Positions 1 through 64,000 are shown, counted from the first letter of the stretch. The stretch is DNA of 64,000 nucleotides from Eubacteriales bacterium (GCA_045604705.1 JAZUOO010000066.1:1271-65270); one strand, 5' to 3'. The notes: generated by a model from the letters alone, not told the origin. Numbers and translations are program-made.

Positions 1-2119
1 CGTTCCAGTCAGCGTGAGCCTTCTTAACGTTGATAGCAGCTCTGATTACAGCGCTTGTCTGCATCTTAGCAATTTCAGGATATGTTACTGCAAGACGGCA
101 TCCTCTGTGGCCCATCATGGGGTTAAATTCGTGGAGAGAAGAAATGAGAGCCTTGATGTCAGCGACACTCTTACCCTGAGCATCAGCAAGAGCCTTGATG
201 TCAGCTTCTTCTGTGGGAACGAATTCGTGGAGAGGGGGATCGAGGAATCTGATACATACGGGGTTGCCTTCAAGAGCTTCGTAAAGCTTTTCAAAGTCGC
301 CCTGCTGGTAAGGAAGAATCTTAGCGAGAGCAGCTTCTCTAGCTTCTACTGTATCGGAACAGATCATTTCTCTGAATGCAGCGATTCTGTCAGCCTCAAA
401 GAACATATGCTCTGTACGGCACAGACCGATACCTTCAGCGCCGAGTTCGCGAGCCTTCTTAGCATCAGCGGGAGTATCAGCGTTTGTTCTAACCTTAAGC
501 TTTCTGAACTTGTCAGCAAGAGCCATGATTCTGCCGAATTCACCTGCGATTGTAGCGTCAACCGTGGGGATGATACCGTCGTAGATGTTACCTGTAGAAC
601 CGTCGATGGAGATGTAGTCGCCCTCTGTGAATGTCTTGCCTGCGAGTTCGAACTTCTTGTTTTCTTCATCCATCTTGATTTCGCCGCAGCCGGATACACA
701 GCAAGTACCCATACCACGAGCAACAACCGCTGCGTGAGATGTCATACCGCCACGAACTGTGAGGATACCCTGAGCAGCCTTCATACCTGTAATATCTTCG
801 GGAGAAGTTTCAAGTCTTACAAGAACAACCTTTTCTCCTCTTTCCTTCCATTCAACTGCATCTTCAGCAGTGAATACTACCTTACCGCAAGCAGCTCCGG
901 GGGAAGCGCCAAGACCCTTACCCATGGGAGTAGCAGCCTTGAGAGCCTTAGCATCGAACTGGGGATGGAGAAGTGTGTCAAGGTTTCTGGGGTCGATCAT
1001 AAGAACTGCTTCCTGCTCTGTCTTCATACCTTCATCAATGAGGTCGCAAGCGATCTTAAGAGCTGCCTGAGCTGTTCTCTTACCGTTTCTTGTCTGGAGC
1101 ATATAGAGCTGTTCGTTTTCAACGGTGAACTCCATATCCTGCATATCGTGATAATGGTTTTCAAGAATTCCGCAGATTTCTACAAACTGGTTGTAAGCTG
1201 CAGGGAACTTTTCAGCCATCATTTCTATCTTCATAGGTGTTCTTACGCCTGCAACAACGTCTTCGCCCTGTGCATTAACAAGGAATTCACCCATGAGCTT
1301 CTTTTCACCTGTAGCAGGGTCACGAGTAAATGCAACACCTGTACCGCAGTTGTCACCCATGTTACCGAATGCCATTGCCTGTACGTTAACGGCTGTACCC
1401 CAAGAATAGGGAATGTCGTTGTCACGTCTGTAAACGTTAGCTCTGGGGTTGTCCCAAGAACGGAATACCGCCTTAACGGCACCCATGAGCTGTTCCTTAG
1501 GATCGGAGGGGAAGTCAACACCGATCTTAGCCTTGTATTCTGCCTTGAACTGGTTAGCAAGCTCCTTAAGGTCGTCAGCTGTAAGATCAACGTCAAATGT
1601 AACGCCCTTTTCTTCTTTCATCTTGTCAATGAGCTCTTCAAAGTACTTCTTACCAACTTCCATAACAACGTCGGAGTACATCTGAATGAATCTTCTGTAG
1701 CAGTCATAAGCCCATCTGGGGTTACCGGACTTAGCAGCCATAACTTCTACAACTTCTTCGTTAAGACCGAGGTTAAGGATTGTATCCATCATGCCGGGCA
1801 TGGAAGCACGAGCACCGGAACGAACGGAAACGAGAAGGGGATTTTCCTTATCGCCGAACTTTTTGCCGGTTACGTTTTCCATCTTAACGATGTATTCGTT
1901 GATTTCAGCCATGATTTCGGGGTTGATTTGCTTACCGTCTTCATAATACTGAGTACAAGCCTCTGTAGAGATGGTGAAGCCCTGGGGAACAGGGTTTCTG
2001 TCCGGGAACTTTTCCTTAAAAATGTTTGTCATTTCCGCAAGGTTTGCGCCCTTACCGCCGAGGATTTCACGCATGGAAGCGTTTCCTTCGGTAAAGAGAT
2101 AACAATACTTCTTTGCCAT
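1..2119 (-). CDS. ppdK: Pyruvate, phosphate dikinase, N-terminal ~706 codons (rest of gene lies beyond window start)
   Basis: Reverse complement from 2119 reads MAKKYCYLFTEGNASMREILGGKGANLAEMTNIFKEKFPDRNPVPQGFTISTEACTQYYEDGKQINPEI, the conserved PPDK N-terminus. GGAGG lies 9 nt upstream (2129-2133). The frame appears open to the window edge, which would explain its absence from the ORF track. Confidence 0.85.
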   Translation of the reverse strand, partial: MAKKYCYLFTEGNASMREILGGKGANLAEMTNIFKEKFPDRNPVPQGFTISTEACTQYYEDGKQINPEIMAEINEYIVKMENVTGKKFGDKENPLLVSVRSGARASMPGMMDTILNLGLNEEVVEVMAAKSGNPRWAYDCYRRFIQMYSDVVMEVGKKYFEELIDKMKEEKGVTFDVDLTADDLKELANQFKAEYKAKIGVDFPSDPKEQLMGAVKAVFRSWDNPRANVYRRDNDIPYSWGTAVNVQAMAFGNMGDNCGTGVAFTRDPATGEKKLMGEFLVNAQGEDVVAGVRTPMKIEMMAEKFPAAYNQFVEICGILENHYHDMQDMEFTVENEQLYMLQTRNGKRTAQAALKIACDLIDEGMKTEQEAVLMIDPRNLDTLLHPQFDAKALKAATPMGKGLGASPGAACGKVVFTAEDAVEWKERGEKVVLVRLETSPEDITGMKAAQGILTVRGGMTSHAAVVARGMGTCCVSGCGEIKMDEENKKFELAGKTFTEGDYISIDGSTGNIYDGIIPTVDATIAGEFGRIMALADKFRKLKVRTNADTPADAKKARELGAEGIGLCRTEHMFFEADRIAAFREMICSDTVEAREAALAKILPYQQGDFEKLYEALEGNPVCIRFLDPPLHEFVPTEEADIKALADAQGKSVADIKALISSLHEFNPMMGHRGCRLAVTYPEIAKMQTSAVIRAAINVKKAHADWN

Positions 2120-2489
2120 TTTGAGTTTCCTCCTAAAAATATAATGGTGTTTTTATTCACTCGCACCGCTTATTATACCACATTTTCTTTCCTATTTCTA
2201 TAGCTTTTGGATATTTTTACAAATTTAAGATTTTTTTTACACATTTCCAATATTTGTCGGGATTGTGTAAAAGCTTTCGGAAATCAAAGAGGAATTTTAT
2301 GTAATAATTGCCATAAATGTATTAAAGTTTATAAAATAACGCCCTGTGCAAGTGGGAAGTCAAAAGTTTTACCAATAAAATATTATGATCTGCAAAAACA
2401 AATTACGATAATCCAAAAACGCTTGCGACATTCAAAAAGGGCAAGTGCGTAAAAAATATCCGAAAAAATATTGATTTTACAATTTCCTC

Positions 2490-2518
2490 TTGCATATTAC
2501 ATCAATATCTGTTATTAT
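2490..2518 (+). promoter_or_regulatory. Putative sigma-A promoter for uppP
   Basis: TTGCAT (2490-2495), 17-nt spacer, TATTAT (2513-2518) preceded by a TG extended -10. Confidence 0.4.
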
Positions 2519-2585
2519 ATATAATGAAGTGATATTAAAAGGGGTAATATACCCGCCTACAAACAAAGAAAGGTCTGATTTTACC

Positions 2586-3434
2586 ATGAGTGCAATTGAA
2601 GCAGTATTTTTCGGAATAATCCAGGGACTTGCCGAGTTCCTGCCCATATCAAGCTCGGGACATCTCGCATTCTTCCATGAGCTGTTCGACAATATGAACG
2701 AGCCAACCCTTAGCTTTGACATCCTTTTACACCTTGGAACCCTTGCGGCGGTGTGCATCGTCTATTATAAGGATATATGGGATCTCATACGTGCCTTCTT
2801 CTCGCTTGCGGGAAAAATATTCCGTGAGAAATTCAGATTCAAAAACATACAAATATCCAAAAACGAAAAGTTTTTACTTATGATTTTTGTTGCGGTTCTT
2901 CCTCTTATCCCCGCGGCATTTTTGGAAGATTACCTTGAAATAGTCAGAAGCTATGTCTGGGCAATAGGAATACTTTGGATACTTAACGGGCTTCTGCTTT
3001 ATATATCCGACAGAGTTGCCGCAAAGAGAAAGAACATAACCGAACAACAGGCTGAAAAGAGCAAGAACTTTGCAAGTGCGATAACAGTAGGTCTTTGTCA
3101 GGTGCTTGCAATACTCCCCGGTATCTCACGTTCAGGCATGACAACAACAGGCGGTATGCTCTGCGGTTTTGACAGAGAATACGCAGTCAAGTTCTCCTTT
3201 ATTCTCTCCATTCCCGCAATACTTGGTGCAAACATTCTCTCCATCAAGGATTTCGCCGCAATTGAAAGCTCACAGGTGATTCCTTACATCTGCGGAATGC
3301 TTGCGGCAATGCTCTCCGGACTTGTTGCGATAAAGCTTCTTACATACATCTCAAAAAAGAAAGATTTCAGAGTATTCTCGGTGTATTGTTTCATATTGGG
3401 TATCATTGCAATAGTTCTCGGCATCGTAAAATAA
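2586..3434 (+). CDS. uppP: Undecaprenyl-diphosphate phosphatase (BacA/UppP)
   Basis: From internal ATG 2586: MSAIEAVFFGIIQGLAEFLPISSSGHLAFF and later PGISRSG, the UppP signature motifs. Multi-TM protein. The upstream 32 codons of the listed ORF overlap the promoter. Confidence 0.9.
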   Translation: MSAIEAVFFGIIQGLAEFLPISSSGHLAFFHELFDNMNEPTLSFDILLHLGTLAAVCIVYYKDIWDLIRAFFSLAGKIFREKFRFKNIQISKNEKFLLMIFVAVLPLIPAAFLEDYLEIVRSYVWAIGILWILNGLLLYISDRVAAKRKNITEQQAEKSKNFASAITVGLCQVLAILPGISRSGMTTTGGMLCGFDREYAVKFSFILSIPAILGANILSIKDFAAIESSQVIPYICGMLAAMLSGLVAIKLLTYISKKKDFRVFSVYCFILGIIAIVLGIVK

Positions 3435-3531
3435 AATCCGATTTGGAAAATAAAAAGATCAATAGTTTTCGGACAGAGCTTTGACGTGCATATGAGCCCT
3501 CGGAGCTTCCAAAGGAAAGGAACTTATAAAA

Positions 3532-6189
3532 ATGGCAAAAAACAAAAAGACAGACGGCGGCAAGGGCATATTCTCATTCCTTCTGCCCGGAAATAAATCA
3601 AAGACCGATAAAGAGCAAAAACCCTACAACGAAAAATCCTTCTTAAATACCATCGCACCGTATCTTTTCGGTTTCCTTGGCGTATTTCTTATAATTACAT
3701 ATATTTTCCACGCCAACATGAGTATTTTGGGAATAGTGGTAAAATTCATTCTGGACCTTTTCGGTTTTTCGGCATGGATTATCCCCTTTGCATTTTTCCT
3801 TATCTCGGCTCGCTGGAAATTGGATGCCCCCGACAGACTTATAAAATACAGAGTCATCTGCATGATTATATGCCTTGTTTTCCTCTCAGGATTCCTCGGA
3901 CTCATCTTTGCTCCCGAAGAAGGCATAAAATTTGAGGATGTATGGAAAGCATATCCATCAAACAGCGGCGGCTATCTCGGAAGGCTTATCTGCCTTATGC
4001 TTATCGGCATCTGCGGAAAGATAGGCTGCGGCGTTATAACCGGTTTTCTTGCATTCCTGTTTATATTCCTGCTCTTCGGAATAACCCTTGGTGACGTATT
4101 CGCCTTTGTTAGAAGAAAGGCGGGTTCCCTTTCAAAGGACGTTTGTGCAGCTTGCGAAAAGAGAAAAGAGGAGGTACGCATAAGACGTGAGACGGTAAAA
4201 GTATCCGGACGAGAGCTTAAGAACAGTAAAAAGGATTCTGCCGTGTTCGAGCTTGAGATAGAAGAAAATGACGACGATCCCGATATAGAGCTCAATCCTG
4301 AAAAGAAAAATAGATTTCTTGGTTCGGGAAAAAAACGTAGGGAAAAGGATCTTCTTGACGATTTTACCAAAGAAGACGATGACGGCATTACCACTCAAGC
4401 ACAGGAAAATAACGGGACGGAAAAATCCGCTTACGAAGAAGTAACAGAGAGCATTTTCATCCCGGATGATCCGGAAGTTGCGCAAGTACCAACCGACGTA
4501 GACGATATATTCTGTGACGATGCGGTAATTGCAGGTGCAGGTTCAACCGTCAGTGCAAAGGATTTTGTTGCGGGTACTGCACATCCGAATGAAGAACCGT
4601 CCGCAGAAAATATTGATGACGTTCCCTTTGATATAGATCCCGAAACGGATATAATAGAAAATGAGACTCCCGAACCCGAGGAAATATACGAATTCCCGCC
4701 TATAGAGCTTCTGCCCGGAAATCCTAATCCGTCGGTGTTCAAGGTAACGCCGGAGCTTACCGAGACTGCAAAGAACCTTGTAACGACTCTTGCAAACTTC
4801 AACGTAAGAACCAAGGTTATGAACATTTCCTGCGGTCCTACAGTCACAAGATTTGAGCTCAAGCCCGAGGTCGGTGTAAAAGTGCGTTCCATTCAGAATC
4901 TTGCCGATGATATAGCACTGCACCTTCGTGCATCCTCTGTAAGAATCGAAGCTCCTATCCCCGGAAAAGATGCGGTAGGTATAGAAATCCCCAATAAAAC
5001 GGTTTCCACAGTATATATAAAAGAGCTTATAGAAAGCGAAGAATTCCAAAATCTCCCAAGTAAGCTCTCCGTAGCCCTCGGCATGGACGTTTCCGGAACT
5101 CCCGTATATATGGACATCGCAAAAATGCCACATCTCCTTATTGCGGGTGCAACGGGTATGGGTAAATCCGTATGTATCAACAGCTTTATTGTCAGTGTAC
5201 TTTACAAGGCACGTCCCGATGAAGTAAAGCTGATACTTATTGACCCGAAAAAAGTCGAATTCGCAATGTACGACAGTATACCTCATCTTCTCGTACCCGT
5301 CGTAACAGATCCAAAAAAGGCGGCAGGCTCACTTGCCTGGGCGGTAAACGAAATGGAACACCGCTTTAACCTTATAGAAGCCGCAAAATGCCGTGATATA
5401 AAGAGCTATAATGCAGTGTGCGAAAAGGATACACGCTTTAAGAAGATGTGTCAGATAGTCATAATCATAGACGAGCTTGCGGACCTTATGATGACAGCAA
5501 GAGATGAGGTCGAAACCTCAATATGCCGCCTTGCACAGAAAGCGAGAGCCGCAGGTATGCATCTCATCATAGGTACTCAGAGACCGTCCGTTGACGTCAT
5601 CACAGGCGTAATTAAAGCAAATGTGCCATCAAGAATCGCATTCACCGTTGCCTCACAGGTAGACTCAAGAACCATCCTTGATACAGTCGGTGCGGAGAAC
5701 CTTGTAGGTAAAGGCGATATGCTGTATGCTCCCGTAGGCTGTATGAAGCCCACACGAGTACAGGGTTCATTTGTAGGTCCCGATTCGGTTATCGAGGAAA
5801 TCACAAACTTCCTGCGCGGCAGCGGTATTGTGGCTTATGATAACGACATTCAGAACGCAATTGAAATGGAAGCAATGAGATGTACCGAGAAGAAGAAAGG
5901 CAAAGGCACATCCGCCGAGGGGGCTGAAACTTACGTAGGCTCTACCGATGGCTTTGAGAGAGACGAAATGATGCTCCCCGCCCTTGAACTTGGTGTTGAT
6001 ATGGGACAGATCTCCACTTCCCTTGTACAAAGAAAATTGTCCCTGGGATATGCAAGAGCCGCAAGAATAGTGGATATGCTCTCGGAAATGGGATTTGTAG
6101 GTCCCTTTGAGGGCTCAAAACCCAGAAAGGTGCTTATTACAAGAGAAGAATATCTTGAACTCAAAATGAAACAGGATAACATAGAATAA
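3532..6189 (+). CDS. ftsK: DNA translocase FtsK/SpoIIIE
   Basis: N-terminal TM segments, acidic linker, and a motor domain with Walker A GATGMGKS, IIIDELADLMM and GTQRPSVDVITG. C-terminal winged-helix gamma-like domain (LVQRKLSLGYARAARIVD). Confidence 0.9.
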   Translation: MAKNKKTDGGKGIFSFLLPGNKSKTDKEQKPYNEKSFLNTIAPYLFGFLGVFLIITYIFHANMSILGIVVKFILDLFGFSAWIIPFAFFLISARWKLDAPDRLIKYRVICMIICLVFLSGFLGLIFAPEEGIKFEDVWKAYPSNSGGYLGRLICLMLIGICGKIGCGVITGFLAFLFIFLLFGITLGDVFAFVRRKAGSLSKDVCAACEKRKEEVRIRRETVKVSGRELKNSKKDSAVFELEIEENDDDPDIELNPEKKNRFLGSGKKRREKDLLDDFTKEDDDGITTQAQENNGTEKSAYEEVTESIFIPDDPEVAQVPTDVDDIFCDDAVIAGAGSTVSAKDFVAGTAHPNEEPSAENIDDVPFDIDPETDIIENETPEPEEIYEFPPIELLPGNPNPSVFKVTPELTETAKNLVTTLANFNVRTKVMNISCGPTVTRFELKPEVGVKVRSIQNLADDIALHLRASSVRIEAPIPGKDAVGIEIPNKTVSTVYIKELIESEEFQNLPSKLSVALGMDVSGTPVYMDIAKMPHLLIAGATGMGKSVCINSFIVSVLYKARPDEVKLILIDPKKVEFAMYDSIPHLLVPVVTDPKKAAGSLAWAVNEMEHRFNLIEAAKCRDIKSYNAVCEKDTRFKKMCQIVIIIDELADLMMTARDEVETSICRLAQKARAAGMHLIIGTQRPSVDVITGVIKANVPSRIAFTVASQVDSRTILDTVGAENLVGKGDMLYAPVGCMKPTRVQGSFVGPDSVIEEITNFLRGSGIVAYDNDIQNAIEMEAMRCTEKKKGKGTSAEGAETYVGSTDGFERDEMMLPALELGVDMGQISTSLVQRKLSLGYARAARIVDMLSEMGFVGPFEGSKPRKVLITREEYLELKMKQDNIE

Positions 6190-6211
6190 TAAATTCGGAA
6201 AGACAGGTAAT

Positions 6212-7213
6212 ATGCCCGGAAAATCAAAGGGATCGTCAAGATCCAAAAGAACAAACCAAAAGGTAAAAAAGAAAAAGAGGGATAAATTCGTGACAAATGC
6301 AGTAATGCTGACCTGTACCGCTATACTTCTTGTTGTCGTGGCAAACCTTACACAGAACGGAATCGGACAAAACGATAAAAACACAGCGGATAATAACGGC
6401 AGCTCACAGACAGTACACGCCGGAGAGAGCTATAACCGCACGGACAAGGTCTGCACATTCGACTTTATAGACGTAGGTCAGGGGGACAGTGCACTTATCA
6501 CAACCCCCGGTGGTGAATTCATCCTCGTTGATACGGGAACTGCGGCATCACGTGATGTACTTTTTAAACATCTTGAAAGCCGAAATGTGGATGAAATAGA
6601 CTACCTTATCCTCACTCATCCTCATAGTGACCACATAGGCGGTGCAGGCAAGGTACTTGAAGAATACGACGTAAACTGTATAATAATGCCCAATGCCGTA
6701 TCGGCTACCGCCCAATTTGAAAAGCTGTTTGAGACAATAGCCGAAGAAAAGGAAAACGGCTGTAAGGTGTACACCGCAGAACCGGGAGATATATACAATA
6801 TAGACGGTTGCTTAATGAAAATGATAGGCCCTGCGGAAATTGACGAGGACGAGCTGAACAACTGCAGTGCCGCATTCACCTTTACATACGGCGAGTTTGA
6901 CGCCCTGTTCACGGGAGATTCGGAAAAGAAAGCGGAAAAGCTAATTCTCTCCTTGGGGGCAAACATAGACTGCGAACTTTATAAGGCAGCTCACCACGGC
7001 TCGGACACATCAAGCTGCGAGGAATTCATAAACGCCGTAACGCCGCAGATAACAGTCATAAGCTGCGGAAAGGACAACAGCTACGGACATCCGAGTACGG
7101 AAATCGTGCAAAGACTTTACGACATTGGCTCCGAGGTATACGTAACAAGTGAAGTGGGAACAATTACGGTACTTACTGACGGCGATGGCTATTCGGTGTC
7201 TGCCGGAGTATAA
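6212..7213 (+). CDS. Membrane-anchored MBL-fold hydrolase, ComEC C-terminal-domain-like
   Basis: Lys-rich N-terminus plus one TM segment, then FIDVGQGDSALI, LILTHPHSDHIGG and AAHHGS motifs typical of the ComEC/Rec2 beta-lactamase-like domain. Confidence 0.75.
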   Translation: MPGKSKGSSRSKRTNQKVKKKKRDKFVTNAVMLTCTAILLVVVANLTQNGIGQNDKNTADNNGSSQTVHAGESYNRTDKVCTFDFIDVGQGDSALITTPGGEFILVDTGTAASRDVLFKHLESRNVDEIDYLILTHPHSDHIGGAGKVLEEYDVNCIIMPNAVSATAQFEKLFETIAEEKENGCKVYTAEPGDIYNIDGCLMKMIGPAEIDEDELNNCSAAFTFTYGEFDALFTGDSEKKAEKLILSLGANIDCELYKAAHHGSDTSSCEEFINAVTPQITVISCGKDNSYGHPSTEIVQRLYDIGSEVYVTSEVGTITVLTDGDGYSVSAGV

Positions 7214-7237
7214 AACGAAAAAATCTACATTAAGGAA

Positions 7238-8920
7238 GTGAAAGAATTGCCAAAAAGAAGTTGTAGTGCTATATTTTTTGCACTGTGCATCTTTGCATCA
7301 ATGACATTATCCGCATCTGCAACCGAATATCTTTTCAAACTACGCGAGGATGCGGCAATTCTCTGTGATGATGCCGTACTTATGTCGGAGGAATGTTTTG
7401 AGGATGATTCATCTATTGCACGGGTGTTGGGTGTTTATACTACGGATGACATTTCGGTAATAGAAAAATACCTCGAACTCGGACTTGTGGAATTTTACGA
7501 AGAAAACGGAGAAGCAGAACTTCTTGATATGCCCCAAACCTCCGACTTCATGACAATAGCCTCGGGAGTTTCAAGTTCTACCGTTCCGCTGGGACAATCC
7601 TATAACCAGATAAATGTTCAGGCTCTGTGGGATTTGGGGCTGACGGGTAAAGGGATCACCGTTGCTGTGATAGACAGCGGTGTTAATGCGCACAAGGATA
7701 TAGTGGGAAATCTTCTTCCCGGTTACAACTACTCACTTACGGACGCTGAAATAGCTGCAAACCCAAGTGCTGTTTATGATACAACCGATATATACAGCCA
7801 TGGAACCATGGTTGCGGGACTCATTGCGGCAAACGGAAGCCATTACAGAGGTATCGCTCCCGAAGCTAAAGTAATCCCCCTCAAATGCTTCAAGGACAGT
7901 AACGGGAGAGCAAGCCTCGATGACCTTGCCGAAGCAATGATCGATGCCGTTGACAAATATGGCTGTGACATCATAAACATGAGCTGCGGTTCTGTTCTAA
8001 ATTCTACTGTGTTAAGAGAAGCAACCGAATATGTAAACTCAAAGGGGATTCCGGTTATTGCAGCAGCAGGCAACAGCGGATCGGCATATACAAAAACTGA
8101 TGACTACTATTATCCCGCTTCCTACGACAGTGCAGTATCCGTTGCAAACATTCAGAAAAACGATACACTCAAGTCATCCTCACAGAAAAATGATAAGGTA
8201 GACATTTCCGCACCCGGTACGGAAACTTACGGAATTGATGGAAGTACCAGCTCCGGTTACATAAATAAATCCGGTACATCCTTCTCCTGTCCCATAGTTA
8301 CGGGAATCGCGACTCTCATGCTTCAGGCAAATCCGCAACTTTCGGACAATGAGCTTCAGCAGATACTTTGCGAAACCGCAACAGATCTGGGCGATGTCGG
8401 AAAAGATGTGAAATTCGGCTACGGCAAAGTAAACTGCGATGCGATAGTCCCGAGAATTCTCGGCGGAAAGCTGTATCGCTCAAATATTGTGGAATACAAA
8501 GGTACACACAACATAGCAATGAGGAACGGACTTGCCAATACACGCACGGTAAAAAAAATAAATATCGAATTTTCTGACACGGGAGCTTCGGAAACCCAAG
8601 AAGATATAAGCCTTGTAACAGGCGAAAGCATTGTACTTGAAGCACCTGACAGTAAGGTGATGAAATTGATATATGAGAGCGAAAAGGGATATGAGATGCT
8701 TGTACGCAACGGAAGTGTGCAAAGCTATACCACCATGCTTCTTGCGGCAAATTATGACGGTGCAAAAATGAACAACCTCGGCGGCAGGAGGCTTGACGTT
8801 CAAAGCGGCGGCGCATCCTCGGTTCTGATACCGCACTACGTCTCGGGAAGTACAAAGCTGTTCCTTGTGGATGTAAGTAAGTTTACTGCAAGACTGCTTT
8901 CACAGTATACTGCGGAATAA
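7238..8920 (+). CDS. Secreted subtilisin-like S8 serine peptidase
   Basis: Signal peptide (CIFASMTLSASA). Catalytic triad contexts VAVIDSGV (Asp), HGTMVAGLIAA (His) and SGTSFSCPIVTG (Ser). Start is uncertain: GTG 7238 or TTG 7247 after AAGGAAG. Confidence 0.85.
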   Translation: MKELPKRSCSAIFFALCIFASMTLSASATEYLFKLREDAAILCDDAVLMSEECFEDDSSIARVLGVYTTDDISVIEKYLELGLVEFYEENGEAELLDMPQTSDFMTIASGVSSSTVPLGQSYNQINVQALWDLGLTGKGITVAVIDSGVNAHKDIVGNLLPGYNYSLTDAEIAANPSAVYDTTDIYSHGTMVAGLIAANGSHYRGIAPEAKVIPLKCFKDSNGRASLDDLAEAMIDAVDKYGCDIINMSCGSVLNSTVLREATEYVNSKGIPVIAAAGNSGSAYTKTDDYYYPASYDSAVSVANIQKNDTLKSSSQKNDKVDISAPGTETYGIDGSTSSGYINKSGTSFSCPIVTGIATLMLQANPQLSDNELQQILCETATDLGDVGKDVKFGYGKVNCDAIVPRILGGKLYRSNIVEYKGTHNIAMRNGLANTRTVKKINIEFSDTGASETQEDISLVTGESIVLEAPDSKVMKLIYESEKGYEMLVRNGSVQSYTTMLLAANYDGAKMNNLGGRRLDVQSGGASSVLIPHYVSGSTKLFLVDVSKFTARLLSQYTAE

Positions 8921-8953
8921 GGTATGACAACAGGCATTTTTCACCTGCATATC

Positions 8954-8982
8954 TTGACAAACATCAAAAAATAATATATAAT
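8954..8982 (+). promoter_or_regulatory. Putative sigma-A promoter for mfd
   Basis: TTGACA (8954-8959), 17-nt spacer, TATAAT (8977-8982). Confidence 0.45.
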
Positions 8983-9066
8983 GTACTGAGTAATAAAAGG
9001 GCACATAGGGGGGAATGACTCTCTATGTGCCAAATTCGCTTTGTAAATAAAAGGGGGCAAGAGCAT

Positions 9067-12000
9067 ATGTCAAGCTTCAAAACCGAGGAAGCAAGAATAA
9101 TAACCGAAGCTGTAAAAAGAGAACCGGAATATGCCCGAATTGTTTCAAGACTCGAAATGTTCAAAGCGGCAGGTGAGCTGTACCGTGACGATGCAATAAT
9201 GGCAACGGGACTTTCGGATACACCCCGTGCAGCACTTTGCTATGCCCTTGCCACGGAGGAGACGATAGTCGATAATAACAAATGCAGCATTATCTGTGTT
9301 CCGGATGAAAAGACTGCATATAATCTTGCAAGATTTCTGTCCGCATTTACTGACGGTGTTCTCGTGTTCTCCCAAAGGGACTTCGTGTTCTATAATATAA
9401 GCGCAACAAGCCGTGAATTTGAGCATGAACGCATAAATACATTGCGAGCTATTGCGGGTGGCAGAGCAAAAATAGTTATCTGTGTCCCCGAAGCAATGCT
9501 CGGAATTCTGCCACCGAAAGAGAGGTACACTGCCGAAATAACACTTAAAATAGGCGAAGAATACCCGACATCACAGCTGTGCGAAAAGCTTTTATATCTC
9601 GGTTATACAAGAACTGACACCGTTGAGGGAAAGGGACAGTTCGCAATACGCGGCGACATTCTCGACATTTTCCCGCCGGATGCAAATAATCCCACAAGAG
9701 TGGAGTTTTTCGGCGATGAGGTTGACTGTGCAGGTACATTCGATATTCTGACCCAAAGAAGAACCGAAAACGTTTCGGAGCTAGTCATTACCCCTGCAAA
9801 GGAAATAATTCTAACGGACGAGGAAACAAAAAAAGTCGAAGCTGAAATAGACGAACTTTTGGGAAATGCCCAAAAACGCAGAATGATGGCGGAACGCAGC
9901 GCAGACAAATTGAAAGTAGCGGACTATGAAAGCCTTATAACAAAACTTCTGTCGGAAAAAGCTGCTCTTGCCGACGGGAATCTTCCATGTGTCGATAAAT
10001 ATCTCCCATCTGTAATAGACGAAAAATGCACACTTCTTGACTACGCTGACGGTTGTATTTTCCTTTTTGACCTTGCAAGAATCACGGAACGTCTTGAAAG
10101 CTACGAAATGCAGATAGTGCAGACCGTCACATTCCTCGCCGAACACGGTGAGATAAACCTCAAAAAAACATCTTACTGTGAAAACTACGAATACCTCCTG
10201 TCAAAGGTACGTGAGAGACCAACGCTTGTCTGCAACACCTTCACACAGAGCTCCGACATGAAATTTTCCGGCATTTACACCTTCAGAACCAAAGCAACAA
10301 CTGCCTTTACAAAAGATATGGAGGTTCTCTGTGACGACCTTGAAGACTACAGAGAAAGAGGCTTCAGAGCCATTATACTCTCAGGCTCGGTTCACAGCGC
10401 AGGTATTCTTAGTTCACTTATGTCGGAAAGACACATAAAAGCCGTATTCGTTTCGCCCTCGGAGCTGAATATTGAGTCCATGAACCCCGAATATGTCTAT
10501 ATAACCTACAAAGACGAATCTGTCCATGTATTTCCGGGCTTTGAGCTGACAACATCAAAGCTTGCATTTCTCACCGAGGGGAATACCGAGTATACAGCTA
10601 CAAAGACTGCGGTAAGAAGAACAGGCAGAAGCAAATCCTCCGCAAAGAAAATACTTTCCTATTCCGACCTGGATGTAGGCGACTACATAGTCCATACAGT
10701 TCACGGAATAGGACGCTATGATGGCATAAAAACTCTCACCGTAGGCGGTATCACTAAGGACTATATCACCATTTTGTATGCAGGAAATGACGTAATATAT
10801 GTACCTGCCGACCAGCTTGACAGAGTATCAAGATATGCAGGTGCGAGTGAAAATGTTAAGCTTTCCAAAATAGGCGGTCAGGATTGGCAAAAGACAAAAA
10901 CAAGAGTAAAAAAAGCCGCAAAAGACATGGCAAAGGAGCTTATAGAGCTTTACGCCAAAAGAAGAAGACTTCCCGGCTACGCATTTTCCTCCGACAGCGA
11001 ATGGCAAAGGGATTTCGAGGGCAAATTTATCTACGAAGAAACGGACGGTCAGCTTGAAGCCGTATCCGAGATAAAGAAAGACATGGAGCAATCCTACCCA
11101 ATGGACAGACTTCTGTGCGGTGACGTAGGCTTCGGAAAAACGGAGGTTGCTCTGCGTGCCGTATTCAAATGCATAGCCGAAGGAAAACAAGCGGCAATTC
11201 TCGTTCCCACAACTATCCTTGCATGGCAGCACTACGAAACGGCTCTTTCAAGATTCAGCGACTTCCCATGTAATATAGATGTAATATCAAGATTCAAAAC
11301 ACCAAAGCAAATAAAAGAAACTCTCAAAAAGCTCCGTACCGGCGGCATTGACCTTATCATCGGAACCCACAGACTTCTCTCCAAGGACATAGAATTCAAA
11401 GACCTGGGACTTCTTGTCGTAGACGAGGAGCAACGCTTCGGAGTAGCCCACAAAGAAAAACTGAAGCAGCTTTCGGAAAACATAGACGTCCTGACACTGA
11501 CGGCAACGCCCATCCCCAGAACTCTCAATATGGCAATGGCGGGAATCCGCGATATGTCCGTGCTTGAAGAAGCACCGCAGGACAGATACCCAGTTCAGAC
11601 CTATGTTATGGAATATGACATGGAAGTAATAGGTGAGGCAATAAAACGAGAGCTTCGCCGAGGCGGTCAGGTATTCTATCTGCGAAACAAAGTAGACGGA
11701 ATAGAGGGAACTGCGGAAACAATAAGAAAGATAGTCCCGGATGCAAATATAGCCGTGGCACACGGACAAATGACGGAGGACTTGCTTTCCGATATATGGC
11801 GAAAATTAGTTGACGGCGACATAGATGTCCTTGTCTGCACAACCATTATAGAAACGGGCGTGGATGTCCCAAATGCCAATACACTTATAATAGAACACGC
11901 CGATAGAATGGGACTTTCCCAGCTCCATCAGATCCGTGGCAGAGTAGGCAGAAGTACAAGACGTGCCTACGCATATTTGACCTACGACGGCACAAAGGCA

Positions 12001-12657
12001 TTGTCTGAAGTTGCCCAAAAACGCCTTGAAGCAGTCCGTGAATACACCGAATTCGGTTCGGGCTTCAAAATTGCAATGCGTGACCTTGAAATAAGAGGTG
12101 CGGGAAACCTTTTGGGTGCGGAACAGTCCGGACACCTTGAAGCGGTAGGTTATGACCTATATATTAAACTCCTAGAAGAAGCAGTACTTGAAGAAAAGGG
12201 CGAAGCAAAGGAGAAAAAGTGCGAATGTACCGTAGACTTCGGCAGAAACGCATATATTCCCGAAAACTACATCTCAATGCCCGGTGCAAGGATAGAAGCC
12301 TACAAGAAGATAGCCGCAATAGAAACACGTGAGGATGCGGATGACGTAACAGACGAGCTTCTTGACAGATACGGCGAAATTCCAAAATCCGTCACAACCC
12401 TCATATGGATTTCAACGGTACGTGCAATGGGTGAAAAGCTTAGAATAAAACGATTTGAGCTGAAATCGGGACGTCTTAACATATACCCCGAAACTCCATC
12501 AAAGGAGATTCTTAAGGATATGTATTCCGAATTCGGCAAGAATCTTCTTTACTGTTCCGGAGCAAACCCTTATTACAGCATAAAATATTCCTCCGAGGGC
12601 GATATCGAAAAAATGACTGAGAAAATATTTAATCTTTATTCACCAAAAGAGGAATGA
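9067..12657 (+). CDS. mfd: Transcription-repair coupling factor
   Basis: UvrB-homology N-terminal region, CarD-like segment (GDYIVHTVHGIGRY), superfamily-2 helicase motifs (GDVGFGKTEVALRA, VVDEEQRFG, TATPIPRT, QLHQIRGRVGR) and a TRG-like C-terminus. Start chosen at ATG 9067 after AAGGGGG; the listed ORF starts at 9025. Confidence 0.9.
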   Translation: MSSFKTEEARIITEAVKREPEYARIVSRLEMFKAAGELYRDDAIMATGLSDTPRAALCYALATEETIVDNNKCSIICVPDEKTAYNLARFLSAFTDGVLVFSQRDFVFYNISATSREFEHERINTLRAIAGGRAKIVICVPEAMLGILPPKERYTAEITLKIGEEYPTSQLCEKLLYLGYTRTDTVEGKGQFAIRGDILDIFPPDANNPTRVEFFGDEVDCAGTFDILTQRRTENVSELVITPAKEIILTDEETKKVEAEIDELLGNAQKRRMMAERSADKLKVADYESLITKLLSEKAALADGNLPCVDKYLPSVIDEKCTLLDYADGCIFLFDLARITERLESYEMQIVQTVTFLAEHGEINLKKTSYCENYEYLLSKVRERPTLVCNTFTQSSDMKFSGIYTFRTKATTAFTKDMEVLCDDLEDYRERGFRAIILSGSVHSAGILSSLMSERHIKAVFVSPSELNIESMNPEYVYITYKDESVHVFPGFELTTSKLAFLTEGNTEYTATKTAVRRTGRSKSSAKKILSYSDLDVGDYIVHTVHGIGRYDGIKTLTVGGITKDYITILYAGNDVIYVPADQLDRVSRYAGASENVKLSKIGGQDWQKTKTRVKKAAKDMAKELIELYAKRRRLPGYAFSSDSEWQRDFEGKFIYEETDGQLEAVSEIKKDMEQSYPMDRLLCGDVGFGKTEVALRAVFKCIAEGKQAAILVPTTILAWQHYETALSRFSDFPCNIDVISRFKTPKQIKETLKKLRTGGIDLIIGTHRLLSKDIEFKDLGLLVVDEEQRFGVAHKEKLKQLSENIDVLTLTATPIPRTLNMAMAGIRDMSVLEEAPQDRYPVQTYVMEYDMEVIGEAIKRELRRGGQVFYLRNKVDGIEGTAETIRKIVPDANIAVAHGQMTEDLLSDIWRKLVDGDIDVLVCTTIIETGVDVPNANTLIIEHADRMGLSQLHQIRGRVGRSTRRAYAYLTYDGTKALSEVAQKRLEAVREYTEFGSGFKIAMRDLEIRGAGNLLGAEQSGHLEAVGYDLYIKLLEEAVLEEKGEAKEKKCECTVDFGRNAYIPENYISMPGARIEAYKKIAAIETREDADDVTDELLDRYGEIPKSVTTLIWISTVRAMGEKLRIKRFELKSGRLNIYPETPSKEILKDMYSEFGKNLLYCSGANPYYSIKYSSEGDIEKMTEKIFNLYSPKEE

Positions 12658-12718
12658 TGTCTGCTACAATATGTAATGTATATTTATTTAAGTTTTCATA
12701 ATAAAGAAAGGGACAGAC

Positions 12719-13837
12719 ATGAAAAGCTTATTTGTAAGAATTTTCTGCACTGTGCTTGTTGTTACTGCTGCGGCACTTTCACTCGCTTCATGCGGAAAGG
12801 AATATGATACTATCTGCATCCGTAACGACAACGGCGAAATAGGTGCAGGCTTTAACGAAAACATGGTATCATTCCATATGGCAATGGAAAAGACAACAAC
12901 GCTCGCACAGCTTGGCTACACCGAAGATAACCCTCAGCTCTGGAGCTACAAGCTCAGCGACCTTCTCGGCGATGCTGTGGTGGAGTCAGTTGCGGATATG
13001 ACCTTCGGGGAATATAATGATCAGCTTGCCCTTGAAAGTGCAAAAAGAATGGTTGTCGCCTCCTACCTATTTGATACAATGAAAAACGAGGAAACGGTTG
13101 AAGGAAAATACCTCTCTGCCGCAAACGAAAAGATGGACGCACAGGTAGACAATGTCGTATCCGAGCTGCAGCTCACTCTCGGCTCAAAGGCAAAATTTGA
13201 ATCCTTCATCTCCGGTGCAGGTATCACAATGGAAGACTTCCGCAAATATTATGAGATGAACTATAAAACAACAGAGCTGAGAAACGCGGTATACGTATCT
13301 GAGGACGAAAAGAAGGAATACTTTAAGAACAACTACGCAATAGTAAAGCACATTCTTATCAACACCGAAACAAAAACCAACGAAGCAGGTGAAAAAGTTT
13401 CCCTCACAGCGGAAGAAAAGGAAGCAAAGCTCGCAGAGGTACGTACCCTTGAAGCAAGACTCTCCGCAGGCGAGGACTTTGAAACGATTTACATGGAATT
13501 TGACGGCACGGATCCCGGAACCCAGTATTATACTGAAGGCTACTTCGTAACCAATAACAATAAGTTCGTAACGGAATTTCAGAACGCAGCCCTTGAAATG
13601 AAGGAGGGCGAAATAAGAACCGTATACACAAGCTACGGTGCTCATATCATGAAGAAATATCCCATGGATGCGGAAAAATACAACCTCTATTCCGACACAA
13701 AGAGCGAAATAGATACAGTTCTTGCCTCTGTGGCATACACAAAGCTGCTTGAGCCATACATCGCAAAAGTACAGGTAAACGACGAGGTTGTTGCAAACTA
13801 CAATATGTCTGTGGTTTCCATGCTGAAGCCGGAATAA
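12719..13837 (+). CDS. PrsA/SurA-like peptidylprolyl isomerase lipoprotein
   Basis: Lipobox LSLASC. Parvulin domain signatures (AIVKHILI ... FVTEFQNAALEMKEGEI ... YGAHIMKKY). Confidence 0.8.
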   Translation: MKSLFVRIFCTVLVVTAAALSLASCGKEYDTICIRNDNGEIGAGFNENMVSFHMAMEKTTTLAQLGYTEDNPQLWSYKLSDLLGDAVVESVADMTFGEYNDQLALESAKRMVVASYLFDTMKNEETVEGKYLSAANEKMDAQVDNVVSELQLTLGSKAKFESFISGAGITMEDFRKYYEMNYKTTELRNAVYVSEDEKKEYFKNNYAIVKHILINTETKTNEAGEKVSLTAEEKEAKLAEVRTLEARLSAGEDFETIYMEFDGTDPGTQYYTEGYFVTNNNKFVTEFQNAALEMKEGEIRTVYTSYGAHIMKKYPMDAEKYNLYSDTKSEIDTVLASVAYTKLLEPYIAKVQVNDEVVANYNMSVVSMLKPE

Positions 13838-13858
13838 AATTTTGAAAGGAAGACTCAC

Positions 13859-14413
13859 ATGATACATTCAAGCGGTAAAAGAGAGCTTACATTTTTCATA
13901 ATCCTCTATACGGTGTTTTATCTTCTTACCGCTTCGGTGGTGCCCTATCTCGGTATAAAGCCGGAATTTCTCTCACTTGTGAACGGAGCGGCGGTGAATA
14001 CGGTAAAGCCCGACATTATGCTGGCTCTTGTAATATGCAGTGCAATACTTGCCTTTGGAAAGCATACCGTGATATTGGGAATAGTGTTCGGATTCATAAT
14101 AGACGTTACCTGCTCTGTGCCCATGCTCTCCTGTGTCAGTTATTGCCTGTGCGCACATTACGCACCAAAGCTGTCCCGTGTCTTTGTGGGCAGAGGAATG
14201 GTAAATACGGTACTGGTTGCCGTCCCCCTTCTTCTTATCCGTGCATTTACCAGTACATTCTACCTTCTTGGTACATGGCACAATATCAGCTTCGGAGACA
14301 TCCTGGTGGGGGCGGTGCTTCCCGAATACATATACAATATAGTAACAGTAGCAGTGGTGTACGGAACGCTTGTACTTCTCATGAGAATATTCAGAATAGA
14401 AGAATCCGTATGA
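13859..14413 (+). CDS. Small polytopic membrane protein (MreD-like by composition, uncertain)
   Basis: About five hydrophobic segments. GIVFGFIIDV resembles the MreD G..G...D region. The stop overlaps the next start (ATGA at 14410-14413). Confidence 0.55.
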   Translation: MIHSSGKRELTFFIILYTVFYLLTASVVPYLGIKPEFLSLVNGAAVNTVKPDIMLALVICSAILAFGKHTVILGIVFGFIIDVTCSVPMLSCVSYCLCAHYAPKLSRVFVGRGMVNTVLVAVPLLLIRAFTSTFYLLGTWHNISFGDILVGAVLPEYIYNIVTVAVVYGTLVLLMRIFRIEESV

Positions 14414-15291
14414 ATAATAACAGATGTAATATGTGTCCCAGATCCTGCAATCGGGACAGAAATAAAGAAAAAGGCTTTTGCGGTGCAGACTCATACATAA
14501 GAATCGCAAGAGTAGGGCTCCATGCGTGGGAAGAGCCATGTATATCTTACGGTAAAGGCTCGGGGACAGTTTTCTTCTCGGGCTGTTCGCTTAAATGTGT
14601 ATTCTGTCAGAACCATGAGATTTCCTCGGGCCTTAGAGGACGTGATATAACCGCCGAGGAGCTTTCTGACATCTTTCTTAAAGTGCGTAATATGGGAGCA
14701 GTAAATCTTAACCTCGTAAATCCTACTCACTACAGCATCGACATTGCCAGAGCACTCTATAAAGTCAAATCCGAGCTCGGAATTCCCGTAGTGTACAATA
14801 CAGGCGGTTACGATAAAGTTGAAACACTCAGGGAATTAACAGGACTTATCGACATCTATCTTCCCGACATAAAATACCATTCATCTGAATACTCCCTTAA
14901 ATATTCAGGTGCGGGGGACTATTTTTCCACTGCATTTTCCGCGGTTGAAGAAATGTTCAATCAAACAGGCTATCCCACGTTTGACATCGACGGACATATG
15001 AAGAGTGGTGTCCTTATACGTCACCTCGTGCTTCCGGGACTTTATAAAGACTCTGTAACCATCCTTGATAAGCTCGCAGAAAAGTATGATACCTCAAAGC
15101 TGTACATCAGCTTAATGCGTCAGTATTTTCCGACACACAAAGCCACAGAATACCCGGAACTCTCACGCAAGCTCACAACTCTCGAATACGACAAAGTCAT
15201 AAACCACGCAAGAACACTCGGAATAGTAAATGGCTATACCCAGGAAAAAAGCTCTGCCGTGGAAGAGTACGTTCCCGACTTTGATTTCTGA
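14410..15291 (+). CDS. Radical SAM protein, PflX-like (pyruvate formate-lyase activase homolog, COG1313-type)
   Basis: From ATG 14410: MNNNRCNMCPRSCNRDRNKEKGFCG, then GCSLKCVFCQN (CxxxCxxC cluster). The listed 418-aa ORF begins 375 nt earlier inside the preceding gene in another frame. Confidence 0.8.
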   Translation: MNNNRCNMCPRSCNRDRNKEKGFCGADSYIRIARVGLHAWEEPCISYGKGSGTVFFSGCSLKCVFCQNHEISSGLRGRDITAEELSDIFLKVRNMGAVNLNLVNPTHYSIDIARALYKVKSELGIPVVYNTGGYDKVETLRELTGLIDIYLPDIKYHSSEYSLKYSGAGDYFSTAFSAVEEMFNQTGYPTFDIDGHMKSGVLIRHLVLPGLYKDSVTILDKLAEKYDTSKLYISLMRQYFPTHKATEYPELSRKLTTLEYDKVINHARTLGIVNGYTQEKSSAVEEYVPDFDF

Positions 15292-15305
15292 AAAAGAGGT
15301 TATAT

Positions 15306-16397
15306 ATGGCATACAAAAAAACATACGGTAAAAAAGAGGATTCATCCAAGGCAGCTCTAATCGAGCTGAAAAGAAGACTTGCCGCAAAAGAGCCGGGCGG
15401 CGTATACGTCTTTGGCGGAGACGAAGAATACATGAAACGCTACTATTTCAGCGAACTGTGTAAAGCCTCCGGAGACAAAGTAAACATCAGCGTTATCCGT
15501 GGCGAAGTGGATTTCGGCGAGCTGTGCGATGAAATATCCGCCGTTCCAATGCAAGAATTTTCCCTTTTTGGCGACAGCGATGGTGATACCACAAACAAAC
15601 GCGTAATAAAACTTGACAGTCCGGACTTCTCAAAGCTCTCCGAACGTGAAATGTCTGATGTATACGATATGCTCTCGGACGTGGGCGATATGACGGTAGT
15701 TGTAATATACTTTTCCAACATAGACCCCGTGAAAGGTAAAACAAACACCGGAATTATCAAAAAGCTCTCAGAAAATGCTCTTGTATGTGACTTCCAAAGA
15801 GCAGCACCGGGAGATGCAACACTTCTTCGCTGGATAAAAAAGCATTTCGACAAGGAAAAAATTGCAATTACTCCCGAAGATGTACGCTACCTTTCCGACT
15901 GCGTGGGAACAGATATGTGCCTTCTTGCCAATGAAACAGAAAAACTGTGTGCATACCTCTGCTGTCAAAAAAGGACAAATGTAACCCGTGAGGATATAGA
16001 TTACGTCTGCATCAAAAATACCGAAGCGATAACCTTTGATGTCACAAACGCCATCTCGGCAAAAAACTTTGAAGCCGCAGCGGATGCTCTTTCAAAGCTC
16101 AGGAGAACAAAGACGGAACCTCTTCTCATTTTTGGTGCAATCAGCAAAATGGCAACCGACATGAGCATAATCTACTCTCTCTCCCGAGAGGGCAGGGGAC
16201 TTGCAGAAATAATAACCGTATCGGGACTTCGTGATTTTGTGGTAAGAAAGTATTCTGCCGCAATATCATCGGGAGGCAAAGGCTATGTCAAAAAGTTTAC
16301 AGACGTCTGCCTTGATGCCGATGCAAAGCTCAAAAGACGCCCGGACGGCTACAGAATACTCGAAAATCTTGCATTTACTCTCATAAACCTTGCGTAA
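15306..16397 (+). CDS. holA: DNA polymerase III delta subunit
   Basis: Size (363 aa) and the N-terminal pattern VYVFGGDEEYMKRYYFSEL with a helical C-terminal domain fit HolA. RBS AGAGG upstream. Confidence 0.7.
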   Translation: MAYKKTYGKKEDSSKAALIELKRRLAAKEPGGVYVFGGDEEYMKRYYFSELCKASGDKVNISVIRGEVDFGELCDEISAVPMQEFSLFGDSDGDTTNKRVIKLDSPDFSKLSEREMSDVYDMLSDVGDMTVVVIYFSNIDPVKGKTNTGIIKKLSENALVCDFQRAAPGDATLLRWIKKHFDKEKIAITPEDVRYLSDCVGTDMCLLANETEKLCAYLCCQKRTNVTREDIDYVCIKNTEAITFDVTNAISAKNFEAAADALSKLRRTKTEPLLIFGAISKMATDMSIIYSLSREGRGLAEIITVSGLRDFVVRKYSAAISSGGKGYVKKFTDVCLDADAKLKRRPDGYRILENLAFTLINLA

Positions 16398-16412
16398 GGT
16401 ATAAAATAATTC

Positions 16413-16449
16413 GGCGATGTATCACAATCGGTACACCGCCACTTTTTTA
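16413..16449 (+). terminator. Intrinsic terminator after holA
   Basis: GGCGATGTA / TACACCGCC stem (one mismatch) followed by CTTTTTTAT. Confidence 0.6.
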
Positions 16450-16458
16450 TATTATGTT

Positions 16459-17850
16459 CTATTTACCAACGCAGAAATGTGAGAATATTCCGTCAACAAT
16501 CCTCTCATTAACGCTTCTGCCGTCAATCTCCAGAAGATGCTTCACTGCACTCTCAAGCTCCGAGCAGCACATATCGGGAGTAAGAATCGACAAGGCTTCA
16601 AGTGCCGACTCAAGACAGCTCTCAGCATTTTTAAGCGAAGTATATCTTCTGACGCCCGTAAGAATAAGTCCGTTTCTTATCTCATCATCACCGCCCGGGA
16701 ATATCTCGGAAAGAATACCTTCAAGCTCGCATCTTCCGGATTGTGTAACAGTACTGAATTCAAGAATATACTCCGTAAGACCGGCAAGCTCTCTCCTGTA
16801 AGCCTCTGTAAATCCCGCAATATCCAGCTTGTTAAGAACAGCAATAATTCTTTTCTGCCCGTGATATTCCCAAAGCTGTGCAAGTACCTCCTTATCCTGT
16901 TCTGATATATCCCTTGAAGTATCAAACAGCACAAATACGAGCTCCGCCCGTGAAAGCTCCTTTTTGGAACGTTCAACTCCTATTTTCTCGACGACATCCT
17001 CAGTCTCTCTTATTCCTGCCGTATCCGAAAGAAGAAGCTTTATGTTTCCGACTACTGCACTTTCCGTAATAACATCTCTTGTCGTACCTGCAATATCCGT
17101 AACAATAGCACTGTCTGAACCTGTCAGCATATTCAAAAATGATGACTTGCCGACATTCGGTGCACCGATGATAGCACAGGGAATACCTTTGGAAATAGCT
17201 CTGCCGGTATCATAAGTGGAAGATAGTTTTCTCATATCCGCAAGAATATCCGAGCAAGCACTTCTCATTTCCTCATTCGACATATCCGCAATATCCTCAT
17301 CAGGATAATCAATATAAGCATAAACGCTTGTAAGGACTGATGTTATTCTGTCTGCAAAGGATGATATTTTCTCACCGAGTACCCCCGAAAGATGCGAAGC
17401 GGAAAGCCTTGCACCTGCAACGGTTTGTGCATCTATCAGCTCTCCGACAGCCTCTGCCTGTGAGAGCGTGAGCTTCCCGGAAAGAAAGGCTCTCTTGGTG
17501 AATTCACCGGGGCCTGCAGCACAAGCACCGTTTTCCATAAGTGCCGACAAAACAAGCGTTGTGCCAATCTCACTTCCGTGACAGCTTATCTCAACGGTAT
17601 CCTCGCCCGTAAAACTTCTCGGGGCACGAAAAATTGTCGCAATACCGTCATCTATCTTTTCGCCGCGGTAGAGTATGTTGCCGTAAACTGCCATATTAGA
17701 CTGTTTCTCGGAAAGTGCACCACGAATCGGTACAAATACCTTTTCACAGATTTCCACAGCCTTATCTCCGCTTACTCTTATTACCGCAATTCCGCCCTTA
17801 CCCGCAGGTGTGGATATTGCCGCAATGGTTGAATTTAAATGGTTATCCAT
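16459..17850 (-). CDS. mnmE: tRNA modification GTPase MnmE
   Basis: From ATG 17850: MDNHLNSTIAAISTPAGKGGIAVIRVSG. G-domain GAPNVGKSS and DTAGIRE. Canonical C-terminal FCVGK. Confidence 0.9.
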   Translation of the reverse strand: MDNHLNSTIAAISTPAGKGGIAVIRVSGDKAVEICEKVFVPIRGALSEKQSNMAVYGNILYRGEKIDDGIATIFRAPRSFTGEDTVEISCHGSEIGTTLVLSALMENGACAAGPGEFTKRAFLSGKLTLSQAEAVGELIDAQTVAGARLSASHLSGVLGEKISSFADRITSVLTSVYAYIDYPDEDIADMSNEEMRSACSDILADMRKLSSTYDTGRAISKGIPCAIIGAPNVGKSSFLNMLTGSDSAIVTDIAGTTRDVITESAVVGNIKLLLSDTAGIRETEDVVEKIGVERSKKELSRAELVFVLFDTSRDISEQDKEVLAQLWEYHGQKRIIAVLNKLDIAGFTEAYRRELAGLTEYILEFSTVTQSGRCELEGILSEIFPGGDDEIRNGLILTGVRRYTSLKNAESCLESALEALSILTPDMCCSELESAVKHLLEIDGRSVNERIVDGIFSHFCVGK

Positions 17851-17958
17851 TGTTATGACCATTCCTTTCGTGTACACTGAAATTTTATTTTCAGATTTTT
17901 CCCTGTTAATGAAAAAGACCGACTTTGCGGTCGGCCGTAATTTCAAATTAAATTCAGA

Positions 17959-18468
17959 TTATTCAGCGTCTGTTGCCTCTTCGGGCTCGGCAACAACTTC
18001 TTCCGCTGTATCTGCTGTAGCTTCTTCTGCAGGAGCCTGCTCTGCTTCGGGTTCACCCTCTGCTTCTGTAGCAGCTTCTTCGCCTTCAACGGGAGCTTCC
18101 TCTGTTGTTGCTTCTGCTTCTTCTTCAGCTACGGGAGCTTCTTCAACATCGTCCTGAGCGATTTCACCACTCTCGGGAAGTGCTTCGTAAGAAATGTTAT
18201 CACCTGTTTCACCATTGGAATCATTTGTCTTTGAAGCCTTAGCTGTTGCGAAGTAAAGGATGAGAATAAGTACGCAGAAAATAACGGAGATAATTGCTGT
18301 AGCCCTGGAGAGCATTGCATCAATTGTCTTACCCTTCTGTTTGCCGAAGAATGTTTCTGCACCGCCGGAAACTACGCCGGACATTCTGTGGTTTTTACTA
18401 CTCTGAAGAAGAACGGAAATAATAAGGAAAAGTGCACATATAAGAATTAATATACCGAGTGTAATCAT
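17959..18468 (-). CDS. secG: Preprotein translocase subunit SecG with long acidic C-terminal extension
   Basis: From ATG 18468 (GGAGG 8 nt upstream): MITLGILILICALFLIISVLLQSSKNHRMSGVVSGGAETFFG, the SecG signature. The last ~90 aa are Glu/Ala/Pro/Thr-rich. Confidence 0.8.
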   Translation of the reverse strand: MITLGILILICALFLIISVLLQSSKNHRMSGVVSGGAETFFGKQKGKTIDAMLSRATAIISVIFCVLILILYFATAKASKTNDSNGETGDNISYEALPESGEIAQDDVEEAPVAEEEAEATTEEAPVEGEEAATEAEGEPEAEQAPAEEATADTAEEVVAEPEEATDAE

Positions 18469-18541
18469 TTTAAAAATCCTCCGAAAAATCATTTTAAGTA
18501 TAAAAAAGCACCAATCGGCACCTTGATACATATCTTTTGTG

Positions 18542-18570
18542 ATTATACCACAATAATTTTATTTTGTCAA
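18542..18570 (-). promoter_or_regulatory. Putative sigma-A promoter for secG
   Basis: Minus strand reads TTGACA, 17-nt spacer (ending TGTGG), TATAAT. Confidence 0.5.
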
Positions 18571-18845
18571 GTGCAAATTGGTATTTATTCTTAGATGAAG
18601 TTGGTTTTTGTTGTTAATTCATAACTTTGTCGGAATAATTCACGGTATTTTTGACATTTAATTGTGTTTTTGTAATATATGGTCAGGATGTAACTATTAC
18701 AACTTCATTCCACATTGCGAAATTTCATTCCACATCTTGAAAATCACCGATATAAAAAAAGGACTTTATGACAATACACTTATATTCGCAGAGTAAAACC
18801 AAATGAATCCAAGGCGGTGTGACCTTGGGGGACCGTCCGTTTCTG

Positions 18846-18880
18846 TACAAAAAACAAGGACGGTTTGCCGCCGTCCTTAC
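18846..18880 (-). terminator. Intrinsic terminator after the phosphoglycerate mutase gene
   Basis: AAGGACGG (18856-18863) pairs with CCGTCCTT (18871-18878). The minus strand continues GTTTTTTGT. Confidence 0.6.
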
Positions 18881-18931
18881 TTTATATCAAAATATAATAC
18901 TAATTTAAAGATTTAAAAGTCTGTGTACTTC

Positions 18932-20158
18932 TTATTTCTCTACAAGCTCATCCATCATATCCCAGCCCTTTGAATAGAACTTAACCTTAACCATGCCCTC
19001 TTTACCGTGACCGAAATACTCATCATATCCGAGAGCTCCACTCTTTTCATCCTTACCGTGGGTATACATGACATAAGGAACCGCATCAAGCGAATGTGTC
19101 CTCTTGCAAAGGGGAGTCGGATGGTCGGGAAGGAAGAATATCTTGAACTCCTCACCGGCAGACTCAAGATAGTCGTATATCGGCTTTATGATTCTCGAAT
19201 CAAGATACTCAATTGAAAGCACCTTGTTCTCGATTTCAGCCCTGTGTCCGCATTCATCGGGAGCTTCAACATGAACATAAACAAAATCATCACCGCTTTT
19301 GAATGCATCAATCGCAGCCTGAGCCTTGCCCTCGTAATTTGTGTGAATGTTGCCTGTAGCCCCCTCAATGTCAGGCACCTTAAGACCCGCACAAAGACCG
19401 ATACCCTTAATAAGGTCAACCGCCGAAACAACCGTACCGCGAAGTCCGTATCTTTCTTCAAAGGACGTAAGGAACGGCTTCTTTCCGGGACTCCATATCC
19501 AAAGAGAGTTTGCGGGAAGAAGTCCCCTCTTTTTTCTTTCAATGTTAACGGGATGATTCTTAAGTATCTCCCAGCTCTTCTTCATAATCTCATAATAAGG
19601 CTTTCCGTCCTCACCCTGCGGCAGATATTCACCGATAACAGAGCCGAGAATATCATGAGGTCTGTTAAAGTTGATAGTTTTTGGTGCATCCTTCCAGATA
19701 AGACAGTGACGGTAGCTTACACCGGTATAATAAGTACGAAGCTCATCACCCATTTCTGCCTGTAAGGTTTCAATCAGCTTTCCCGATTCCTCGGTGGAAA
19801 TCTCATCCGCACTGTGATCAAGAATGGTAAGCTCCTCGTAAACATCACCCTCGGAAAGAGCAACAGTGTTGATCCTGAACGCCGTCTCATCAGGCTTCAT
19901 ATCAATACCCATACTTACAGCTTCAAGCGGTGAACGACCTTTTGAATAAATCTTGGGATCATAACCCATAACCGCGAGATTTGCCGTATCACTCTCAGGC
20001 ACCATATCCATGGGAACATTGTGGGAAAAACCGATAATGCCCTTTTGTGCCATCATGTCCATATAAGGCTTTTTTGCAATTTCAAGGGGGGTCTTGTCGC
20101 CGAGCTTTTCATGACGATAATCGCTCATACCGTCGCCGATAATTACTGCATACTTCAT
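18932..20158 (-). CDS. apgM: Cofactor-independent phosphoglycerate mutase, ApgM (archaeal-type) family
   Basis: MKYAVIIGDGMSDY ... PESDTANLAVMGYDP ... YVHVEAPDECGH ... LPDHPTP: metalloenzyme-superfamily motifs in ApgM order, at 408 aa. Confidence 0.85.
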   Translation of the reverse strand: MKYAVIIGDGMSDYRHEKLGDKTPLEIAKKPYMDMMAQKGIIGFSHNVPMDMVPESDTANLAVMGYDPKIYSKGRSPLEAVSMGIDMKPDETAFRINTVALSEGDVYEELTILDHSADEISTEESGKLIETLQAEMGDELRTYYTGVSYRHCLIWKDAPKTINFNRPHDILGSVIGEYLPQGEDGKPYYEIMKKSWEILKNHPVNIERKKRGLLPANSLWIWSPGKKPFLTSFEERYGLRGTVVSAVDLIKGIGLCAGLKVPDIEGATGNIHTNYEGKAQAAIDAFKSGDDFVYVHVEAPDECGHRAEIENKVLSIEYLDSRIIKPIYDYLESAGEEFKIFFLPDHPTPLCKRTHSLDAVPYVMYTHGKDEKSGALGYDEYFGHGKEGMVKVKFYSKGWDMMDELVEK

Positions 20159-20210
20159 TTTTTTACGTCCTTTCGTTTTATAAAGGTAACTTTATTATAA
20201 AGGCTTTGTT

Positions 20211-20840
20211 TTACATTTTAAATACTATTCCCGCAACCGCACCAATTGCAATAAACACTATCGGATGCAGCTTTTTAAACCTAGCGATAAAAGGAATCAG
20301 AATCGCGAATAATATAAGTCCGATGATATTCACAGCCTCCGACACACCATCTATTGTCAGCCAACCAAGACTTATATCACGTCTTTCCGAAAATACCGAG
20401 AGAATAAGCACATCCAGCATAGCCGCCGCCACAAGAGCCGCACTGCATGGACGTATCCCATAGAAAGCACCATTCACGAGCTTGTTGCTCTTAAACTTTT
20501 CGAGGAACTTTGCAACAAAAATAATAATGATAACAGACGGACAAATAAGTGCAAGCGTCGCACAAATACCGCCGAGAATACCAAGCAAAATACCCGCAAC
20601 CGAGTCCATGTTGTCAATACCCATGTTAAAGCCGGCGTAAGTCGCCATGTTAACGCCGATAGGACCGGGAGTTGATTCGGAAACCGCAATCATATCCGTA
20701 AGCTCGGAAACCTCAAACCAGGGATATTTCTGTGCCATCTCGCGAAGAAAGGGAATGGTGGCAAGACCGCCGCCTATCGCAAAAAGCCCCGTCTTGAAGA
20801 ACTCCAGCGCCATGATAAGAAAATTGTAAACAATACTCAT
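20211..20840 (-). CDS. Chromate transporter family protein (half-size ChrA, C-terminal-type)
   Basis: FKTGLFAIGGGLATIPFL motif and a polytopic fold. Overlaps the upstream partner by 4 nt. Confidence 0.85.
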   Translation of the reverse strand: MSIVYNFLIMALEFFKTGLFAIGGGLATIPFLREMAQKYPWFEVSELTDMIAVSESTPGPIGVNMATYAGFNMGIDNMDSVAGILLGILGGICATLALICPSVIIIIFVAKFLEKFKSNKLVNGAFYGIRPCSAALVAAAMLDVLILSVFSERRDISLGWLTIDGVSEAVNIIGLILFAILIPFIARFKKLHPIVFIAIGAVAGIVFKM

Positions 20841-21445
20841 TTTGTCTCTCCTTTCTTATCCTCGGTCGCATTGCTGTTTTTATTCGCATCCGTACTCTCA
20901 GCCTTACCGTCTTTTTTAAGAACGCATCTGAAGATAATACCGACAATTGCCGAAATCGCAACCGATATAACGGGAGTAATATCAACGATGCTCATAAGTG
21001 CAAAAACACCAACTGCAATAAGTGCCGTTATTGCATCCACAATACCCTTCTTAAGGAGCTTGAATATAGATACCGAAACCAGAGCACAAACCGCAAGTCT
21101 TATACCCGCAAGTGCGTGCTGAACATAAACGTTATCGGAAAAATGCGTAAGACAAGCCGCAATAATCGAAATTATAATTATCGAAGGACAAACAACACCG
21201 AGTGTGGCAAAAATACCGCCGGGAATGCCTTTTTTCTTATATCCTATAAACGTTGCAACATTAACAGCAATAACTCCGGGCGTGCACTGACCTACCGCAT
21301 AGTAGTCCATGACCTCATCCTCGCTCGCCCACTTGTGTTTTTCAACGACCTCTCTCTGAATAAGCGGAAGCATCGCATAGCCGCCCCCGAAAGTGAAAAG
21401 CCCTATGCGGAAAAACGTTGTAAAAAGACTCAGTAATGCTTTCAT
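20837..21445 (-). CDS. Chromate transporter family protein (half-size ChrA, N-terminal-type)
   Basis: FFRIGLFTFGGGYAMLPLIQREVVEKHKW, the classic CHR-family motif. Confidence 0.85.
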   Translation of the reverse strand: MKALLSLFTTFFRIGLFTFGGGYAMLPLIQREVVEKHKWASEDEVMDYYAVGQCTPGVIAVNVATFIGYKKKGIPGGIFATLGVVCPSIIIISIIAACLTHFSDNVYVQHALAGIRLAVCALVSVSIFKLLKKGIVDAITALIAVGVFALMSIVDITPVISVAISAIVGIIFRCVLKKDGKAESTDANKNSNATEDKKGETK

Positions 21446-21470
21446 ACGGGAAAATATCCTTTCGTAAAAA

Positions 21471-21980
21471 TCAAAGTACCTCTGTGATTATCTCTTTTGC
21501 AAGAGCTTTATTTGAGTAACGCTTATCGCCCGTGACCTCTTTTATAACGGTAATATAGGATGGTATCTCATACTGCTCGTCCTCGGCTTCAAGTTCTATT
21601 TCAAGTACAGCTCTGTCACACCAGAACGGATAAACGTCAATTTCAAGTATATGCCCGCCGTGGGGAATGGCAAATCTTGTCTTGACTATTTCAGCCCGCT
21701 GCGTATCACGGCAAAAAAGAAGCTCATTGTATGTTTCCTCGGAAATTATTTTTTCATCCTCAAAGTGTGACATCTCCGAGATTCTCTTCTTAATATTCCT
21801 TATATACACTGTTTCACCGTTCTCCACGGACTTTCTGACTCTCATGCTTCCGTTGCCGCACAACAGATAAGTCTGGGCTATACTTATCTCACGGCACATA
21901 TCAAGACTTTTAAGAAAGCTTATGTCAGGATACCTGATCAGAAATTTTCGTTCCGTTTCGGTGATTTGTTTATCTTTCAT
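21471..21980 (-). CDS. CYTH-domain protein (triphosphate tunnel metalloenzyme / CyaB-like)
   Basis: From ATG 21980 (GGAG RBS): MKDKQITETERKFLI carries the ExExK motif. Later acidic strands (LEIDVY, LEIELEAE). Confidence 0.75.
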   Translation of the reverse strand: MKDKQITETERKFLIRYPDISFLKSLDMCREISIAQTYLLCGNGSMRVRKSVENGETVYIRNIKKRISEMSHFEDEKIISEETYNELLFCRDTQRAEIVKTRFAIPHGGHILEIDVYPFWCDRAVLEIELEAEDEQYEIPSYITVIKEVTGDKRYSNKALAKEIITEVL

Positions 21981-22311
21981 TACTGCTCCTTTTTTGAGGA
22001 TTGTTGTTAACTTAATTATTATAGCATATACAGGTGGAAAAATCAAGTACTTTTTGGAGCTTTACGGTGTATCATCGGAAATGTTGGAGTATTTTTCAAC
22101 ATAGCAAAAGTGAGAAAACTGTATTTATGAGAAACATTCTTAAAATTTACATATAAAATGGAAATACCCCTTGAAAGCACATACGAAATATGGTAAAATA
22201 CCATTGGGTATTCATAACGACAAAGCGATCCTTGCAGAAATAAACAAAGTCGAAAATGTGCTCACAACCAAAAAGATATAACACGCAAAACACTCGAAAG
22301 GCGGTGAACCG

Positions 22312-23379
22312 ATGGACAACGGTAATCCCATAATATACGATGGCGATTTTCAGAATAGACTCCTTAAAAGGATACGTCTTCGCGAGATAAGAAAATCTGT
22401 TCTTTACGTACTTACCTTAATTCTTATTTCATATCTGTCATCTTATGGCGTATATTTTGCAGGGATTTTTCTTCAAATGCTTATTCCCTCACTTTCAACT
22501 CCAATTGCCATTCAATTTCTCGATATGACGGCATATATTGCCCAGCTTTTTATACCGATTCTTATATATATGCTCATCTTCCGAAAAAAGCCGGGGCAGA
22601 TATACAATCTCCGAAGCCATAACGGGGATGAAGAATGTACCTGCGAAGAAATAACTCCGTTTAGCATACTCTCCTATTTTGCCCTCGCATTCTCACTGTC
22701 GCAGGTTATGTCCATCCTCAGCAATATCTTCTCGGCTGTAATCTCATCGGCAGCCTCGATGTTTTTTGAAGGCTTTATGCTTGATCCTCAGGCATTTTAC
22801 ACACCGATACCCGGAACACCGTTTGAATTTGCACTGAGCATAATCTCGGTTGCACTCCTTCCCGCACTTCTTGAAGAATTTCTTTTCCGCGGTATATTCC
22901 TGTGCGAATTTCTGAAGTACGGCAAAACCTTCGCCATAGTCATAAGTGCATTCTTCTTCGCCTCCGTTCACGGCAGCATAGAGCAAATGATGTACAGCTT
23001 TGTCTACGGTATTATATTCGGCTATATCGCCATTAAAACAGGATCACTCACTACAGGTATCATCATACACTTTATCAACAACGCCTACAGCTGTATAGTA
23101 GACTACCTATCGGGAATATACGATACAAATATTTTCCGCGATATAATAACGGTAATAAACTTCTCTCTCATCTTTATCGGACTTGTCATCGCCGTGTGTA
23201 AGCTGCTTTTAAACAATATCGGCTATCACGAGAGAACCGACAGCGAAAAACAGCCCTGTGAACTTACCGGCAGGGAAACCTTTTCCGTATTCAGATCTCC
23301 CATAATGCTCCTTTATTATGCATGGATAATATTTGAAACACTATACATTTATATATCATACAATCTGACATCATTATGA
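22312..23379 (+). CDS. CPBP family intramembrane glutamic endopeptidase (CAAX protease-like)
   Basis: Polytopic. Motifs LLEEFLFRG, FFFASVHG and HFINNA. Confidence 0.8.
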   Translation: MDNGNPIIYDGDFQNRLLKRIRLREIRKSVLYVLTLILISYLSSYGVYFAGIFLQMLIPSLSTPIAIQFLDMTAYIAQLFIPILIYMLIFRKKPGQIYNLRSHNGDEECTCEEITPFSILSYFALAFSLSQVMSILSNIFSAVISSAASMFFEGFMLDPQAFYTPIPGTPFEFALSIISVALLPALLEEFLFRGIFLCEFLKYGKTFAIVISAFFFASVHGSIEQMMYSFVYGIIFGYIAIKTGSLTTGIIIHFINNAYSCIVDYLSGIYDTNIFRDIITVINFSLIFIGLVIAVCKLLLNNIGYHERTDSEKQPCELTGRETFSVFRSPIMLLYYAWIIFETLYIYISYNLTSL

Positions 23380-23876
23380 AAAAAGACATTATACCGATAA
23401 AAGAAAAATCCAAAAGCTACTATATGAGGGCGGCACTGAGATATGCAAAGAAAGCTGCAGAGGACGGAGAAGTCCCGGTAGGAGCAGTGGTCGTATACGC
23501 AGGTCACATAATCGCCGGCGGCAGAAACAGACGTGAAAAAGGCAAAAATGCCCTGTACCATGCAGAGCTTGAAGCCATAAACAAAGCCTGTAAAAAGCTC
23601 GGTGGCTGGCGTCTTTTCGACTGCGATATATACGTTACTCTCGAGCCTTGTCCAATGTGCTCCGGTGCACTTATAAACTCCAGAATGAGGCGGGTGTATA
23701 TTGGAGCAAAGGATGAAAAAGCAGGCTGTTTTGGAAGTGTTGCCGACATGAACACGCTTCCTTTTAACCACAAACCGATAATAGAATTCGGCGTATGCGA
23801 AAAAGAGTGTTCCCAAATACTCAAGGACTTTTTTACTGCACTTCGCCAAAAGAAAAAGACAAATAACAGCCGATAA
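23376..23876 (+). CDS. tadA: tRNA adenosine(34) deaminase
   Basis: HAELEAI and LEPCPMCSGAL zinc-binding deaminase motifs, 166 aa. The start overlaps the CPBP stop (ATGA). Confidence 0.9.
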   Translation: MKKDIIPIKEKSKSYYMRAALRYAKKAAEDGEVPVGAVVVYAGHIIAGGRNRREKGKNALYHAELEAINKACKKLGGWRLFDCDIYVTLEPCPMCSGALINSRMRRVYIGAKDEKAGCFGSVADMNTLPFNHKPIIEFGVCEKECSQILKDFFTALRQKKKTNNSR

Positions 23877-23987
23877 CCCGTAAGCATAAAGAATTTGACA
23901 AAAAAACCACAAAATGTTATATCTATTTTAACAACAAGGTAGTATAATAACCCTTAACGTTAAACAACAACAAAAAGAGGTACCTAC

Positions 23988-24995
23988 ATGAAAATGCTTA
24001 AATCCGTAATAATAGGCTGCGGAGCTATTTCCCATACTCACATAAGCTCCATAAATGAAAATAACCTCGGTAAGATTCTTGCTGTCTGCGATATAGACCC
24101 GGAAAGAGCCAAAGCCGCAAGAGCCGAAGCCGGCTGTGAAAAGTATTACACTGACTATAAGCAAATGTTGACGGAATGTCCCGATGCCGATGTCGTACAT
24201 ATCTGCACACCCCATTATCTTCATGCTGAAATGGCGATATTTGCTCTTGAACACGGTTTTGACGTATATCTTGAAAAGCCGTGTGCAATGACTTCAAATG
24301 ACGCAAAGAAGATAGTTGCGGTATGTGAAAAAACAGGCAAAAAAGTTTGCGTATCTTTCCAGAATAGACTTGTAAAAACTACTGTCGCAGCAAAGCGAAT
24401 ACTAAACGAGGGAAGGTTTGGAAAGCTCCTGGGAATGAAAGGTATCGTCACATGGGAAAGAAGCGGCAAATACTATACAGAAAGCAAATGGCGCGGAAAA
24501 TGGGCAACAGAGGGCGGCGGTGTTCTTATGAATCAGTCCATCCACACACTTGACCTGCTATATTATTTCGGCGGAAAAGTAAAATCTGTTGAAGGTAGTG
24601 TAGCACTTCGTAAAAACAAAGGAGTAATTGAGGTCGAGGACACCGCGGAAGCTACCATCCTTTTTGAAAATGGTATCAGTGCAATATTCTACGCCACCAA
24701 CTGTAATGTCATCACAACCCCCGCAGAGCTTGAATTGGTTTTTGAAAAGGGCAGACTTCTTATATCCAACGACATTCTCTACGAGGATACTGACGGATAC
24801 TTGCGTGAAACCACCGAAAATACGGGCATCTCCATCGGAAAAAGCGTATGGGGATCGGGACATATTGCAATGATAGGAAACTTTTACAAGGTGCTTTGTG
24901 CACAAGAGGCTGAGTATTGCGATATAAACGATGCGTATCAGGTTTTGGAAATAATAGAAAGAATATACGAAACCAGCACAAATAAGCTCAAATAA
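23988..24995 (+). CDS. Gfo/Idh/MocA family oxidoreductase
   Basis: N-terminal Rossmann GCGAIS, CTPHYLHAEMA, EKP motif; 335 aa. Confidence 0.85.
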   Translation: MKMLKSVIIGCGAISHTHISSINENNLGKILAVCDIDPERAKAARAEAGCEKYYTDYKQMLTECPDADVVHICTPHYLHAEMAIFALEHGFDVYLEKPCAMTSNDAKKIVAVCEKTGKKVCVSFQNRLVKTTVAAKRILNEGRFGKLLGMKGIVTWERSGKYYTESKWRGKWATEGGGVLMNQSIHTLDLLYYFGGKVKSVEGSVALRKNKGVIEVEDTAEATILFENGISAIFYATNCNVITTPAELELVFEKGRLLISNDILYEDTDGYLRETTENTGISIGKSVWGSGHIAMIGNFYKVLCAQEAEYCDINDAYQVLEIIERIYETSTNKLK

Positions 24996-25089
24996 AACAG
25001 AGAAAACAGATCTCCGGTAATATTTCTGAGAGTCTTACAATATAATGTGTTACAAGACTTGGAATAAATTTTTTACCGGAGGTATTTTT

Positions 25090-25599
25090 ATGTTTGTATG
25101 TTCTCTTAAGGTTCAAAGGCTTAAAGTTGTTGCCCTGTCACTGCTGTGCGCGGTGGTTCTCGGCGGTGCATTGACCTTTATAATCCACGGAAGAAGCCAA
25201 AGCGATGATCTTGCGGCAGCAGCAGTTGCCGGCAGAAACATCAGATTTGACGGAATAAAGACCGAGCAGGATTTGGAAAAGTTTATAAGTTCACTTGGGA
25301 TAGAAGTAAAGCTTCCCGCCTATAAAAGTACAAAGGTGGATCTCCCGAGGGTATTCGACGCAGTATACGTAAAATACAACGACATCCAGAAACAGCAGGG
25401 CTTCGACCTGACAAAATACTGCGGAAAGACCCTTGACCGTTATACATTTGAGATGACAAACTACCCTCTGCCCGAGGATGCCGCACAAGGGAAGGTATAT
25501 CTTACCATTTTCCGTTACAAGGACAAAATCGTGGGAGGTGATATATCCTCAAGAGATAACGGTGGCTTCGTTTCGACCTTCGTTGATTTCAAACCCTGA
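25090..25599 (+). CDS. Membrane-anchored DUF4830-like protein
   Basis: ATG 25090 after GGAGG. One TM segment, then VYVKYNDIQKQQGFDL ... YTFEMTNYP ... IVGGDIS, a pattern recalled for DUF4830. Confidence 0.6.
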   Translation: MFVCSLKVQRLKVVALSLLCAVVLGGALTFIIHGRSQSDDLAAAAVAGRNIRFDGIKTEQDLEKFISSLGIEVKLPAYKSTKVDLPRVFDAVYVKYNDIQKQQGFDLTKYCGKTLDRYTFEMTNYPLPEDAAQGKVYLTIFRYKDKIVGGDISSRDNGGFVSTFVDFKP

Positions 25600-25629
25600 T
25601 GTGAGAGAATATAAAAAAGAATAAAAACA

Positions 25630-25675
25630 GCCTTGGCAGTTTATTATATCACTTATGCCAAGGCAATTCTTTTTA
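25630..25675. terminator. Bidirectional intrinsic terminator between convergent genes
   Basis: GCCTTGGCA (25630-25638) pairs with TGCCAAGGC (25656-25664). A-run upstream, T-run downstream. Confidence 0.7.
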
Positions 25676-25682
25676 TTTATTG

Positions 25683-26495
25683 TTATTGTCTGTCGATATG
25701 AACGTCAAGCTGAGGATAGGGGATTTCAATATTGTTGTCCGCGAGAAGCTTCTGAAGACCGTAGTTAATCGCACCTGCCACAGTCCAGTAATCCTCTTTC
25801 TTAGCCCATACTCTTATAGTAAAGGTAATTGCACTGTCACCGTAAGCGACTACCACTGCAGGCTCGGGATCTTTTTCCACATTTGGAATATCCTTTGCAT
25901 ACTCAAGCAGAATTTCCTTTACTTTCAAAACATCACATTTGTACGAAACACCGATACTTACATCAACGCGGCGGTTTTCTTCCACCGAGTAATTTGTGAT
26001 GGAGGAATTTGATATTGTTGCATTGGGGATAATAACAGTCTTGTTGTCAGGAGTCTTAAGGTAAGTATAAAGAATGGTAATTTCCTTGACTGTACCCTCA
26101 AGTCCGTTAACGCTTATGTAGTCGCCGTCCTTGCAAGGCTTGAAGATAAGTATCATAATACCGCCCGCAAGATTGGAGAGGCTTCCCTGGAGTGCAAGAC
26201 CGACAGCAAGTCCGCATGAACCGATTATCGCAACAACGTTTGTCATGGGAACACCGAGGTAGTTTGCCGCAGTAAGTGCGATTATTATTTTAAGTGCTAT
26301 ATTAGCAAAGCTTAAAAGAAAATCAGTGGCACTTTTATCAATTTTCGCGGTTTTCTTGTTGTTTTTTATTGCTTTTGTTATCTTGCTTACGACCATGAAA
26401 CCTATTATGACGATAAGTACCGCACCGATAAGCCTTATACCTGTGGTCATTGCGAATTCTATGAGTCTGTTAGTTATGTTTTTAAGTATTTCCAT
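25683..26495 (-). CDS. mscS: Small-conductance mechanosensitive channel (MscS family)
   Basis: Three N-terminal TM segments. LSNLAGGIMILIFKP followed by a beta-domain (GDYISV ... GTVKEITILYT). Confidence 0.85.
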   Translation of the reverse strand: MEILKNITNRLIEFAMTTGIRLIGAVLIVIIGFMVVSKITKAIKNNKKTAKIDKSATDFLLSFANIALKIIIALTAANYLGVPMTNVVAIIGSCGLAVGLALQGSLSNLAGGIMILIFKPCKDGDYISVNGLEGTVKEITILYTYLKTPDNKTVIIPNATISNSSITNYSVEENRRVDVSIGVSYKCDVLKVKEILLEYAKDIPNVEKDPEPAVVVAYGDSAITFTIRVWAKKEDYWTVAGAINYGLQKLLADNNIEIPYPQLDVHIDRQ

Positions 26496-26531
26496 GCTAT
26501 TTTTCTCTTTTCTTAATTGATATATAACGGA

Positions 26532-29300
26532 TTATCGGTTAAAGTAAGATACCGCTGTAACGGGCAACAGCCAGAACAACTGGATAAGCAGACAGAATAT
26601 TATATTAAGCGAGCCGTTGTTTGCAAGAACAAATACTGTTGAAAGAGCGATACACATAATCGTGCTGATAATCCTTATCACATTGTTTATTTTTACATTT
26701 CTGCCGGTTTTCTCGCATATAATAAGCATTTCAAGGAAGCTGTGAACACTGCCCAGAGAAATAACTCCGGAATTGACCTTGTTTCGTACCGTGGGAATGT
26801 CATTGGAGCTGCTGCCCTTGATAACAGAAAGTGCGTAGTTTGTTCTTTCAAGACAGCCAAATACAAGATCGTTTGTAATGCAAGGGTCAAGAGTCTTTAT
26901 ACCGATGCAGAGATTTGCATCGTGAAGCTCTCTGAGAGTCTTTTCAAATATCGGGTTCATGGAATACTTGATATAGAACTTGGAAAGTATTCTTCCGGAG
27001 CAGACCATAAACAGAATACTTCCGTGAGACTGTTCAAATGCCGCATCAACGCTGTCGCTGATTATTCTTATGCCGTTTGCACCGAGATAGGAAGCCGTCG
27101 CAAGACAGATGTCCCTTCCGTCAACATTGACCTCTATTGCATCCGGATAAACCTTAACAAGTCTAACTTCCGAGTGAACATTTTTCACATCAACCATCTT
27201 TGAGAATATCTTTGAAAGCGGTCCGCCGATTTTGTTGTATATAGAGGACATTGTAATCACCGCTTCGTCAAGAGCCATACCTCCGTAGGTTTTGATGCTG
27301 GAGATTCTGACATCTTTAGGTAGGAACACTTCCGTATCTTCAAAAGCAACAACGGAAAGTCCCTTATATTCTTCACTGGCGTTCTGACCTATGAGAGTAG
27401 CGCCGATCTTCTTACCTTTTTTGATGGCAAGATATTTTGGAAGTGCGGAAACAAAGAAGATATTAAGCGGTATGGAGCTTGTTATAACGATGGAAGCACC
27501 TGTGATACCGTCATAAATGCGTTCCTTGATGTTTCCGTCCGAAAACAGGGCAACAAATACAGCTACAAGGACAGAGATTATTGTGATGACAGCAACAAGC
27601 CTTCCGAGCTTCTTTTCTCCTATGGGTCTCTTTTCGTTTCTGCCCACAAAGCCCTCATATACTGAGCCTTTGTTTACGGAAATGACCTTTGCTTTTTCAA
27701 GATCTATATGAGATGCAAAAGGACTGCATTCGAGAGAATCTACGCCAAGCTCATATGCACCGTATTTGTTGGCGGTGGAGGAGGCGATGTTGAAGGACTT
27801 GTTGTCGGCGCTTGCACGAAGACTTTCGTAAAGTGCAAGCATAAAGAGTGACAGGCATCCGATACAGCAGAACAGCTCAATTTTTACACTTGAAGCAAAC
27901 ACTGCTGAAACAACAGCCTGGACTGTACAGGTGATAAATACCGTAAGTGCACATGAAGCGGGGGAGAACTTTTTGTCAAGCAGCGAGTAGAAGCCGCCGA
28001 TAAGACTGTCAATGACACAGATTGCACCAAAGCACATAATCTGAAGATCCATAAGTGCAAATATCAAGGGATTAGCCTTTACACTGACGATCTCCGGAAT
28101 CGGAAGCACGCCGAGCATTGAAAGCTCAAAATAAAGACTCACAAGGAAGAAGAATGTTGCACCGAAAAGTGAGATCATGGAGTGACGACGTTTGAGGGAA
28201 AAGTATCTTTTTGCCAATCCTACCGCGTCAGGATCTGCCATATTTATTTCTTCGTATGCACCAAGTGCCTTTGCTATCTTTTTGTGCTCGGATCTCTTTT
28301 TCTCGGACTTTTTCTTATCCTCTTCATCTTCATCCGGAATATCAACGCCGAACAGCTTTCCGAGCGAACTGTTTACATTACTTTCCTGCTGCTGTGCCGC
28401 CATTTCGACATTGTGAACATATTCACCCTCGGGCTGTGTGCCTTCAAACATTTCAAAATCGGGAGCACCGCCTGAAACGGGTTCGTTTACGATATTCTCA
28501 GGCACCTGTCCGTCGGGGTAGCCTTGTCCGAACTCAGGCTGTTCCACAAATTCCTGCGAATCCTGATAATTCTGCTGTTGGTAACCCTCAACAGTTACAT
28601 CCTCCTGATTCTTTGCGGAAGAAGTGAATATCTTTGTATCGTCTTCCTCGTAAAACTCATCAAGACCGGATACTTCATTGGCTTCACCATTGGGATCGGC
28701 ATTTTCGGCAATTATAATTTCCTCATATTCCTGTTCTTTAACCTCATCATCAGCGTGGAGCATATCCTCGTGAGGGTTATCGTCGAAAATATCATCGTCA
28801 GTACTTAGTTTTTCAAGCGGCTCAGAAACAAGCTCATCCCTGCTCTCACCGAAAACAGCAGGCTCTGTCTGGGCATCCTCCCGTGGCATAACCGATAAAT
28901 CCGGCACTATGTCCTGCTGTGCCTCCTGCATCGGCTGTTCTTCAAAGACTGCGGTTGCTTGTGCAATGGACTCTTCCTGTATAGCCGCATTTTCCGGCAT
29001 TATCTCATTCTGCATGAATGCGTTCTCCGGAACCGCACTGTTTGCGGTACTTACATTGTAATCGGTGTTCTGTGCAGGCTGCTCCTTTGCGGTAACACCG
29101 TTGTTCATTATATTGTCAAGCCAGGCAAGATCCTCCGCCTCGCGTTCAAACATCTCGTCAAGCTTCTTCATTGCATCGCCGAGCTTCCCTGTTCTTTGAT
29201 TACTGTTTTTTGAAGGTACGTCACCGTACTGATCTATTATATTGTCAAGGGATATTGCATTCTTGTTGTCATTCGAGGATACATTTCTGTCGTTCTGCAT
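26532..29300 (-). CDS. Large membrane protein: acidic low-complexity N-terminal ~350 aa plus a degenerate P1B-type ATPase-like core without catalytic motifs
   Basis: 922-aa ORF with RBS GGAAAGGAAA. TM clusters and soluble-domain order resemble heavy-metal P-type ATPases, but EDTEVF stands where DKTGT is expected, SIP where CPC is, TLDP where TGD is, and there is no TGES or GDGxND. Confidence 0.7.
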   Translation of the reverse strand: MQNDRNVSSNDNKNAISLDNIIDQYGDVPSKNSNQRTGKLGDAMKKLDEMFEREAEDLAWLDNIMNNGVTAKEQPAQNTDYNVSTANSAVPENAFMQNEIMPENAAIQEESIAQATAVFEEQPMQEAQQDIVPDLSVMPREDAQTEPAVFGESRDELVSEPLEKLSTDDDIFDDNPHEDMLHADDEVKEQEYEEIIIAENADPNGEANEVSGLDEFYEEDDTKIFTSSAKNQEDVTVEGYQQQNYQDSQEFVEQPEFGQGYPDGQVPENIVNEPVSGGAPDFEMFEGTQPEGEYVHNVEMAAQQQESNVNSSLGKLFGVDIPDEDEEDKKKSEKKRSEHKKIAKALGAYEEINMADPDAVGLAKRYFSLKRRHSMISLFGATFFFLVSLYFELSMLGVLPIPEIVSVKANPLIFALMDLQIMCFGAICVIDSLIGGFYSLLDKKFSPASCALTVFITCTVQAVVSAVFASSVKIELFCCIGCLSLFMLALYESLRASADNKSFNIASSTANKYGAYELGVDSLECSPFASHIDLEKAKVISVNKGSVYEGFVGRNEKRPIGEKKLGRLVAVITIISVLVAVFVALFSDGNIKERIYDGITGASIVITSSIPLNIFFVSALPKYLAIKKGKKIGATLIGQNASEEYKGLSVVAFEDTEVFLPKDVRISSIKTYGGMALDEAVITMSSIYNKIGGPLSKIFSKMVDVKNVHSEVRLVKVYPDAIEVNVDGRDICLATASYLGANGIRIISDSVDAAFEQSHGSILFMVCSGRILSKFYIKYSMNPIFEKTLRELHDANLCIGIKTLDPCITNDLVFGCLERTNYALSVIKGSSSNDIPTVRNKVNSGVISLGSVHSFLEMLIICEKTGRNVKINNVIRIISTIMCIALSTVFVLANNGSLNIIFCLLIQLFWLLPVTAVSYFNR

Positions 29301-29324
29301 AACAATTATTTCCTTTCCCGTTGA

Positions 29325-30257
29325 TTATATTTTCTTTTTATCTCTTTGTTTTATCGCCTCATAAAGCAAGACCGCCGCCGCCGTGGATACGTTCAGTGAA
29401 TTTACCTTACCCTTCATGGGAATGGACACAATAAAATCCGAATTTTTCTTAACAATATCCGAAACGCCGTTTTCCTCGCTTCCGAGGACAATCGCACATG
29501 GACAATCATAATCCGCATCCGTATAGCTCGTGCCGTCAGCCTCTGCCGCAAATATCCAGAAGCCGAGATCTTTCAGCTTTCTAATCGTGTCACTTATGTT
29601 GGAGCACTTAACCGCTGCCAGATGCTCCGTTGCACCTGCCGAAGCTTTTACCACTGCGGGAGTTATGCCCGCTGCCCGTCTTTTCGGGAGAATGATACCG
29701 TGAGCACCCGCACCCTCGGCACATCTTATAATAGCACCGAGATTATGAGGATCGGATATTCCGTCGCAGATAACTATAAGAGGCTTTTCGCCACGTTCTT
29801 CGGCAATCGCAATAACATCTTCGAGCGACACATATTCCATCTCGGACGCTATAGCAACAATCCCCTGATGCTGTTCATATCCGCAAAGTGCATCAAGCTT
29901 CTTTTTATCCGTTTCAATAACCGGAATTCCCCGTTCAATCGCCTGTGCCACAAGAACGGTTATCGAACCTTCTCTGTCGCCTTCTCTTACAAATATCTTT
30001 TCTATATCTCTGCCTGATTTCAGAAGCTCTCTCACAGCATTTCTTCCGGGCACGGAACCGTTTGAAAGCTCCTCGTTATGTTCATCAGAAGCACCGTGAT
30101 GATTTCTGTAATGCTTCCCTGAATCAGAGTATCCGTGATTCTTTTTACGATACCCGTCTTTCCCGAAATCCTTTTTGTATTCCTTTTTCCCGAAGGAGTT
30201 TTTGTCTTTATGCTTATATTTTTCGTTCAAGACTGTTACCATTCCTTTCGTCTGCAT
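29325..30257 (-). CDS. rlmB: 23S rRNA (guanosine-2'-O)-methyltransferase RlmB (SpoU/TrmH family) with basic N-terminal extension
   Basis: GRNAVRELLKSG substrate-binding domain. SpoU motifs DGISDPHNLGAIIRCAEGAG, VLGSEENGVS and SLNVSTAAAVLLYE. Exact start uncertain (30257 or 30242). Confidence 0.85.
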   Translation of the reverse strand: MQTKGMVTVLNEKYKHKDKNSFGKKEYKKDFGKDGYRKKNHGYSDSGKHYRNHHGASDEHNEELSNGSVPGRNAVRELLKSGRDIEKIFVREGDREGSITVLVAQAIERGIPVIETDKKKLDALCGYEQHQGIVAIASEMEYVSLEDVIAIAEERGEKPLIVICDGISDPHNLGAIIRCAEGAGAHGIILPKRRAAGITPAVVKASAGATEHLAAVKCSNISDTIRKLKDLGFWIFAAEADGTSYTDADYDCPCAIVLGSEENGVSDIVKKNSDFIVSIPMKGKVNSLNVSTAAAVLLYEAIKQRDKKKI

Positions 30258-30572
30258 ATGTCACAGGGGCATAATCCCCGAAAATAATAATACACACTAT
30301 CATTATAACATACTTTTTTTGTTTTGTATATAACAATATATGCATTATTTACAATAATTTACAATTATTGCAAACTTTTGGCATAATCTTGGCAGGAAAT
30401 CACTTCCCAATTAAGCATCCTGCAATCAAAACAATCACCAACGCACAAAACAAAAAGAAAAAGGGAGCCTCAAAAGCCCCCGAAAAATATAAATCAATCT
30501 GTGTCAAAGTGTTAAACCTCAAGTTCCATTCCGTCGAAAGCCGCAATAACTCCGAGCTTCCGAGCTTCCGTT

Positions 30573-31253
30573 TCAAGTTCCGTTCTTCCGCTTCCGCTGT
30601 TCCGTAGTAAGTTTTTCTGATGATTTTCTCTCTTTTTTGTTTTTATTTGACGACGGATTCCTGTGCCCGCCGGATTTACTCTTTTTCTTTGTCGAAAAAC
30701 CGAAATACCCGATTTTCTTGCCCAGCTCAAAGTATTCTCCGTGTGCAAAAGCCATAAGACCTGCCTTGTCAAGTCTCAGCTTCCCGTCTCTGTCTATTAT
30801 TTCATCACTGACATTGGTGCAAAGAATATCCGCAACAAACATATCGTGAGTTCCGATTTCAACAATGTCCGTCACCCGACACTCAAGACAAAGCGGACAT
30901 TCTCCGATACAATGTGCACCAACCTCGCAGGACACTTCCTTTGTAAAACCGCACTTGTCAAACTTATTAACCTTTTTGCCGGTATATATCCCGCAGTAAT
31001 CTACACTTTTTGAAATCATTGCCGTCGGAATATTAATGACAAACTCGCCGCTGTTTTTAATAATATCATAAGAATATCTGCTTTTTCTCACGGAAATATA
31101 CGTTTTCGGCGGTATCGTATTGATAATCCCTGTCCACGCAACGGTAAAAATATTTTCAGCTTCCATGCCGTCCCTGTCAATACCTTTGCAGGAAACAAGA
31201 ACTGCCGGCAGAGGAGCAAGCAGTGCCCCGCCTTTCCAAGTCTGTTTAGCCAT
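30573..31253 (-). CDS. Flavin reductase-like (flavoredoxin) protein with Lys-rich C-terminal tail
   Basis: MAKQTWKGGALLAPLPAVLVSC ... FTVAWTG matches the flavin reductase-like FMN-binding fold. RBS GAAAGGAAAG. Confidence 0.8.
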   Translation of the reverse strand: MAKQTWKGGALLAPLPAVLVSCKGIDRDGMEAENIFTVAWTGIINTIPPKTYISVRKSRYSYDIIKNSGEFVINIPTAMISKSVDYCGIYTGKKVNKFDKCGFTKEVSCEVGAHCIGECPLCLECRVTDIVEIGTHDMFVADILCTNVSDEIIDRDGKLRLDKAGLMAFAHGEYFELGKKIGYFGFSTKKKSKSGGHRNPSSNKNKKERKSSEKLTTEQRKRKNGT

Positions 31254-31356
31254 ATGTGATCTTTCCTTTCATATGCTACAAAATTTACATAAAAGAGCTA
31301 TTAGAATCAACAATTACGAGGTAAAATATCTTGAATTTAACACCAAGAGGTAATAC

Positions 31357-32244
31357 ATGAACAGTTCAATGCAAAAAATCACAGGTCATATATACGCTCT
31401 CATAGTTGTCGCCATCTGGAGCGTCACCTACGTCGCAACGGATATGCTTCTCTCTTGCGGCATAACCGCACTTCAGATTCTTGTGCTCAGATTTCTTCTG
31501 GCTCTGGGTGTGCTTTATATATTAAAGCCAAAGCTCTATCTTCCAAGAAGCCTCGGTGAGGAACTCGGCTTTATCTTCATCGCCCTTTTCGGTATGTTTT
31601 TCTATTACATTTTTGAAAACTACGCCATAGGAAAAACCGACGGCACAAACGTCGCCATAATTATCAGCTTCGTACCAATTCTTACAACCCTTGCAAGTGC
31701 ATTCTTCACGAGAAAAACAAAAATAACACCACTTATACTAATCGGCTTTGCAATAGCCATAACAGGTGTTGTAATGGTAGTCTTTAACGGCACGGTAAAA
31801 TTCGACTTTGACACGTTGGGTTATATCCTCGCTTTCGGTGCAGCTGCCTGCTGGACGGTGTATTCCGTAATCCTTGAAAAATACCTTGAAACATTCGACA
31901 GTGTCATAATCACCCGCAGAATGCTGATATATACCCTTATTCCGCTGATTCCCATGACATTAATAATTGACGGAATCCACGATATGACAGCCTTTGCAAA
32001 AGCTCCGATACTCATAGCCTGCATAGCCCTGCTCGGTATTTTCGGCGGCAGCCTCTGCTACCACTGGTGGAACAAAGCTACAAAAAAACTCGGCGTTGTT
32101 ATAACTACAAACTACCTGTACGTAAGTCCATTTATCACCATGGTATTTGCATTTTTTGCAACGGAAACACCTATAACCCTCATGGGCGTGTGCGGATCGG
32201 TGCTTATACTTTTCGGTGTTATCCTGTCAGATCTGCGAAAGTGA
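31357..32244 (+). CDS. DMT superfamily (EamA-like) transporter
   Basis: Ten hydrophobic segments in two EamA-like halves; 295 aa. Confidence 0.85.
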   Translation: MNSSMQKITGHIYALIVVAIWSVTYVATDMLLSCGITALQILVLRFLLALGVLYILKPKLYLPRSLGEELGFIFIALFGMFFYYIFENYAIGKTDGTNVAIIISFVPILTTLASAFFTRKTKITPLILIGFAIAITGVVMVVFNGTVKFDFDTLGYILAFGAAACWTVYSVILEKYLETFDSVIITRRMLIYTLIPLIPMTLIIDGIHDMTAFAKAPILIACIALLGIFGGSLCYHWWNKATKKLGVVITTNYLYVSPFITMVFAFFATETPITLMGVCGSVLILFGVILSDLRK

Positions 32245-32976
32245 TTAAAGAGGCTTCTTCACCATCTGCGCATATCTTCTTGGATACTGCGGTGGCGTAT
32301 TTTTAACCTTTTTCACAACTATCAGCGAATGGTGCAAAACCTCCCCTTGTGAGCTTTCGGGAAGATGAACCTCAAAAGTTTCAATGTACTTTCCCCCAAG
32401 CATGGGAATAGCCTTTTTTGACATTTCAAGCTCCTCTGCAGCCCCGGTTGCCTTATAAGCAATAAAAGTCCCGCCAACCCTGACAAACGGCAGACTCAGC
32501 TCCAGAAGTACAGGGAGTGACGCCACAGCACGCGACACCGCAATGTCGAAATTCTCACGGTATTTCTTGTCTGAAGAAACCTCCTCCGCGCGTACCGGCA
32601 GAAAATCGGCATTTATCGAAAGCTCCCCGCAAGCCTTCTCGGTAAACTTCAGCTTTTTCGCAGTACTGTCAAGAAACGTCACCGAAATATCACGTCTTGC
32701 ATGAGCAAGGGGAAGTCCCGGGAAGCCTGCACCGCAGCCTATGTCTATCACCTTTGAATTTTTGGGTATAAGATCAAATCTTAAAGAGGCAAGGGAGTCG
32801 GCGAAGTGCTTTATTGCCACGCCCTCCTCGTCCTTTATCGCGGTAAGATTTGTGTGTGAGTTGAATTCCAGAAGACTGACACAAAGATTTTCAAAACCCG
32901 ACAGTGTATCCTCAGCTATTTCAATATTGTTGTTTTTGCAGAATTCCTGCAGAATGGTGGTAACTTTCAAGGACAT
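32245..32976 (-). CDS. rsmG: 16S rRNA (guanine527-N7)-methyltransferase
   Basis: NLTAIKDEEGVAIKHFADSL and SAM-binding IDIGCGAGFPGLPLA. RBS GGAG. Confidence 0.9.
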   Translation of the reverse strand: MSLKVTTILQEFCKNNNIEIAEDTLSGFENLCVSLLEFNSHTNLTAIKDEEGVAIKHFADSLASLRFDLIPKNSKVIDIGCGAGFPGLPLAHARRDISVTFLDSTAKKLKFTEKACGELSINADFLPVRAEEVSSDKKYRENFDIAVSRAVASLPVLLELSLPFVRVGGTFIAYKATGAAEELEMSKKAIPMLGGKYIETFEVHLPESSQGEVLHHSLIVVKKVKNTPPQYPRRYAQMVKKPL

Positions 32977-33031
32977 TTTATCTCCGTTCCGCCAATGGCA
33001 TTTATTTGTAATTTTTGGAGTGTTTGTTTTA

Positions 33032-33817
33032 ATGGAAAAATTTATATCCGACTTTTTTAAAAGAGAAAAAATAAAATATTATTCCTGTATGGATGTTTCG
33101 GAATGCGACCTTCTGTATCCCGCAAAGCTTCCCGCCAATACCAGAAGCGTCTGTTTCTTCCTTATTCCATACAACATAAGCGAAAAGGGCAGAAGAAACA
33201 TTTCCCTGTACTGCGTGCCGCGGGACTATCACCTGTATATAAAGGAACTAAGCAGCCGTTTTGAAGATGAGCTTGCATCTTCCAACCTCTTACTTGAATA
33301 CCGCTTCTTCGCCGACAACTCACCTTTTTGCGAAAGAACCTGTGCCGAAAAATGCGGCATCGGCAAGATAGGAAAAAACGGACTTATTATCAATTCAGAA
33401 TACGGAAGCTTTGTATTTATAGGAAGCCTTTGTCTTTCGTCAAATATCAGCATAACACAAACAGAAAAAAAATTCAAGGGTGACATATGTGGAAATTGTG
33501 AAAAGTGTAAAACCTTTTGTCCGGGAGCACGCGGTAAATGCCGGGAATGTCTTTCCGCAATAACCCAGAAAAAGAAAGTAACCGACAGAGAAGCGGAGCT
33601 CATATCCAAATCGCCGATAAAATGGGGCTGCGATATTTGTCAGCTTGTCTGCCCGTATAACAGGGATGTTTCCGATACCCCCATAGAATTTTTCAAAACC
33701 TGCCGTGTACGTTATATTGACAAAGAAACGCTCCTTGAAATGTCCGACGAAGAATTCTCACGCAGAGCCTATGCCTGGAGGGGCAGGGAAGTCATAAAAA
33801 GAAATCTTGATCTCTGA
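33032..33817 (+). CDS. Epoxyqueuosine reductase (QueG)-family Fe-S protein, short form
   Basis: From ATG 33032 (GGAG RBS): RDYH, AEKCGIGKIGKNGLIINSEYGSFVFIG, and CGNCEKCKTFCP plus CDICQLVCP ferredoxin-type clusters. The listed ORF extends 5' through the antisense strand of rsmG. Confidence 0.65.
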   Translation: MEKFISDFFKREKIKYYSCMDVSECDLLYPAKLPANTRSVCFFLIPYNISEKGRRNISLYCVPRDYHLYIKELSSRFEDELASSNLLLEYRFFADNSPFCERTCAEKCGIGKIGKNGLIINSEYGSFVFIGSLCLSSNISITQTEKKFKGDICGNCEKCKTFCPGARGKCRECLSAITQKKKVTDREAELISKSPIKWGCDICQLVCPYNRDVSDTPIEFFKTCRVRYIDKETLLEMSDEEFSRRAYAWRGREVIKRNLDL

Positions 33818-33908
33818 TTCGACCGTTTTCTCAAATCAATCATGCTATACTCTCCTTGTTTGAAGCAAGTCCCCAAATGTATGTACCACACATAAGGAGA
33901 GTAATTTT

Positions 33909-34799
33909 ATGCCAAAAAACAAACATACCCAAAACGGCAACGGCGAGATCTTCAACATTCCGCCATATTTAATAAAGCCCAACCCATCCCTTGCAAGGAC
34001 AGACTTTTCAGATACATCCCTTTTAAGTCTTGCAGATAGCATAAGGCGTTACGGTGTACTGCAGCCTTTGGCGGTAAGACTTTCCGAAAAAGGCAGATAC
34101 GAGCTTGTGGCAGGCGAGAGAAGACTGCGTGCCGCCATGCTGCTTGAAATGCCGACGGTTCCCTGCATTATAACCGAGAGTACGGGATTTTTTGAATATC
34201 TGTCCGTCATTGAAAATCTTCAGCGCGAAAAGCTGACTATGTTTGATGAAGCAAGAGCCATAAGACGTCTGTACGAAAAAAACGACAGAGACCTTAATGC
34301 AACCGCAAAGCTTTTGTCCATAAGCAAGGCAGAGCTTGAACGAAAAATCCGTCTGTGTAACCTGTCAAGAGCAGAAATGCAAGCGGTGACGAACCTCGGA
34401 ATTGGCGAAATACAAGCGGTGGTGTTCCTGGAGGTTCCGAGCCATTTGCGATATTACACAATAAAACTCTGTGCCGAGGAAGGCTATTCATTTTCGGAAA
34501 CCGTAAACCTGTGTGGTGCAATCTCAAAGGCACAGAACCTGTTTGCGGACGATCTGGAAAGCTTTGCAAGGGAGCATATAAAAAAGCTGCGTGAGAACTC
34601 GGAATACCAAGACAAAAAAGCTCAGATACCGTCAAAAACAACCAACAAACCAATGGTGATTCTACGTGATTTGCACGCCTTTGAAATATCCTTGCGCAAA
34701 ATCTGTACCATCCTCGAAAACGCAGGGTGCCGCACGGACATACAAACAAATGCCAAGGGCGATAAGACCATCTACACCGTCACCGTGGAAATGACATGA
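33909..34799 (+). CDS. ParB/Noc/Spo0J-like protein (no adjacent ParA)
   Basis: ParB N-terminal box LQPLAVR ... YELVAGERRLRAA and an HTH region (ENLQREKLTMFDEARAI). RBS AAGGAG. Confidence 0.8.
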   Translation: MPKNKHTQNGNGEIFNIPPYLIKPNPSLARTDFSDTSLLSLADSIRRYGVLQPLAVRLSEKGRYELVAGERRLRAAMLLEMPTVPCIITESTGFFEYLSVIENLQREKLTMFDEARAIRRLYEKNDRDLNATAKLLSISKAELERKIRLCNLSRAEMQAVTNLGIGEIQAVVFLEVPSHLRYYTIKLCAEEGYSFSETVNLCGAISKAQNLFADDLESFAREHIKKLRENSEYQDKKAQIPSKTTNKPMVILRDLHAFEISLRKICTILENAGCRTDIQTNAKGDKTIYTVTVEMT

Positions 34800-34836
34800 A
34801 AAAGGCTGACGGATAACTCCAATCAGCCGCATATTT

Positions 34837-35670
34837 TTACTTCATAAGACTATCATAATTTTCCTTAATATCTTCAAGTGTAAACGGATCTCTTTCTGCG
34901 GGTTTTGAGACTTCGTACATAAAAACACCCTTATAATCAAGCTCCTCCAGTTTTGACATGATAGCCTCCCAATCGTTTATGCCGTCTCCGGGAAGTCTGT
35001 GACGTTCGTCGATAAAGTCGTAGTCGGAAACATGAAGCGTGCGTACCCTACCTTGCATATTATGATAAATGAGATCGTCAAGGAAATCCTCGTTTGTCTG
35101 CATGAGCAGATGGTTTGTGTCAAAGCACAGATCAATCTCGGGAATTTCATTAAGATAAGTAATAATATCAAAAGAGCTGTTACCCAGACAAGTCCCGGAC
35201 AGATTCTCCACTGCCAGCCTTGCACCCGCCTCATCGCAGATTTTTGCAAAATATCTCATATTTTCAATACTCTTTTCAATCTCCTGCTGTCTTGTATTAT
35301 CGTCGTTGGACTCACCCGACGGATGAATAACAATAGTCTTGATACCAATTTTCAAAGCAGCTCTGATACCCTTTTCCATAACCGCCATCCCCGCGGGACC
35401 TTTTATCGGATCAAGGTTTGCCACATTGAGAAATTCCGAAAAAGGAACATGGAACGACCAAAGCTCAACCCCGTTTTTTGCAGATGCCTTAAGTATTTTT
35501 TCCGGATTTTCATAAAATCCGTACTCGGTTAGCTTATTATCCTGCATGGATAATTCGGCGTACCATATACCCGCCCTTTTATATCCTGCAAAGCCTTTCT
35601 CCGTATGTCCCTCATAATATCCGAGGATACGGCTTGAAGCTCCGCAAGACCAGTCTTTTCTGTTTGTCAT
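34837..35670 (-). CDS. Sugar phosphate isomerase/epimerase (xylose isomerase-like TIM barrel)
   Basis: From ATG 35670 (GGGGGA RBS): VIHPSG, LAVENL, CFDTNH and HVSDYD metal-ligand strand pattern. Confidence 0.8.
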   Translation of the reverse strand: MTNRKDWSCGASSRILGYYEGHTEKGFAGYKRAGIWYAELSMQDNKLTEYGFYENPEKILKASAKNGVELWSFHVPFSEFLNVANLDPIKGPAGMAVMEKGIRAALKIGIKTIVIHPSGESNDDNTRQQEIEKSIENMRYFAKICDEAGARLAVENLSGTCLGNSSFDIITYLNEIPEIDLCFDTNHLLMQTNEDFLDDLIYHNMQGRVRTLHVSDYDFIDERHRLPGDGINDWEAIMSKLEELDYKGVFMYEVSKPAERDPFTLEDIKENYDSLMK

Positions 35671-35934
35671 AGTAATCCCCCATCTCGCCGCAAAGCGGCG
35701 GAACAAATAGTTTATAAAAATTCCAAAGGAATTTTTGAGCGTGAAATATCTACGACCGTGCAAAGCACTTTGTTATTTTTCACGTTATTCTCCTTTGAAA
35801 GATAATGTTTTTATTTGCAATTATACCACTAATGCTTCAAATTGTAAACCCAAAATTTAAAATTTACATAATACTGTTTATGTAATCAAACCAATATGAT
35901 AGAATACACCTTGTAATAAAAAAATAAGGATAGT

Positions 35935-36603
35935 ATGCAAATGAAGATAACCCACGCAATATTTGACATGGACGGTACTCTCATTGATTCAAACGGATTA
36001 TGGGTGGATGCCGTATACAACTATATAGATAACCACTGTACTTACAAAAGAGAGGACATCCCGGAAATTTTCTTTTCCGAAATAATTCTCGGCGGTACAA
36101 TGGAAGCCCTGCGTTTTCTGCACGATACCATGGGCGATAATACAAATCCCGATACCATAATGCAGATAATTATGGACAGTGCTGTCAAAAGCTACAGGTC
36201 GGAAAAGCCAAAGAAAAAAGGCGCGTTGGAATTCCTTAAGAAACTGAAAGAACACAATGCCGATGTGTGCGTTGTTTCCGCAACTCCGTCAAACCTGGTT
36301 GAAAAGGCTTTGGAACTTTGCGGACTTCTTCCGTATGTGGATTTCATAATCTCCGGTGCGGAAAGAAAAACAGGCAAGGGAAAGCCCTATATTTTCCTTG
36401 AAGCCGCAGCAAGAATGAACTGCAAGGTATCCGAATGCACCCTTTTTGAGGATGCGCTCTACAGCCTCAGAACAGGCAAAGCCCTCGGAATGACTCTTGT
36501 AGGAATAGAGGATTATTACTGCAAACCGAATGTACGCGAACAAATAGAGAAAATCTGCGATTTCTTCACTGACGATTACAACAAGATTCCACTTGAAATA
36601 TAA
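35935..36603 (+). CDS. HAD-superfamily hydrolase (beta-phosphoglucomutase-like subfamily)
   Basis: AIFDMDGTLIDS motif I, VVSATP motif II, K ... FEDA motif III/IV. The start may be ATG 35941. Confidence 0.85.
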   Translation: MQMKITHAIFDMDGTLIDSNGLWVDAVYNYIDNHCTYKREDIPEIFFSEIILGGTMEALRFLHDTMGDNTNPDTIMQIIMDSAVKSYRSEKPKKKGALEFLKKLKEHNADVCVVSATPSNLVEKALELCGLLPYVDFIISGAERKTGKGKPYIFLEAAARMNCKVSECTLFEDALYSLRTGKALGMTLVGIEDYYCKPNVREQIEKICDFFTDDYNKIPLEI

Positions 36604-36628
36604 AACCACCACAAATAAGGAGACCGTC

Positions 36629-37645
36629 ATGAAAGTATACAACGTAACCGACTGTGCAAAAGAGCTTATAACAAAAGAGAGAATAATAATCCTCATACAC
36701 TCAAACCCCGATGGTGACTGCGTAGGCTCAGGACTTGCCCTTGCGGAAATACTTATGTCTCTCGGAAAAACCGTGAGAGTAGTCTGCCCCCACACCTTAC
36801 CTGACAGACTTGATTTCGTTGCCGCAGAGCTCCCCGAACAGATTCTGTGCTTCGGACGCCCTGTTGAGGATGATTTCGGTGCAGACCTTATCATGAGCAC
36901 TGATGTAGCATCTCCCGAGCTTCTCGGCAGAATAAGAGAGCTTTACGAGGGCAGGATAAATCTCTGCATAGATCACCACATGATAAACACAATGAACACC
37001 GATTACATCTGGCGTGACGCGACCTGCTCTGCCTGTGGTGAGATGATACTCGAACTGTGTGATGAACTTTCAAGCCTATCCCAAAAGCCGCTTCTTACAA
37101 CCTCTGTCGCCAACAGAATCTACGCGGCAATATCCTCCGACTCCGGCTCATTCAAATATGGCAATACCACTGCAAAGACACTGCTTTACGCATCAAGACT
37201 GAAGTCTGTCGGTGCCGATTCCGAGGTAATATCAAGACTACTGTTTGATACCAAGAGCCTTGCTCAATACAAGCTTACGGGACTCTGTATTCCAAAAACC
37301 GAATTTCTCTGTGACGGCAAACTCACATTTTGTCTTTTGCTTGACGAAGAACTTGCCCTTTGCGGTGCTACAAAAGAGGACTGCGACGGCATAACTCAGA
37401 TTTTCCGCGAAGTAAAAGGCGTGGAGCTTAGTATATTTGCAAAACAGCACCTCGACTCCGTAACCGGAGAAAACTGCGTCAAGATGTCCCTGCGTTCCAA
37501 TATCCTGGCAAACTGTGCTAAAATCTGCGAAGCCTTCGGCGGCGGTGGGCATATCAAAGCGGCAGGTTGTACAATCAGAGGTGAGAGCTGTGAGAGGGCG
37601 AGGGAAATGATAATTGCGAGAGCTATGGAGGAAATTAGCATTTAG
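36629..37645 (+). CDS. nrnA: DHH/DHHA1 phosphoesterase (NrnA-type oligoribonuclease/pAp phosphatase)
   Basis: From ATG 36629 (AAGGAG RBS): IILIHSNPDGDCVGSGLAL, DHH (IDHH), SDSGSFKY, GGGGHIKAAG. Confidence 0.85.
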   Translation: MKVYNVTDCAKELITKERIIILIHSNPDGDCVGSGLALAEILMSLGKTVRVVCPHTLPDRLDFVAAELPEQILCFGRPVEDDFGADLIMSTDVASPELLGRIRELYEGRINLCIDHHMINTMNTDYIWRDATCSACGEMILELCDELSSLSQKPLLTTSVANRIYAAISSDSGSFKYGNTTAKTLLYASRLKSVGADSEVISRLLFDTKSLAQYKLTGLCIPKTEFLCDGKLTFCLLLDEELALCGATKEDCDGITQIFREVKGVELSIFAKQHLDSVTGENCVKMSLRSNILANCAKICEAFGGGGHIKAAGCTIRGESCERAREMIIARAMEEISI

Positions 37646-37750
37646 GTAATAAGGAATGGGGATTTCATTATTGCATAATAAAGTTCGCCTGTGAACTTAA
37701 TAATGCGTAATTGATGTTGATTTTTCAAAATCTTCATTAATGATATAATG

Positions 37751-37790
37751 CAGGGTGTACCGTTATCGGCGCACCCTGTTGTTGTATTTG
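37751..37790 (+). terminator. Intrinsic terminator after nrnA
   Basis: CAGGGTG (37751-37757) pairs with CACCCTG (37772-37778), plus an inner CCG/CGG pair, then TTGTTGTATTTG. Confidence 0.6.
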
Positions 37791-38133
37791 TGCTATTTTA
37801 ACCGTTTTTTGGAAAGCTTTTTAACAATTTTAAAAGCGTTTTGTTTCTGTATAACACAAAAAAGGCAGGTGAAAATTCACGTTGTTTAGTCGGCACGATG
37901 CAAAATACATACCCCAAAACCTCAGAAAGGCAATACCAACCATCAAAAAAATTGGGCATCTCTAAAAACTCAGCATTAATTGTTTGACAGTGGACAAGGG
38001 GCAGTGAATGAGGATTTTTGCGTTCAAAGAAAATCAAATTTGATACAAATACCCGCAAAAATCTCCATTTGATTATAAAATTATATCTTTTAAGATTTCA
38101 ATAATTTGAAGGAAACGAAGCTTCCAACATCAA

Positions 38134-38189
38134 TTTTGCATTTTGCATTTTCCATTATGCATTATGCGTTATACATTGTGCATTATTAA
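38134..38189. repeat. Degenerate heptamer tandem array, 8 units of TTATGCA type
   Basis: TTTTGCA TTTTGCA TTTTCCA TTATGCA TTATGCG TTATACA TTGTGCA TTATTAA, read directly. Confidence 0.8.
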
Positions 38190-38194
38190 TCTGC

Positions 38195-38270
38195 TGTCCA
38201 CTTTTTTCAAAAAATAAGTTTTTACAAGTTACCAATTGATAAACTCCTGCCACTCCCTAAGCAATTACAA
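38195..38270. repeat. Left boundary repeat (TGTCCACTTTTTT ... ACCAATTGATAAACT)
   Basis: Aligns in direct orientation with 50260-50333 at about three-quarters identity by hand over ~50 nt, weaker beyond that. Confidence 0.65.
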
Positions 38271-38377
38271 ACCATCCTCCCAAAAAGTCAATTCGCATTA
38301 CAACCAAATTTTGGAAACAGATGTTCTTTAATGATTGTTGCAAAATCACAAATCGGAACATAAGTTCTAATTTTCTC

Positions 38378-38406
38378 TTGACAAATCAAAACTTTTGTGG
38401 TATAAT
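38378..38406 (+). promoter_or_regulatory. Consensus sigma-A promoter facing the phage-like module
   Basis: TTGACA (38378-38383), 17-nt spacer ending TGTGG, TATAAT (38401-38406). Confidence 0.6.
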
Positions 38407-38438
38407 TCACCCAACAAGAACACAAGTTCGATAAACCG

Positions 38439-38468
38439 TGTCGATTCTTGATAGAACCGACATTTTTT
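38439..38468 (+). terminator. Leader hairpin plus T-run (possible attenuator)
   Basis: TGTCG (38439-38443) pairs with CGACA (38458-38462), with an inner TTC/GAA pair, followed by TTTTTT (38463-38468). It lies ~150 nt before the first gene. Confidence 0.4.
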
Positions 38469-38615
38469 AAAACCTGCAAAAGAACAAAAGTTCCAAACAG
38501 ATATTCCGAAATTGAAATAAAAACAGTAAAAACGTAGTTTATAATCAGAAAAATTTACGTTTTTTGGAATCTATATTGCGAACAACAGCCGAAAAGAACG
38601 AAAGTGAGGGATTAT

Positions 38616-38879
38616 ATGACCAAAAACAAGCTCGAAATAACCGAAGAAGAACTCCTGTCGGATGACGGTATCTTCGCGGCAAAATACAATACCATGTATG
38701 ACAACGCCGAAAAGTGCTGTTATTGCGGGTGCGCTATTATGCCCGGAGAAAAGGCTCTGCAGCTGTATGCCAACGGCGATGTGCTCCACAGACAATGCTG
38801 GCAGGAATATGCCGATGAATATACCGAATCCTTCGGCAAAGAGTTCGTCTGCGATGACGGCACTATGTCGGATTTTTAA
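38616..38879 (+). CDS. Small Cys-rich hypothetical protein (first gene of module)
   Basis: ATG 38616 after GAGGG. 87 aa with a CCYCGC ... HRQC pattern (possible zinc binding). Confidence 0.6.
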   Translation: MTKNKLEITEEELLSDDGIFAAKYNTMYDNAEKCCYCGCAIMPGEKALQLYANGDVLHRQCWQEYADEYTESFGKEFVCDDGTMSDF

Positions 38880-38899
38880 TATGAAAGGAGGATGACTGT

Positions 38900-39286
38900 T
38901 TGATAAAAAGAAGAAAAACCCTTGAACATTACCAAAGACTGGCAAAGAAATATTTCAACGACTGCGACAAAGCAAACGCCGTGTGCGGGGAAAAAGCTCC
39001 GCTTGCAAAGCCTTACACTCTTTCCGGACTTCTGTGTGCACTGGAGCTTGACAGGGAAAACTTCAGAAGTCTTGATAAAACAAGAAAAGGCAGAATGTTC
39101 GTCAACTATGTGCTTATGAAGATAGAAGCCTTTATTGAGGAAAATGCACTTTCGGGCAGAATATCTGCTTCCGCCGCGTCAAATTCTCTGAAGTACAGCT
39201 TTGGCTGGAGCGATAAAGAAAAAACAAGTGAGGACAGAAGCATCACCGTAAGTCTTTCCGAGGATGCAAGACGTCTTGGCGAATAG
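38900..39286 (+). CDS. terS: Putative terminase small subunit / DNA-packaging protein
   Basis: TTG start 9 nt after AAAGGAGG. 128 aa. KPYTLSGLLCALELDRENF resembles the gp3-type packaging protein HTH. Sits directly upstream of terL. Confidence 0.65.
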   Translation: MIKRRKTLEHYQRLAKKYFNDCDKANAVCGEKAPLAKPYTLSGLLCALELDRENFRSLDKTRKGRMFVNYVLMKIEAFIEENALSGRISASAASNSLKYSFGWSDKEKTSEDRSITVSLSEDARRLGE

Positions 39287-39319
39287 AGCTTTGGCAGATA
39301 CTGTTCGGGAGGTGAGATT

Positions 39320-40648
39320 TTGAATAATATCAACGCCGTTCTTCAAGGGTACCCGCAGGAGAAGCAGTGTTTGTTTTTTGAAAGCCGTACAAAGTATACG
39401 GCATACGGCGGTGCGAGAGGCGGTGGAAAAAGCTGGGCACTGCGGCGAAAGTTGGTTCTCATGTGCCTATGCTACGACGGACTGTCGGTACTGCTTCTGA
39501 GAAGGACATACCCGGAGCTTCGGGAAAATCATATCCGTCCGCTTCTTTCCGAGCTTCGTGATATTGCGGAATACACCGACTCAAGGAAAAGCTTCGAGTT
39601 TCCCAACGGTTCCCGAATAAAGCTCGGTTACTGCGACTGTGAGGATGATGTCAATCAGTATCAGGGGCAGGAATATGACATCATAGGTCTTGACGAGGCA
39701 ACTCATTTTTCCGAGTATCAGTTTCAGACCCTCAAAGCCTGCCTTCGCGGAACCAACGACTTTCCGAAGCGTATGTATCTGACCTGCAATCCGGGCGGTA
39801 TCGGTCATGGCTGGGTAAAGCGACTGTTTATTGACGGAAATTTCCGCAAGGGCGAGAATGCACAGGATTATCGTTTTATTCCCGCATCCGTCTATGACAA
39901 CGGAATACTGCTTGAAAAGGATCCGGATTATCTCGCACAGCTTGAAAGCTTGCCGTCCGACCTTCGGCGTGCGTGGCTTTACGGTGACTGGGATGTGTTC
40001 GCAGGTCAGTTCTTCCCGGAATTCAGCAGTGAAATTCATGTGGTACAGCCTTTTGAAATTCCCGACTTCTGGAAAAGGTACTGTGCCATTGACTACGGTC
40101 TTGATATGCTTGCCGCGGAATTCATTGCCATGTCACCGAACGGTGAGGCTTATGTTTACGATGAGGTGCATATTCCGGGGCTTATCGTGAGCGAGGCGGC
40201 AAGAAAAATACGCGAAAAGGCAAAAGGAGTGGGAGTGATAATTGCCCCCTCGGATTTGTGGTCAAGGCAGAAGGACAGTGGGAAGAGTATAGCCGAGCTT
40301 TTTGCGGATAACGGTGTATATCTTACAAGGATAGTAACAGAAAGAACGGAGGGCTGGTTGTGCCTGAAGGAATGGCTCTGCCCCTATGTTTCGGAGGATG
40401 GCACGAAAAGGGCGAAGCTTATGATCTTCAACATATGCCGTGATATAATTCGCTGTCTGCCGTTGCTTCTTTGCGACAAAGACAAACCCGGCGACGCATC
40501 CACCAAGCCTCATTCCATCACACACGCTCCGGATGCTCTCAGATACTTTGCGGTGTCACGTCCTATCAGTTCCGGGGAAAGGACAGCACCGTCACATATA
40601 AAGCTTTCTAAGAGTCTTCGGAACGGGAAGGTGAAAAGGTTGATGTAA
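39320..40648 (+). CDS. terL: Terminase large subunit
   Basis: TTG start after GGGAGGTGA, with no in-frame ATG before Walker A. Walker A YGGARGGGKSWA, Walker B YDIIGLDEATH, nuclease-domain AIDYG and HAPDALRY. Confidence 0.9.
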   Translation: MNNINAVLQGYPQEKQCLFFESRTKYTAYGGARGGGKSWALRRKLVLMCLCYDGLSVLLLRRTYPELRENHIRPLLSELRDIAEYTDSRKSFEFPNGSRIKLGYCDCEDDVNQYQGQEYDIIGLDEATHFSEYQFQTLKACLRGTNDFPKRMYLTCNPGGIGHGWVKRLFIDGNFRKGENAQDYRFIPASVYDNGILLEKDPDYLAQLESLPSDLRRAWLYGDWDVFAGQFFPEFSSEIHVVQPFEIPDFWKRYCAIDYGLDMLAAEFIAMSPNGEAYVYDEVHIPGLIVSEAARKIREKAKGVGVIIAPSDLWSRQKDSGKSIAELFADNGVYLTRIVTERTEGWLCLKEWLCPYVSEDGTKRAKLMIFNICRDIIRCLPLLLCDKDKPGDASTKPHSITHAPDALRYFAVSRPISSGERTAPSHIKLSKSLRNGKVKRLM

Positions 40649-40775
40649 ATAAGCGACAGGACGTTTTATGACGGATGCTGAGAGTGGGATAAAGAAAAGA
40701 TAAAAGCTTAATACCAGATGACGACTGCTATTGTTTATTACGGCTATTTAAGTCGGGGAAAGGAAAAACAAAATT

Positions 40776-42599
40776 ATGAAAAAATCATTCGGCAATTTAT
40801 TTTCTAAAAACAGACGTACAGTACATAATGTTTACAATTACTCGGATACATACTCCCGTGAAGATACTATTGCATCGCTTCTTTCAAAGGCTGCAGAGGC
40901 AAGACGAGGGATGAATGAGTATTGGAAGAAGATGAAGCTTTATTATGACGGCATTCATCCGACTTCCGGTTTTGCGGACGCTTTCGGAGTGGAGAATGAC
41001 CTACCGTTCAGATGTGCCCAGAGCAGTGACGGATATATTCATGTTGAAAGCCAGATAGACGCAGTACTTCCCGAATTTGAATTCTCGCCCAGGGGTAAGG
41101 AGGATGTCGAAAAGGCAAAACAGCGCGAAAAGCTTGTTCGTTACATATGCGACAGAAACGACATGGAGTATAAGAATTCAAGAAACGAAAGACGGCTGGG
41201 TATTCTCGGCTCTGCCGTTTGGAAGGTCTGTTGGGATAGTACAAAATATGAGGACGGCAATGTCGGTGATATACTTATAGATAATCCCCACCCCAATGAG
41301 ATATATCCCGATCCGAGTGCGAAGTGCGTTGATGACTGCGAGTATATCGGTTATGTTTATTCCATGCACCGCGAAAAGGCGAGGAGAGTTTTTGCAAAGG
41401 AGCTTGCCGCCAAAGGTATTGACTTTGATGAGCTCATATCCGCATTTGACAGAAAGGCGGGAAGATATGACGATGAGGTTGACGGGATATTATCTGCGGA
41501 CAGGGACAGTGACACTGTTAAGATCACCGAATGGTGGTTCAGACACCCCTGTGACGGTGAGGCTGATTTTGAATATTTTGAAGACGGAGAGAAAAAGAAA
41601 ATAAGGTGCAAATATAAATCCGGTGATATAGCTCTGTGCGTGCTTATCGGTGATACGGAGGTAAGATACATTCCGAAATACTGGAACGACACCGGTTGCA
41701 CCATGTTCCCCTTTGTTATCTATGACAGACTTCCCGACGAGAATACTCTTTGGGGAAAGAGCGAGCTTGAAGCGATAATTCCCTTTATTGATGCTGCGGA
41801 CAGAGAAATAGCCTATGCCCAGATGAATTCGGCATTTTCTTCAAACGATATAATAGTTGCGGAGGAGAACGCCCTTTGTGATGACTGCGAGCTTGATAAT
41901 TCACCCGGGGCACTCTGGAAGCTGCGTCCGGGAATGATGGGCAAGGTGCAGAGACTTGGCAACAACGCTTATTCTGAGAGCTATCTTCACGCAAATTACG
42001 ACAAGTGGAGAGTCCTTATGCAGGAAACTACGGGAAACTTCGCCATAAACCAGGGCAATGAGCCGGAAAAGGTTACGACAGCGACCGGTATAGCACTGCT
42101 TAATGAGAGGGCGAAAAACAGGACAACTCTGAAAAAGATAGACAAAAGTGCGGGATTCAGGAGACTTTACGAGCTCTGCGACAGGACTGCCCTTGAATAT
42201 TATGATGACGGAAGAACGATATTCTGCGGTGCAGCGGATGAGGATGACATGGTCTACAGAGCTTCTGACTATAGAACTTCCGAGGGAGAAAACACATACA
42301 TCCCATGTGTTGACATAAGAATCCACATCGGTGACGGACTTGCCCATTCAAAGGCATTCACCGTTTCTGCCGTAAATTCCCTGATTTCGACTCCCATTAC
42401 AGCGGAGAACTACAGAATCGTTAAGAGCTACCTTGAGCTTATAGAGCTTCCCATGAGACAGGAGATCTGCGATATGCTTGATGAGAGATTTGAGGGGGTA
42501 TCGGGAGGTGCTTTGATGTATCTTTCGGAGCTTATGAACGGTGACAAAGGGAACGAAACACCAAAAGGCAATACCGCAAAAACGGCGGATAAAATGTGA
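40776..42599 (+). CDS. Portal protein (putative)
   Basis: 607 aa, immediately after terL and before the scaffold. Size and position are typical of a portal. No motif-level confirmation is possible by eye. Confidence 0.7.
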   Translation: MKKSFGNLFSKNRRTVHNVYNYSDTYSREDTIASLLSKAAEARRGMNEYWKKMKLYYDGIHPTSGFADAFGVENDLPFRCAQSSDGYIHVESQIDAVLPEFEFSPRGKEDVEKAKQREKLVRYICDRNDMEYKNSRNERRLGILGSAVWKVCWDSTKYEDGNVGDILIDNPHPNEIYPDPSAKCVDDCEYIGYVYSMHREKARRVFAKELAAKGIDFDELISAFDRKAGRYDDEVDGILSADRDSDTVKITEWWFRHPCDGEADFEYFEDGEKKKIRCKYKSGDIALCVLIGDTEVRYIPKYWNDTGCTMFPFVIYDRLPDENTLWGKSELEAIIPFIDAADREIAYAQMNSAFSSNDIIVAEENALCDDCELDNSPGALWKLRPGMMGKVQRLGNNAYSESYLHANYDKWRVLMQETTGNFAINQGNEPEKVTTATGIALLNERAKNRTTLKKIDKSAGFRRLYELCDRTALEYYDDGRTIFCGAADEDDMVYRASDYRTSEGENTYIPCVDIRIHIGDGLAHSKAFTVSAVNSLISTPITAENYRIVKSYLELIELPMRQEICDMLDERFEGVSGGALMYLSELMNGDKGNETPKGNTAKTADKM

Positions 42600-42615
42600 A
42601 TGGGGAGAAGGATAA

Positions 42616-43350
42616 ATGGAAAAAAGCAGAAAAAAATATTTTACACAGCGCGAGCTTGAAAAGCACATAAATGCACGACTTAAGCGCGAGAGAAAGAAAA
42701 ACTCCGAGCTTGAGGTTTTCAAAAATATGACGGATGAGCTTGTGCGCGCGGGAATAATTGACGCAAACTCCTATGCGGAGGCGGCAGAAAGGCTAATGAA
42801 AATTATTGCCGAAAGAACCGCCGAAAATAAGGAGGACGAAACGGGGGAAACTACAGTAAATGAAGATGTCGTAACGGCAGAGTATCCCGCCGAAGATAAC
42901 GCCGAGGGTGATAAAAGCGAACAGGCTTACCAAGAAACCACTAACGGCGCAGATGACCTCTCCGGATTTCGCTTTGAAGCTGCAGGTGAAGAGGAACCGG
43001 AGATGGGGGTTTCGGGAGATGATCCCGTGACCGTACTTGAAACGGAGGAAAGTACCCAAAAAGGCGGTTCGGATACCTCAAGACTTGCCGAGCTGTGTCG
43101 CGAGCTTCTCGGTATCATTGAGGATACATCCGAATCGGATACGGCACATGAGACCGGATTCTTTGCAAGACGTGACGCTTGCTCTACGGGCTTTTCAAAA
43201 AGAAGTGCATTGGGCACGTCAGATGTATGTGAAGAACTTACTTTGCAGCAGAGAGAAATAGCGAGGCGTGCGGGATTATCCTATCGGGAGTATGCCAAGC
43301 TTCTTCATGAAATTCCCGAAAACAGAAGAAAAAGAAAACAGCTAAGGTGA
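42616..43350 (+). CDS. Capsid scaffolding protein (DUF4355/GP20-like)
   Basis: FTQRELEKHINARLKRERKK N-terminal motif, acidic low-complexity centre, basic C-terminus. Position between portal and capsid. Confidence 0.7.
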   Translation: MEKSRKKYFTQRELEKHINARLKRERKKNSELEVFKNMTDELVRAGIIDANSYAEAAERLMKIIAERTAENKEDETGETTVNEDVVTAEYPAEDNAEGDKSEQAYQETTNGADDLSGFRFEAAGEEEPEMGVSGDDPVTVLETEESTQKGGSDTSRLAELCRELLGIIEDTSESDTAHETGFFARRDACSTGFSKRSALGTSDVCEELTLQQREIARRAGLSYREYAKLLHEIPENRRKRKQLR

Positions 43351-43391
43351 TGACCTTAAATCTTTAGTTCTTAAAAGAAAGGAAAAACGAT

Positions 43392-44051
43392 ATGACACAT
43401 TTTAATTATATCTGCGGACTTTGCGGATGTAACAAACCTTATTGTGCAAAAATTAAGCTTTCAGAAAATGTTGATGTTGCCAAGGGCGAGCTGCTTTATT
43501 ATGATACGGAGACATTTACTGTAACCCCCAAAAAGGGAACTCTTACGACAATTGCGGGGGTGTGCGCAGAAACCTACAAGGCAGAGAAGAGTGATCTTGT
43601 TCCAACCTACGGTTGTGGCTATGTTTCGGTTATTCTGTCGGAGGATGCTCTTTATTCCGTAGAACCATATATTTTTACCACCACAGAAACAGACCCCGCT
43701 GTTGTACACATACATACGAACCTTCCCGCATCCAGTACAAAGGACCCCACGGGATTTATCGGTGCAAAGATCGTACTTATTGAAAAGGCAGAAAACTCCG
43801 CACATACAGGTTCTCTTGGAAGTGAATATGTGATAAAGGAAATGGGGTACGATAATGGTTTTATTACATTCGCTACAGACTATGACGGTGCTGTGACTAA
43901 AGGTGACAAGTACGTTCTTGTTCCACCCTATGACTTCAAACGTTTTATACTTGATGAAAAAAAGAACCTCAGTGTTAATATTGAAGGAACCGGTGATTTT
44001 ACAGTGGTTGCAGCGAATGCTTCTGGATATACTCTCATGCTCAAGTCTTGA
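43392..44051 (+). CDS. Hypothetical virion protein (possible head decoration protein)
   Basis: 219 aa, good RBS (AAAGGAAAAA), between scaffold and capsid. Two beta-rich halves with G-x-V patterns. Assignment is weak. Confidence 0.5.
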   Translation: MTHFNYICGLCGCNKPYCAKIKLSENVDVAKGELLYYDTETFTVTPKKGTLTTIAGVCAETYKAEKSDLVPTYGCGYVSVILSEDALYSVEPYIFTTTETDPAVVHIHTNLPASSTKDPTGFIGAKIVLIEKAENSAHTGSLGSEYVIKEMGYDNGFITFATDYDGAVTKGDKYVLVPPYDFKRFILDEKKNLSVNIEGTGDFTVVAANASGYTLMLKS

Positions 44052-44089
44052 TAAAAGAGTAAAAATGATTTTTGAAAGGAACTGATAAT

Positions 44090-45010
44090 ATGAACGATAT
44101 TTACACATGGCCCAATGACCTTTACCCACTTGTGAAAACAAGATTCGATTTAAGATATGCCAAAAGACTTGATGTCATTTCTGAAATTTGCGATGTTATT
44201 GAGCAGGACGAGATAGACTACAGACTTGAGGGTGTTGGCGGCTACGGCGAGCTTCCGGAATACAATGGCTCAAACATTATGAGCGCGGATCAAAAGAGAA
44301 GCTTTATTACCACTATAACTCCCCGTGAACACGCCCTTGCAGTGAGTCTTTCCTACAAGAAAGCAAAGGTAGACCTCTCCGGTGAGGCGGCGAAAATCGG
44401 AACAAGACTTGCTGACTCCGCATATATGACGGTACTAAACGAATTCTATCGTCTTTTCGGTGATGCTTACACAAGGATCGGTGCGGACGGGTGTACATGG
44501 GCAAGTGACAAGCATCCCGTTAATACTCTTCCGGGCTGTGATACATACTCAAACCTTATCCACGACAGTCTTAATGTTAATTCCATTATCAAGGCTCAGA
44601 CATTGGCTTCCCGTTTTGTTACGCCCGACGGACTTCCCTTTGCAGGTAACTTTGATCTTCTTCTTGTAAGTCCCGAGCTTGAGGCTAAGGCTAAGGAAAT
44701 TTGCGGTCCCAATTCCAAGCTTATGCCGGAAAAGAACCCGGATGCTGATGCTCCCGTGAATGCGGCAAATCCCGTTTACGGTATGAAGTACCTTGTTGTG
44801 GGTGCAGGAGGAATGGGCTTCTCCGGAAAACAGTGGGCAATTGCAGATTCCATGCTTCTTCGTGAGGTACTCAAGCTCGTGTATATTTCAAAGCCTACCG
44901 TACTTGTTGCAAACCAGGATAATCCTCTTATCACCGATTATATCGGATATGTTGACTTCGGTTTTGGTTTTGCGGATGGTCGTCCCATTATCTTCTCAAA
45001 TCCCGCCTGA
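44090..45010 (+). CDS. Major capsid protein candidate (HK97-fold expected)
   Basis: ATG 44090 after GAAAGGAA. 306 aa. Position after the scaffold, with a Gly/Tyr-rich pattern (LEGVGGYGELPEY) common in capsid families. Confidence 0.65.
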   Translation: MNDIYTWPNDLYPLVKTRFDLRYAKRLDVISEICDVIEQDEIDYRLEGVGGYGELPEYNGSNIMSADQKRSFITTITPREHALAVSLSYKKAKVDLSGEAAKIGTRLADSAYMTVLNEFYRLFGDAYTRIGADGCTWASDKHPVNTLPGCDTYSNLIHDSLNVNSIIKAQTLASRFVTPDGLPFAGNFDLLLVSPELEAKAKEICGPNSKLMPEKNPDADAPVNAANPVYGMKYLVVGAGGMGFSGKQWAIADSMLLREVLKLVYISKPTVLVANQDNPLITDYIGYVDFGFGFADGRPIIFSNPA

Positions 45011-45027
45011 GTTTGTGAGGTGACGGT

Positions 45028-45270
45028 ATGGAATTTTTGAAAGTTGTAAAAAATGAATCTATAAGAGTTTCCTCAAATATACACATCACACAGGAATATG
45101 ATAGCCACGGTTATAAGGCAAGATTCAAGGTTACGAACGGTACGGTAAATATTTACTGCGGAAGGACTGGGTTGTATCCTCTTGTAGAGGGAGAAGTCTT
45201 TGAGTTCGTCGGAAAGATAACATTTTTCGGTACTGGTGAGATACAGTGTATCCTTTTTGACAGAATTTAA
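45028..45270 (+). CDS. Small hypothetical protein
   Basis: 80 aa, RBS GAGGTGA, 17 nt after the capsid stop. Confidence 0.55.
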   Translation: MEFLKVVKNESIRVSSNIHITQEYDSHGYKARFKVTNGTVNIYCGRTGLYPLVEGEVFEFVGKITFFGTGEIQCILFDRI

Positions 45271-45410
45271 TGTACTTTTCTACTGAAAAGTCAAAGAATA
45301 AATAATAAATTATCCGCAAAAGGTGCGGGCGACGGGATCGGTATTACATGATGGTCATTTCCCGCACCGATGTTTCTTGTGATTTTGTGGATGAAAGTAA
45401 GGAGGTAAAA

Positions 45411-46385
45411 ATGTATTCCAAAGCTTATACCCTTGGTGAGTTCCGTGGCAGGATACTAAAGCTTCTTCAGCGTTACAGCTCAAACGGTACGATTGTCCAA
45501 AGCGGAGAAAAGGCGGATATTGAAAACCGTCTTGTTACAAGTCTCAACATACATCTCACAAGACTTATGTATGAGTTTTCAGACAATATCAAAAGACGTG
45601 CAGTTTCATTTTTTATGCCCGGATGTGCGGCTGATTTCGGTAGTATGAGCCTGTGTGCGGGCGAGAACGTTGAAAAAAACGTCAAAGGACAGGGGCTTGC
45701 CTTTTACATGGAAGCAAGAGGCGAGGGAACTGTTGAAATATCCCTTGACGGCAGAACTCTAACACGGAGAATCTACACCGATAACGGAGCATATACAGTT
45801 GTCAGAGGCATACTTGGAAACGACATGGAGTGCGAGTGTACTTTCAGAATATCCTGCGATACATATCTTGATATTAAGAATTTTACTGTATATGAGGGAA
45901 CACTGGATGCAAGGGGAGACGGGGAGCTTATATGTGCCAAAAGCCGTTCCTCTGCATATATTCCCGATGACTGTGCCGAAATACTTGCTGTATATGAGAG
46001 GAATGGAGCAAAGGATATAAATACGAATTTCAGTGTTCTTGAAGAAGAACGAATCGTTTTTGTACCCAGATGTGCGAATGACGAGTATATTATTGAGTAC
46101 GTGCCTTATGCACCGCAGTTTTCGGAAAGTGAGGGGGACAGCTCGCAGGTTTGTATATCGCCTCTTACGGCGGATGCACTCTGTTATATGTGTGCGGCGG
46201 ATCTGTGTCCCGTGAACCAGCCGGAGCTGTACTCAAAGCTTACATATAAATACAGGGAAATACTTGAAAATACCTATACAAGACACAGGAAGAACGGTAT
46301 GATAAACAGGTTCTACGGTTTTGTGAGAAAAAGAGGTATAGGTTCTGTCAAGAGTTCGCGACGTGAGGTGTACAATGTCACATAA
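45411..46385 (+). CDS. Hypothetical virion-associated protein (324 aa)
   Basis: ATG 45411 after AAGGAGG. Overlaps the next gene by 11 nt. Confidence 0.6.
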   Translation: MYSKAYTLGEFRGRILKLLQRYSSNGTIVQSGEKADIENRLVTSLNIHLTRLMYEFSDNIKRRAVSFFMPGCAADFGSMSLCAGENVEKNVKGQGLAFYMEARGEGTVEISLDGRTLTRRIYTDNGAYTVVRGILGNDMECECTFRISCDTYLDIKNFTVYEGTLDARGDGELICAKSRSSAYIPDDCAEILAVYERNGAKDINTNFSVLEEERIVFVPRCANDEYIIEYVPYAPQFSESEGDSSQVCISPLTADALCYMCAADLCPVNQPELYSKLTYKYREILENTYTRHRKNGMINRFYGFVRKRGIGSVKSSRREVYNVT

Positions 46386-48204
46386 GGATATTGGTATGCC
46401 GGAGAGCTTTAAAAGCAAAAGTCTGTTTCTCGATTGCGGGAGATTTGACAAGGGCGTTGTTTTCTGTGAGTACGACAGAGAGCTTTCCGAGGGACAAAGT
46501 CCTCTTATACAGAACATGATATATGATAAAAATATGCTCAGGACGAGGTTTGGACAGGAGAGCGTGAGTACGGCTGCTTCTCCAAAAGGGGAACTGCATT
46601 CTGCAAGCAGTGAGTTCTTTTTCGGAAATTATGTGTTTCATATAGGAACAGGGCTATATACCTTTGACGGAGAAAACTTGCGGGCCATTTACGATGAAGT
46701 TCCTGATTGTAAAAGCTTTATGTTTGTCATGAATTCCATGCTGTACGTTTTTTTTGAGGACATAAGAATATTTGTGGTGGATAAAGACTTCACGGTTTCG
46801 GAGAATGTCATTGCGGATACGAAGATAGGTCGTAATGCAAAGTATAATCTTTCCTCTTATACGGAACTTGAGGTTCCGGACAACATGATGCTTTTCAGGG
46901 TAAACGTGGATTACGTTGAGGTCAATGCGGGGACAAAACAGTATAATCTTCCAACCGAGTGCGACAGTAAGTATCCCGTTATTTTTACATCAATCCAGAA
47001 CGGTACAGTATCGCCTGTTAACTATACCGTTGATGGAAGCGTGGTCACACTTGACAGAGCACTGTACATACCTTACAATATAAGCTATGTTCCGGCGAAA
47101 GGTACCAAGTACAGAACCATTGACAAGATATTTGGTTGTACTGCGGTCTGTACCTACGGTGGAAACAGCTCGGGAGGAACAAGAGTGTTCTTTACCGGAA
47201 ACCCTGAATACCCGGGGTATTATTTCTACAGTGAACTTCTGTCTCCGCTTCACATAAAAAATCTATCCTATGATATTCTCGGTGACGGAAGGGAGGATAT
47301 TGTCTGTCTGGCAAAACAGAAAGGGGATCTTGTTGCTTTCGGGACAGCCTCTGTTTATAAACTGACATACTCCTTTGATGAGTATACGGGTCCAAACTTC
47401 ATTGTCTCGGAGATCAGTACCGGTGTAGGCTGTGACATTCCCGGAAGTGTAAAGCTTATTGACAACAGGCTGGTATTTGCAAATTCCCGTACGGGTGTAT
47501 ACATTATCACGGCATCGGAGTATACGGATGAGCTAAGCATTAGGAGAATCTCCGCCAATATCAACGGGAACTCGGGAAACGGGTTTCTGAATGAGGATGC
47601 TTCGACGCTCAAGAACTGTATTTCAGTGGATTTTGCAAGGCGGTATATGCTTGTTTGTCAAAACGGAAATGCGTATGTGTGGGATTACGGAAACTCGCCA
47701 TATGTCGTGGGGGACAACCCGCTTTCGTCGGAAAAGAGGCTTTCGTGGTACTTTTTTGACAGTATTTTTGTAAATACACTCTTTGAAATATCCGGGAAGC
47801 TTTTCGGAACGCGGAGTCTGGGAGACTCTGTGGACATTGTTCATTTTTCCGATGACTGCGATACGGATTTCGGGGCGAACATATTGTGTATGTACGGAAG
47901 CCGCAGCTTTGATGTGGGAGAGAGTTTTTCAAAAAAGACCGCCTCGGAGATGTATATTAATGCGGCAGGAAAACCCGGTACAAGTCTTATGATTTATCTT
48001 TTTGCCGACAATGTTCCGATACTGTTTGAAAATTATGTTTTTGACGGACGTGACGAGGACGGTGAATTTTTAAGACGCTTACTTTACAGAATACCCGAAT
48101 ATGAGGCGTACAGGTTTTCCTTTATGCTCATATGTACCGGGGGACAAACGGGACTTTACGATGCCGCTATGAGATTCAGTGCGGGCGGAATTTATTACAG
48201 ATAA
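46375..48204 (+). CDS. Hypothetical large virion-associated protein (609 aa)
   Basis: ATG 46375 overlaps the upstream stop. Beta-rich and aromatic/Gly-rich. No family recognised. Confidence 0.6.
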   Translation: MSHKDIGMPESFKSKSLFLDCGRFDKGVVFCEYDRELSEGQSPLIQNMIYDKNMLRTRFGQESVSTAASPKGELHSASSEFFFGNYVFHIGTGLYTFDGENLRAIYDEVPDCKSFMFVMNSMLYVFFEDIRIFVVDKDFTVSENVIADTKIGRNAKYNLSSYTELEVPDNMMLFRVNVDYVEVNAGTKQYNLPTECDSKYPVIFTSIQNGTVSPVNYTVDGSVVTLDRALYIPYNISYVPAKGTKYRTIDKIFGCTAVCTYGGNSSGGTRVFFTGNPEYPGYYFYSELLSPLHIKNLSYDILGDGREDIVCLAKQKGDLVAFGTASVYKLTYSFDEYTGPNFIVSEISTGVGCDIPGSVKLIDNRLVFANSRTGVYIITASEYTDELSIRRISANINGNSGNGFLNEDASTLKNCISVDFARRYMLVCQNGNAYVWDYGNSPYVVGDNPLSSEKRLSWYFFDSIFVNTLFEISGKLFGTRSLGDSVDIVHFSDDCDTDFGANILCMYGSRSFDVGESFSKKTASEMYINAAGKPGTSLMIYLFADNVPILFENYVFDGRDEDGEFLRRLLYRIPEYEAYRFSFMLICTGGQTGLYDAAMRFSAGGIYYR

Positions 48205-48221
48205 CGGAAAGGAAAATAAAT

Positions 48222-49307
48222 ATGTCATCTAAATGGAAATATGCAGATCTTGATGCGTCTCACAGGCTGGAGCTTTTGAAAAAAGGTAACAAGGAGCTGT
48301 TTGAAGAAGAGGTAGCAAGAACAAAAGAGGTAACCGAGGCAAGACGTGAGCTCGGACTTGACACATCGGCACAGGAAAATTGGATGGACACCGTAGGGTA
48401 CAATTACAACCTTTCATTGGCAGGTGACGGGGACAAGGTAAGCGAGACGGGCTATGCACAGCTTTATCTTGACGGCAAAAAACAGGATACACAGCCGTCG
48501 CCGGTGAAGATGCGCAAAGAAGGTATATCCACGGGGACATCGTACATTTCTAATGCAAACAAAAAGATAGAACAGGCACAGGAGCTTGCGAAAGAGAGCC
48601 TGAAAGACAGATACGAAATAAAAAAGCGGGAGATCCGCGATGAGCTGTATGAAAAATATCCTTATCTCAAGGAGCAGATAGTGAATGAGGGTGCGTCGCC
48701 TATGGGCGGGAAACTGCAGAGAGCTTACGATTCCATTGAAAAGGAGCTTGCGGATATTTATTCCGGGCTTGAACAGGAGCTTACACAGGAGCTTGCGGCA
48801 CTTGATAAGAAATATTCGGGTATCAAGAGTAAAGTCATGGAATACAGAAGAAACGGGACAGCACTTGAATCCCTCGGTGTCATTGCGGATGTACTTATAA
48901 GAAATGCCGCGGCTGAAGACGGATTTGATTCTTCCGTTATTCCCGGGATGGGCGGTAATATAACGGTAAGAAATATTCGTGACAAGGCGGGGGATAAGTC
49001 TGAAGCAACAAATACGGCAAAGGTTCCGAATTATAAAAAGGAATCGGGCATTGATGATGAATATGACGAATCTGAAGGCTCCGACGGCGGAATAAGTGTA
49101 AAGGAAGAGGTCGGCTCCGGGGATCCGCTAAAGTATGTGGCGGACTATCTTAAAAAGGCGGTTTCGGATCAATCGGGGGGAACTGCAAATGTGATACGTA
49201 CCTTGGGTGAAATGCTTGTAAGGAACGGAATGAATCCCCAATCGGCGGTACTGACGGCGGCAGAACTTGTGATGCTTATTGTTAAAAATGCTGCACAAGG
49301 GACATAA
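48222..49307 (+). CDS. Hypothetical coiled-coil-rich protein (361 aa)
   Basis: ATG 48222 after AAAGGAAAA. Glu/Lys/Leu heptad-like stretches. Last gene of the module. Confidence 0.6.
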   Translation: MSSKWKYADLDASHRLELLKKGNKELFEEEVARTKEVTEARRELGLDTSAQENWMDTVGYNYNLSLAGDGDKVSETGYAQLYLDGKKQDTQPSPVKMRKEGISTGTSYISNANKKIEQAQELAKESLKDRYEIKKREIRDELYEKYPYLKEQIVNEGASPMGGKLQRAYDSIEKELADIYSGLEQELTQELAALDKKYSGIKSKVMEYRRNGTALESLGVIADVLIRNAAAEDGFDSSVIPGMGGNITVRNIRDKAGDKSEATNTAKVPNYKKESGIDDEYDESEGSDGGISVKEEVGSGDPLKYVADYLKKAVSDQSGGTANVIRTLGEMLVRNGMNPQSAVLTAAELVMLIVKNAAQGT

Positions 49308-49673
49308 GCCTTGTAATATGTGGTTTTTTTGATACATATTGCTTTTGGTTTTTTTACAGTAAGTCCGAAGATCTCAGTCACTGCCTTTTGTGAATGCTTT
49401 GATACAACATTTTTCGGAATCGGAGATTAGAGGCGGTAAAAAAGTAAAGGATATTTTTTCCAAATTGTAAACTTCGGATTTGAGATCTTTGGATAAATTA
49501 ATAATTTATTTCATGTTTTGCGTTGAATGTGAATAAAATAAAAAAACGGGTTTTGACTTTGTTTATTTTCTTGTTTTCAGTCGAAACTGCGTTATCTTTG
49601 GACAACTTGATGTATTTGAGGGGAGTATCAAAAAAATAATTCATATTCTTTCGCTTTTTTTGTAAAAAAAGTA

Positions 49674-49702
49674 TTGACAAACTCTGCAAGATGTGGTATA
49701 AC
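49674..49702 (+). promoter_or_regulatory. Consensus-like sigma-A promoter for the small-peptide unit
   Basis: TTGACA (49674-49679), 17-nt spacer ending TGTGG, TATAAC (49697-49702). Confidence 0.55.
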
Positions 49703-49746
49703 ATTATTGTAAATTAAAAATAAACAAAATTTTAAGGAGGCGCGAG

Positions 49747-49860
49747 ATGTTGAAAAATAAAAAGGCTGTGATTTTTTCCTTTGTTTTTTCGGTACTTGTT
49801 ACTCTTGCGCTTTTTTATGCTGACAGCGTAATGGCAGTGTCGTGGGGACAGTTTTTTTAA
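49747..49860 (+). CDS. 37-aa hydrophobic peptide (signal-peptide-like precursor or small membrane peptide)
   Basis: AAGGAGG 6 nt before ATG. MLKNKKAVIFSFVFSVLVTLALFYADSVMAVSWGQFF, then TAA. Flanked by its own promoter and terminator. Below the ORF-track size cutoff. Confidence 0.45.
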   Translation: MLKNKKAVIFSFVFSVLVTLALFYADSVMAVSWGQFF

Positions 49861-49890
49861 GTCCACGGTGCTGCGGAAATAAAATAGATT

Positions 49891-49919
49891 GGGCTCCTTG
49901 GAAACGGGGAGTCTTTTTT
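49891..49919 (+). terminator. Intrinsic terminator of the small-peptide unit
   Basis: GGGCTCCTTG-GAAA-CGGGGAGTCT: a 10-bp stem (four G-U pairs) with a GNRA loop, then TTTTTG. Confidence 0.5.
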
Positions 49920-49940
49920 GATGCTGAGTGAATTTGAATG

Positions 49941-50272
49941 AAAAGTGGATAGTGAAGAGGATTGTGCCCCTCTGAGGATAGTTTAAATTAAAGCATTGCA
50001 ATTCCTGCAGACACACCCTCAGTCCGGAGAAAACATAGCTTTCTTTTAGAGAATTCTCTGAATTTTTCAATCTACGGTGACAGCTCCCTCGGAGAGGGTG
50101 CCTTGGGTAAGTGTACCAATGGTGTTTTGGTGTTGATTGGAATTGTGACATTCCTGCGAGGTGACGGGACAGAGCAAGGGTGTCTCTGCCTTGCGGCGAA
50201 CATTGATATATTATCCGCAAATACAATTAGGTATCTCAAGAAACTCAAAGTGATTTGAGTGTCCACTTTTTT
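49941..50272 (+). ncRNA. Candidate structured RNA or MITE-like element bounded by 11-nt inverted repeats
   Basis: AAAAGTGGATA (49941-49951) pairs with TGTCCACTTTT (50260-50270), then TT. The interior is G+C-richer by eye, with several complementary GC-rich segments. No credible ORF. Confidence 0.3.
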
Positions 50273-50333
50273 AAATGACTTTATACAGTTCACCAATTAT
50301 CAACTTTAAGATGAAACAACACCCTACAATAAA
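50260..50333. repeat. Right boundary repeat (TGTCCACTTTTTT ... CACCAATTATCAACT), followed by 3 heptamer units at 50334-50354
   Basis: Direct-orientation partner of 38195-38270. Its first 35 nt match the reverse complement of 55877-55911 at 31 of 35 positions. Confidence 0.65.
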
Positions 50334-50348
50334 TTATGTATTATGCAT

Positions 50349-50390
50349 TAAAAAAAGGCGTCTCCTTTTTACGGGAAACGTCTTTCTTCT
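50349..50390. terminator. Bidirectional terminator downstream of fba
   Basis: GGCGTCTCC (50357-50365) pairs with GGAAACGTC (50374-50382), with one mismatch and one wobble. A-run before, TTTCTTCT after. Confidence 0.5.
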
Positions 50391-50421
50391 TAATTATGAA
50401 TTTTTAATTCCTAATTGATTC

Positions 50422-51285
50422 TCACGCTTTGTTTGCAGAACCGAAGAGTTCAATCTTTTCCTTAACCGTTGCTTTTATAGCTTCACAGCCGGGTGCGAGC
50501 AGCTTTCTGGGGTCAAAACCCTTGCCCGCAAGATCCTTGCCTTCTTCGATATACTTTCTTGTTGCAGCAGCAAAGGAGAGCTGACATTCTGTGTTAACGT
50601 TGATCTTGGATACGCCGAGGTCAATAGCCTTCTTTATCATTTCTTCGGGGATACCTGTACCACCGTGAAGAACGAGGGGCATCTTGCCTGTCTTTTCCTG
50701 AACCTTTGCGAGAGTTTCAAAGGAGAGACCTGCCCAGTTTTCGGGGTACTTACCGTGGATGTTTCCGATACCTGCAGCGAGCATTGTAACACCAAGGTCT
50801 GCAATCATCTTGCATTCTTCGGGATCAGCACATTCGCCGGCACCTACAACGCCGTCTTCTTCGCCACCGATGGAGCCAACTTCAGCTTCAAGAGAGAGTC
50901 CCTTTTCTGCAGCAACCTTTACGAGTTCCTTGGTCTTTTCGATGTTTTCTTCAATCGGGTAGTGAGAGCCATCGAACATAATGGAAGAAAATCCTGCTTC
51001 AATGCACTTGTAGCAGTGTTCGTATGAACCGTGGTCAAGGTGGAGAGCTACGGGAACTGTGATGTTGAGTTCCTGGAGCATACCGTTAATCATTCCAACG
51101 ATTGTCTTGTAGCCGCACATATACTTTCCTGCACCCTCGGATACGCCGAGAATTACGGGAGAGTTCATTTCCTGTGCTGTGAGAAGAATGGACTTTGCCC
51201 ATTCAAGGTTGTTGATATTGAACTGACCTACTGCGTAGTGACCTTCCTTTGCCTTGGTGAGCATTTCCTTTGCAGATACTAACAT
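50422..51285 (-). CDS. fba: Class II fructose-1,6-bisphosphate aldolase
   Basis: GHYAVGQFNINNLEW, LHLDHG, VLHGGTGIP and SKINVNTE, the class II FBA/tagatose-bisphosphate aldolase motifs; 287 aa. Confidence 0.9.
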   Translation of the reverse strand: MLVSAKEMLTKAKEGHYAVGQFNINNLEWAKSILLTAQEMNSPVILGVSEGAGKYMCGYKTIVGMINGMLQELNITVPVALHLDHGSYEHCYKCIEAGFSSIMFDGSHYPIEENIEKTKELVKVAAEKGLSLEAEVGSIGGEEDGVVGAGECADPEECKMIADLGVTMLAAGIGNIHGKYPENWAGLSFETLAKVQEKTGKMPLVLHGGTGIPEEMIKKAIDLGVSKINVNTECQLSFAAATRKYIEEGKDLAGKGFDPRKLLAPGCEAIKATVKEKIELFGSANKA

Positions 51286-51333
51286 TTTGTTATCCTCCGT
51301 TTTTTGTTTGTTTGGGTTTTAACATACATATAT

Positions 51334-51362
51334 ATTATACACTATTTTATGTTGGATTGCAA
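51334..51362 (-). promoter_or_regulatory. Putative sigma-A promoter for fba
   Basis: Minus strand: TTGCAA (51357-51362), 17-nt spacer ending TAGTG, TATAAT (51334-51339). Confidence 0.45.
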
Positions 51363-51530
51363 GGGGTATGCGAAAATTATTACAAATTTCATCATAAATG
51401 TATACTTATGGGCTTTTATCTGATGTTTTTTTGCACAATGTACAACAAGAGATTATGTACAGGATGTATAAATTGTGCACGCTTTACTGTGACGGTTAAT
51501 ATTTTTTTGAAAGATATACTATAATGAGTT

Positions 51531-51786
51531 CGCATGGCAAACCCAAAGACTTACCTTGTGGCTTCGTGCGAAAAAGATTAGGAGCGATATTAAAGGCATA
51601 TGATTTTGTTCTTCGTCAGACAGACTTTAAAAGGGTATTTGTTGAAAGATTTCAGATTGTCGGGGGCGACAGGGAGAAGCTTGTGTCGGTTGACAACAAG
51701 AATTACCCGGCGATGCTTAATAAATTCTTCCCGAACCTGAACAAACGAAAATATTTTATTTTACCCGACGGCTGTCGGGCTTTTTG
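51531..51786 (+). other. Orphan terminator-bounded transcript (sRNA candidate, or a short or decayed ORF)
   Basis: TATAAT at 51520-51525 and a strong terminator at 51764-51786. The listed 100-aa ORF has no RBS, uses rare codons and reads through the terminator and the next promoter. Confidence 0.3.
51764..51786 (+). terminator. Intrinsic terminator
   Basis: CCCGAC-GGCT-GTCGGG followed by CTTTTTG. Confidence 0.7.
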
Positions 51787-51806
51787 CGTTATATTTTGTA
51801 AAAGTA

Positions 51807-51835
51807 TTGCATTTTTTGTCGGATAATGGTAGAAT
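51807..51835 (+). promoter_or_regulatory. Putative sigma-A promoter for comEC
   Basis: TTGCAT (51807-51812), 17-nt spacer ending ATGG, TAGAAT (51830-51835). Confidence 0.45.
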
Positions 51836-51974
51836 AAATGGAATAGTCTTTTTATGGGAATTTTTCAAAAGACGGATTTGTTTTTTTACTCTTGTGATGC
51901 GGCTGATCTGTGAAACCGTGATCGGGAGGGTGTGTCTTTTGTAAATTATACCGATTTTCGGATAGGAGATTGTT

Positions 51975-54368
51975 ATGAAATTCAGGAAATTGTTGATAAT
52001 AAGGAATAAGCCTGCTCTTTATTGCGCGGTTTTTATTCTGTACTTGTTTTTCGGAATTACATCAAACCTTGACGGGGCGGGGACAGCATTCGGTACATTA
52101 CATATTATCGCTTCCGTTGCCTTTCTTGCGTTTCGCAGACCGGACGGAGAGTTTTTCAAGACATTCGGGATGATACTTTTTGCATCGGCTTTTGGACTTT
52201 TCTGGTCGCTTGCGGCAAAATATGTGTATTATTATCCGTCACAGCGTTTTATTGATAAGTATGCCGGCGGGGAGCGTGAGATGGTTATTCGTATTGACAA
52301 GGTTGATTCTTACGGCAATGCGTATGCCAATTACAATTGCAGTGTTCTTTTGTGCGAGGGTGTGGAAACGGAAAATGTTTTCGGAGTATATCCGTCTTTG
52401 AGACTCAGCTGTTTCGGCGGCGATTTTGCACAAAAGGGTGATGTTGTTGCCGTAAAGGGTGAAATTACACTTCCCGAGGTTGAAACCGCAAGCGGATTTG
52501 AAGAGGAAAAGTATCTAAAGTCAAGACATATCTTCATGAGCTGTGATTACAACGGAACAATGACTCTTCTTGAAAAGGGTAGCGAAAGCGGCTTTGACAG
52601 GGTACGCGACAGGCTATTGGACAATATTACAAAATATGTCGGTAACAGTGTGGGAGATGAGACTGCTGTTGCAAGATGTATGCTTCTGGGTGATAAGACC
52701 TTGGTTACGAAACAGCTCAAGGAAACATTCAGAGCCGCTGGAATATCCCATGTTCTGAGCGTTTCCGGTTTGCATTTGTCAATACTTTTTATGACGGTAT
52801 CTGCACTTTTCGGTCTTGGCAAAAGGTCACCCAGGAGGAATTTTGTTTATGCGGAAGCAGTGTCATGTTTTTTTGTGCTTTTGTATATGGCACTTGCGGA
52901 TTTTACGCCGTCCATCATGCGTGCAGGCTTTATGCTGATTTTTATGAATCTTTATTCTGTGGTAAGCTTTTACAAAAGAAGGCTGAGTGGTTTTCGAAAG
53001 GTCAAAGAAGTACCTCTTGGCGAAGCTGGTATTGTCACAGATGACGGAAGCTACAACGTGAAGAGTTCTCAAAGATTTGTCGGAGCTTTTAATTCGGTTT
53101 CCGCACTGTTTTGCGCGGGAGCGATGATACTGATAATATCGCCCTACTCTTTGTATGATGTTGGAATACAGCTTTCCTTTATGTCTACACTGGGTATACT
53201 TGTCGTTGTTTGGGTTTTTGGTTTTTTTGACAACAAGAGGTTGAATCCCATAATTCGTGCGGTGTTGACGTCGCTGCTTATCACCTTATCTGCCGTAAGC
53301 TTTACATTGCCGATATGCATATATAATTTCGGATCGCTCTCAACGGTAAGTTTTATTTCAAATCTTATTGTAACGCCGGTCATGACTCCGCTTCTTGCGA
53401 TACTGCTTGTGCTTGCACTGATCTCACTGCTTCCCGAAATCGGGGTGGTTACGACGGTATGTGTTTTCCTCGGACAAATCTCGGAAATACTGTGCGGTTT
53501 CTGCATCAGGGTGGCGAAATTTATCGGCGGCTTGAGCTTTTCGGTGATCCCTGCACGTGAAAGTATTGTACTTGTTGTTGTGTTTATGCTGTACGTTGTT
53601 TTTACGGTGGTTTGTCTGTTTCTTGGATTGAAACGGCTTTGTGCTGTTGGTTGCTTATCCGTTATGTGTCTTTATTTTGTGTATATGGGTATAAGTTTTT
53701 CGGCATTTCTTTCAGACTTTTCCGAGCCTTACGTCAATTTCTGCACGGTGGGCACACGTCCTTATTTCTGCATTGCGGTGAGGGATGAAAGGATATTCTT
53801 TGATGACGCTTCGGGAATTGCTTCGGACAGTATAATCAGGAAGTCCCTCGGGGAGTCATTTTATCAGACAGATAACATATATGTTGTTGTACCGAACGGC
53901 GATGCTGACTTTGATTCTGTGCTGTTTAATATAGGCTATCTTGATAAAAGTGAGAAGATAAAGGCGGTTCTTTTGCCGTCGGACCAGATGTGTGAGAGTG
54001 CCGGTGTGAATCTTGACGGGTATGGGGAATTTATCAGGGAACTTTCGGAAAAAGGTTTCAATATCGTTTATTACGGTTCGGAATTTAACGCCTGCGGGAT
54101 AGAATTTAAAGCCGCTGCAGAGAACTGTTTTTCAGGGTTTATCTTTAATGATGTCAGTGTGATTTTTGCGTATTCCTATGATGAGGAATATGCGGATAAA
54201 TTTTCTGCCGGCTCAAAGGCTTGTATATACTTCTGCCAAAGTGCGGATAAGACGGATAATCTTGGTTACAAATCCGAGGCACAATTATTTGTTTCCTCTC
54301 ATGTGCATACCAATGTACGTGGAGCGAATGCAATTCCTGTGAGGAAGCCGGCGGTTTTGGAAAAATAG
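51975..54368 (+). CDS. comEC: ComEC/Rec2 DNA internalization channel protein with degenerate C-terminal MBL-like domain
   Basis: OB/DUF4131-like N-terminal region. Competence domain LLGDKTLVTKQLKETFRAAGISHVLSVSGLHLSILF and many TM segments. The C-terminal ~200 aa lack HxHxDH. Confidence 0.85.
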   Translation: MKFRKLLIIRNKPALYCAVFILYLFFGITSNLDGAGTAFGTLHIIASVAFLAFRRPDGEFFKTFGMILFASAFGLFWSLAAKYVYYYPSQRFIDKYAGGEREMVIRIDKVDSYGNAYANYNCSVLLCEGVETENVFGVYPSLRLSCFGGDFAQKGDVVAVKGEITLPEVETASGFEEEKYLKSRHIFMSCDYNGTMTLLEKGSESGFDRVRDRLLDNITKYVGNSVGDETAVARCMLLGDKTLVTKQLKETFRAAGISHVLSVSGLHLSILFMTVSALFGLGKRSPRRNFVYAEAVSCFFVLLYMALADFTPSIMRAGFMLIFMNLYSVVSFYKRRLSGFRKVKEVPLGEAGIVTDDGSYNVKSSQRFVGAFNSVSALFCAGAMILIISPYSLYDVGIQLSFMSTLGILVVVWVFGFFDNKRLNPIIRAVLTSLLITLSAVSFTLPICIYNFGSLSTVSFISNLIVTPVMTPLLAILLVLALISLLPEIGVVTTVCVFLGQISEILCGFCIRVAKFIGGLSFSVIPARESIVLVVVFMLYVVFTVVCLFLGLKRLCAVGCLSVMCLYFVYMGISFSAFLSDFSEPYVNFCTVGTRPYFCIAVRDERIFFDDASGIASDSIIRKSLGESFYQTDNIYVVVPNGDADFDSVLFNIGYLDKSEKIKAVLLPSDQMCESAGVNLDGYGEFIRELSEKGFNIVYYGSEFNACGIEFKAAAENCFSGFIFNDVSVIFAYSYDEEYADKFSAGSKACIYFCQSADKTDNLGYKSEAQLFVSSHVHTNVRGANAIPVRKPAVLEK

Positions 54369-54578
54369 TTCGATTTTATATTAAATTGAATAAATATTGC
54401 ACGCAGGAGGAACGAGTGCATGGGCAAGTCGGAAATGACCGATGAGTTTATCACATTCTCAAAGCCGAAGTTAGTTAAAAGCACAACGTGAATTTATAAT
54501 TTTTGGGGAAACAGTGTAAAACTAAGGTTCATGGCAAATTCCCTTTATCTTGTTGAAATTGTCTGAATATAAAAACAG

Positions 54579-54612
54579 ATCCGTCTCTTTTTTCAGGAGG
54601 CGGATTTATTTT
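54579..54612 (+). terminator. Intrinsic terminator downstream of comEC
   Basis: ATCCGTCTC (54579-54587) pairs with GAGGCGGAT (54597-54605), one G-U pair, then TTATTTTCG. Confidence 0.55.
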
Positions 54613-54794
54613 CGTAGATAAGTGACACTTGACAATATTCGGGTTCGGATTAATAATCACAAATACAGGTAACAGTACAAAATGGTTATTATCTACAAAA
54701 AACAATATATATGTTTATAACAATTACCCAGTGAGATTTTACACTTCCGAACGTTCTGTATTACAAAACAAAACATTTGAAAGGAGTTTTCAAA

Positions 54795-55871
54795 ATGAAA
54801 AAAAGAATTATATCAATCCTATTATCTGCAGCACTTACCGTATCGGCATTTACATCAATTGCAAGCGCACAGGACAGAGGCATTTTCAAGCTTGAGAATC
54901 ACGGTGATTATCAAATTTTTTATACAACAAGAACAGCTCACGCCGCAATGCGAGTAGGAACAGTATGGCTGTATTCCGACTGCGGTGTGCTTGATAAAGA
55001 CGGTAAGCTGCTGGTTGAGCCGATATACTATAAAATAAATCCCCAAAAAGAGGGTAGAACACTGTTTGGCATTCAAAATGATGATTACACCATATCATAC
55101 GGTTTTTTCGACGAAAATTGGCAACCCATGGCAGTAAAATACGACGAAGCTCGTGACTATTCCGAGGGCGTTGCGGTTGTCGGAATGAACATTGGAGCAC
55201 CAAGCCCTATTGCTACAACCATGCGTTACGGTGTAATTGATAAGAACGGCAGCATTATTATCCCGACAGACTATCATCACATTGATGATGCAAAAGACGG
55301 AAAAATCGCAGTATATCTCGAAGAACAAACCTACCCAATGACCGAGAGCAAGCCGAGAATAGGATATTTTTCCACAGACGGAACACTGCTTGAAGAACCG
55401 ATATTCCGTCACGAAAATAAGGAGCATGAGGTTATAACATATGTAAATTCCGTAGCTTTCGGTGATATACGAGTCGGCAATACCACGCTTGAATATCCGA
55501 TAGTAAGCATAAACAGCGTTGACAGATACGGCTGCTACTTGCCTCTTACATATGATAACTGCAAAATGCTCGGGCTTGGTATAAGCTGGACACCTGAGAG
55601 TGGTCTTGCCATCTGGAGCAAAGGTACAGAGCCTGTTGCAGGAGGTTTTGGTAAGAGCATAATGTCGGAGAACGGCAAAGCAGCAATGTCTCTGTATGAC
55701 GGCGAAATAACAATAAACGGCAAAAAATACGCCAACAGGGATGCTTCCATTCCTATGCTTTATTATAAAGACATAGTGTATTTCCCGCTGTATTGGTCAC
55801 ACGCAATGTATGAGCTGGGAATGAGCTATTCATACAGCCTTGAAAATGGAATGGTGATTACGGTGAATTAA
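54795..55871 (+). CDS. Secreted WG-repeat protein with two C-terminal ~50-aa YP..Y.DI.YFP modules
   Basis: ATG 54795 after AAAGGAG. Signal peptide ending SIASAQD. Repeats of type YDEARDYSEGVAVV / GVIDKNGSIIIP (KWG/WG repeat). C-terminal ITINGKKYANRDASIPMLYYKDIVYFPLYW. Confidence 0.8.
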   Translation: MKKRIISILLSAALTVSAFTSIASAQDRGIFKLENHGDYQIFYTTRTAHAAMRVGTVWLYSDCGVLDKDGKLLVEPIYYKINPQKEGRTLFGIQNDDYTISYGFFDENWQPMAVKYDEARDYSEGVAVVGMNIGAPSPIATTMRYGVIDKNGSIIIPTDYHHIDDAKDGKIAVYLEEQTYPMTESKPRIGYFSTDGTLLEEPIFRHENKEHEVITYVNSVAFGDIRVGNTTLEYPIVSINSVDRYGCYLPLTYDNCKMLGLGISWTPESGLAIWSKGTEPVAGGFGKSIMSENGKAAMSLYDGEITINGKKYANRDASIPMLYYKDIVYFPLYWSHAMYELGMSYSYSLENGMVITVN

Positions 55872-55876
55872 GAATC

Positions 55877-55946
55877 GGTGAACTTTAAAAACTCATTTAA
55901 AAAAGTGGTCACTGTCCATTGACCTCTGTTCACTGTCCACTCAAAG
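55877..55946. repeat. Third (inverted) copy of the boundary repeat plus TGTCCA(C/T)T words
   Basis: GGTGAACTTTAAAAACTCATTTAAAAAAGTGGTCA matches the reverse complement of 50260-50294 at 31 of 35 positions. It is followed by CACTGTCCATTGACC and CACTGTCCACTCAAAG. Confidence 0.7.
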
Positions 55947-55979
55947 ACTGTAAATTATATGTATTACGGAGGATTAATC

Positions 55980-57626
55980 ATGAAACACACACTATCACTT
56001 TTATTCGGACTTTTTGTAACTTTAATACTTACAATTGCGGCATCGGCGGTATCGGCAAATCTTCCGACCTTTGACGTAACCCTCAACGGCGTAAAGGTTG
56101 AGAATCAAAACAGGGAATATCCGCTTATTGTTTATAAGGATATTACATATTTCCCCATGACCTACTATGACTGCCGTTTTCTCGGGCTTATCACCGAGTG
56201 GGACAACGACACGAGAACTCTTTATATCAACAAGGAAACTATCACCTGTGCATACAGAGATCAGAATCTGCCGTGGGCAAACGGAAGCATATTCGATCCG
56301 ATCATCTGCGATTTCAATATAATCGTAAACGGAAAAGTTATTGACAATTCCGCCGAGGAATATCCGCTTTTGACATTCCGTGACATTACATATTTTCCTC
56401 TTACATGGCGTTTTGCTTATGAAGAATTTGAATGGGACTACAGCTTTACATCCGAATCGGGACTTGTTATAAACTCCGATAACGACAAAACCAAGATTAT
56501 AACTCTCCCCAACATACAGGGTTCTGCTGCACTCGATGATCAATACTATTATTATAACGGCTCAATCGGCGAAAAGAATTACATATATCGTGCCCCTATA
56601 TCTGAACCTTCAAAGGCAGAGATTATCTACGAAATGCCAAATACTCCGCTATCAAGACAGGCTGCCTTCGTAAACAGCAGTGACGGTACCTATATTCAAT
56701 ATATTTCAGGGTCAAGTCCCGTTATGAGTACTCGCAAATTCTATAAAATAAATTCCGACGGAACGGTAACCGAGGGTTATCCCGATAAATATTGGTACGG
56801 AAGTCACGGTTATACCGAAGTGAACGTAAGAAACGAGAACATCTCGGTAAAAGCGGCAACTCAATTCCCCGGCTCATCAACGGTAATAACCTATACTAAA
56901 GACGGCAAAACAGTTGAAGCCCCCGTACTTCCCGGCAGAGTGAGTCTGGGCTGCAGGATAGACGGCAATACTTTCGACAGGATACCTCTTGAGAATTGCA
57001 TAAAAATATTCGGAGACAAGATTTACTACACAGCCTTTGACTACGAACAGGAAAAAGCCGATAGCAATCTCTATGTTATAGACATGACCACGGGAGAGAA
57101 CCAAAAGATACTTGACGGTGTCTGCGGCTTCCATGTTTATACAGGTTGGGTCAATGACCTTGACTCTGACAGCACAATGATAATCTACGGCGTGGACGGA
57201 AAGATTATGCGCTACACGGAAAAGAATAGGGAGATATGCGAAGTCCACTCATCCGCAGAAACCGCTGAAATGATTCTTGAAGCTGCAGCGGGAGATTATC
57301 AGATATACACACTGCAAAAATCCCTTGACGGAAGCAAGACAATAGTTCAGACCTTTGACTGCTATGCATCGGGACAGGGCAGCGTAAACGCGACGATATT
57401 CCAAACCGCAACGGGCACAACTCACACCGTATACGGTAACAGACTGGTAGTTTGCACCTTTGGCGAATCACCGAATGACACAATCAGAACGATAGTCTTA
57501 CCGTGGAACGACAACTATTTGGGCTTGCGCACATCCGATGTAATCTCAAGTATATACATCTATGGCGATACTGTTCTCTATACTCTCAGTGACAATACCG
57601 TTGTTTTGGCGGAGCTTAAAAATTGA
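55980..57626 (+). CDS. Secreted protein: two N-terminal ~50-aa modules plus a DUF5050-like beta-propeller region
   Basis: ATG 55980 after GGAGG. Signal peptide. VTLNGVKVENQNREYPLIVYKDITYFPMTYY and IIVNGKVIDNSAEEYPLLTFRDITYFPLTW. Later YYYYNG ... IYYTAF repeats. Confidence 0.75.
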   Translation: MKHTLSLLFGLFVTLILTIAASAVSANLPTFDVTLNGVKVENQNREYPLIVYKDITYFPMTYYDCRFLGLITEWDNDTRTLYINKETITCAYRDQNLPWANGSIFDPIICDFNIIVNGKVIDNSAEEYPLLTFRDITYFPLTWRFAYEEFEWDYSFTSESGLVINSDNDKTKIITLPNIQGSAALDDQYYYYNGSIGEKNYIYRAPISEPSKAEIIYEMPNTPLSRQAAFVNSSDGTYIQYISGSSPVMSTRKFYKINSDGTVTEGYPDKYWYGSHGYTEVNVRNENISVKAATQFPGSSTVITYTKDGKTVEAPVLPGRVSLGCRIDGNTFDRIPLENCIKIFGDKIYYTAFDYEQEKADSNLYVIDMTTGENQKILDGVCGFHVYTGWVNDLDSDSTMIIYGVDGKIMRYTEKNREICEVHSSAETAEMILEAAAGDYQIYTLQKSLDGSKTIVQTFDCYASGQGSVNATIFQTATGTTHTVYGNRLVVCTFGESPNDTIRTIVLPWNDNYLGLRTSDVISSIYIYGDTVLYTLSDNTVVLAELKN

Positions 57627-57798
57627 CTTATGTACGATTTTATATTTGGCAGGAGTGGTTTGAAATAATAAATAATTATTCGCAGCAATACTTACCTGTA
57701 CCGCTGTAATAACGGCGGTATATACCGCAGACGAAACAAAATATCTCGTTTCCCGTTCTCTGAAGTATAGTGAGCTGAAACAGTCCGTACTTAAATGT

Positions 57799-58851
57799 TT
57801 AAATAAGTTTTATAAAAAGAATTGTATTTGGCATGACTTTGTAGCTTTCTGGGATATTGCCCTCGTAGACAAGCTCAAGGTCATGTTCCCGGTCAATCGC
57901 ATAAATTTCACATTTTTTGCCGAAAATGCCTTTGAGGTCAAAGACAAGCTCATGTTCTGTGTCTTCGTAAGGGTTGAAGCTTGCGAGCAAAAATGCACCT
58001 TTGTCATCGTTTTTTGCACCTATGACATAGACATGGTCTGCCGCGGTGTCGGAAGTGACCTCGATGCCGAGAGAGGAAATCTTCTCGAATGCTTCAAAGG
58101 CGAGACGGCATTTTTTGTTTTCTCCGTAGTTTTCCTTTCCGTAAATTGCAACATCGGCAGGAGTTTTCTGAAGCGAAATAAGGGATGCGACGGCAAAAGC
58201 GGCTTCCTTTGATTGAAGCTTTTGCGGGGCAGAGCCGGTTTGTGAACCGCTGTAGCACCATGATGTGATAATGTTCTCCGTTTCGCCAAAACCGTATTTA
58301 TCAAGCAGTGTGCGTGCCGCATAGGTGTAGTTCTGCAGTTGCTCTGCCTTTGAGGCACTTTTTTGCCAGGAGAAGAAGTCAAGCGGTACGCGTTTGTCGT
58401 TTGAGAGGTAATTCATAAATTCGTGAACGTAGTCTGAGACACAATTGTCAAAACCACCTGCACCAAGCTTTATGTCGGGAAAGTCTTTTTTGAGGTTCAG
58501 GACGGATTCGGCATAGATTTCAAAGAATTTACGGCAGGGGATGCTTTCAGTACCGTTGAGTGCACATATTTCGAAATATACTGCCCCTTTTTCAATACCG
58601 CCTTGGATGATGCTCCTGAACTTTTCCGTAAGGTCTTTGCCATTTGTACTGTCAGCGGGGAGTACCGTCACTTTTTTGCTGTCGGGGGCGGTTTCCGATA
58701 TTGTCTTGATTTTTCCGACCGGCTTTGTGAAGTCAACAAGTATTTTTTCCCTTTTATCCTGCGGCTTGTGTTCGCCGGAGTTTTCATAGTGTATAAGATT
58801 TTTGAGTGCTTCAAGCTCTTCGAGGGAGGCTATTTTTTTAAATTTGTCCAT
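57799..58851 (-). CDS. Hypothetical cytoplasmic protein (weak resemblance to part of a GH39-type TIM-barrel glycosidase)
   Basis: 350-aa ORF with clean protein-like composition. PLDFFSWQK resembles the DF.S.H.Y strand of GH39. No clear catalytic Glu seen. Confidence 0.6.
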   Translation of the reverse strand: MDKFKKIASLEELEALKNLIHYENSGEHKPQDKREKILVDFTKPVGKIKTISETAPDSKKVTVLPADSTNGKDLTEKFRSIIQGGIEKGAVYFEICALNGTESIPCRKFFEIYAESVLNLKKDFPDIKLGAGGFDNCVSDYVHEFMNYLSNDKRVPLDFFSWQKSASKAEQLQNYTYAARTLLDKYGFGETENIITSWCYSGSQTGSAPQKLQSKEAAFAVASLISLQKTPADVAIYGKENYGENKKCRLAFEAFEKISSLGIEVTSDTAADHVYVIGAKNDDKGAFLLASFNPYEDTEHELVFDLKGIFGKKCEIYAIDREHDLELVYEGNIPESYKVMPNTILFIKLI

Positions 58852-59071
58852 GATATTTGCTCCTTGGTTTTGAGTTTTTTATAAGTATAGCATATTTGGT
58901 AAGGGATTTCAAGGGGGAAGTTGGAGTTTTGGTTTTTGTATTGACATTTAGTGCAGGGGGTACATGATTCATAATTTGAAAAGTTCTTGGAAATTATAGA
59001 TAACACAGAAATTTAATTGCATAAGAAATTTGAAAAACAGCTTAAAAAGCTGACTCTTACAGAGCAGAAGA

Positions 59072-59116
59072 ATATAAAACAAAAGAACGGTTCCCCGAAA
59101 AAGGAGAGCCGTTCCT
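59072..59116 (-). terminator. Intrinsic terminator after the ferredoxin gene
   Basis: GAACGGTTCCCC (59085-59096) pairs with GGAGAGCCGTTC (59105-59116), one mismatch. The minus strand continues TTTTGTTTTAT. Confidence 0.65.
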
Positions 59117-59149
59117 TCATTATTGTAAGTTATGTACCGAGCCTTATGC

Positions 59150-59320
59150 TTATTCAGCCTTGGGAGCTTCAACGGGACAAGTGTCTGCACATGTGCCGCA
59201 GTCAACACATTCATCAGCGTTGATTACGTACTTGCCGTCCGCTTCGGAGATACATTCGGTAGGACAAGCGTCTGCGCAAGCGCCGCAGCCGATGCATTCG
59301 TCATTAATCTTGTATGCCAT
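59150..59320 (-). CDS. fdx: Clostridial-type 2x[4Fe-4S] ferredoxin (56 aa)
   Basis: The reverse complement reads MAYKINDECIGCGACADACPTECISEADGKYVINADECVDCGTCADTCPVEAPKAE, with two CxxCxxCxxxCP motifs. GGAGG RBS. Below the ORF-track cutoff. Confidence 0.9.
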   Translation of the reverse strand: MAYKINDECIGCGACADACPTECISEADGKYVINADECVDCGTCADTCPVEAPKAE

Positions 59321-59612
59321 TGCTATACACCTCCATGTTATTTTTCGTTTTATTATAACACATATTATTGCGTTTGAAAAGGGGTATTTATAAATTTTTT
59401 TGTCTTTTTGTTTAAATTTACGGGGATTTATCGACAGTTATGTGACAGTGTTCATTATCTGTTAACTTTTGTGTGTTATAATACATATTGTATTGGTATG
59501 TATATGAGAATGTTGGAAGAAATATGATGAAATAGAATTTAGGGTATAGGATTTAGGAACTAGGACCGGAGAAGGAAAAAAGCTTCGCTTATCCTAACCA
59601 AAAGGTGACTTT

Positions 59613-60953
59613 ATGAATATAAACATGTTTATGACAGAAGAAGAAAAAAAGCGAGTGGGTGTTCTGCTTGTTACGCTTTACCGTAATTCCTCGGACGAGG
59701 AAGCAGCAATGGCGGGAATTGAGGAACTGCGACTGCTTTGTGAAACTGCTCTTGAGGGCGAGTGCGGCATTGTAGAGTTTTATGTTATGACACAGGCGAA
59801 AAGCTCTCCCGAGGCGGCAACTTACATCGGCAGCGGCAAGGTGGAGGAAGCTGCAAGATTGTGCCGTGACAATGATATTTCGCTGGTGGTGTTTGATACC
59901 GAGCTTTCACCCTCGCAGATAAGGAACAATGAGGAAATTATATCTGCATTTTCCAAGGATAACTCCGACGTCAGGGTTATTGACAGGACTATGCTTATTC
60001 TTGATATTTTTGCAAAGCACGCGGTTACCGGTGAAGGTAAGCTTCAGGTTGAAATCGCACAGCTCAAGTACACTGCTCCGAGACTTACCGGTAAGGGTAT
60101 CGAGCTTTCACGGCAGGGTGGTACAAGCGGTGCGATAGGTGCAAGAGGTCCCGGCGAAACTAAACTTGAGACGGACAGACGTCACATAAGGAGAAGAATC
60201 GAGTCACTTGAAGCGCAGATAGCGGATATGGAAGCGGCGAGAAATATCAAGCGTTCCAAGAGGTCGGGAAGCGGTATTTGCAATATTGCCATTGTAGGTT
60301 ATACCAATGCGGGAAAGTCCACGCTTCTTAATTACCTCACAAATGCGGGAATTCTTGCGGAGAACAAGCTTTTTGCGACGCTTGACCCGACCACGAGAAA
60401 GTTATCTCTGCCCAGCGGCAAAGAGGTTTTACTGACGGATACGGTCGGATTTATCAACAATCTTCCGCACAGGCTGGTTGAGGCTTTTAAGTCTACCCTT
60501 GATGAGGTAAGATACGCCGATGTTCTTATTATTGTTGCGGATGCTTCCGATACGGACACCGAGAAGAAAATTGAGGTTACCGAGAAAATAATAAACGAGC
60601 TTTCGGCGGGCGGAAAACCTCAGATTCGTGTTTACAACAAGTGCGACGGGCTTGATTTTCTTCCCTACGGCGGTGACGAAGAAAGACTTTCCGAGATGTC
60701 GGCGGTTTGTATTTCTGCACTTACAGGCGCGGGTGTCGACAGGCTGCTTGAGATGATTGAGGATACGGTGAACTCTTTGACACGGGAGATGAAGTTTTTG
60801 TTTCCTTTTGACAATCAGAGTGCGGTAAACACCCTTTACAGACGTGCGAGCGTTATTTCCGTCGAGTATACCGACAAGGGTACTGAGGTTGTGGCACTTG
60901 TGGACACAGAGCTTGCGGGGAAATATGCTGAATATGAGGTTAAATCCGAATAG
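59613..60953 (+). CDS. hflX: GTPase HflX
   Basis: HflX N-domain (DRTMLILDIFAKHA ... GKLQVEIAQLKY ... GPGETKLETDRR) and G-domain GYTNAGKSTL, DTVGF, NKCD. Confidence 0.9.
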   Translation: MNINMFMTEEEKKRVGVLLVTLYRNSSDEEAAMAGIEELRLLCETALEGECGIVEFYVMTQAKSSPEAATYIGSGKVEEAARLCRDNDISLVVFDTELSPSQIRNNEEIISAFSKDNSDVRVIDRTMLILDIFAKHAVTGEGKLQVEIAQLKYTAPRLTGKGIELSRQGGTSGAIGARGPGETKLETDRRHIRRRIESLEAQIADMEAARNIKRSKRSGSGICNIAIVGYTNAGKSTLLNYLTNAGILAENKLFATLDPTTRKLSLPSGKEVLLTDTVGFINNLPHRLVEAFKSTLDEVRYADVLIIVADASDTDTEKKIEVTEKIINELSAGGKPQIRVYNKCDGLDFLPYGGDEERLSEMSAVCISALTGAGVDRLLEMIEDTVNSLTREMKFLFPFDNQSAVNTLYRRASVISVEYTDKGTEVVALVDTELAGKYAEYEVKSE

Positions 60954-61067
60954 TATTTTTGTTTTAGTAAAAATTTTAGTAAAAATGTTGACCTTTTTTG
61001 TTTTCGGCAGTAAAATTATTCGTAAGCAACAAGGATTTTTATAAAACATTGGAGGGTAAAAGACATT

Positions 61068-61913
61068 ATGACCCGAAAGCTCTTTTGTGAATTGCATCCA
61101 ATATGCTATAAAATTTCACATGAAAAAGAAATAGTAAAACGTCATTTTAAGAATGTATTCGGAAAAGTAAAAATTGCAAGATCAAGGGAAGAATTCGAAC
61201 TTCCGAATCTTGTAAAGTCACATACCTCCTTGCTTGTGAGAAGACTTTATGGGGTGGATATAAAGCTCCAGGAAAATAAGGTAACAAATATTATACTTGC
61301 CTGTAAAAGGCTAAATAAGCTGGTAATTCATCCCGGCGAGACTTTTTCGTATTGGACAACGCTCGGAAAACCTACAAAAAGACGAGGCTTTACGGACGGA
61401 CTTGTGATAGCAAAAAACGGGCTTACTTCGGGAATCGGAGGCGGTCTTTGTCAGATGGCTAATATGATTCATTATCTTATTCTTAACAGCCCACTTGAGG
61501 TAACCGAGCTTCATCATCATTCTGATTCACTGTTTCCCGATGAGAAAAGACGTGTTCCGTTCGGCACGGGTACGTCAGTTGCATACAATCACGTTGATTA
61601 CAGGTTCAAAAACACCACCGATTCGGATGTTCAGCTTCTTTTGTGGATTGAGGACGGCTATCTTTGCGGAGAGCTTAGAAGCGAAAAGAAATTTCAATAC
61701 AGATACAGACTTGTTGAGGAAAATCATTTCTTTGCCAAAGAGGGCAAGGATTATTACAGAAATTCCGAGGTCTACCGCCTTGTTATTGATAGAGAAACCG
61801 GTAAGGAAGTCGCAAGGGAGCTTATACTTAAAAATCATTCAAGGGTAATGTATGACCACAGTCTTATACCCGCAGAGCAGATAAGAGAGCAGGTGACGGC
61901 AAATGAAAGCTAA
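61068..61913 (+). CDS. VanW-domain protein
   Basis: PGETFSYWTTLGKPTKRRGF ... GGGLCQMANMIHYL ... HHHS, the VanW family core. GGAGGG RBS. Confidence 0.8.
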   Translation: MTRKLFCELHPICYKISHEKEIVKRHFKNVFGKVKIARSREEFELPNLVKSHTSLLVRRLYGVDIKLQENKVTNIILACKRLNKLVIHPGETFSYWTTLGKPTKRRGFTDGLVIAKNGLTSGIGGGLCQMANMIHYLILNSPLEVTELHHHSDSLFPDEKRRVPFGTGTSVAYNHVDYRFKNTTDSDVQLLLWIEDGYLCGELRSEKKFQYRYRLVEENHFFAKEGKDYYRNSEVYRLVIDRETGKEVARELILKNHSRVMYDHSLIPAEQIREQVTANES

Positions 61914-63351
61914 AGAAACTGCACTTTACAGAATCTGCGAATGTGCAAGGCGTTATCCTGACCGTATTGCTTACAGAGATGAAGAAGCAGAGTATACATA
62001 TTCGGAATTTATGGAAAGATGTGAAAAAATTGCAGGAAGCCTTTGCGGTGCCGATACCCCGGTAATATGCTACGGAGAGCGTGGTGCAGATATGCTTTGT
62101 GCGATGTTCGGATGCTATATTGCAAAAAGGGCATATATCCCGATTGAAAAAACAACGCCTTACGAGAGGGTAAAGAATATTATATCGCAGACCGGTACAG
62201 AAATTTTCATAAACTGCTGCGATGAAGACATAAGGTTTGACAATTGCCGTGTATACGGGATAAAAGAGATTGAAGCGTCGGAGCGTGCACCGCTGAGCGC
62301 CGATTTTGAAAATTTTGACGAGAACACAATTGTCTATATGATTTTCACCTCGGGAAGTACGGGAAATCCCAAGGGTGTGCCGATAAATGAACGGAATCTT
62401 GCAAGCCTTGTACGCTGGGCGAGAAGCATTTATTCCGATGAAAAGTATTGCGGAATAAACATTCTGGGTACTGCAAGTTTTTCCTTTGACCTTAGTGTTG
62501 CGGACATTTATCTGTCCCTTTGCTGCGGTAATACTCTTGTTTCCGTCGGAAGTGATGAAAAGGGAAGCAGCGAGAGAATGTGTGAGATTTTCCATGAATA
62601 TGATATAGATGTTGCTGTAATGACACCGACCTTTGCAAGAATTTGTCTTTTAGGAGGAAAATTCAATTCAGCAAGTATTCCGAAACTTAAAAGTCTATTT
62701 CTTTGCGGTGAGGTGCTTGATAAAAAGACTGCGAACAGGCTATTGACTAATTTTCCCAATCTTTCACTTATCAATGCTTACGGGCCAACCGAGGCGACGT
62801 GTGCCGTTTGTGCAATTGAAATAACCCATGAACACATAGACAGCGAGCTTGCACTGCCTGTTGGCAAGGTCGGTGCTTGTGCGTGCGATGTTGGAATATC
62901 CGACGAAAAGCTTCTACTTTCGGGTGACAGCGTGTTTTCCGGTTATCACGGAAACATTCCCGGCGGACATTTTGTGTGTGATGGCGTAAACTGCTATGAT
63001 ACCGGAGACCTCGGATTTATAAGAGACGGACTTATATACTGCACCGGCAGATGTGACGGACAGATAAAATTCAGAGGCTACAGAATAGAGCTTTCCGAGA
63101 TTGAAAGTGTTCTTTCGGGCCTTTGCGGAGTTCATGACTGTGCGGTTGTTGCCAAAAGGGCATCAGACGGGACGGTCAAGAGCATCCGTGCCTATGTCTG
63201 CACCGAGGGTGAATGGCTTACGGAGAACGAGCTTGTGACGGAGCTTTCGGAAATACTTCCCAATTACATGATACCGAGAATAATTATGCTTGACGAGCTT
63301 CCGATAAATCCCAACGGAAAGATTGACAGAAAGAAACTTTGCGAAATGTGA
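61903..63351 (+). CDS. dltA: D-alanine--D-alanyl carrier protein ligase-like adenylating enzyme
   Basis: MIFTSGSTGNPKGV, FSFDLSV, YGPTEAT, YDTGDLG, GRCDGQIKFRGYRIELSEIE, LPINPNGKIDRKKL. The order and spacing match DltA. The start overlaps the vanW-like stop by 11 nt. Confidence 0.8.
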   Translation: MKAKETALYRICECARRYPDRIAYRDEEAEYTYSEFMERCEKIAGSLCGADTPVICYGERGADMLCAMFGCYIAKRAYIPIEKTTPYERVKNIISQTGTEIFINCCDEDIRFDNCRVYGIKEIEASERAPLSADFENFDENTIVYMIFTSGSTGNPKGVPINERNLASLVRWARSIYSDEKYCGINILGTASFSFDLSVADIYLSLCCGNTLVSVGSDEKGSSERMCEIFHEYDIDVAVMTPTFARICLLGGKFNSASIPKLKSLFLCGEVLDKKTANRLLTNFPNLSLINAYGPTEATCAVCAIEITHEHIDSELALPVGKVGACACDVGISDEKLLLSGDSVFSGYHGNIPGGHFVCDGVNCYDTGDLGFIRDGLIYCTGRCDGQIKFRGYRIELSEIESVLSGLCGVHDCAVVAKRASDGTVKSIRAYVCTEGEWLTENELVTELSEILPNYMIPRIIMLDELPINPNGKIDRKKLCEM

Positions 63352-63360
63352 GGACGTAAT

Positions 63361-63594
63361 ATGATTGAGGTTAAAAAAATGCTCGCCGAGATATGCGAGA
63401 GTGATAAGGTTTATGATAGCGACTTTGACCTTGTGGAAAGTGGAATACTTGACTCTCTTGCCTTTATAGAGCTTTTTGAACGACTTGAGGACGAGGGCAT
63501 TGAGATTGCTCCCACGAGAATTGACAGGGATATGCTCAGGACGTCGGGAAAAATTGAAGAGCTTGTAAGAGAATATCAGGACACCGAGAAATAA
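63361..63594 (+). CDS. dltC: D-alanyl carrier protein-like acyl carrier
   Basis: 77 aa with GILDSLAFIELF (phosphopantetheine Ser context), directly after the dltA-like gene. Confidence 0.75.
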   Translation: MIEVKKMLAEICESDKVYDSDFDLVESGILDSLAFIELFERLEDEGIEIAPTRIDRDMLRTSGKIEELVREYQDTEK

Positions 63595-63667
63595 GAGTGT
63601 AAATTTGAAAATTGTCAAAAAGCTTTATGCATATTTTTTGACAGATATTGGAGAGGAGGAGTTTTTT

Positions 63668-64000
63668 GTGAAAAAGTGGTTGTATGGATTTTTGATTATG
63701 GTATGTTCAGTTGTGATTCTGTCTTTTTCTGCTTATGCTTTGGAGGAGGAAAGGGTAAAAGTTGAACTTCCGAAATTTGATATTACACTTAACGGTATAA
63801 AATACGACGGTAAAGACGCAAAATATCCGATAGTGGTATATAAGGATATAACCTATATTCCGGTTGAGGATATGCATTCGGATTATAATTATATGTCATG
63901 CCTTGGGTTTGTCTGCGGTGAAAACAAATCTTACTCAAAATACAAAAAGCTGTTTGTGAGAAATCTTCTTCTGGAGAAAAATATCCCGGAAGAGATTGTT
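63668..64000 (+). CDS. Secreted protein, N-terminal part (continues beyond window), same ~50-aa module family
   Basis: GTG 63668 after GGAGAGGAGGA. Signal peptide, then FDITLNGIKYDGKDAKYPIVVYKDITYIPV. No stop before the window end. Confidence 0.6.
   Translation, partial: MKKWLYGFLIMVCSVVILSFSAYALEEERVKVELPKFDITLNGIKYDGKDAKYPIVVYKDITYIPVEDMHSDYNYMSCLGFVCGENKSYSKYKKLFVRNLLLEKNIPEEIV

Follow-up and report, generated by a model that had tools for sequence, protein, structure and literature searches.

A conserved phage-derived packaging, head and nozzle gene cassette in Oscillospiraceae and Clostridia, apparently under LexA and likely a new GTA family known here from its genes

We analysed a 64,000-nucleotide stretch of DNA from a Eubacteriales bacterium (the window), in which eleven co-directional genes lie on the + strand at 38616-49307, with nrnA (DHH/DHHA1 domains) on one side and fba (class-II aldolase) on the other. 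An earlier interpretation made from the DNA alone (the sequence-only reading) had described this block and its housekeeping flanks; every ORF was recovered where it had been placed, and domain matches confirmed both neighbours. The genes, in their order, are:

38616..38879, + strand: g1, 87-aa Cys/His-rich small protein, possibly a zinc ribbon (weak phrog_4331 match)
38900..39286, + strand: g2, small terminase (TerS) of the P22 gp3 type, TTG start (GP3_package 9e-14 in Pfam, phrog_606 2e-6)
39320..40648, + strand: g3, large terminase TerL (phrog_979 2e-50, Terminase_6N 4e-13, Terminase_3)
40776..42599, + strand: g4, portal of the P22/SU10 type (P22_portal 3e-15, SU10_portal 5e-10, phrog_156 8e-33)
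42616..43350, + strand: g5, probable scaffolding protein, acidic, N- and C-terminal ends conserved (position, phage homologues)
43392..44051, + strand: g6, 219-aa protein, possibly head accessory or decoration (orthologues in other cassettes)
44090..45010, + strand: g7, major capsid protein, Phage_capsid_4 / Mu gpT-like (homologue families, hhalign)
45028..45270, + strand: g8, 80-aa beta-rich small protein (conserved position)
45411..46385, + strand: g9, 324-aa probable head-to-tail adaptor with inserted beta-sandwich domains (AF2, BFVD, hhalign)
46375..48204, + strand: g10, 609-aa tail nozzle / hub of beta-propeller type (AF2 and Foldseek)
48222..49307, + strand: g11, 361-aa Glu/Lys/Ala-rich protein, N-terminal ~100 aa conserved (no family match)

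The gene starts proposed earlier match those of orthologues, the capsid gene excepted, and the motifs quoted for TerL (GGARGGGKS and DIIGLDE) and for g5 (FTQRELEKHINARLKRERKK) are present. The impression of no obvious compositional break agrees with the computed values, the GC being 0.451 in the cassette and 0.432 in the remaining window, with a cassette GC3 inside the host-gene range. A candidate flanking direct repeat proved to be a dispersed intergenic repeat with a further copy at 55.9 kb. Pfam and PHROGs searches of the 11 products, and NCBIfam searches of g1-g10, returned zero matches to integrase, replication, lysis or repressor families; as had been claimed, no such gene was found between nrnA and fba. 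Fibre, receptor-binding, holin and endolysin genes are absent from the cassette and from the rest of the 64-kb window.

The identities of TerS, TerL and the portal were supported by Pfam and PHROGs matches. The g2 start has AAGGAGG 8 nt upstream, and in g3, which is 75-81% identical to its counterparts in the related loci L001-L004, the ATPase and nuclease regions were both matched (phrog_2 over residues 12-413, phrog_5653 over 222-420). The HMM matches of g7 itself were weak (Mu gpT 0.022, phrog_371 0.0067); homologues at 91% identity bear Pfam PF25209 (Phage_capsid_4), which is also the precomputed Pfam match of its homologue clusters where one is recorded. Moreover, g7 aligns end to end (hhalign, 276 columns) with the capsid protein of a prophage in L017, which matches Mu-like_gpT and NCBIfam capsid-fusion models. 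The earlier capsid candidate keeps its identity but not its start: the ORF is open from TTG 44072, but ATG 44090 is most likely the start, judging from the AAAGGA ribosome-binding site upstream of it and homologues of 303-306 aa.

For g5, hmmscan gave zero matches, leaving its description as DUF4355-like unsupported. Its position between portal and capsid is filled by ~233-277-aa proteins in the related phages L014-L017, and over its C-terminal region it shares 32% identity with the L015 protein; position and same-position phage homologues make a scaffold the probable assignment. Orthologues of g1 occupy the first position in the window, L001-L004, L007, L008 and L011 (pN 0.10 vs pS 0.58). Those of g6 occur in L001, L002, L006, L007, L011 and L012, plus phage L015 (27% identity); missing from L004, g6 is dispensable in that one lineage. 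Every cassette, and phage L015 too, has a protein of 80-90 aa at the g8 position; the 80-aa ORF of L015 at this place has a Phage_head_fibr Pfam match on record.

The sequence-only reading had reported no recognisable tail genes and had left the 609-aa protein unassigned, and both statements fail at the structure level. The AlphaFold2 model of g10 (pLDDT 89.6, pTM 0.87) was searched with Foldseek, and each of its best 30 PDB matches is a nozzle, hub or muzzle chain from the tail of a podovirus or a crAss-like phage. They include cyanophage A4 (1.8e-19), SU10, P22 gp10 (8u10 and 8eap, 2e-17, TMt 0.65-0.68), Sf6 gp8 and T7 gp12, the E values for these last three proteins spanning 1e-19 to 1e-11. 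The predicted fold identifies g10 as a podovirus tail nozzle. The g9 model (pLDDT 82.7) has helices at its termini, a pair of beta-sandwich domains and a C-terminal tail that is disordered. In BFVD its best match (7.6e-16) was to an uncharacterised protein from a phage, with "head to tail adaptor" entries at ranks 15 and 40, and hhalign aligned it across 265 columns (E 1.6e-4) with the 322-aa protein that phage L015 encodes at this position; neither SU10_adaptor nor any PDB adaptor was matched. These matches point, weakly, to g9 being a head-to-tail adaptor. Pfam and PHROGs searches matched no family in g11, which in distant cassettes is conserved in its N-terminal 70-115 aa while its length runs from 173 to 445 aa; it is possibly an internal or ejection protein, or a plug. 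The suggestion that 45411-49307 encodes adaptor, nozzle and ejection proteins holds for the nozzle at 46375-48204, with g9 and g11 as candidates for the other two.

Upstream of g1 lies a compact regulatory region, all on the + strand:

38283..38297, + strand: upstream box AAAAGTCAATTCGCA, ~85 bp upstream of the -35, invariant among relatives
38356..38367, + strand: LexA box 1 GAACATAAGTTC, exact GAAC-N4-GTTC, 10 bp upstream of the -35
38378..38406, + strand: sigma-70-type promoter, TTGACA, 17-nt spacer, TGgTATAAT (extended -10), consensus 12/12 plus TG
38418..38429, + strand: LexA box 2 GAACACAAGTTC, 11 bp downstream of the -10, covering the region where transcription starts
38438..38469, + strand: leader hairpin then six-U run, terminator- or attenuator-like (-10.8 kcal/mol, z -3.7)
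38482..38493, + strand: LexA box 3 GAACAAAAGTTC, in the transcribed leader

The host-consensus promoter noted earlier is present with all 12 consensus positions and the TG extension; four species share identical -35 and -10 hexamers, and the same layout recurs in eight loci. For Bacillus and Clostridia the LexA operator has been published as GAAC-N4-GTTC (PMC4234289). This motif has three matches in the whole window, all within 138 bp around the cassette promoter. The position of box 1 is conserved in L001-L003 and L007-L010, and each of the eight loci with upstream DNA has a cluster of three or four boxes at the corresponding place. An exact-pattern scan of metagenomes for box-promoter-box returned 25 loci, at least 17 of them ahead of a yneA-like gene (TM plus LysM); in five of these the divergent neighbour is lexA, confirmed by Pfam in one (Peptidase_S24 1.8e-33, LexA_DNA_bind 1.2e-21) and read from the sequence in the other four. 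In the phage-like contigs L014-L016, scanned for LexA boxes, none was found. The window itself has no lexA, recA or uvr gene. The cassette is apparently under the host SOS repressor LexA, which would bind these putative operators. In L001, L002, L003 and L007 the interval from box 2 to box 3 contains an equivalent hairpin and U-run built on another stem sequence (z ~-3); the one in L008 is weak. The AAAAGTCAATTCGCA box occurs once per locus, unchanged in the window, L001, L002 and L003 despite diverged adjacent bases, and is absent from L007-L010; it could be a regulator site.

Two other species (L001 and L002) carry all 11 genes intact, in unchanged order and at the same nrnA-fba site. Host and cassette genes rank alike in divergence, L001 being nearer to the window than L002 (identities of 82 vs 76% for nrnA, 79 vs 71% for the portal and 63 vs 55% for g10). 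For every cassette gene pN is far below pS, and dN/dS, approximate because dS is saturated in most comparisons, is ~0.05 for the capsid, ~0.055 for the portal, 0.10 for TerL and the nozzle and 0.06-0.07 for nrnA. The saturated dS also excludes that the orthologues are recent horizontal copies that have had no time to decay. Homologues of the capsid protein form 726 clusters, whose contigs reach 685 kb in length; the best 120 of the 726 are at least 73% identical. The comparison of relatives that the sequence-only reading had proposed found the block present, syntenic and intact, with low dN/dS for terL, portal and capsid.

These data bear on whether the block is what remains of the structural genes of a short-tailed prophage, now decaying and without function. 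Such a remnant would fit a partial phage genome for which complete phages with a homologous module exist; on the other hand, the ORFs are intact in the loci examined, selection on every gene is at the level of the neighbouring housekeeping genes, the promoter and operator architecture is conserved, and the capsid family is as broad and as similar as described. Distant homologues do occur in complete phages, but relaxed selection and inactivating mutations were not found. The remnant reading is already contradicted, and we leave it only a very slim chance; the earlier proposal of this kind was right about the anatomy, namely the nozzle and a short-tailed phage descent, and wrong about the status, the genes being kept by selection.

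That descent is indicated by the phage-like contigs L014-L016 and the L017 prophage, which carry a colinear module with 35-41% identity in the portal, 42-45% in the capsid and 25-27% in the nozzle, and which add replication genes. Like P22/Sf6/SU10-like podophages, L014-L016 have homologous, colinear gp3-type TerS, TerL, P22/SU10-type portal, scaffold, capsid and nozzle. Unlike the cassette, these contigs (to ~40 kb) hold replication and nucleotide-metabolism genes, with a 2432-aa LPD38 protein in L014 and fibre/RBP genes in L016, and have no LexA-box promoter; no lysis gene was seen in the parts of them examined. The cassette descends from short-tailed, scaffold-dependent, protease-less phages, and differs from podophages and from L014-L016 in ending one gene past the nozzle.

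Carriers of the capsid cassette include many Oscillospiraceae and Clostridia MAGs, where host genes surround it. In L003, L004 and L007-L010 these are unrelated host genes, again with no integrase or replication gene, and because chromosomal context differs between lineages, occasional horizontal movement is possible. Across lineages the cassette GC follows that of the host flanks, from 42 to 55%. The capsid protein had zero matches in 50,697 phage records, and only two short fragments were found in IMG/VR.

The differing neighbourhoods, the two IMG/VR fragments, the lack of fibre and lysis genes and a XerC-like integrase 1 kb downstream in L008 are what a capsid-forming satellite or mobile element would offer, one spreading horizontally among Oscillospiraceae and relying on a helper phage for fibres, lysis and perhaps also excision and replication. 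However, no cassette has an integrase, primase/replication gene, alpA or repressor, and the L008 integrase is missing from L009 and L010, whose capsid protein is identical. The shared nrnA-fba site and co-divergence with the host in three species, and the GC that follows the host, also speak against it, as does control by host LexA operators instead of helper-triggered derepression. The cf-PICI satellites are likewise small, with their own terminase, portal and capsid and less than a full virion, but they have integrase, alpA and primase/replication genes, excise, replicate, self-package and take whole helper tails; the cassette has none of these features and encodes its own nozzle. With no integrase, replication or excision gene, no att repeats and a locus fixed in three species, the satellite proposed earlier found no support, and we regard it as quite improbable.

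We consider it probable that the locus is a domesticated, chromosomally fixed P22/SU10-like structural and packaging module, kept by the host as a GTA-like particle cassette under direct LexA control; it is likely a new GTA family and not a dead prophage. Of the domesticated GTA-like or capsid-only particle suggested by the sequence-only reading, the first half is favoured by synteny, selection, host embedding, LexA boxes and absence from phage records, and "capsid-only" is wrong because a nozzle is encoded. The sequences show what TerS, TerL, portal, capsid and nozzle are, that the genes are conserved under purifying selection, that the LexA-box architecture is conserved and that the module descends from phages. 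We infer LexA binding, particle formation, random packaging of host DNA and DNA transfer, together with the roles given to g1, g5, g6, g8, g9 and g11. In an undamaged cell, LexA would sit on three operators bracketing the consensus promoter, with the leader hairpin and U-run as a possible additional brake on read-through. Upon DNA damage, active RecA would trigger LexA self-cleavage and the g1-g11 operon would be transcribed. Portal, scaffold and capsid protein would assemble into procapsids, a protease being unnecessary as in P22; the gp3-type TerS with TerL would fill them with cellular DNA by the headful; and the probable adaptor g9 and the nozzle g10 would close the portal, with g11 as an internal or plug protein. 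The particle may be incomplete without other loci, because the window holds no fibre, RBP, holin or endolysin gene and no further LexA box; fibres or receptor-binding proteins, and lysis functions, would have to come from other loci, such as the second operon that FpGTA has, unless the particle can do without them.

Among alphaproteobacterial GTAs, those of the RcGTA type are also domesticated, vertically inherited, host-regulated head and packaging clusters lacking replication and integration genes, with accessory functions possibly at other loci. RcGTA has no sequence relationship to the cassette, is siphovirus-like, with protease, tape measure and tail, and is regulated through CtrA, GafA and quorum sensing, with only an indirect effect of LexA. 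PBSX of Bacillus subtilis is an SOS-inducible, defective phage-like Firmicute element, as the cassette would be, and the cassette would likewise package host DNA. PBSX, at ~28 kb, acts as a killing particle; it is built like a myovirus, contractile tail included, and encodes both a repressor of its own (Xre) and lysis functions.

Among known systems FpGTA of Faecalibacterium comes closest, being alike in gene order and different in capsid family. Its operon I was described in Faecalibacterium prausnitzii (Borodovich et al., Nat Commun 2026, PMC12946183), where 40-nm particles package 8.4-8.9 kb of random host DNA; the same work saw GTA-like packaging in Oscillospiraceae, the gene cluster not being found. 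Compared by published gene order and annotations, both are chromosomal, ~10 kb, podovirus-type, hosted by Oscillospirales gut anaerobes (Faecalibacterium for FpGTA, Oscillospiraceae/Clostridia MAGs for the cassette) and free of replication, integration and regulator genes. Both run TerS, TerL, portal, scaffold-region gene(s), capsid, small ORF, adaptor-position gene, nozzle and a Glu/Lys/Ala-rich last gene, the nozzles share the PDB match 8eap, and g11 holds the position of the abundant "TolA-like" particle protein RCH50844. Their capsids differ: that of FpGTA is named as N4-gp56 family, whereas g7 and its relatives do not match that NCBIfam model (N4 gp56 itself, as positive control, gave 6e-102), and hhalign of g7 with N4 gp56 gave a probability of 0.1. 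The FpGTA adaptor matched PDB 7sp4, whereas g9 matched no adaptor in the PDB; FpGTA has a "Prp"-annotated gene between portal and capsid where the cassette has two unannotated ones; and the Cys-rich first gene is extra in the cassette. The FpGTA paper makes no mention of LexA (PMC12946183).

Its authors leave open whether their particles deliver DNA (PMC12946183), which lends some weight to a phage-derived particle, induced by SOS, that is maintained for something else than transfer, such as PBSX-like packaging without delivery, killing, disposal of damaged DNA or sacrifice of damaged cells. The domestication and LexA-control evidence serves this account as well as the GTA-like one, and the cassette has no receptor-binding or fibre gene. 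Yet a killing device is unlikely to consist of a short nozzle with no contractile tail, the extreme capsid conservation is left unexplained, and TerS, TerL and portal are intact under strong purifying selection, which argues that selection acts on DNA packaging itself. Taken jointly, these non-transfer purposes seem to us unlikely, though the most serious competitor of the GTA-like cassette.

Downstream of g11 lies a small accessory unit with its own promoter, RBS, small ORF and terminator:

49674..49920, + strand: accessory unit as a whole
49674-49702, + strand: promoter TTGACA, 17 nt, TGgTATAAC
49747-49860, + strand: ORF for a 37-aa single-pass membrane peptide
49891-49914 plus T-run, + strand: terminator

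Because the unit is absent from L007-L010, its membership of the cassette is lineage-specific. Promoter, RBS and peptide are kept in L001, L002 and L004, the last of which lies in a different chromosomal context.

We recovered the eleven co-directional, tightly spaced open reading frames (g1 to g11) between nrnA and fba at window 38616-49307, just where the sequence-only reading had placed them. Our analysis indicates that these genes probably form a particle cassette of podovirus origin, domesticated and under SOS control, which would be of the gene transfer agent (GTA) kind and of a family distinct from the GTA of Faecalibacterium prausnitzii (FpGTA), the closest published system. HMM searches supported four of the products, the capsid (g7) through weak matches only and the other three as follows:

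38900-39286, plus strand: g2, P22-gp3-type small terminase (TerS; GP3_package, 9e-14)
39320-40648, plus strand: g3, large terminase (TerL; phrog_979, 2e-50; ATPase and nuclease parts both matched)
40776-42599, plus strand: g4, P22/SU10-type portal (HMM, 3e-15 and 5e-10; phrog_156, 8e-33)

The remaining seven products matched no Pfam or PHROGs family with an assigned function, and NCBIfam returned nothing for six of them (g11 not being among the six). The reading frame first proposed for the capsid gene stood and its start did not, the most likely one being the ATG at 44090; the scaffold-like g5 had been called DUF4355-like, a label for which hmmscan gave no support. The cassette is flanked by genes for a HAD hydrolase and nrnA (DHH/DHHA1) on one side and by fba (class-II aldolase) and comEC on the other, within a window that is origin-proximal core chromosome throughout (ftsK, mfd, mnmE, rsmG, parB) and in which our scans detected no tRNA genes or Rfam families. 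Congruently with the absence of a visible compositional break, the GC content was 0.451 in the cassette and 0.432 in the rest of the window, with GC3 inside the host range.

Sequence-profile searches of the PDB with the g10, g9 and capsid alignments returned nothing, and the nozzle identity of g10 emerged from its predicted structure alone. The AlphaFold2 model of this 609-aa protein (35 homologues; pLDDT 89.6, pTM 0.87) was matched by Foldseek to podovirus or crAss-like tail nozzle, hub or muzzle chains in all of its best 30 PDB hits, including cyanophage A4 (1.8e-19), P22 gp10 (8u10 and 8eap; 2e-17, TMt 0.65-0.68), Pa223, Sf6 gp8, SU10 and T7 gp12. These matches identify g10 as the tail nozzle. 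The model of g9 (pLDDT 82.7) has helices at both termini, a pair of beta-sandwich domains and, at the C-terminal end, a disordered tail. Its Foldseek hits in the PDB were CBM/jelly-roll domains only; in BFVD the best was an uncharacterised phage protein (7.6e-16), while entries named "head to tail adaptor" ranked 15th and 40th, and hhalign aligned it over 265 columns (E 1.6e-4) to the 322-aa protein occupying the same position in the phage-like contig L015. Judged by position and architecture only, g9 is a probable adaptor. We rejected an adaptor of the SU10 or P22 type, given that hhalign found no match to SU10_adaptor and the PDB gave jelly-roll/CBM domains only. Loci like this cassette escape annotation pipelines, the capsid, the nozzle and six other products having no informative family matches in the Pfam, PHROGs or NCBIfam libraries searched.

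To trace the ancestry of the module we searched 1.84 billion representatives with the portal (phmmer), which yielded 375 matches; at E <= 1e-30 these came to 62 portal clusters (clustered at 50% identity). An exact look-up of the window portal in an index of assemblies gave no record. Portals that are longer and more distant (35-41% identity) sit in phage-like contigs. Three such contigs and one prophage hold a distant homologous module:

L014: 40.6-kb contig with a DNA methyltransferase, a PAPS reductase and a 2432-aa LPD38-domain protein (20710-22223 onward, three genes 3' of the nozzle gene)
L015: HNH, SSB, ThyX and a gp3-type TerS
L016: primase, RNase T and a gp3-type TerS; BppL_N and Mtd_N/GDSL fibre proteins after the nozzle
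L017: prophage within a 971-kb contig, with an SU10_adaptor gene

All four carry replication genes, and fibre/RBP or depolymerase genes in part. Their structural modules are colinear with the cassette, at identities of 42-45% for the capsid, 25-27% for the nozzle, 31% for TerL, 26% for TerS and 27% for g6. These colinear homologous modules show that the cassette descends from short-tailed, scaffold-dependent Firmicutes phages, from which it kept TerS through nozzle plus one gene but none of the genes for replication, fibres and lysis. No LexA box was found in L014-L016 (L017 lay outside the scan).

The loss of such genes would also be expected of a decaying prophage remnant, and indeed none of the lysogeny, replication, fibre and lysis modules of a complete P22/SU10-like prophage adjoins the cassette, with housekeeping genes standing on both sides. 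Comparison of the nrnA-fba locus among relatives and estimation of dN/dS, both proposed in the sequence-only reading, bear on this. In our scan of one genome per species, gut and rumen MAGs of Oscillospiraceae and Clostridia yielded six related loci, and L001 and L002, which share the nrnA-fba site, keep all 11 genes intact and in the same order. Their ranking is identical for host and cassette genes:

Protein identity to the window at the two loci sharing the nrnA-fba site
Capsid: L001 92%, L002 91%
TerL: L001 81%, L002 78%
Portal: L001 79%, L002 71%
g10: L001 63%, L002 55%
nrnA (host): L001 82%, L002 76-77%
HAD (host): L001 72%, L002 65%
fba (host): L001 97%, L002 97%

By Nei-Gojobori counts pN was far below pS in every gene. 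For the capsid gene pN was 0.045 and pS 0.55 (dN/dS ~0.05), and dN/dS was 0.055 for the portal, ~0.10 for TerL and g10, 0.16 for g9, 0.17 for g11 and 0.06-0.07 for nrnA, these ratios being approximate with dS mostly saturated, and the direction pN < pS not being in doubt. Three species keep the cassette in synteny at nrnA-fba; together with the intact reading frames, pN far below pS and a GC content that follows the host, this indicates that it is passed down along with the host lineage and maintained by purifying selection. We would thus not regard it as a decaying remnant, a reading that now seems hardly credible. In L001 a gene for a 1018-aa surface protein is inserted between nrnA and the cassette, and the last 28 codons of fba occur in two extra copies (20423-20506 and 20594-20677) adjoining the intact gene (20773-21636, minus strand), with the terminator-like sequence behind them also repeated (region 20423-20780).

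The family extends well beyond this site. We found 726 capsid homologue clusters (E <= 1e-3; clusters at 90% identity), the best 120 of which are all at least 73% identical and 303-335 aa long, their contigs reaching 685 kb in length; most of these 120 carry a precomputed match to Pfam PF25209 (Phage_capsid_4). A tblastn search of 50,697 phage records with the capsid found nothing, IMG/VR gave just two short fragments, and the portal has a match in Bacillus phage PK1 (23% identity). In distant lineages the capsid keeps 74% identity, and the others fall, TerL to 65%, the portal to 53-57% and the nozzle to 27-31%. Across the family, as seen at L007 and L008, two related cassette loci, the orthologues of the capsid gene (44090-45010) are far more conserved than portal or TerL. 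The usual order in phages is the reverse, and the conservation of the capsid beyond portal and TerL suggests an extra constraint on it.

The cassette is a chromosomal cluster for structure and packaging, devoid of replication, integration and lysogeny control of its own, as are its counterparts at ten related loci. One could nevertheless entertain a satellite or mobile element: in L003, L004 and L007-L010 the cassette stands in unrelated chromosomal surroundings (trkAH/rplS, rubrerythrin, uvrD-type helicase, glycosidases, proS), and a XerC-like gene lies near L008. That gene is missing from L009 and L010 despite an identical capsid protein, none of these six cassettes contains an integrase or replication gene, and our search for cf-PICI/satellite hallmarks (integrase, excision, primase/rep genes, flanking att repeats) found none. 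Cassette GC tracks that of the flanks from 42 to 55%. We consider a satellite or mobile element markedly improbable.

Inside the cassettes of L008-L010, the TerL-portal and g8-g9 gaps contain palindromic, GC-rich REP/MITE-like arrays (e.g. GTTGCCGTGAAATACGAATTCCGATGGTCGGAATTCGATTTCAC), whose copy number differs between these strains with identical capsid protein:

L008, 5668-6498 and 11221-12350: REP/MITE-like arrays
L009, 5523-6496 and 11221-11990: REP/MITE-like arrays
L010, 5987-6495 and 11221-12135: REP/MITE-like arrays

These 0.5-1.1 kb gaps were considered as genes, and this was ruled out, the gaps being the repeat arrays themselves.

Next, we studied the promoter region. The host-consensus promoter reported at 38378-38406 is real, matching at 12/12 positions and carrying the TG extension. 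In an upstream alignment of four species the −35 hexamer and the extended −10 are invariant and are bracketed by GAAC-N4-GTTC palindromes, a sequence that in Bacillus and Clostridia is the operator of LexA (PMC4234289). The window contains exactly three of these, at 38356, 38418 and 38482, all within 138 bp at the promoter, when ~1 would be expected per 64 kb. Three to four boxes occupy the same place at every locus whose sequence includes the upstream DNA (exact in L001-L003 and L008-L010; one exact and two with one mismatch in L007), in the invariable order box, −35, −10, box, hairpin with U-run, box. The hairpin between boxes 2 and 3 is followed by six U (z −3.7), and four other lineages have a hairpin with a different stem sequence there; its kept position with a differing stem suggests an attenuator that would hold basal expression low.

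An independent scan for the exact box-promoter-box layout across 241 million metagenome records gave 25 matches, one of them a cassette (L020). At least 17 of the 25 drive a protein of ~105-113 aa that combines a LysM domain with a transmembrane segment, as does YneA, which inhibits cell division in the SOS response, and at five of those LysM loci the divergent neighbour is LexA, confirmed by Pfam at the metagenome contig L030 (Peptidase_S24, 1.8e-33; LexA_DNA_bind, 1.2e-21) and recognised by sequence at the other four. Since lexA/yneA-like promoters share this layout, the cassette promoter has that of a core SOS promoter. Host LexA would then act as the repressor, which would explain the missing repressor gene. 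LexA-box control of such a cluster is undescribed for FpGTA and in the literature searched. In three metagenome contigs the layout also drives a 176-aa sigma-70 region 4 protein, possibly a regulator that serves another element and is under SOS control:

L033, 4750-5397: box-promoter-box and sigma-70 region 4 protein
L039, 3840-4476: box-promoter-box and sigma-70 region 4 protein
L042, 3482-4118: box-promoter-box and sigma-70 region 4 protein

The conserved triple predicted LexA operator offers a simple trigger (mitomycin C, ciprofloxacin, inflammation). This control would equally suit an SOS-induced particle that transfers no genes, and neither the cassette nor the 64-kb window contains a fibre/RBP gene, a holin or an endolysin. 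We judge such a particle without gene transfer unlikely. The P22 gp3-type headful terminase family is compatible with packaging of random host DNA in pieces shorter than the cluster itself, and by analogy with FpGTA operon II release functions may lie elsewhere in the genome. If the GTA-kind reading is true, the LexA trigger would make DNA damage from antibiotics or oxidation in the gut a direct cause of gene flow through capsids.

FpGTA operon I (RCH50844-RCH50853; CP030777, 2536737-2546346) spans 10.5 kb and ten genes (TerL RCH50852, portal RCH50851, adaptor RCH50847, nozzle RCH50846, capsid RCH50849.1); the particles are ~40 nm, seemingly tail-less and filled with 8.4-8.9 kb of random host DNA, and a second operon elsewhere in the genome encodes fibres, RBP, holin and endolysin (PMC12946183). 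Comparing through the locus tags and annotations of its Supplementary Data 2 (PMC12946183), we observed that operon I shares the order of the cassette, namely TerS, TerL, portal, scaffold, capsid, small ORF, adaptor, nozzle and TolA-like protein. The two differ in that the FpGTA capsid is named as N4-gp56 family, whereas TIGR04387 matched neither the window capsid nor two family members (P0107, P0050) nor the L014-L017 capsids (N4 gp56 control, 6e-102), and hhalign gave the cassette capsid a probability of 0.1 against N4 gp56. Moreover, the FpGTA adaptor matched PDB 7sp4 and g9 gives no such match. Twenty portal relatives, cluster entries without informative names or accessions (four being "hypothetical protein"), provided no link to FpGTA. 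Set apart by capsid family and adaptor match, with FpGTA read by its description, the cassette family is distinct from FpGTA and not a plain orthologue. The unlike capsid families suggest repeated recruitment of podophage heads within this order.

GTA-like packaging of random host DNA has been measured in human and mouse gut Oscillospiraceae, where Faecalibacterium alone has identified gene clusters and Coprocola has a candidate (PMC12946183; bioRxiv 10.64898/2026.07.08.737213); Onthomonas and Pelethomonas show such packaging with no gene cluster found (PMC12946183; 2026 preprint). The cassette is a concrete, widespread candidate for this activity. A bolder scenario, which we hold to be a long shot as a whole, is that it represents a second independent podophage-to-GTA domestication in gut Oscillospiraceae and the missing cluster behind the reported packaging, with LexA-wired genome packaging in damaged cells, and that a complete single locus would make fibreless particles whose DNA reaches kin without a dedicated RBP, for example via the competence machinery of the recipient. 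In the window, comEC lies 2.7 kb downstream of the cassette.

Just after the cassette stands an accessory unit with its own near-consensus promoter, encoding a 37-aa single-pass membrane peptide (MLKNKKAVIFSFVFSVLVTLALFYADSVMAVSWGQFF):

49674-49920: accessory unit with promoter (TTGACA, 17 nt, TGgTATAAC), RBS, 37-aa ORF (49747-49860) and terminator

L001, L002 and L004 have kept both the promoter and the peptide. The peptide could be holin-like or type I toxin-like; an outright assignment as holin or type I toxin was dropped, with no family match and the unit absent from distant cassettes. Att-like direct repeats (TGTCCACTTTTTT...) at 38195 and 50260 were likewise discarded as attL/attR: a third copy at 55899 on the minus strand and their absence from L001 and L002 indicate a dispersed intergenic repeat of ~45 nt (TGTCCACTTTTTTAAATGA.TTTTTACAGTTCACCAATT):

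38193-38245, plus strand: dispersed repeat
50258-50310, plus strand: dispersed repeat
55865-55913, minus strand: dispersed repeat

The long non-coding stretches flanking the cassette also hold runs of ATGCATT-like heptamers (TTATGCATTA and variants; 38133-38190 and 50333-50350), which are no more frequent in the window than chance would give. Elsewhere in the window, four large ORFs have no Pfam family:

14-2203, plus strand: 729 aa
26532-29300, minus strand: 922 aa
55959-57626, plus strand: 555 aa
57799-58851, minus strand: 350 aa

The window carries origin-proximal genes (mnmE, rsmG, parB) yet no dnaA gene, and a replication origin in the 970-bp gap upstream of the cassette was rejected for want of a DnaA-box cluster. 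Near 38 kb (window ~36000-39000), where gene orientation switches, the cumulative GC skew is at its lowest.
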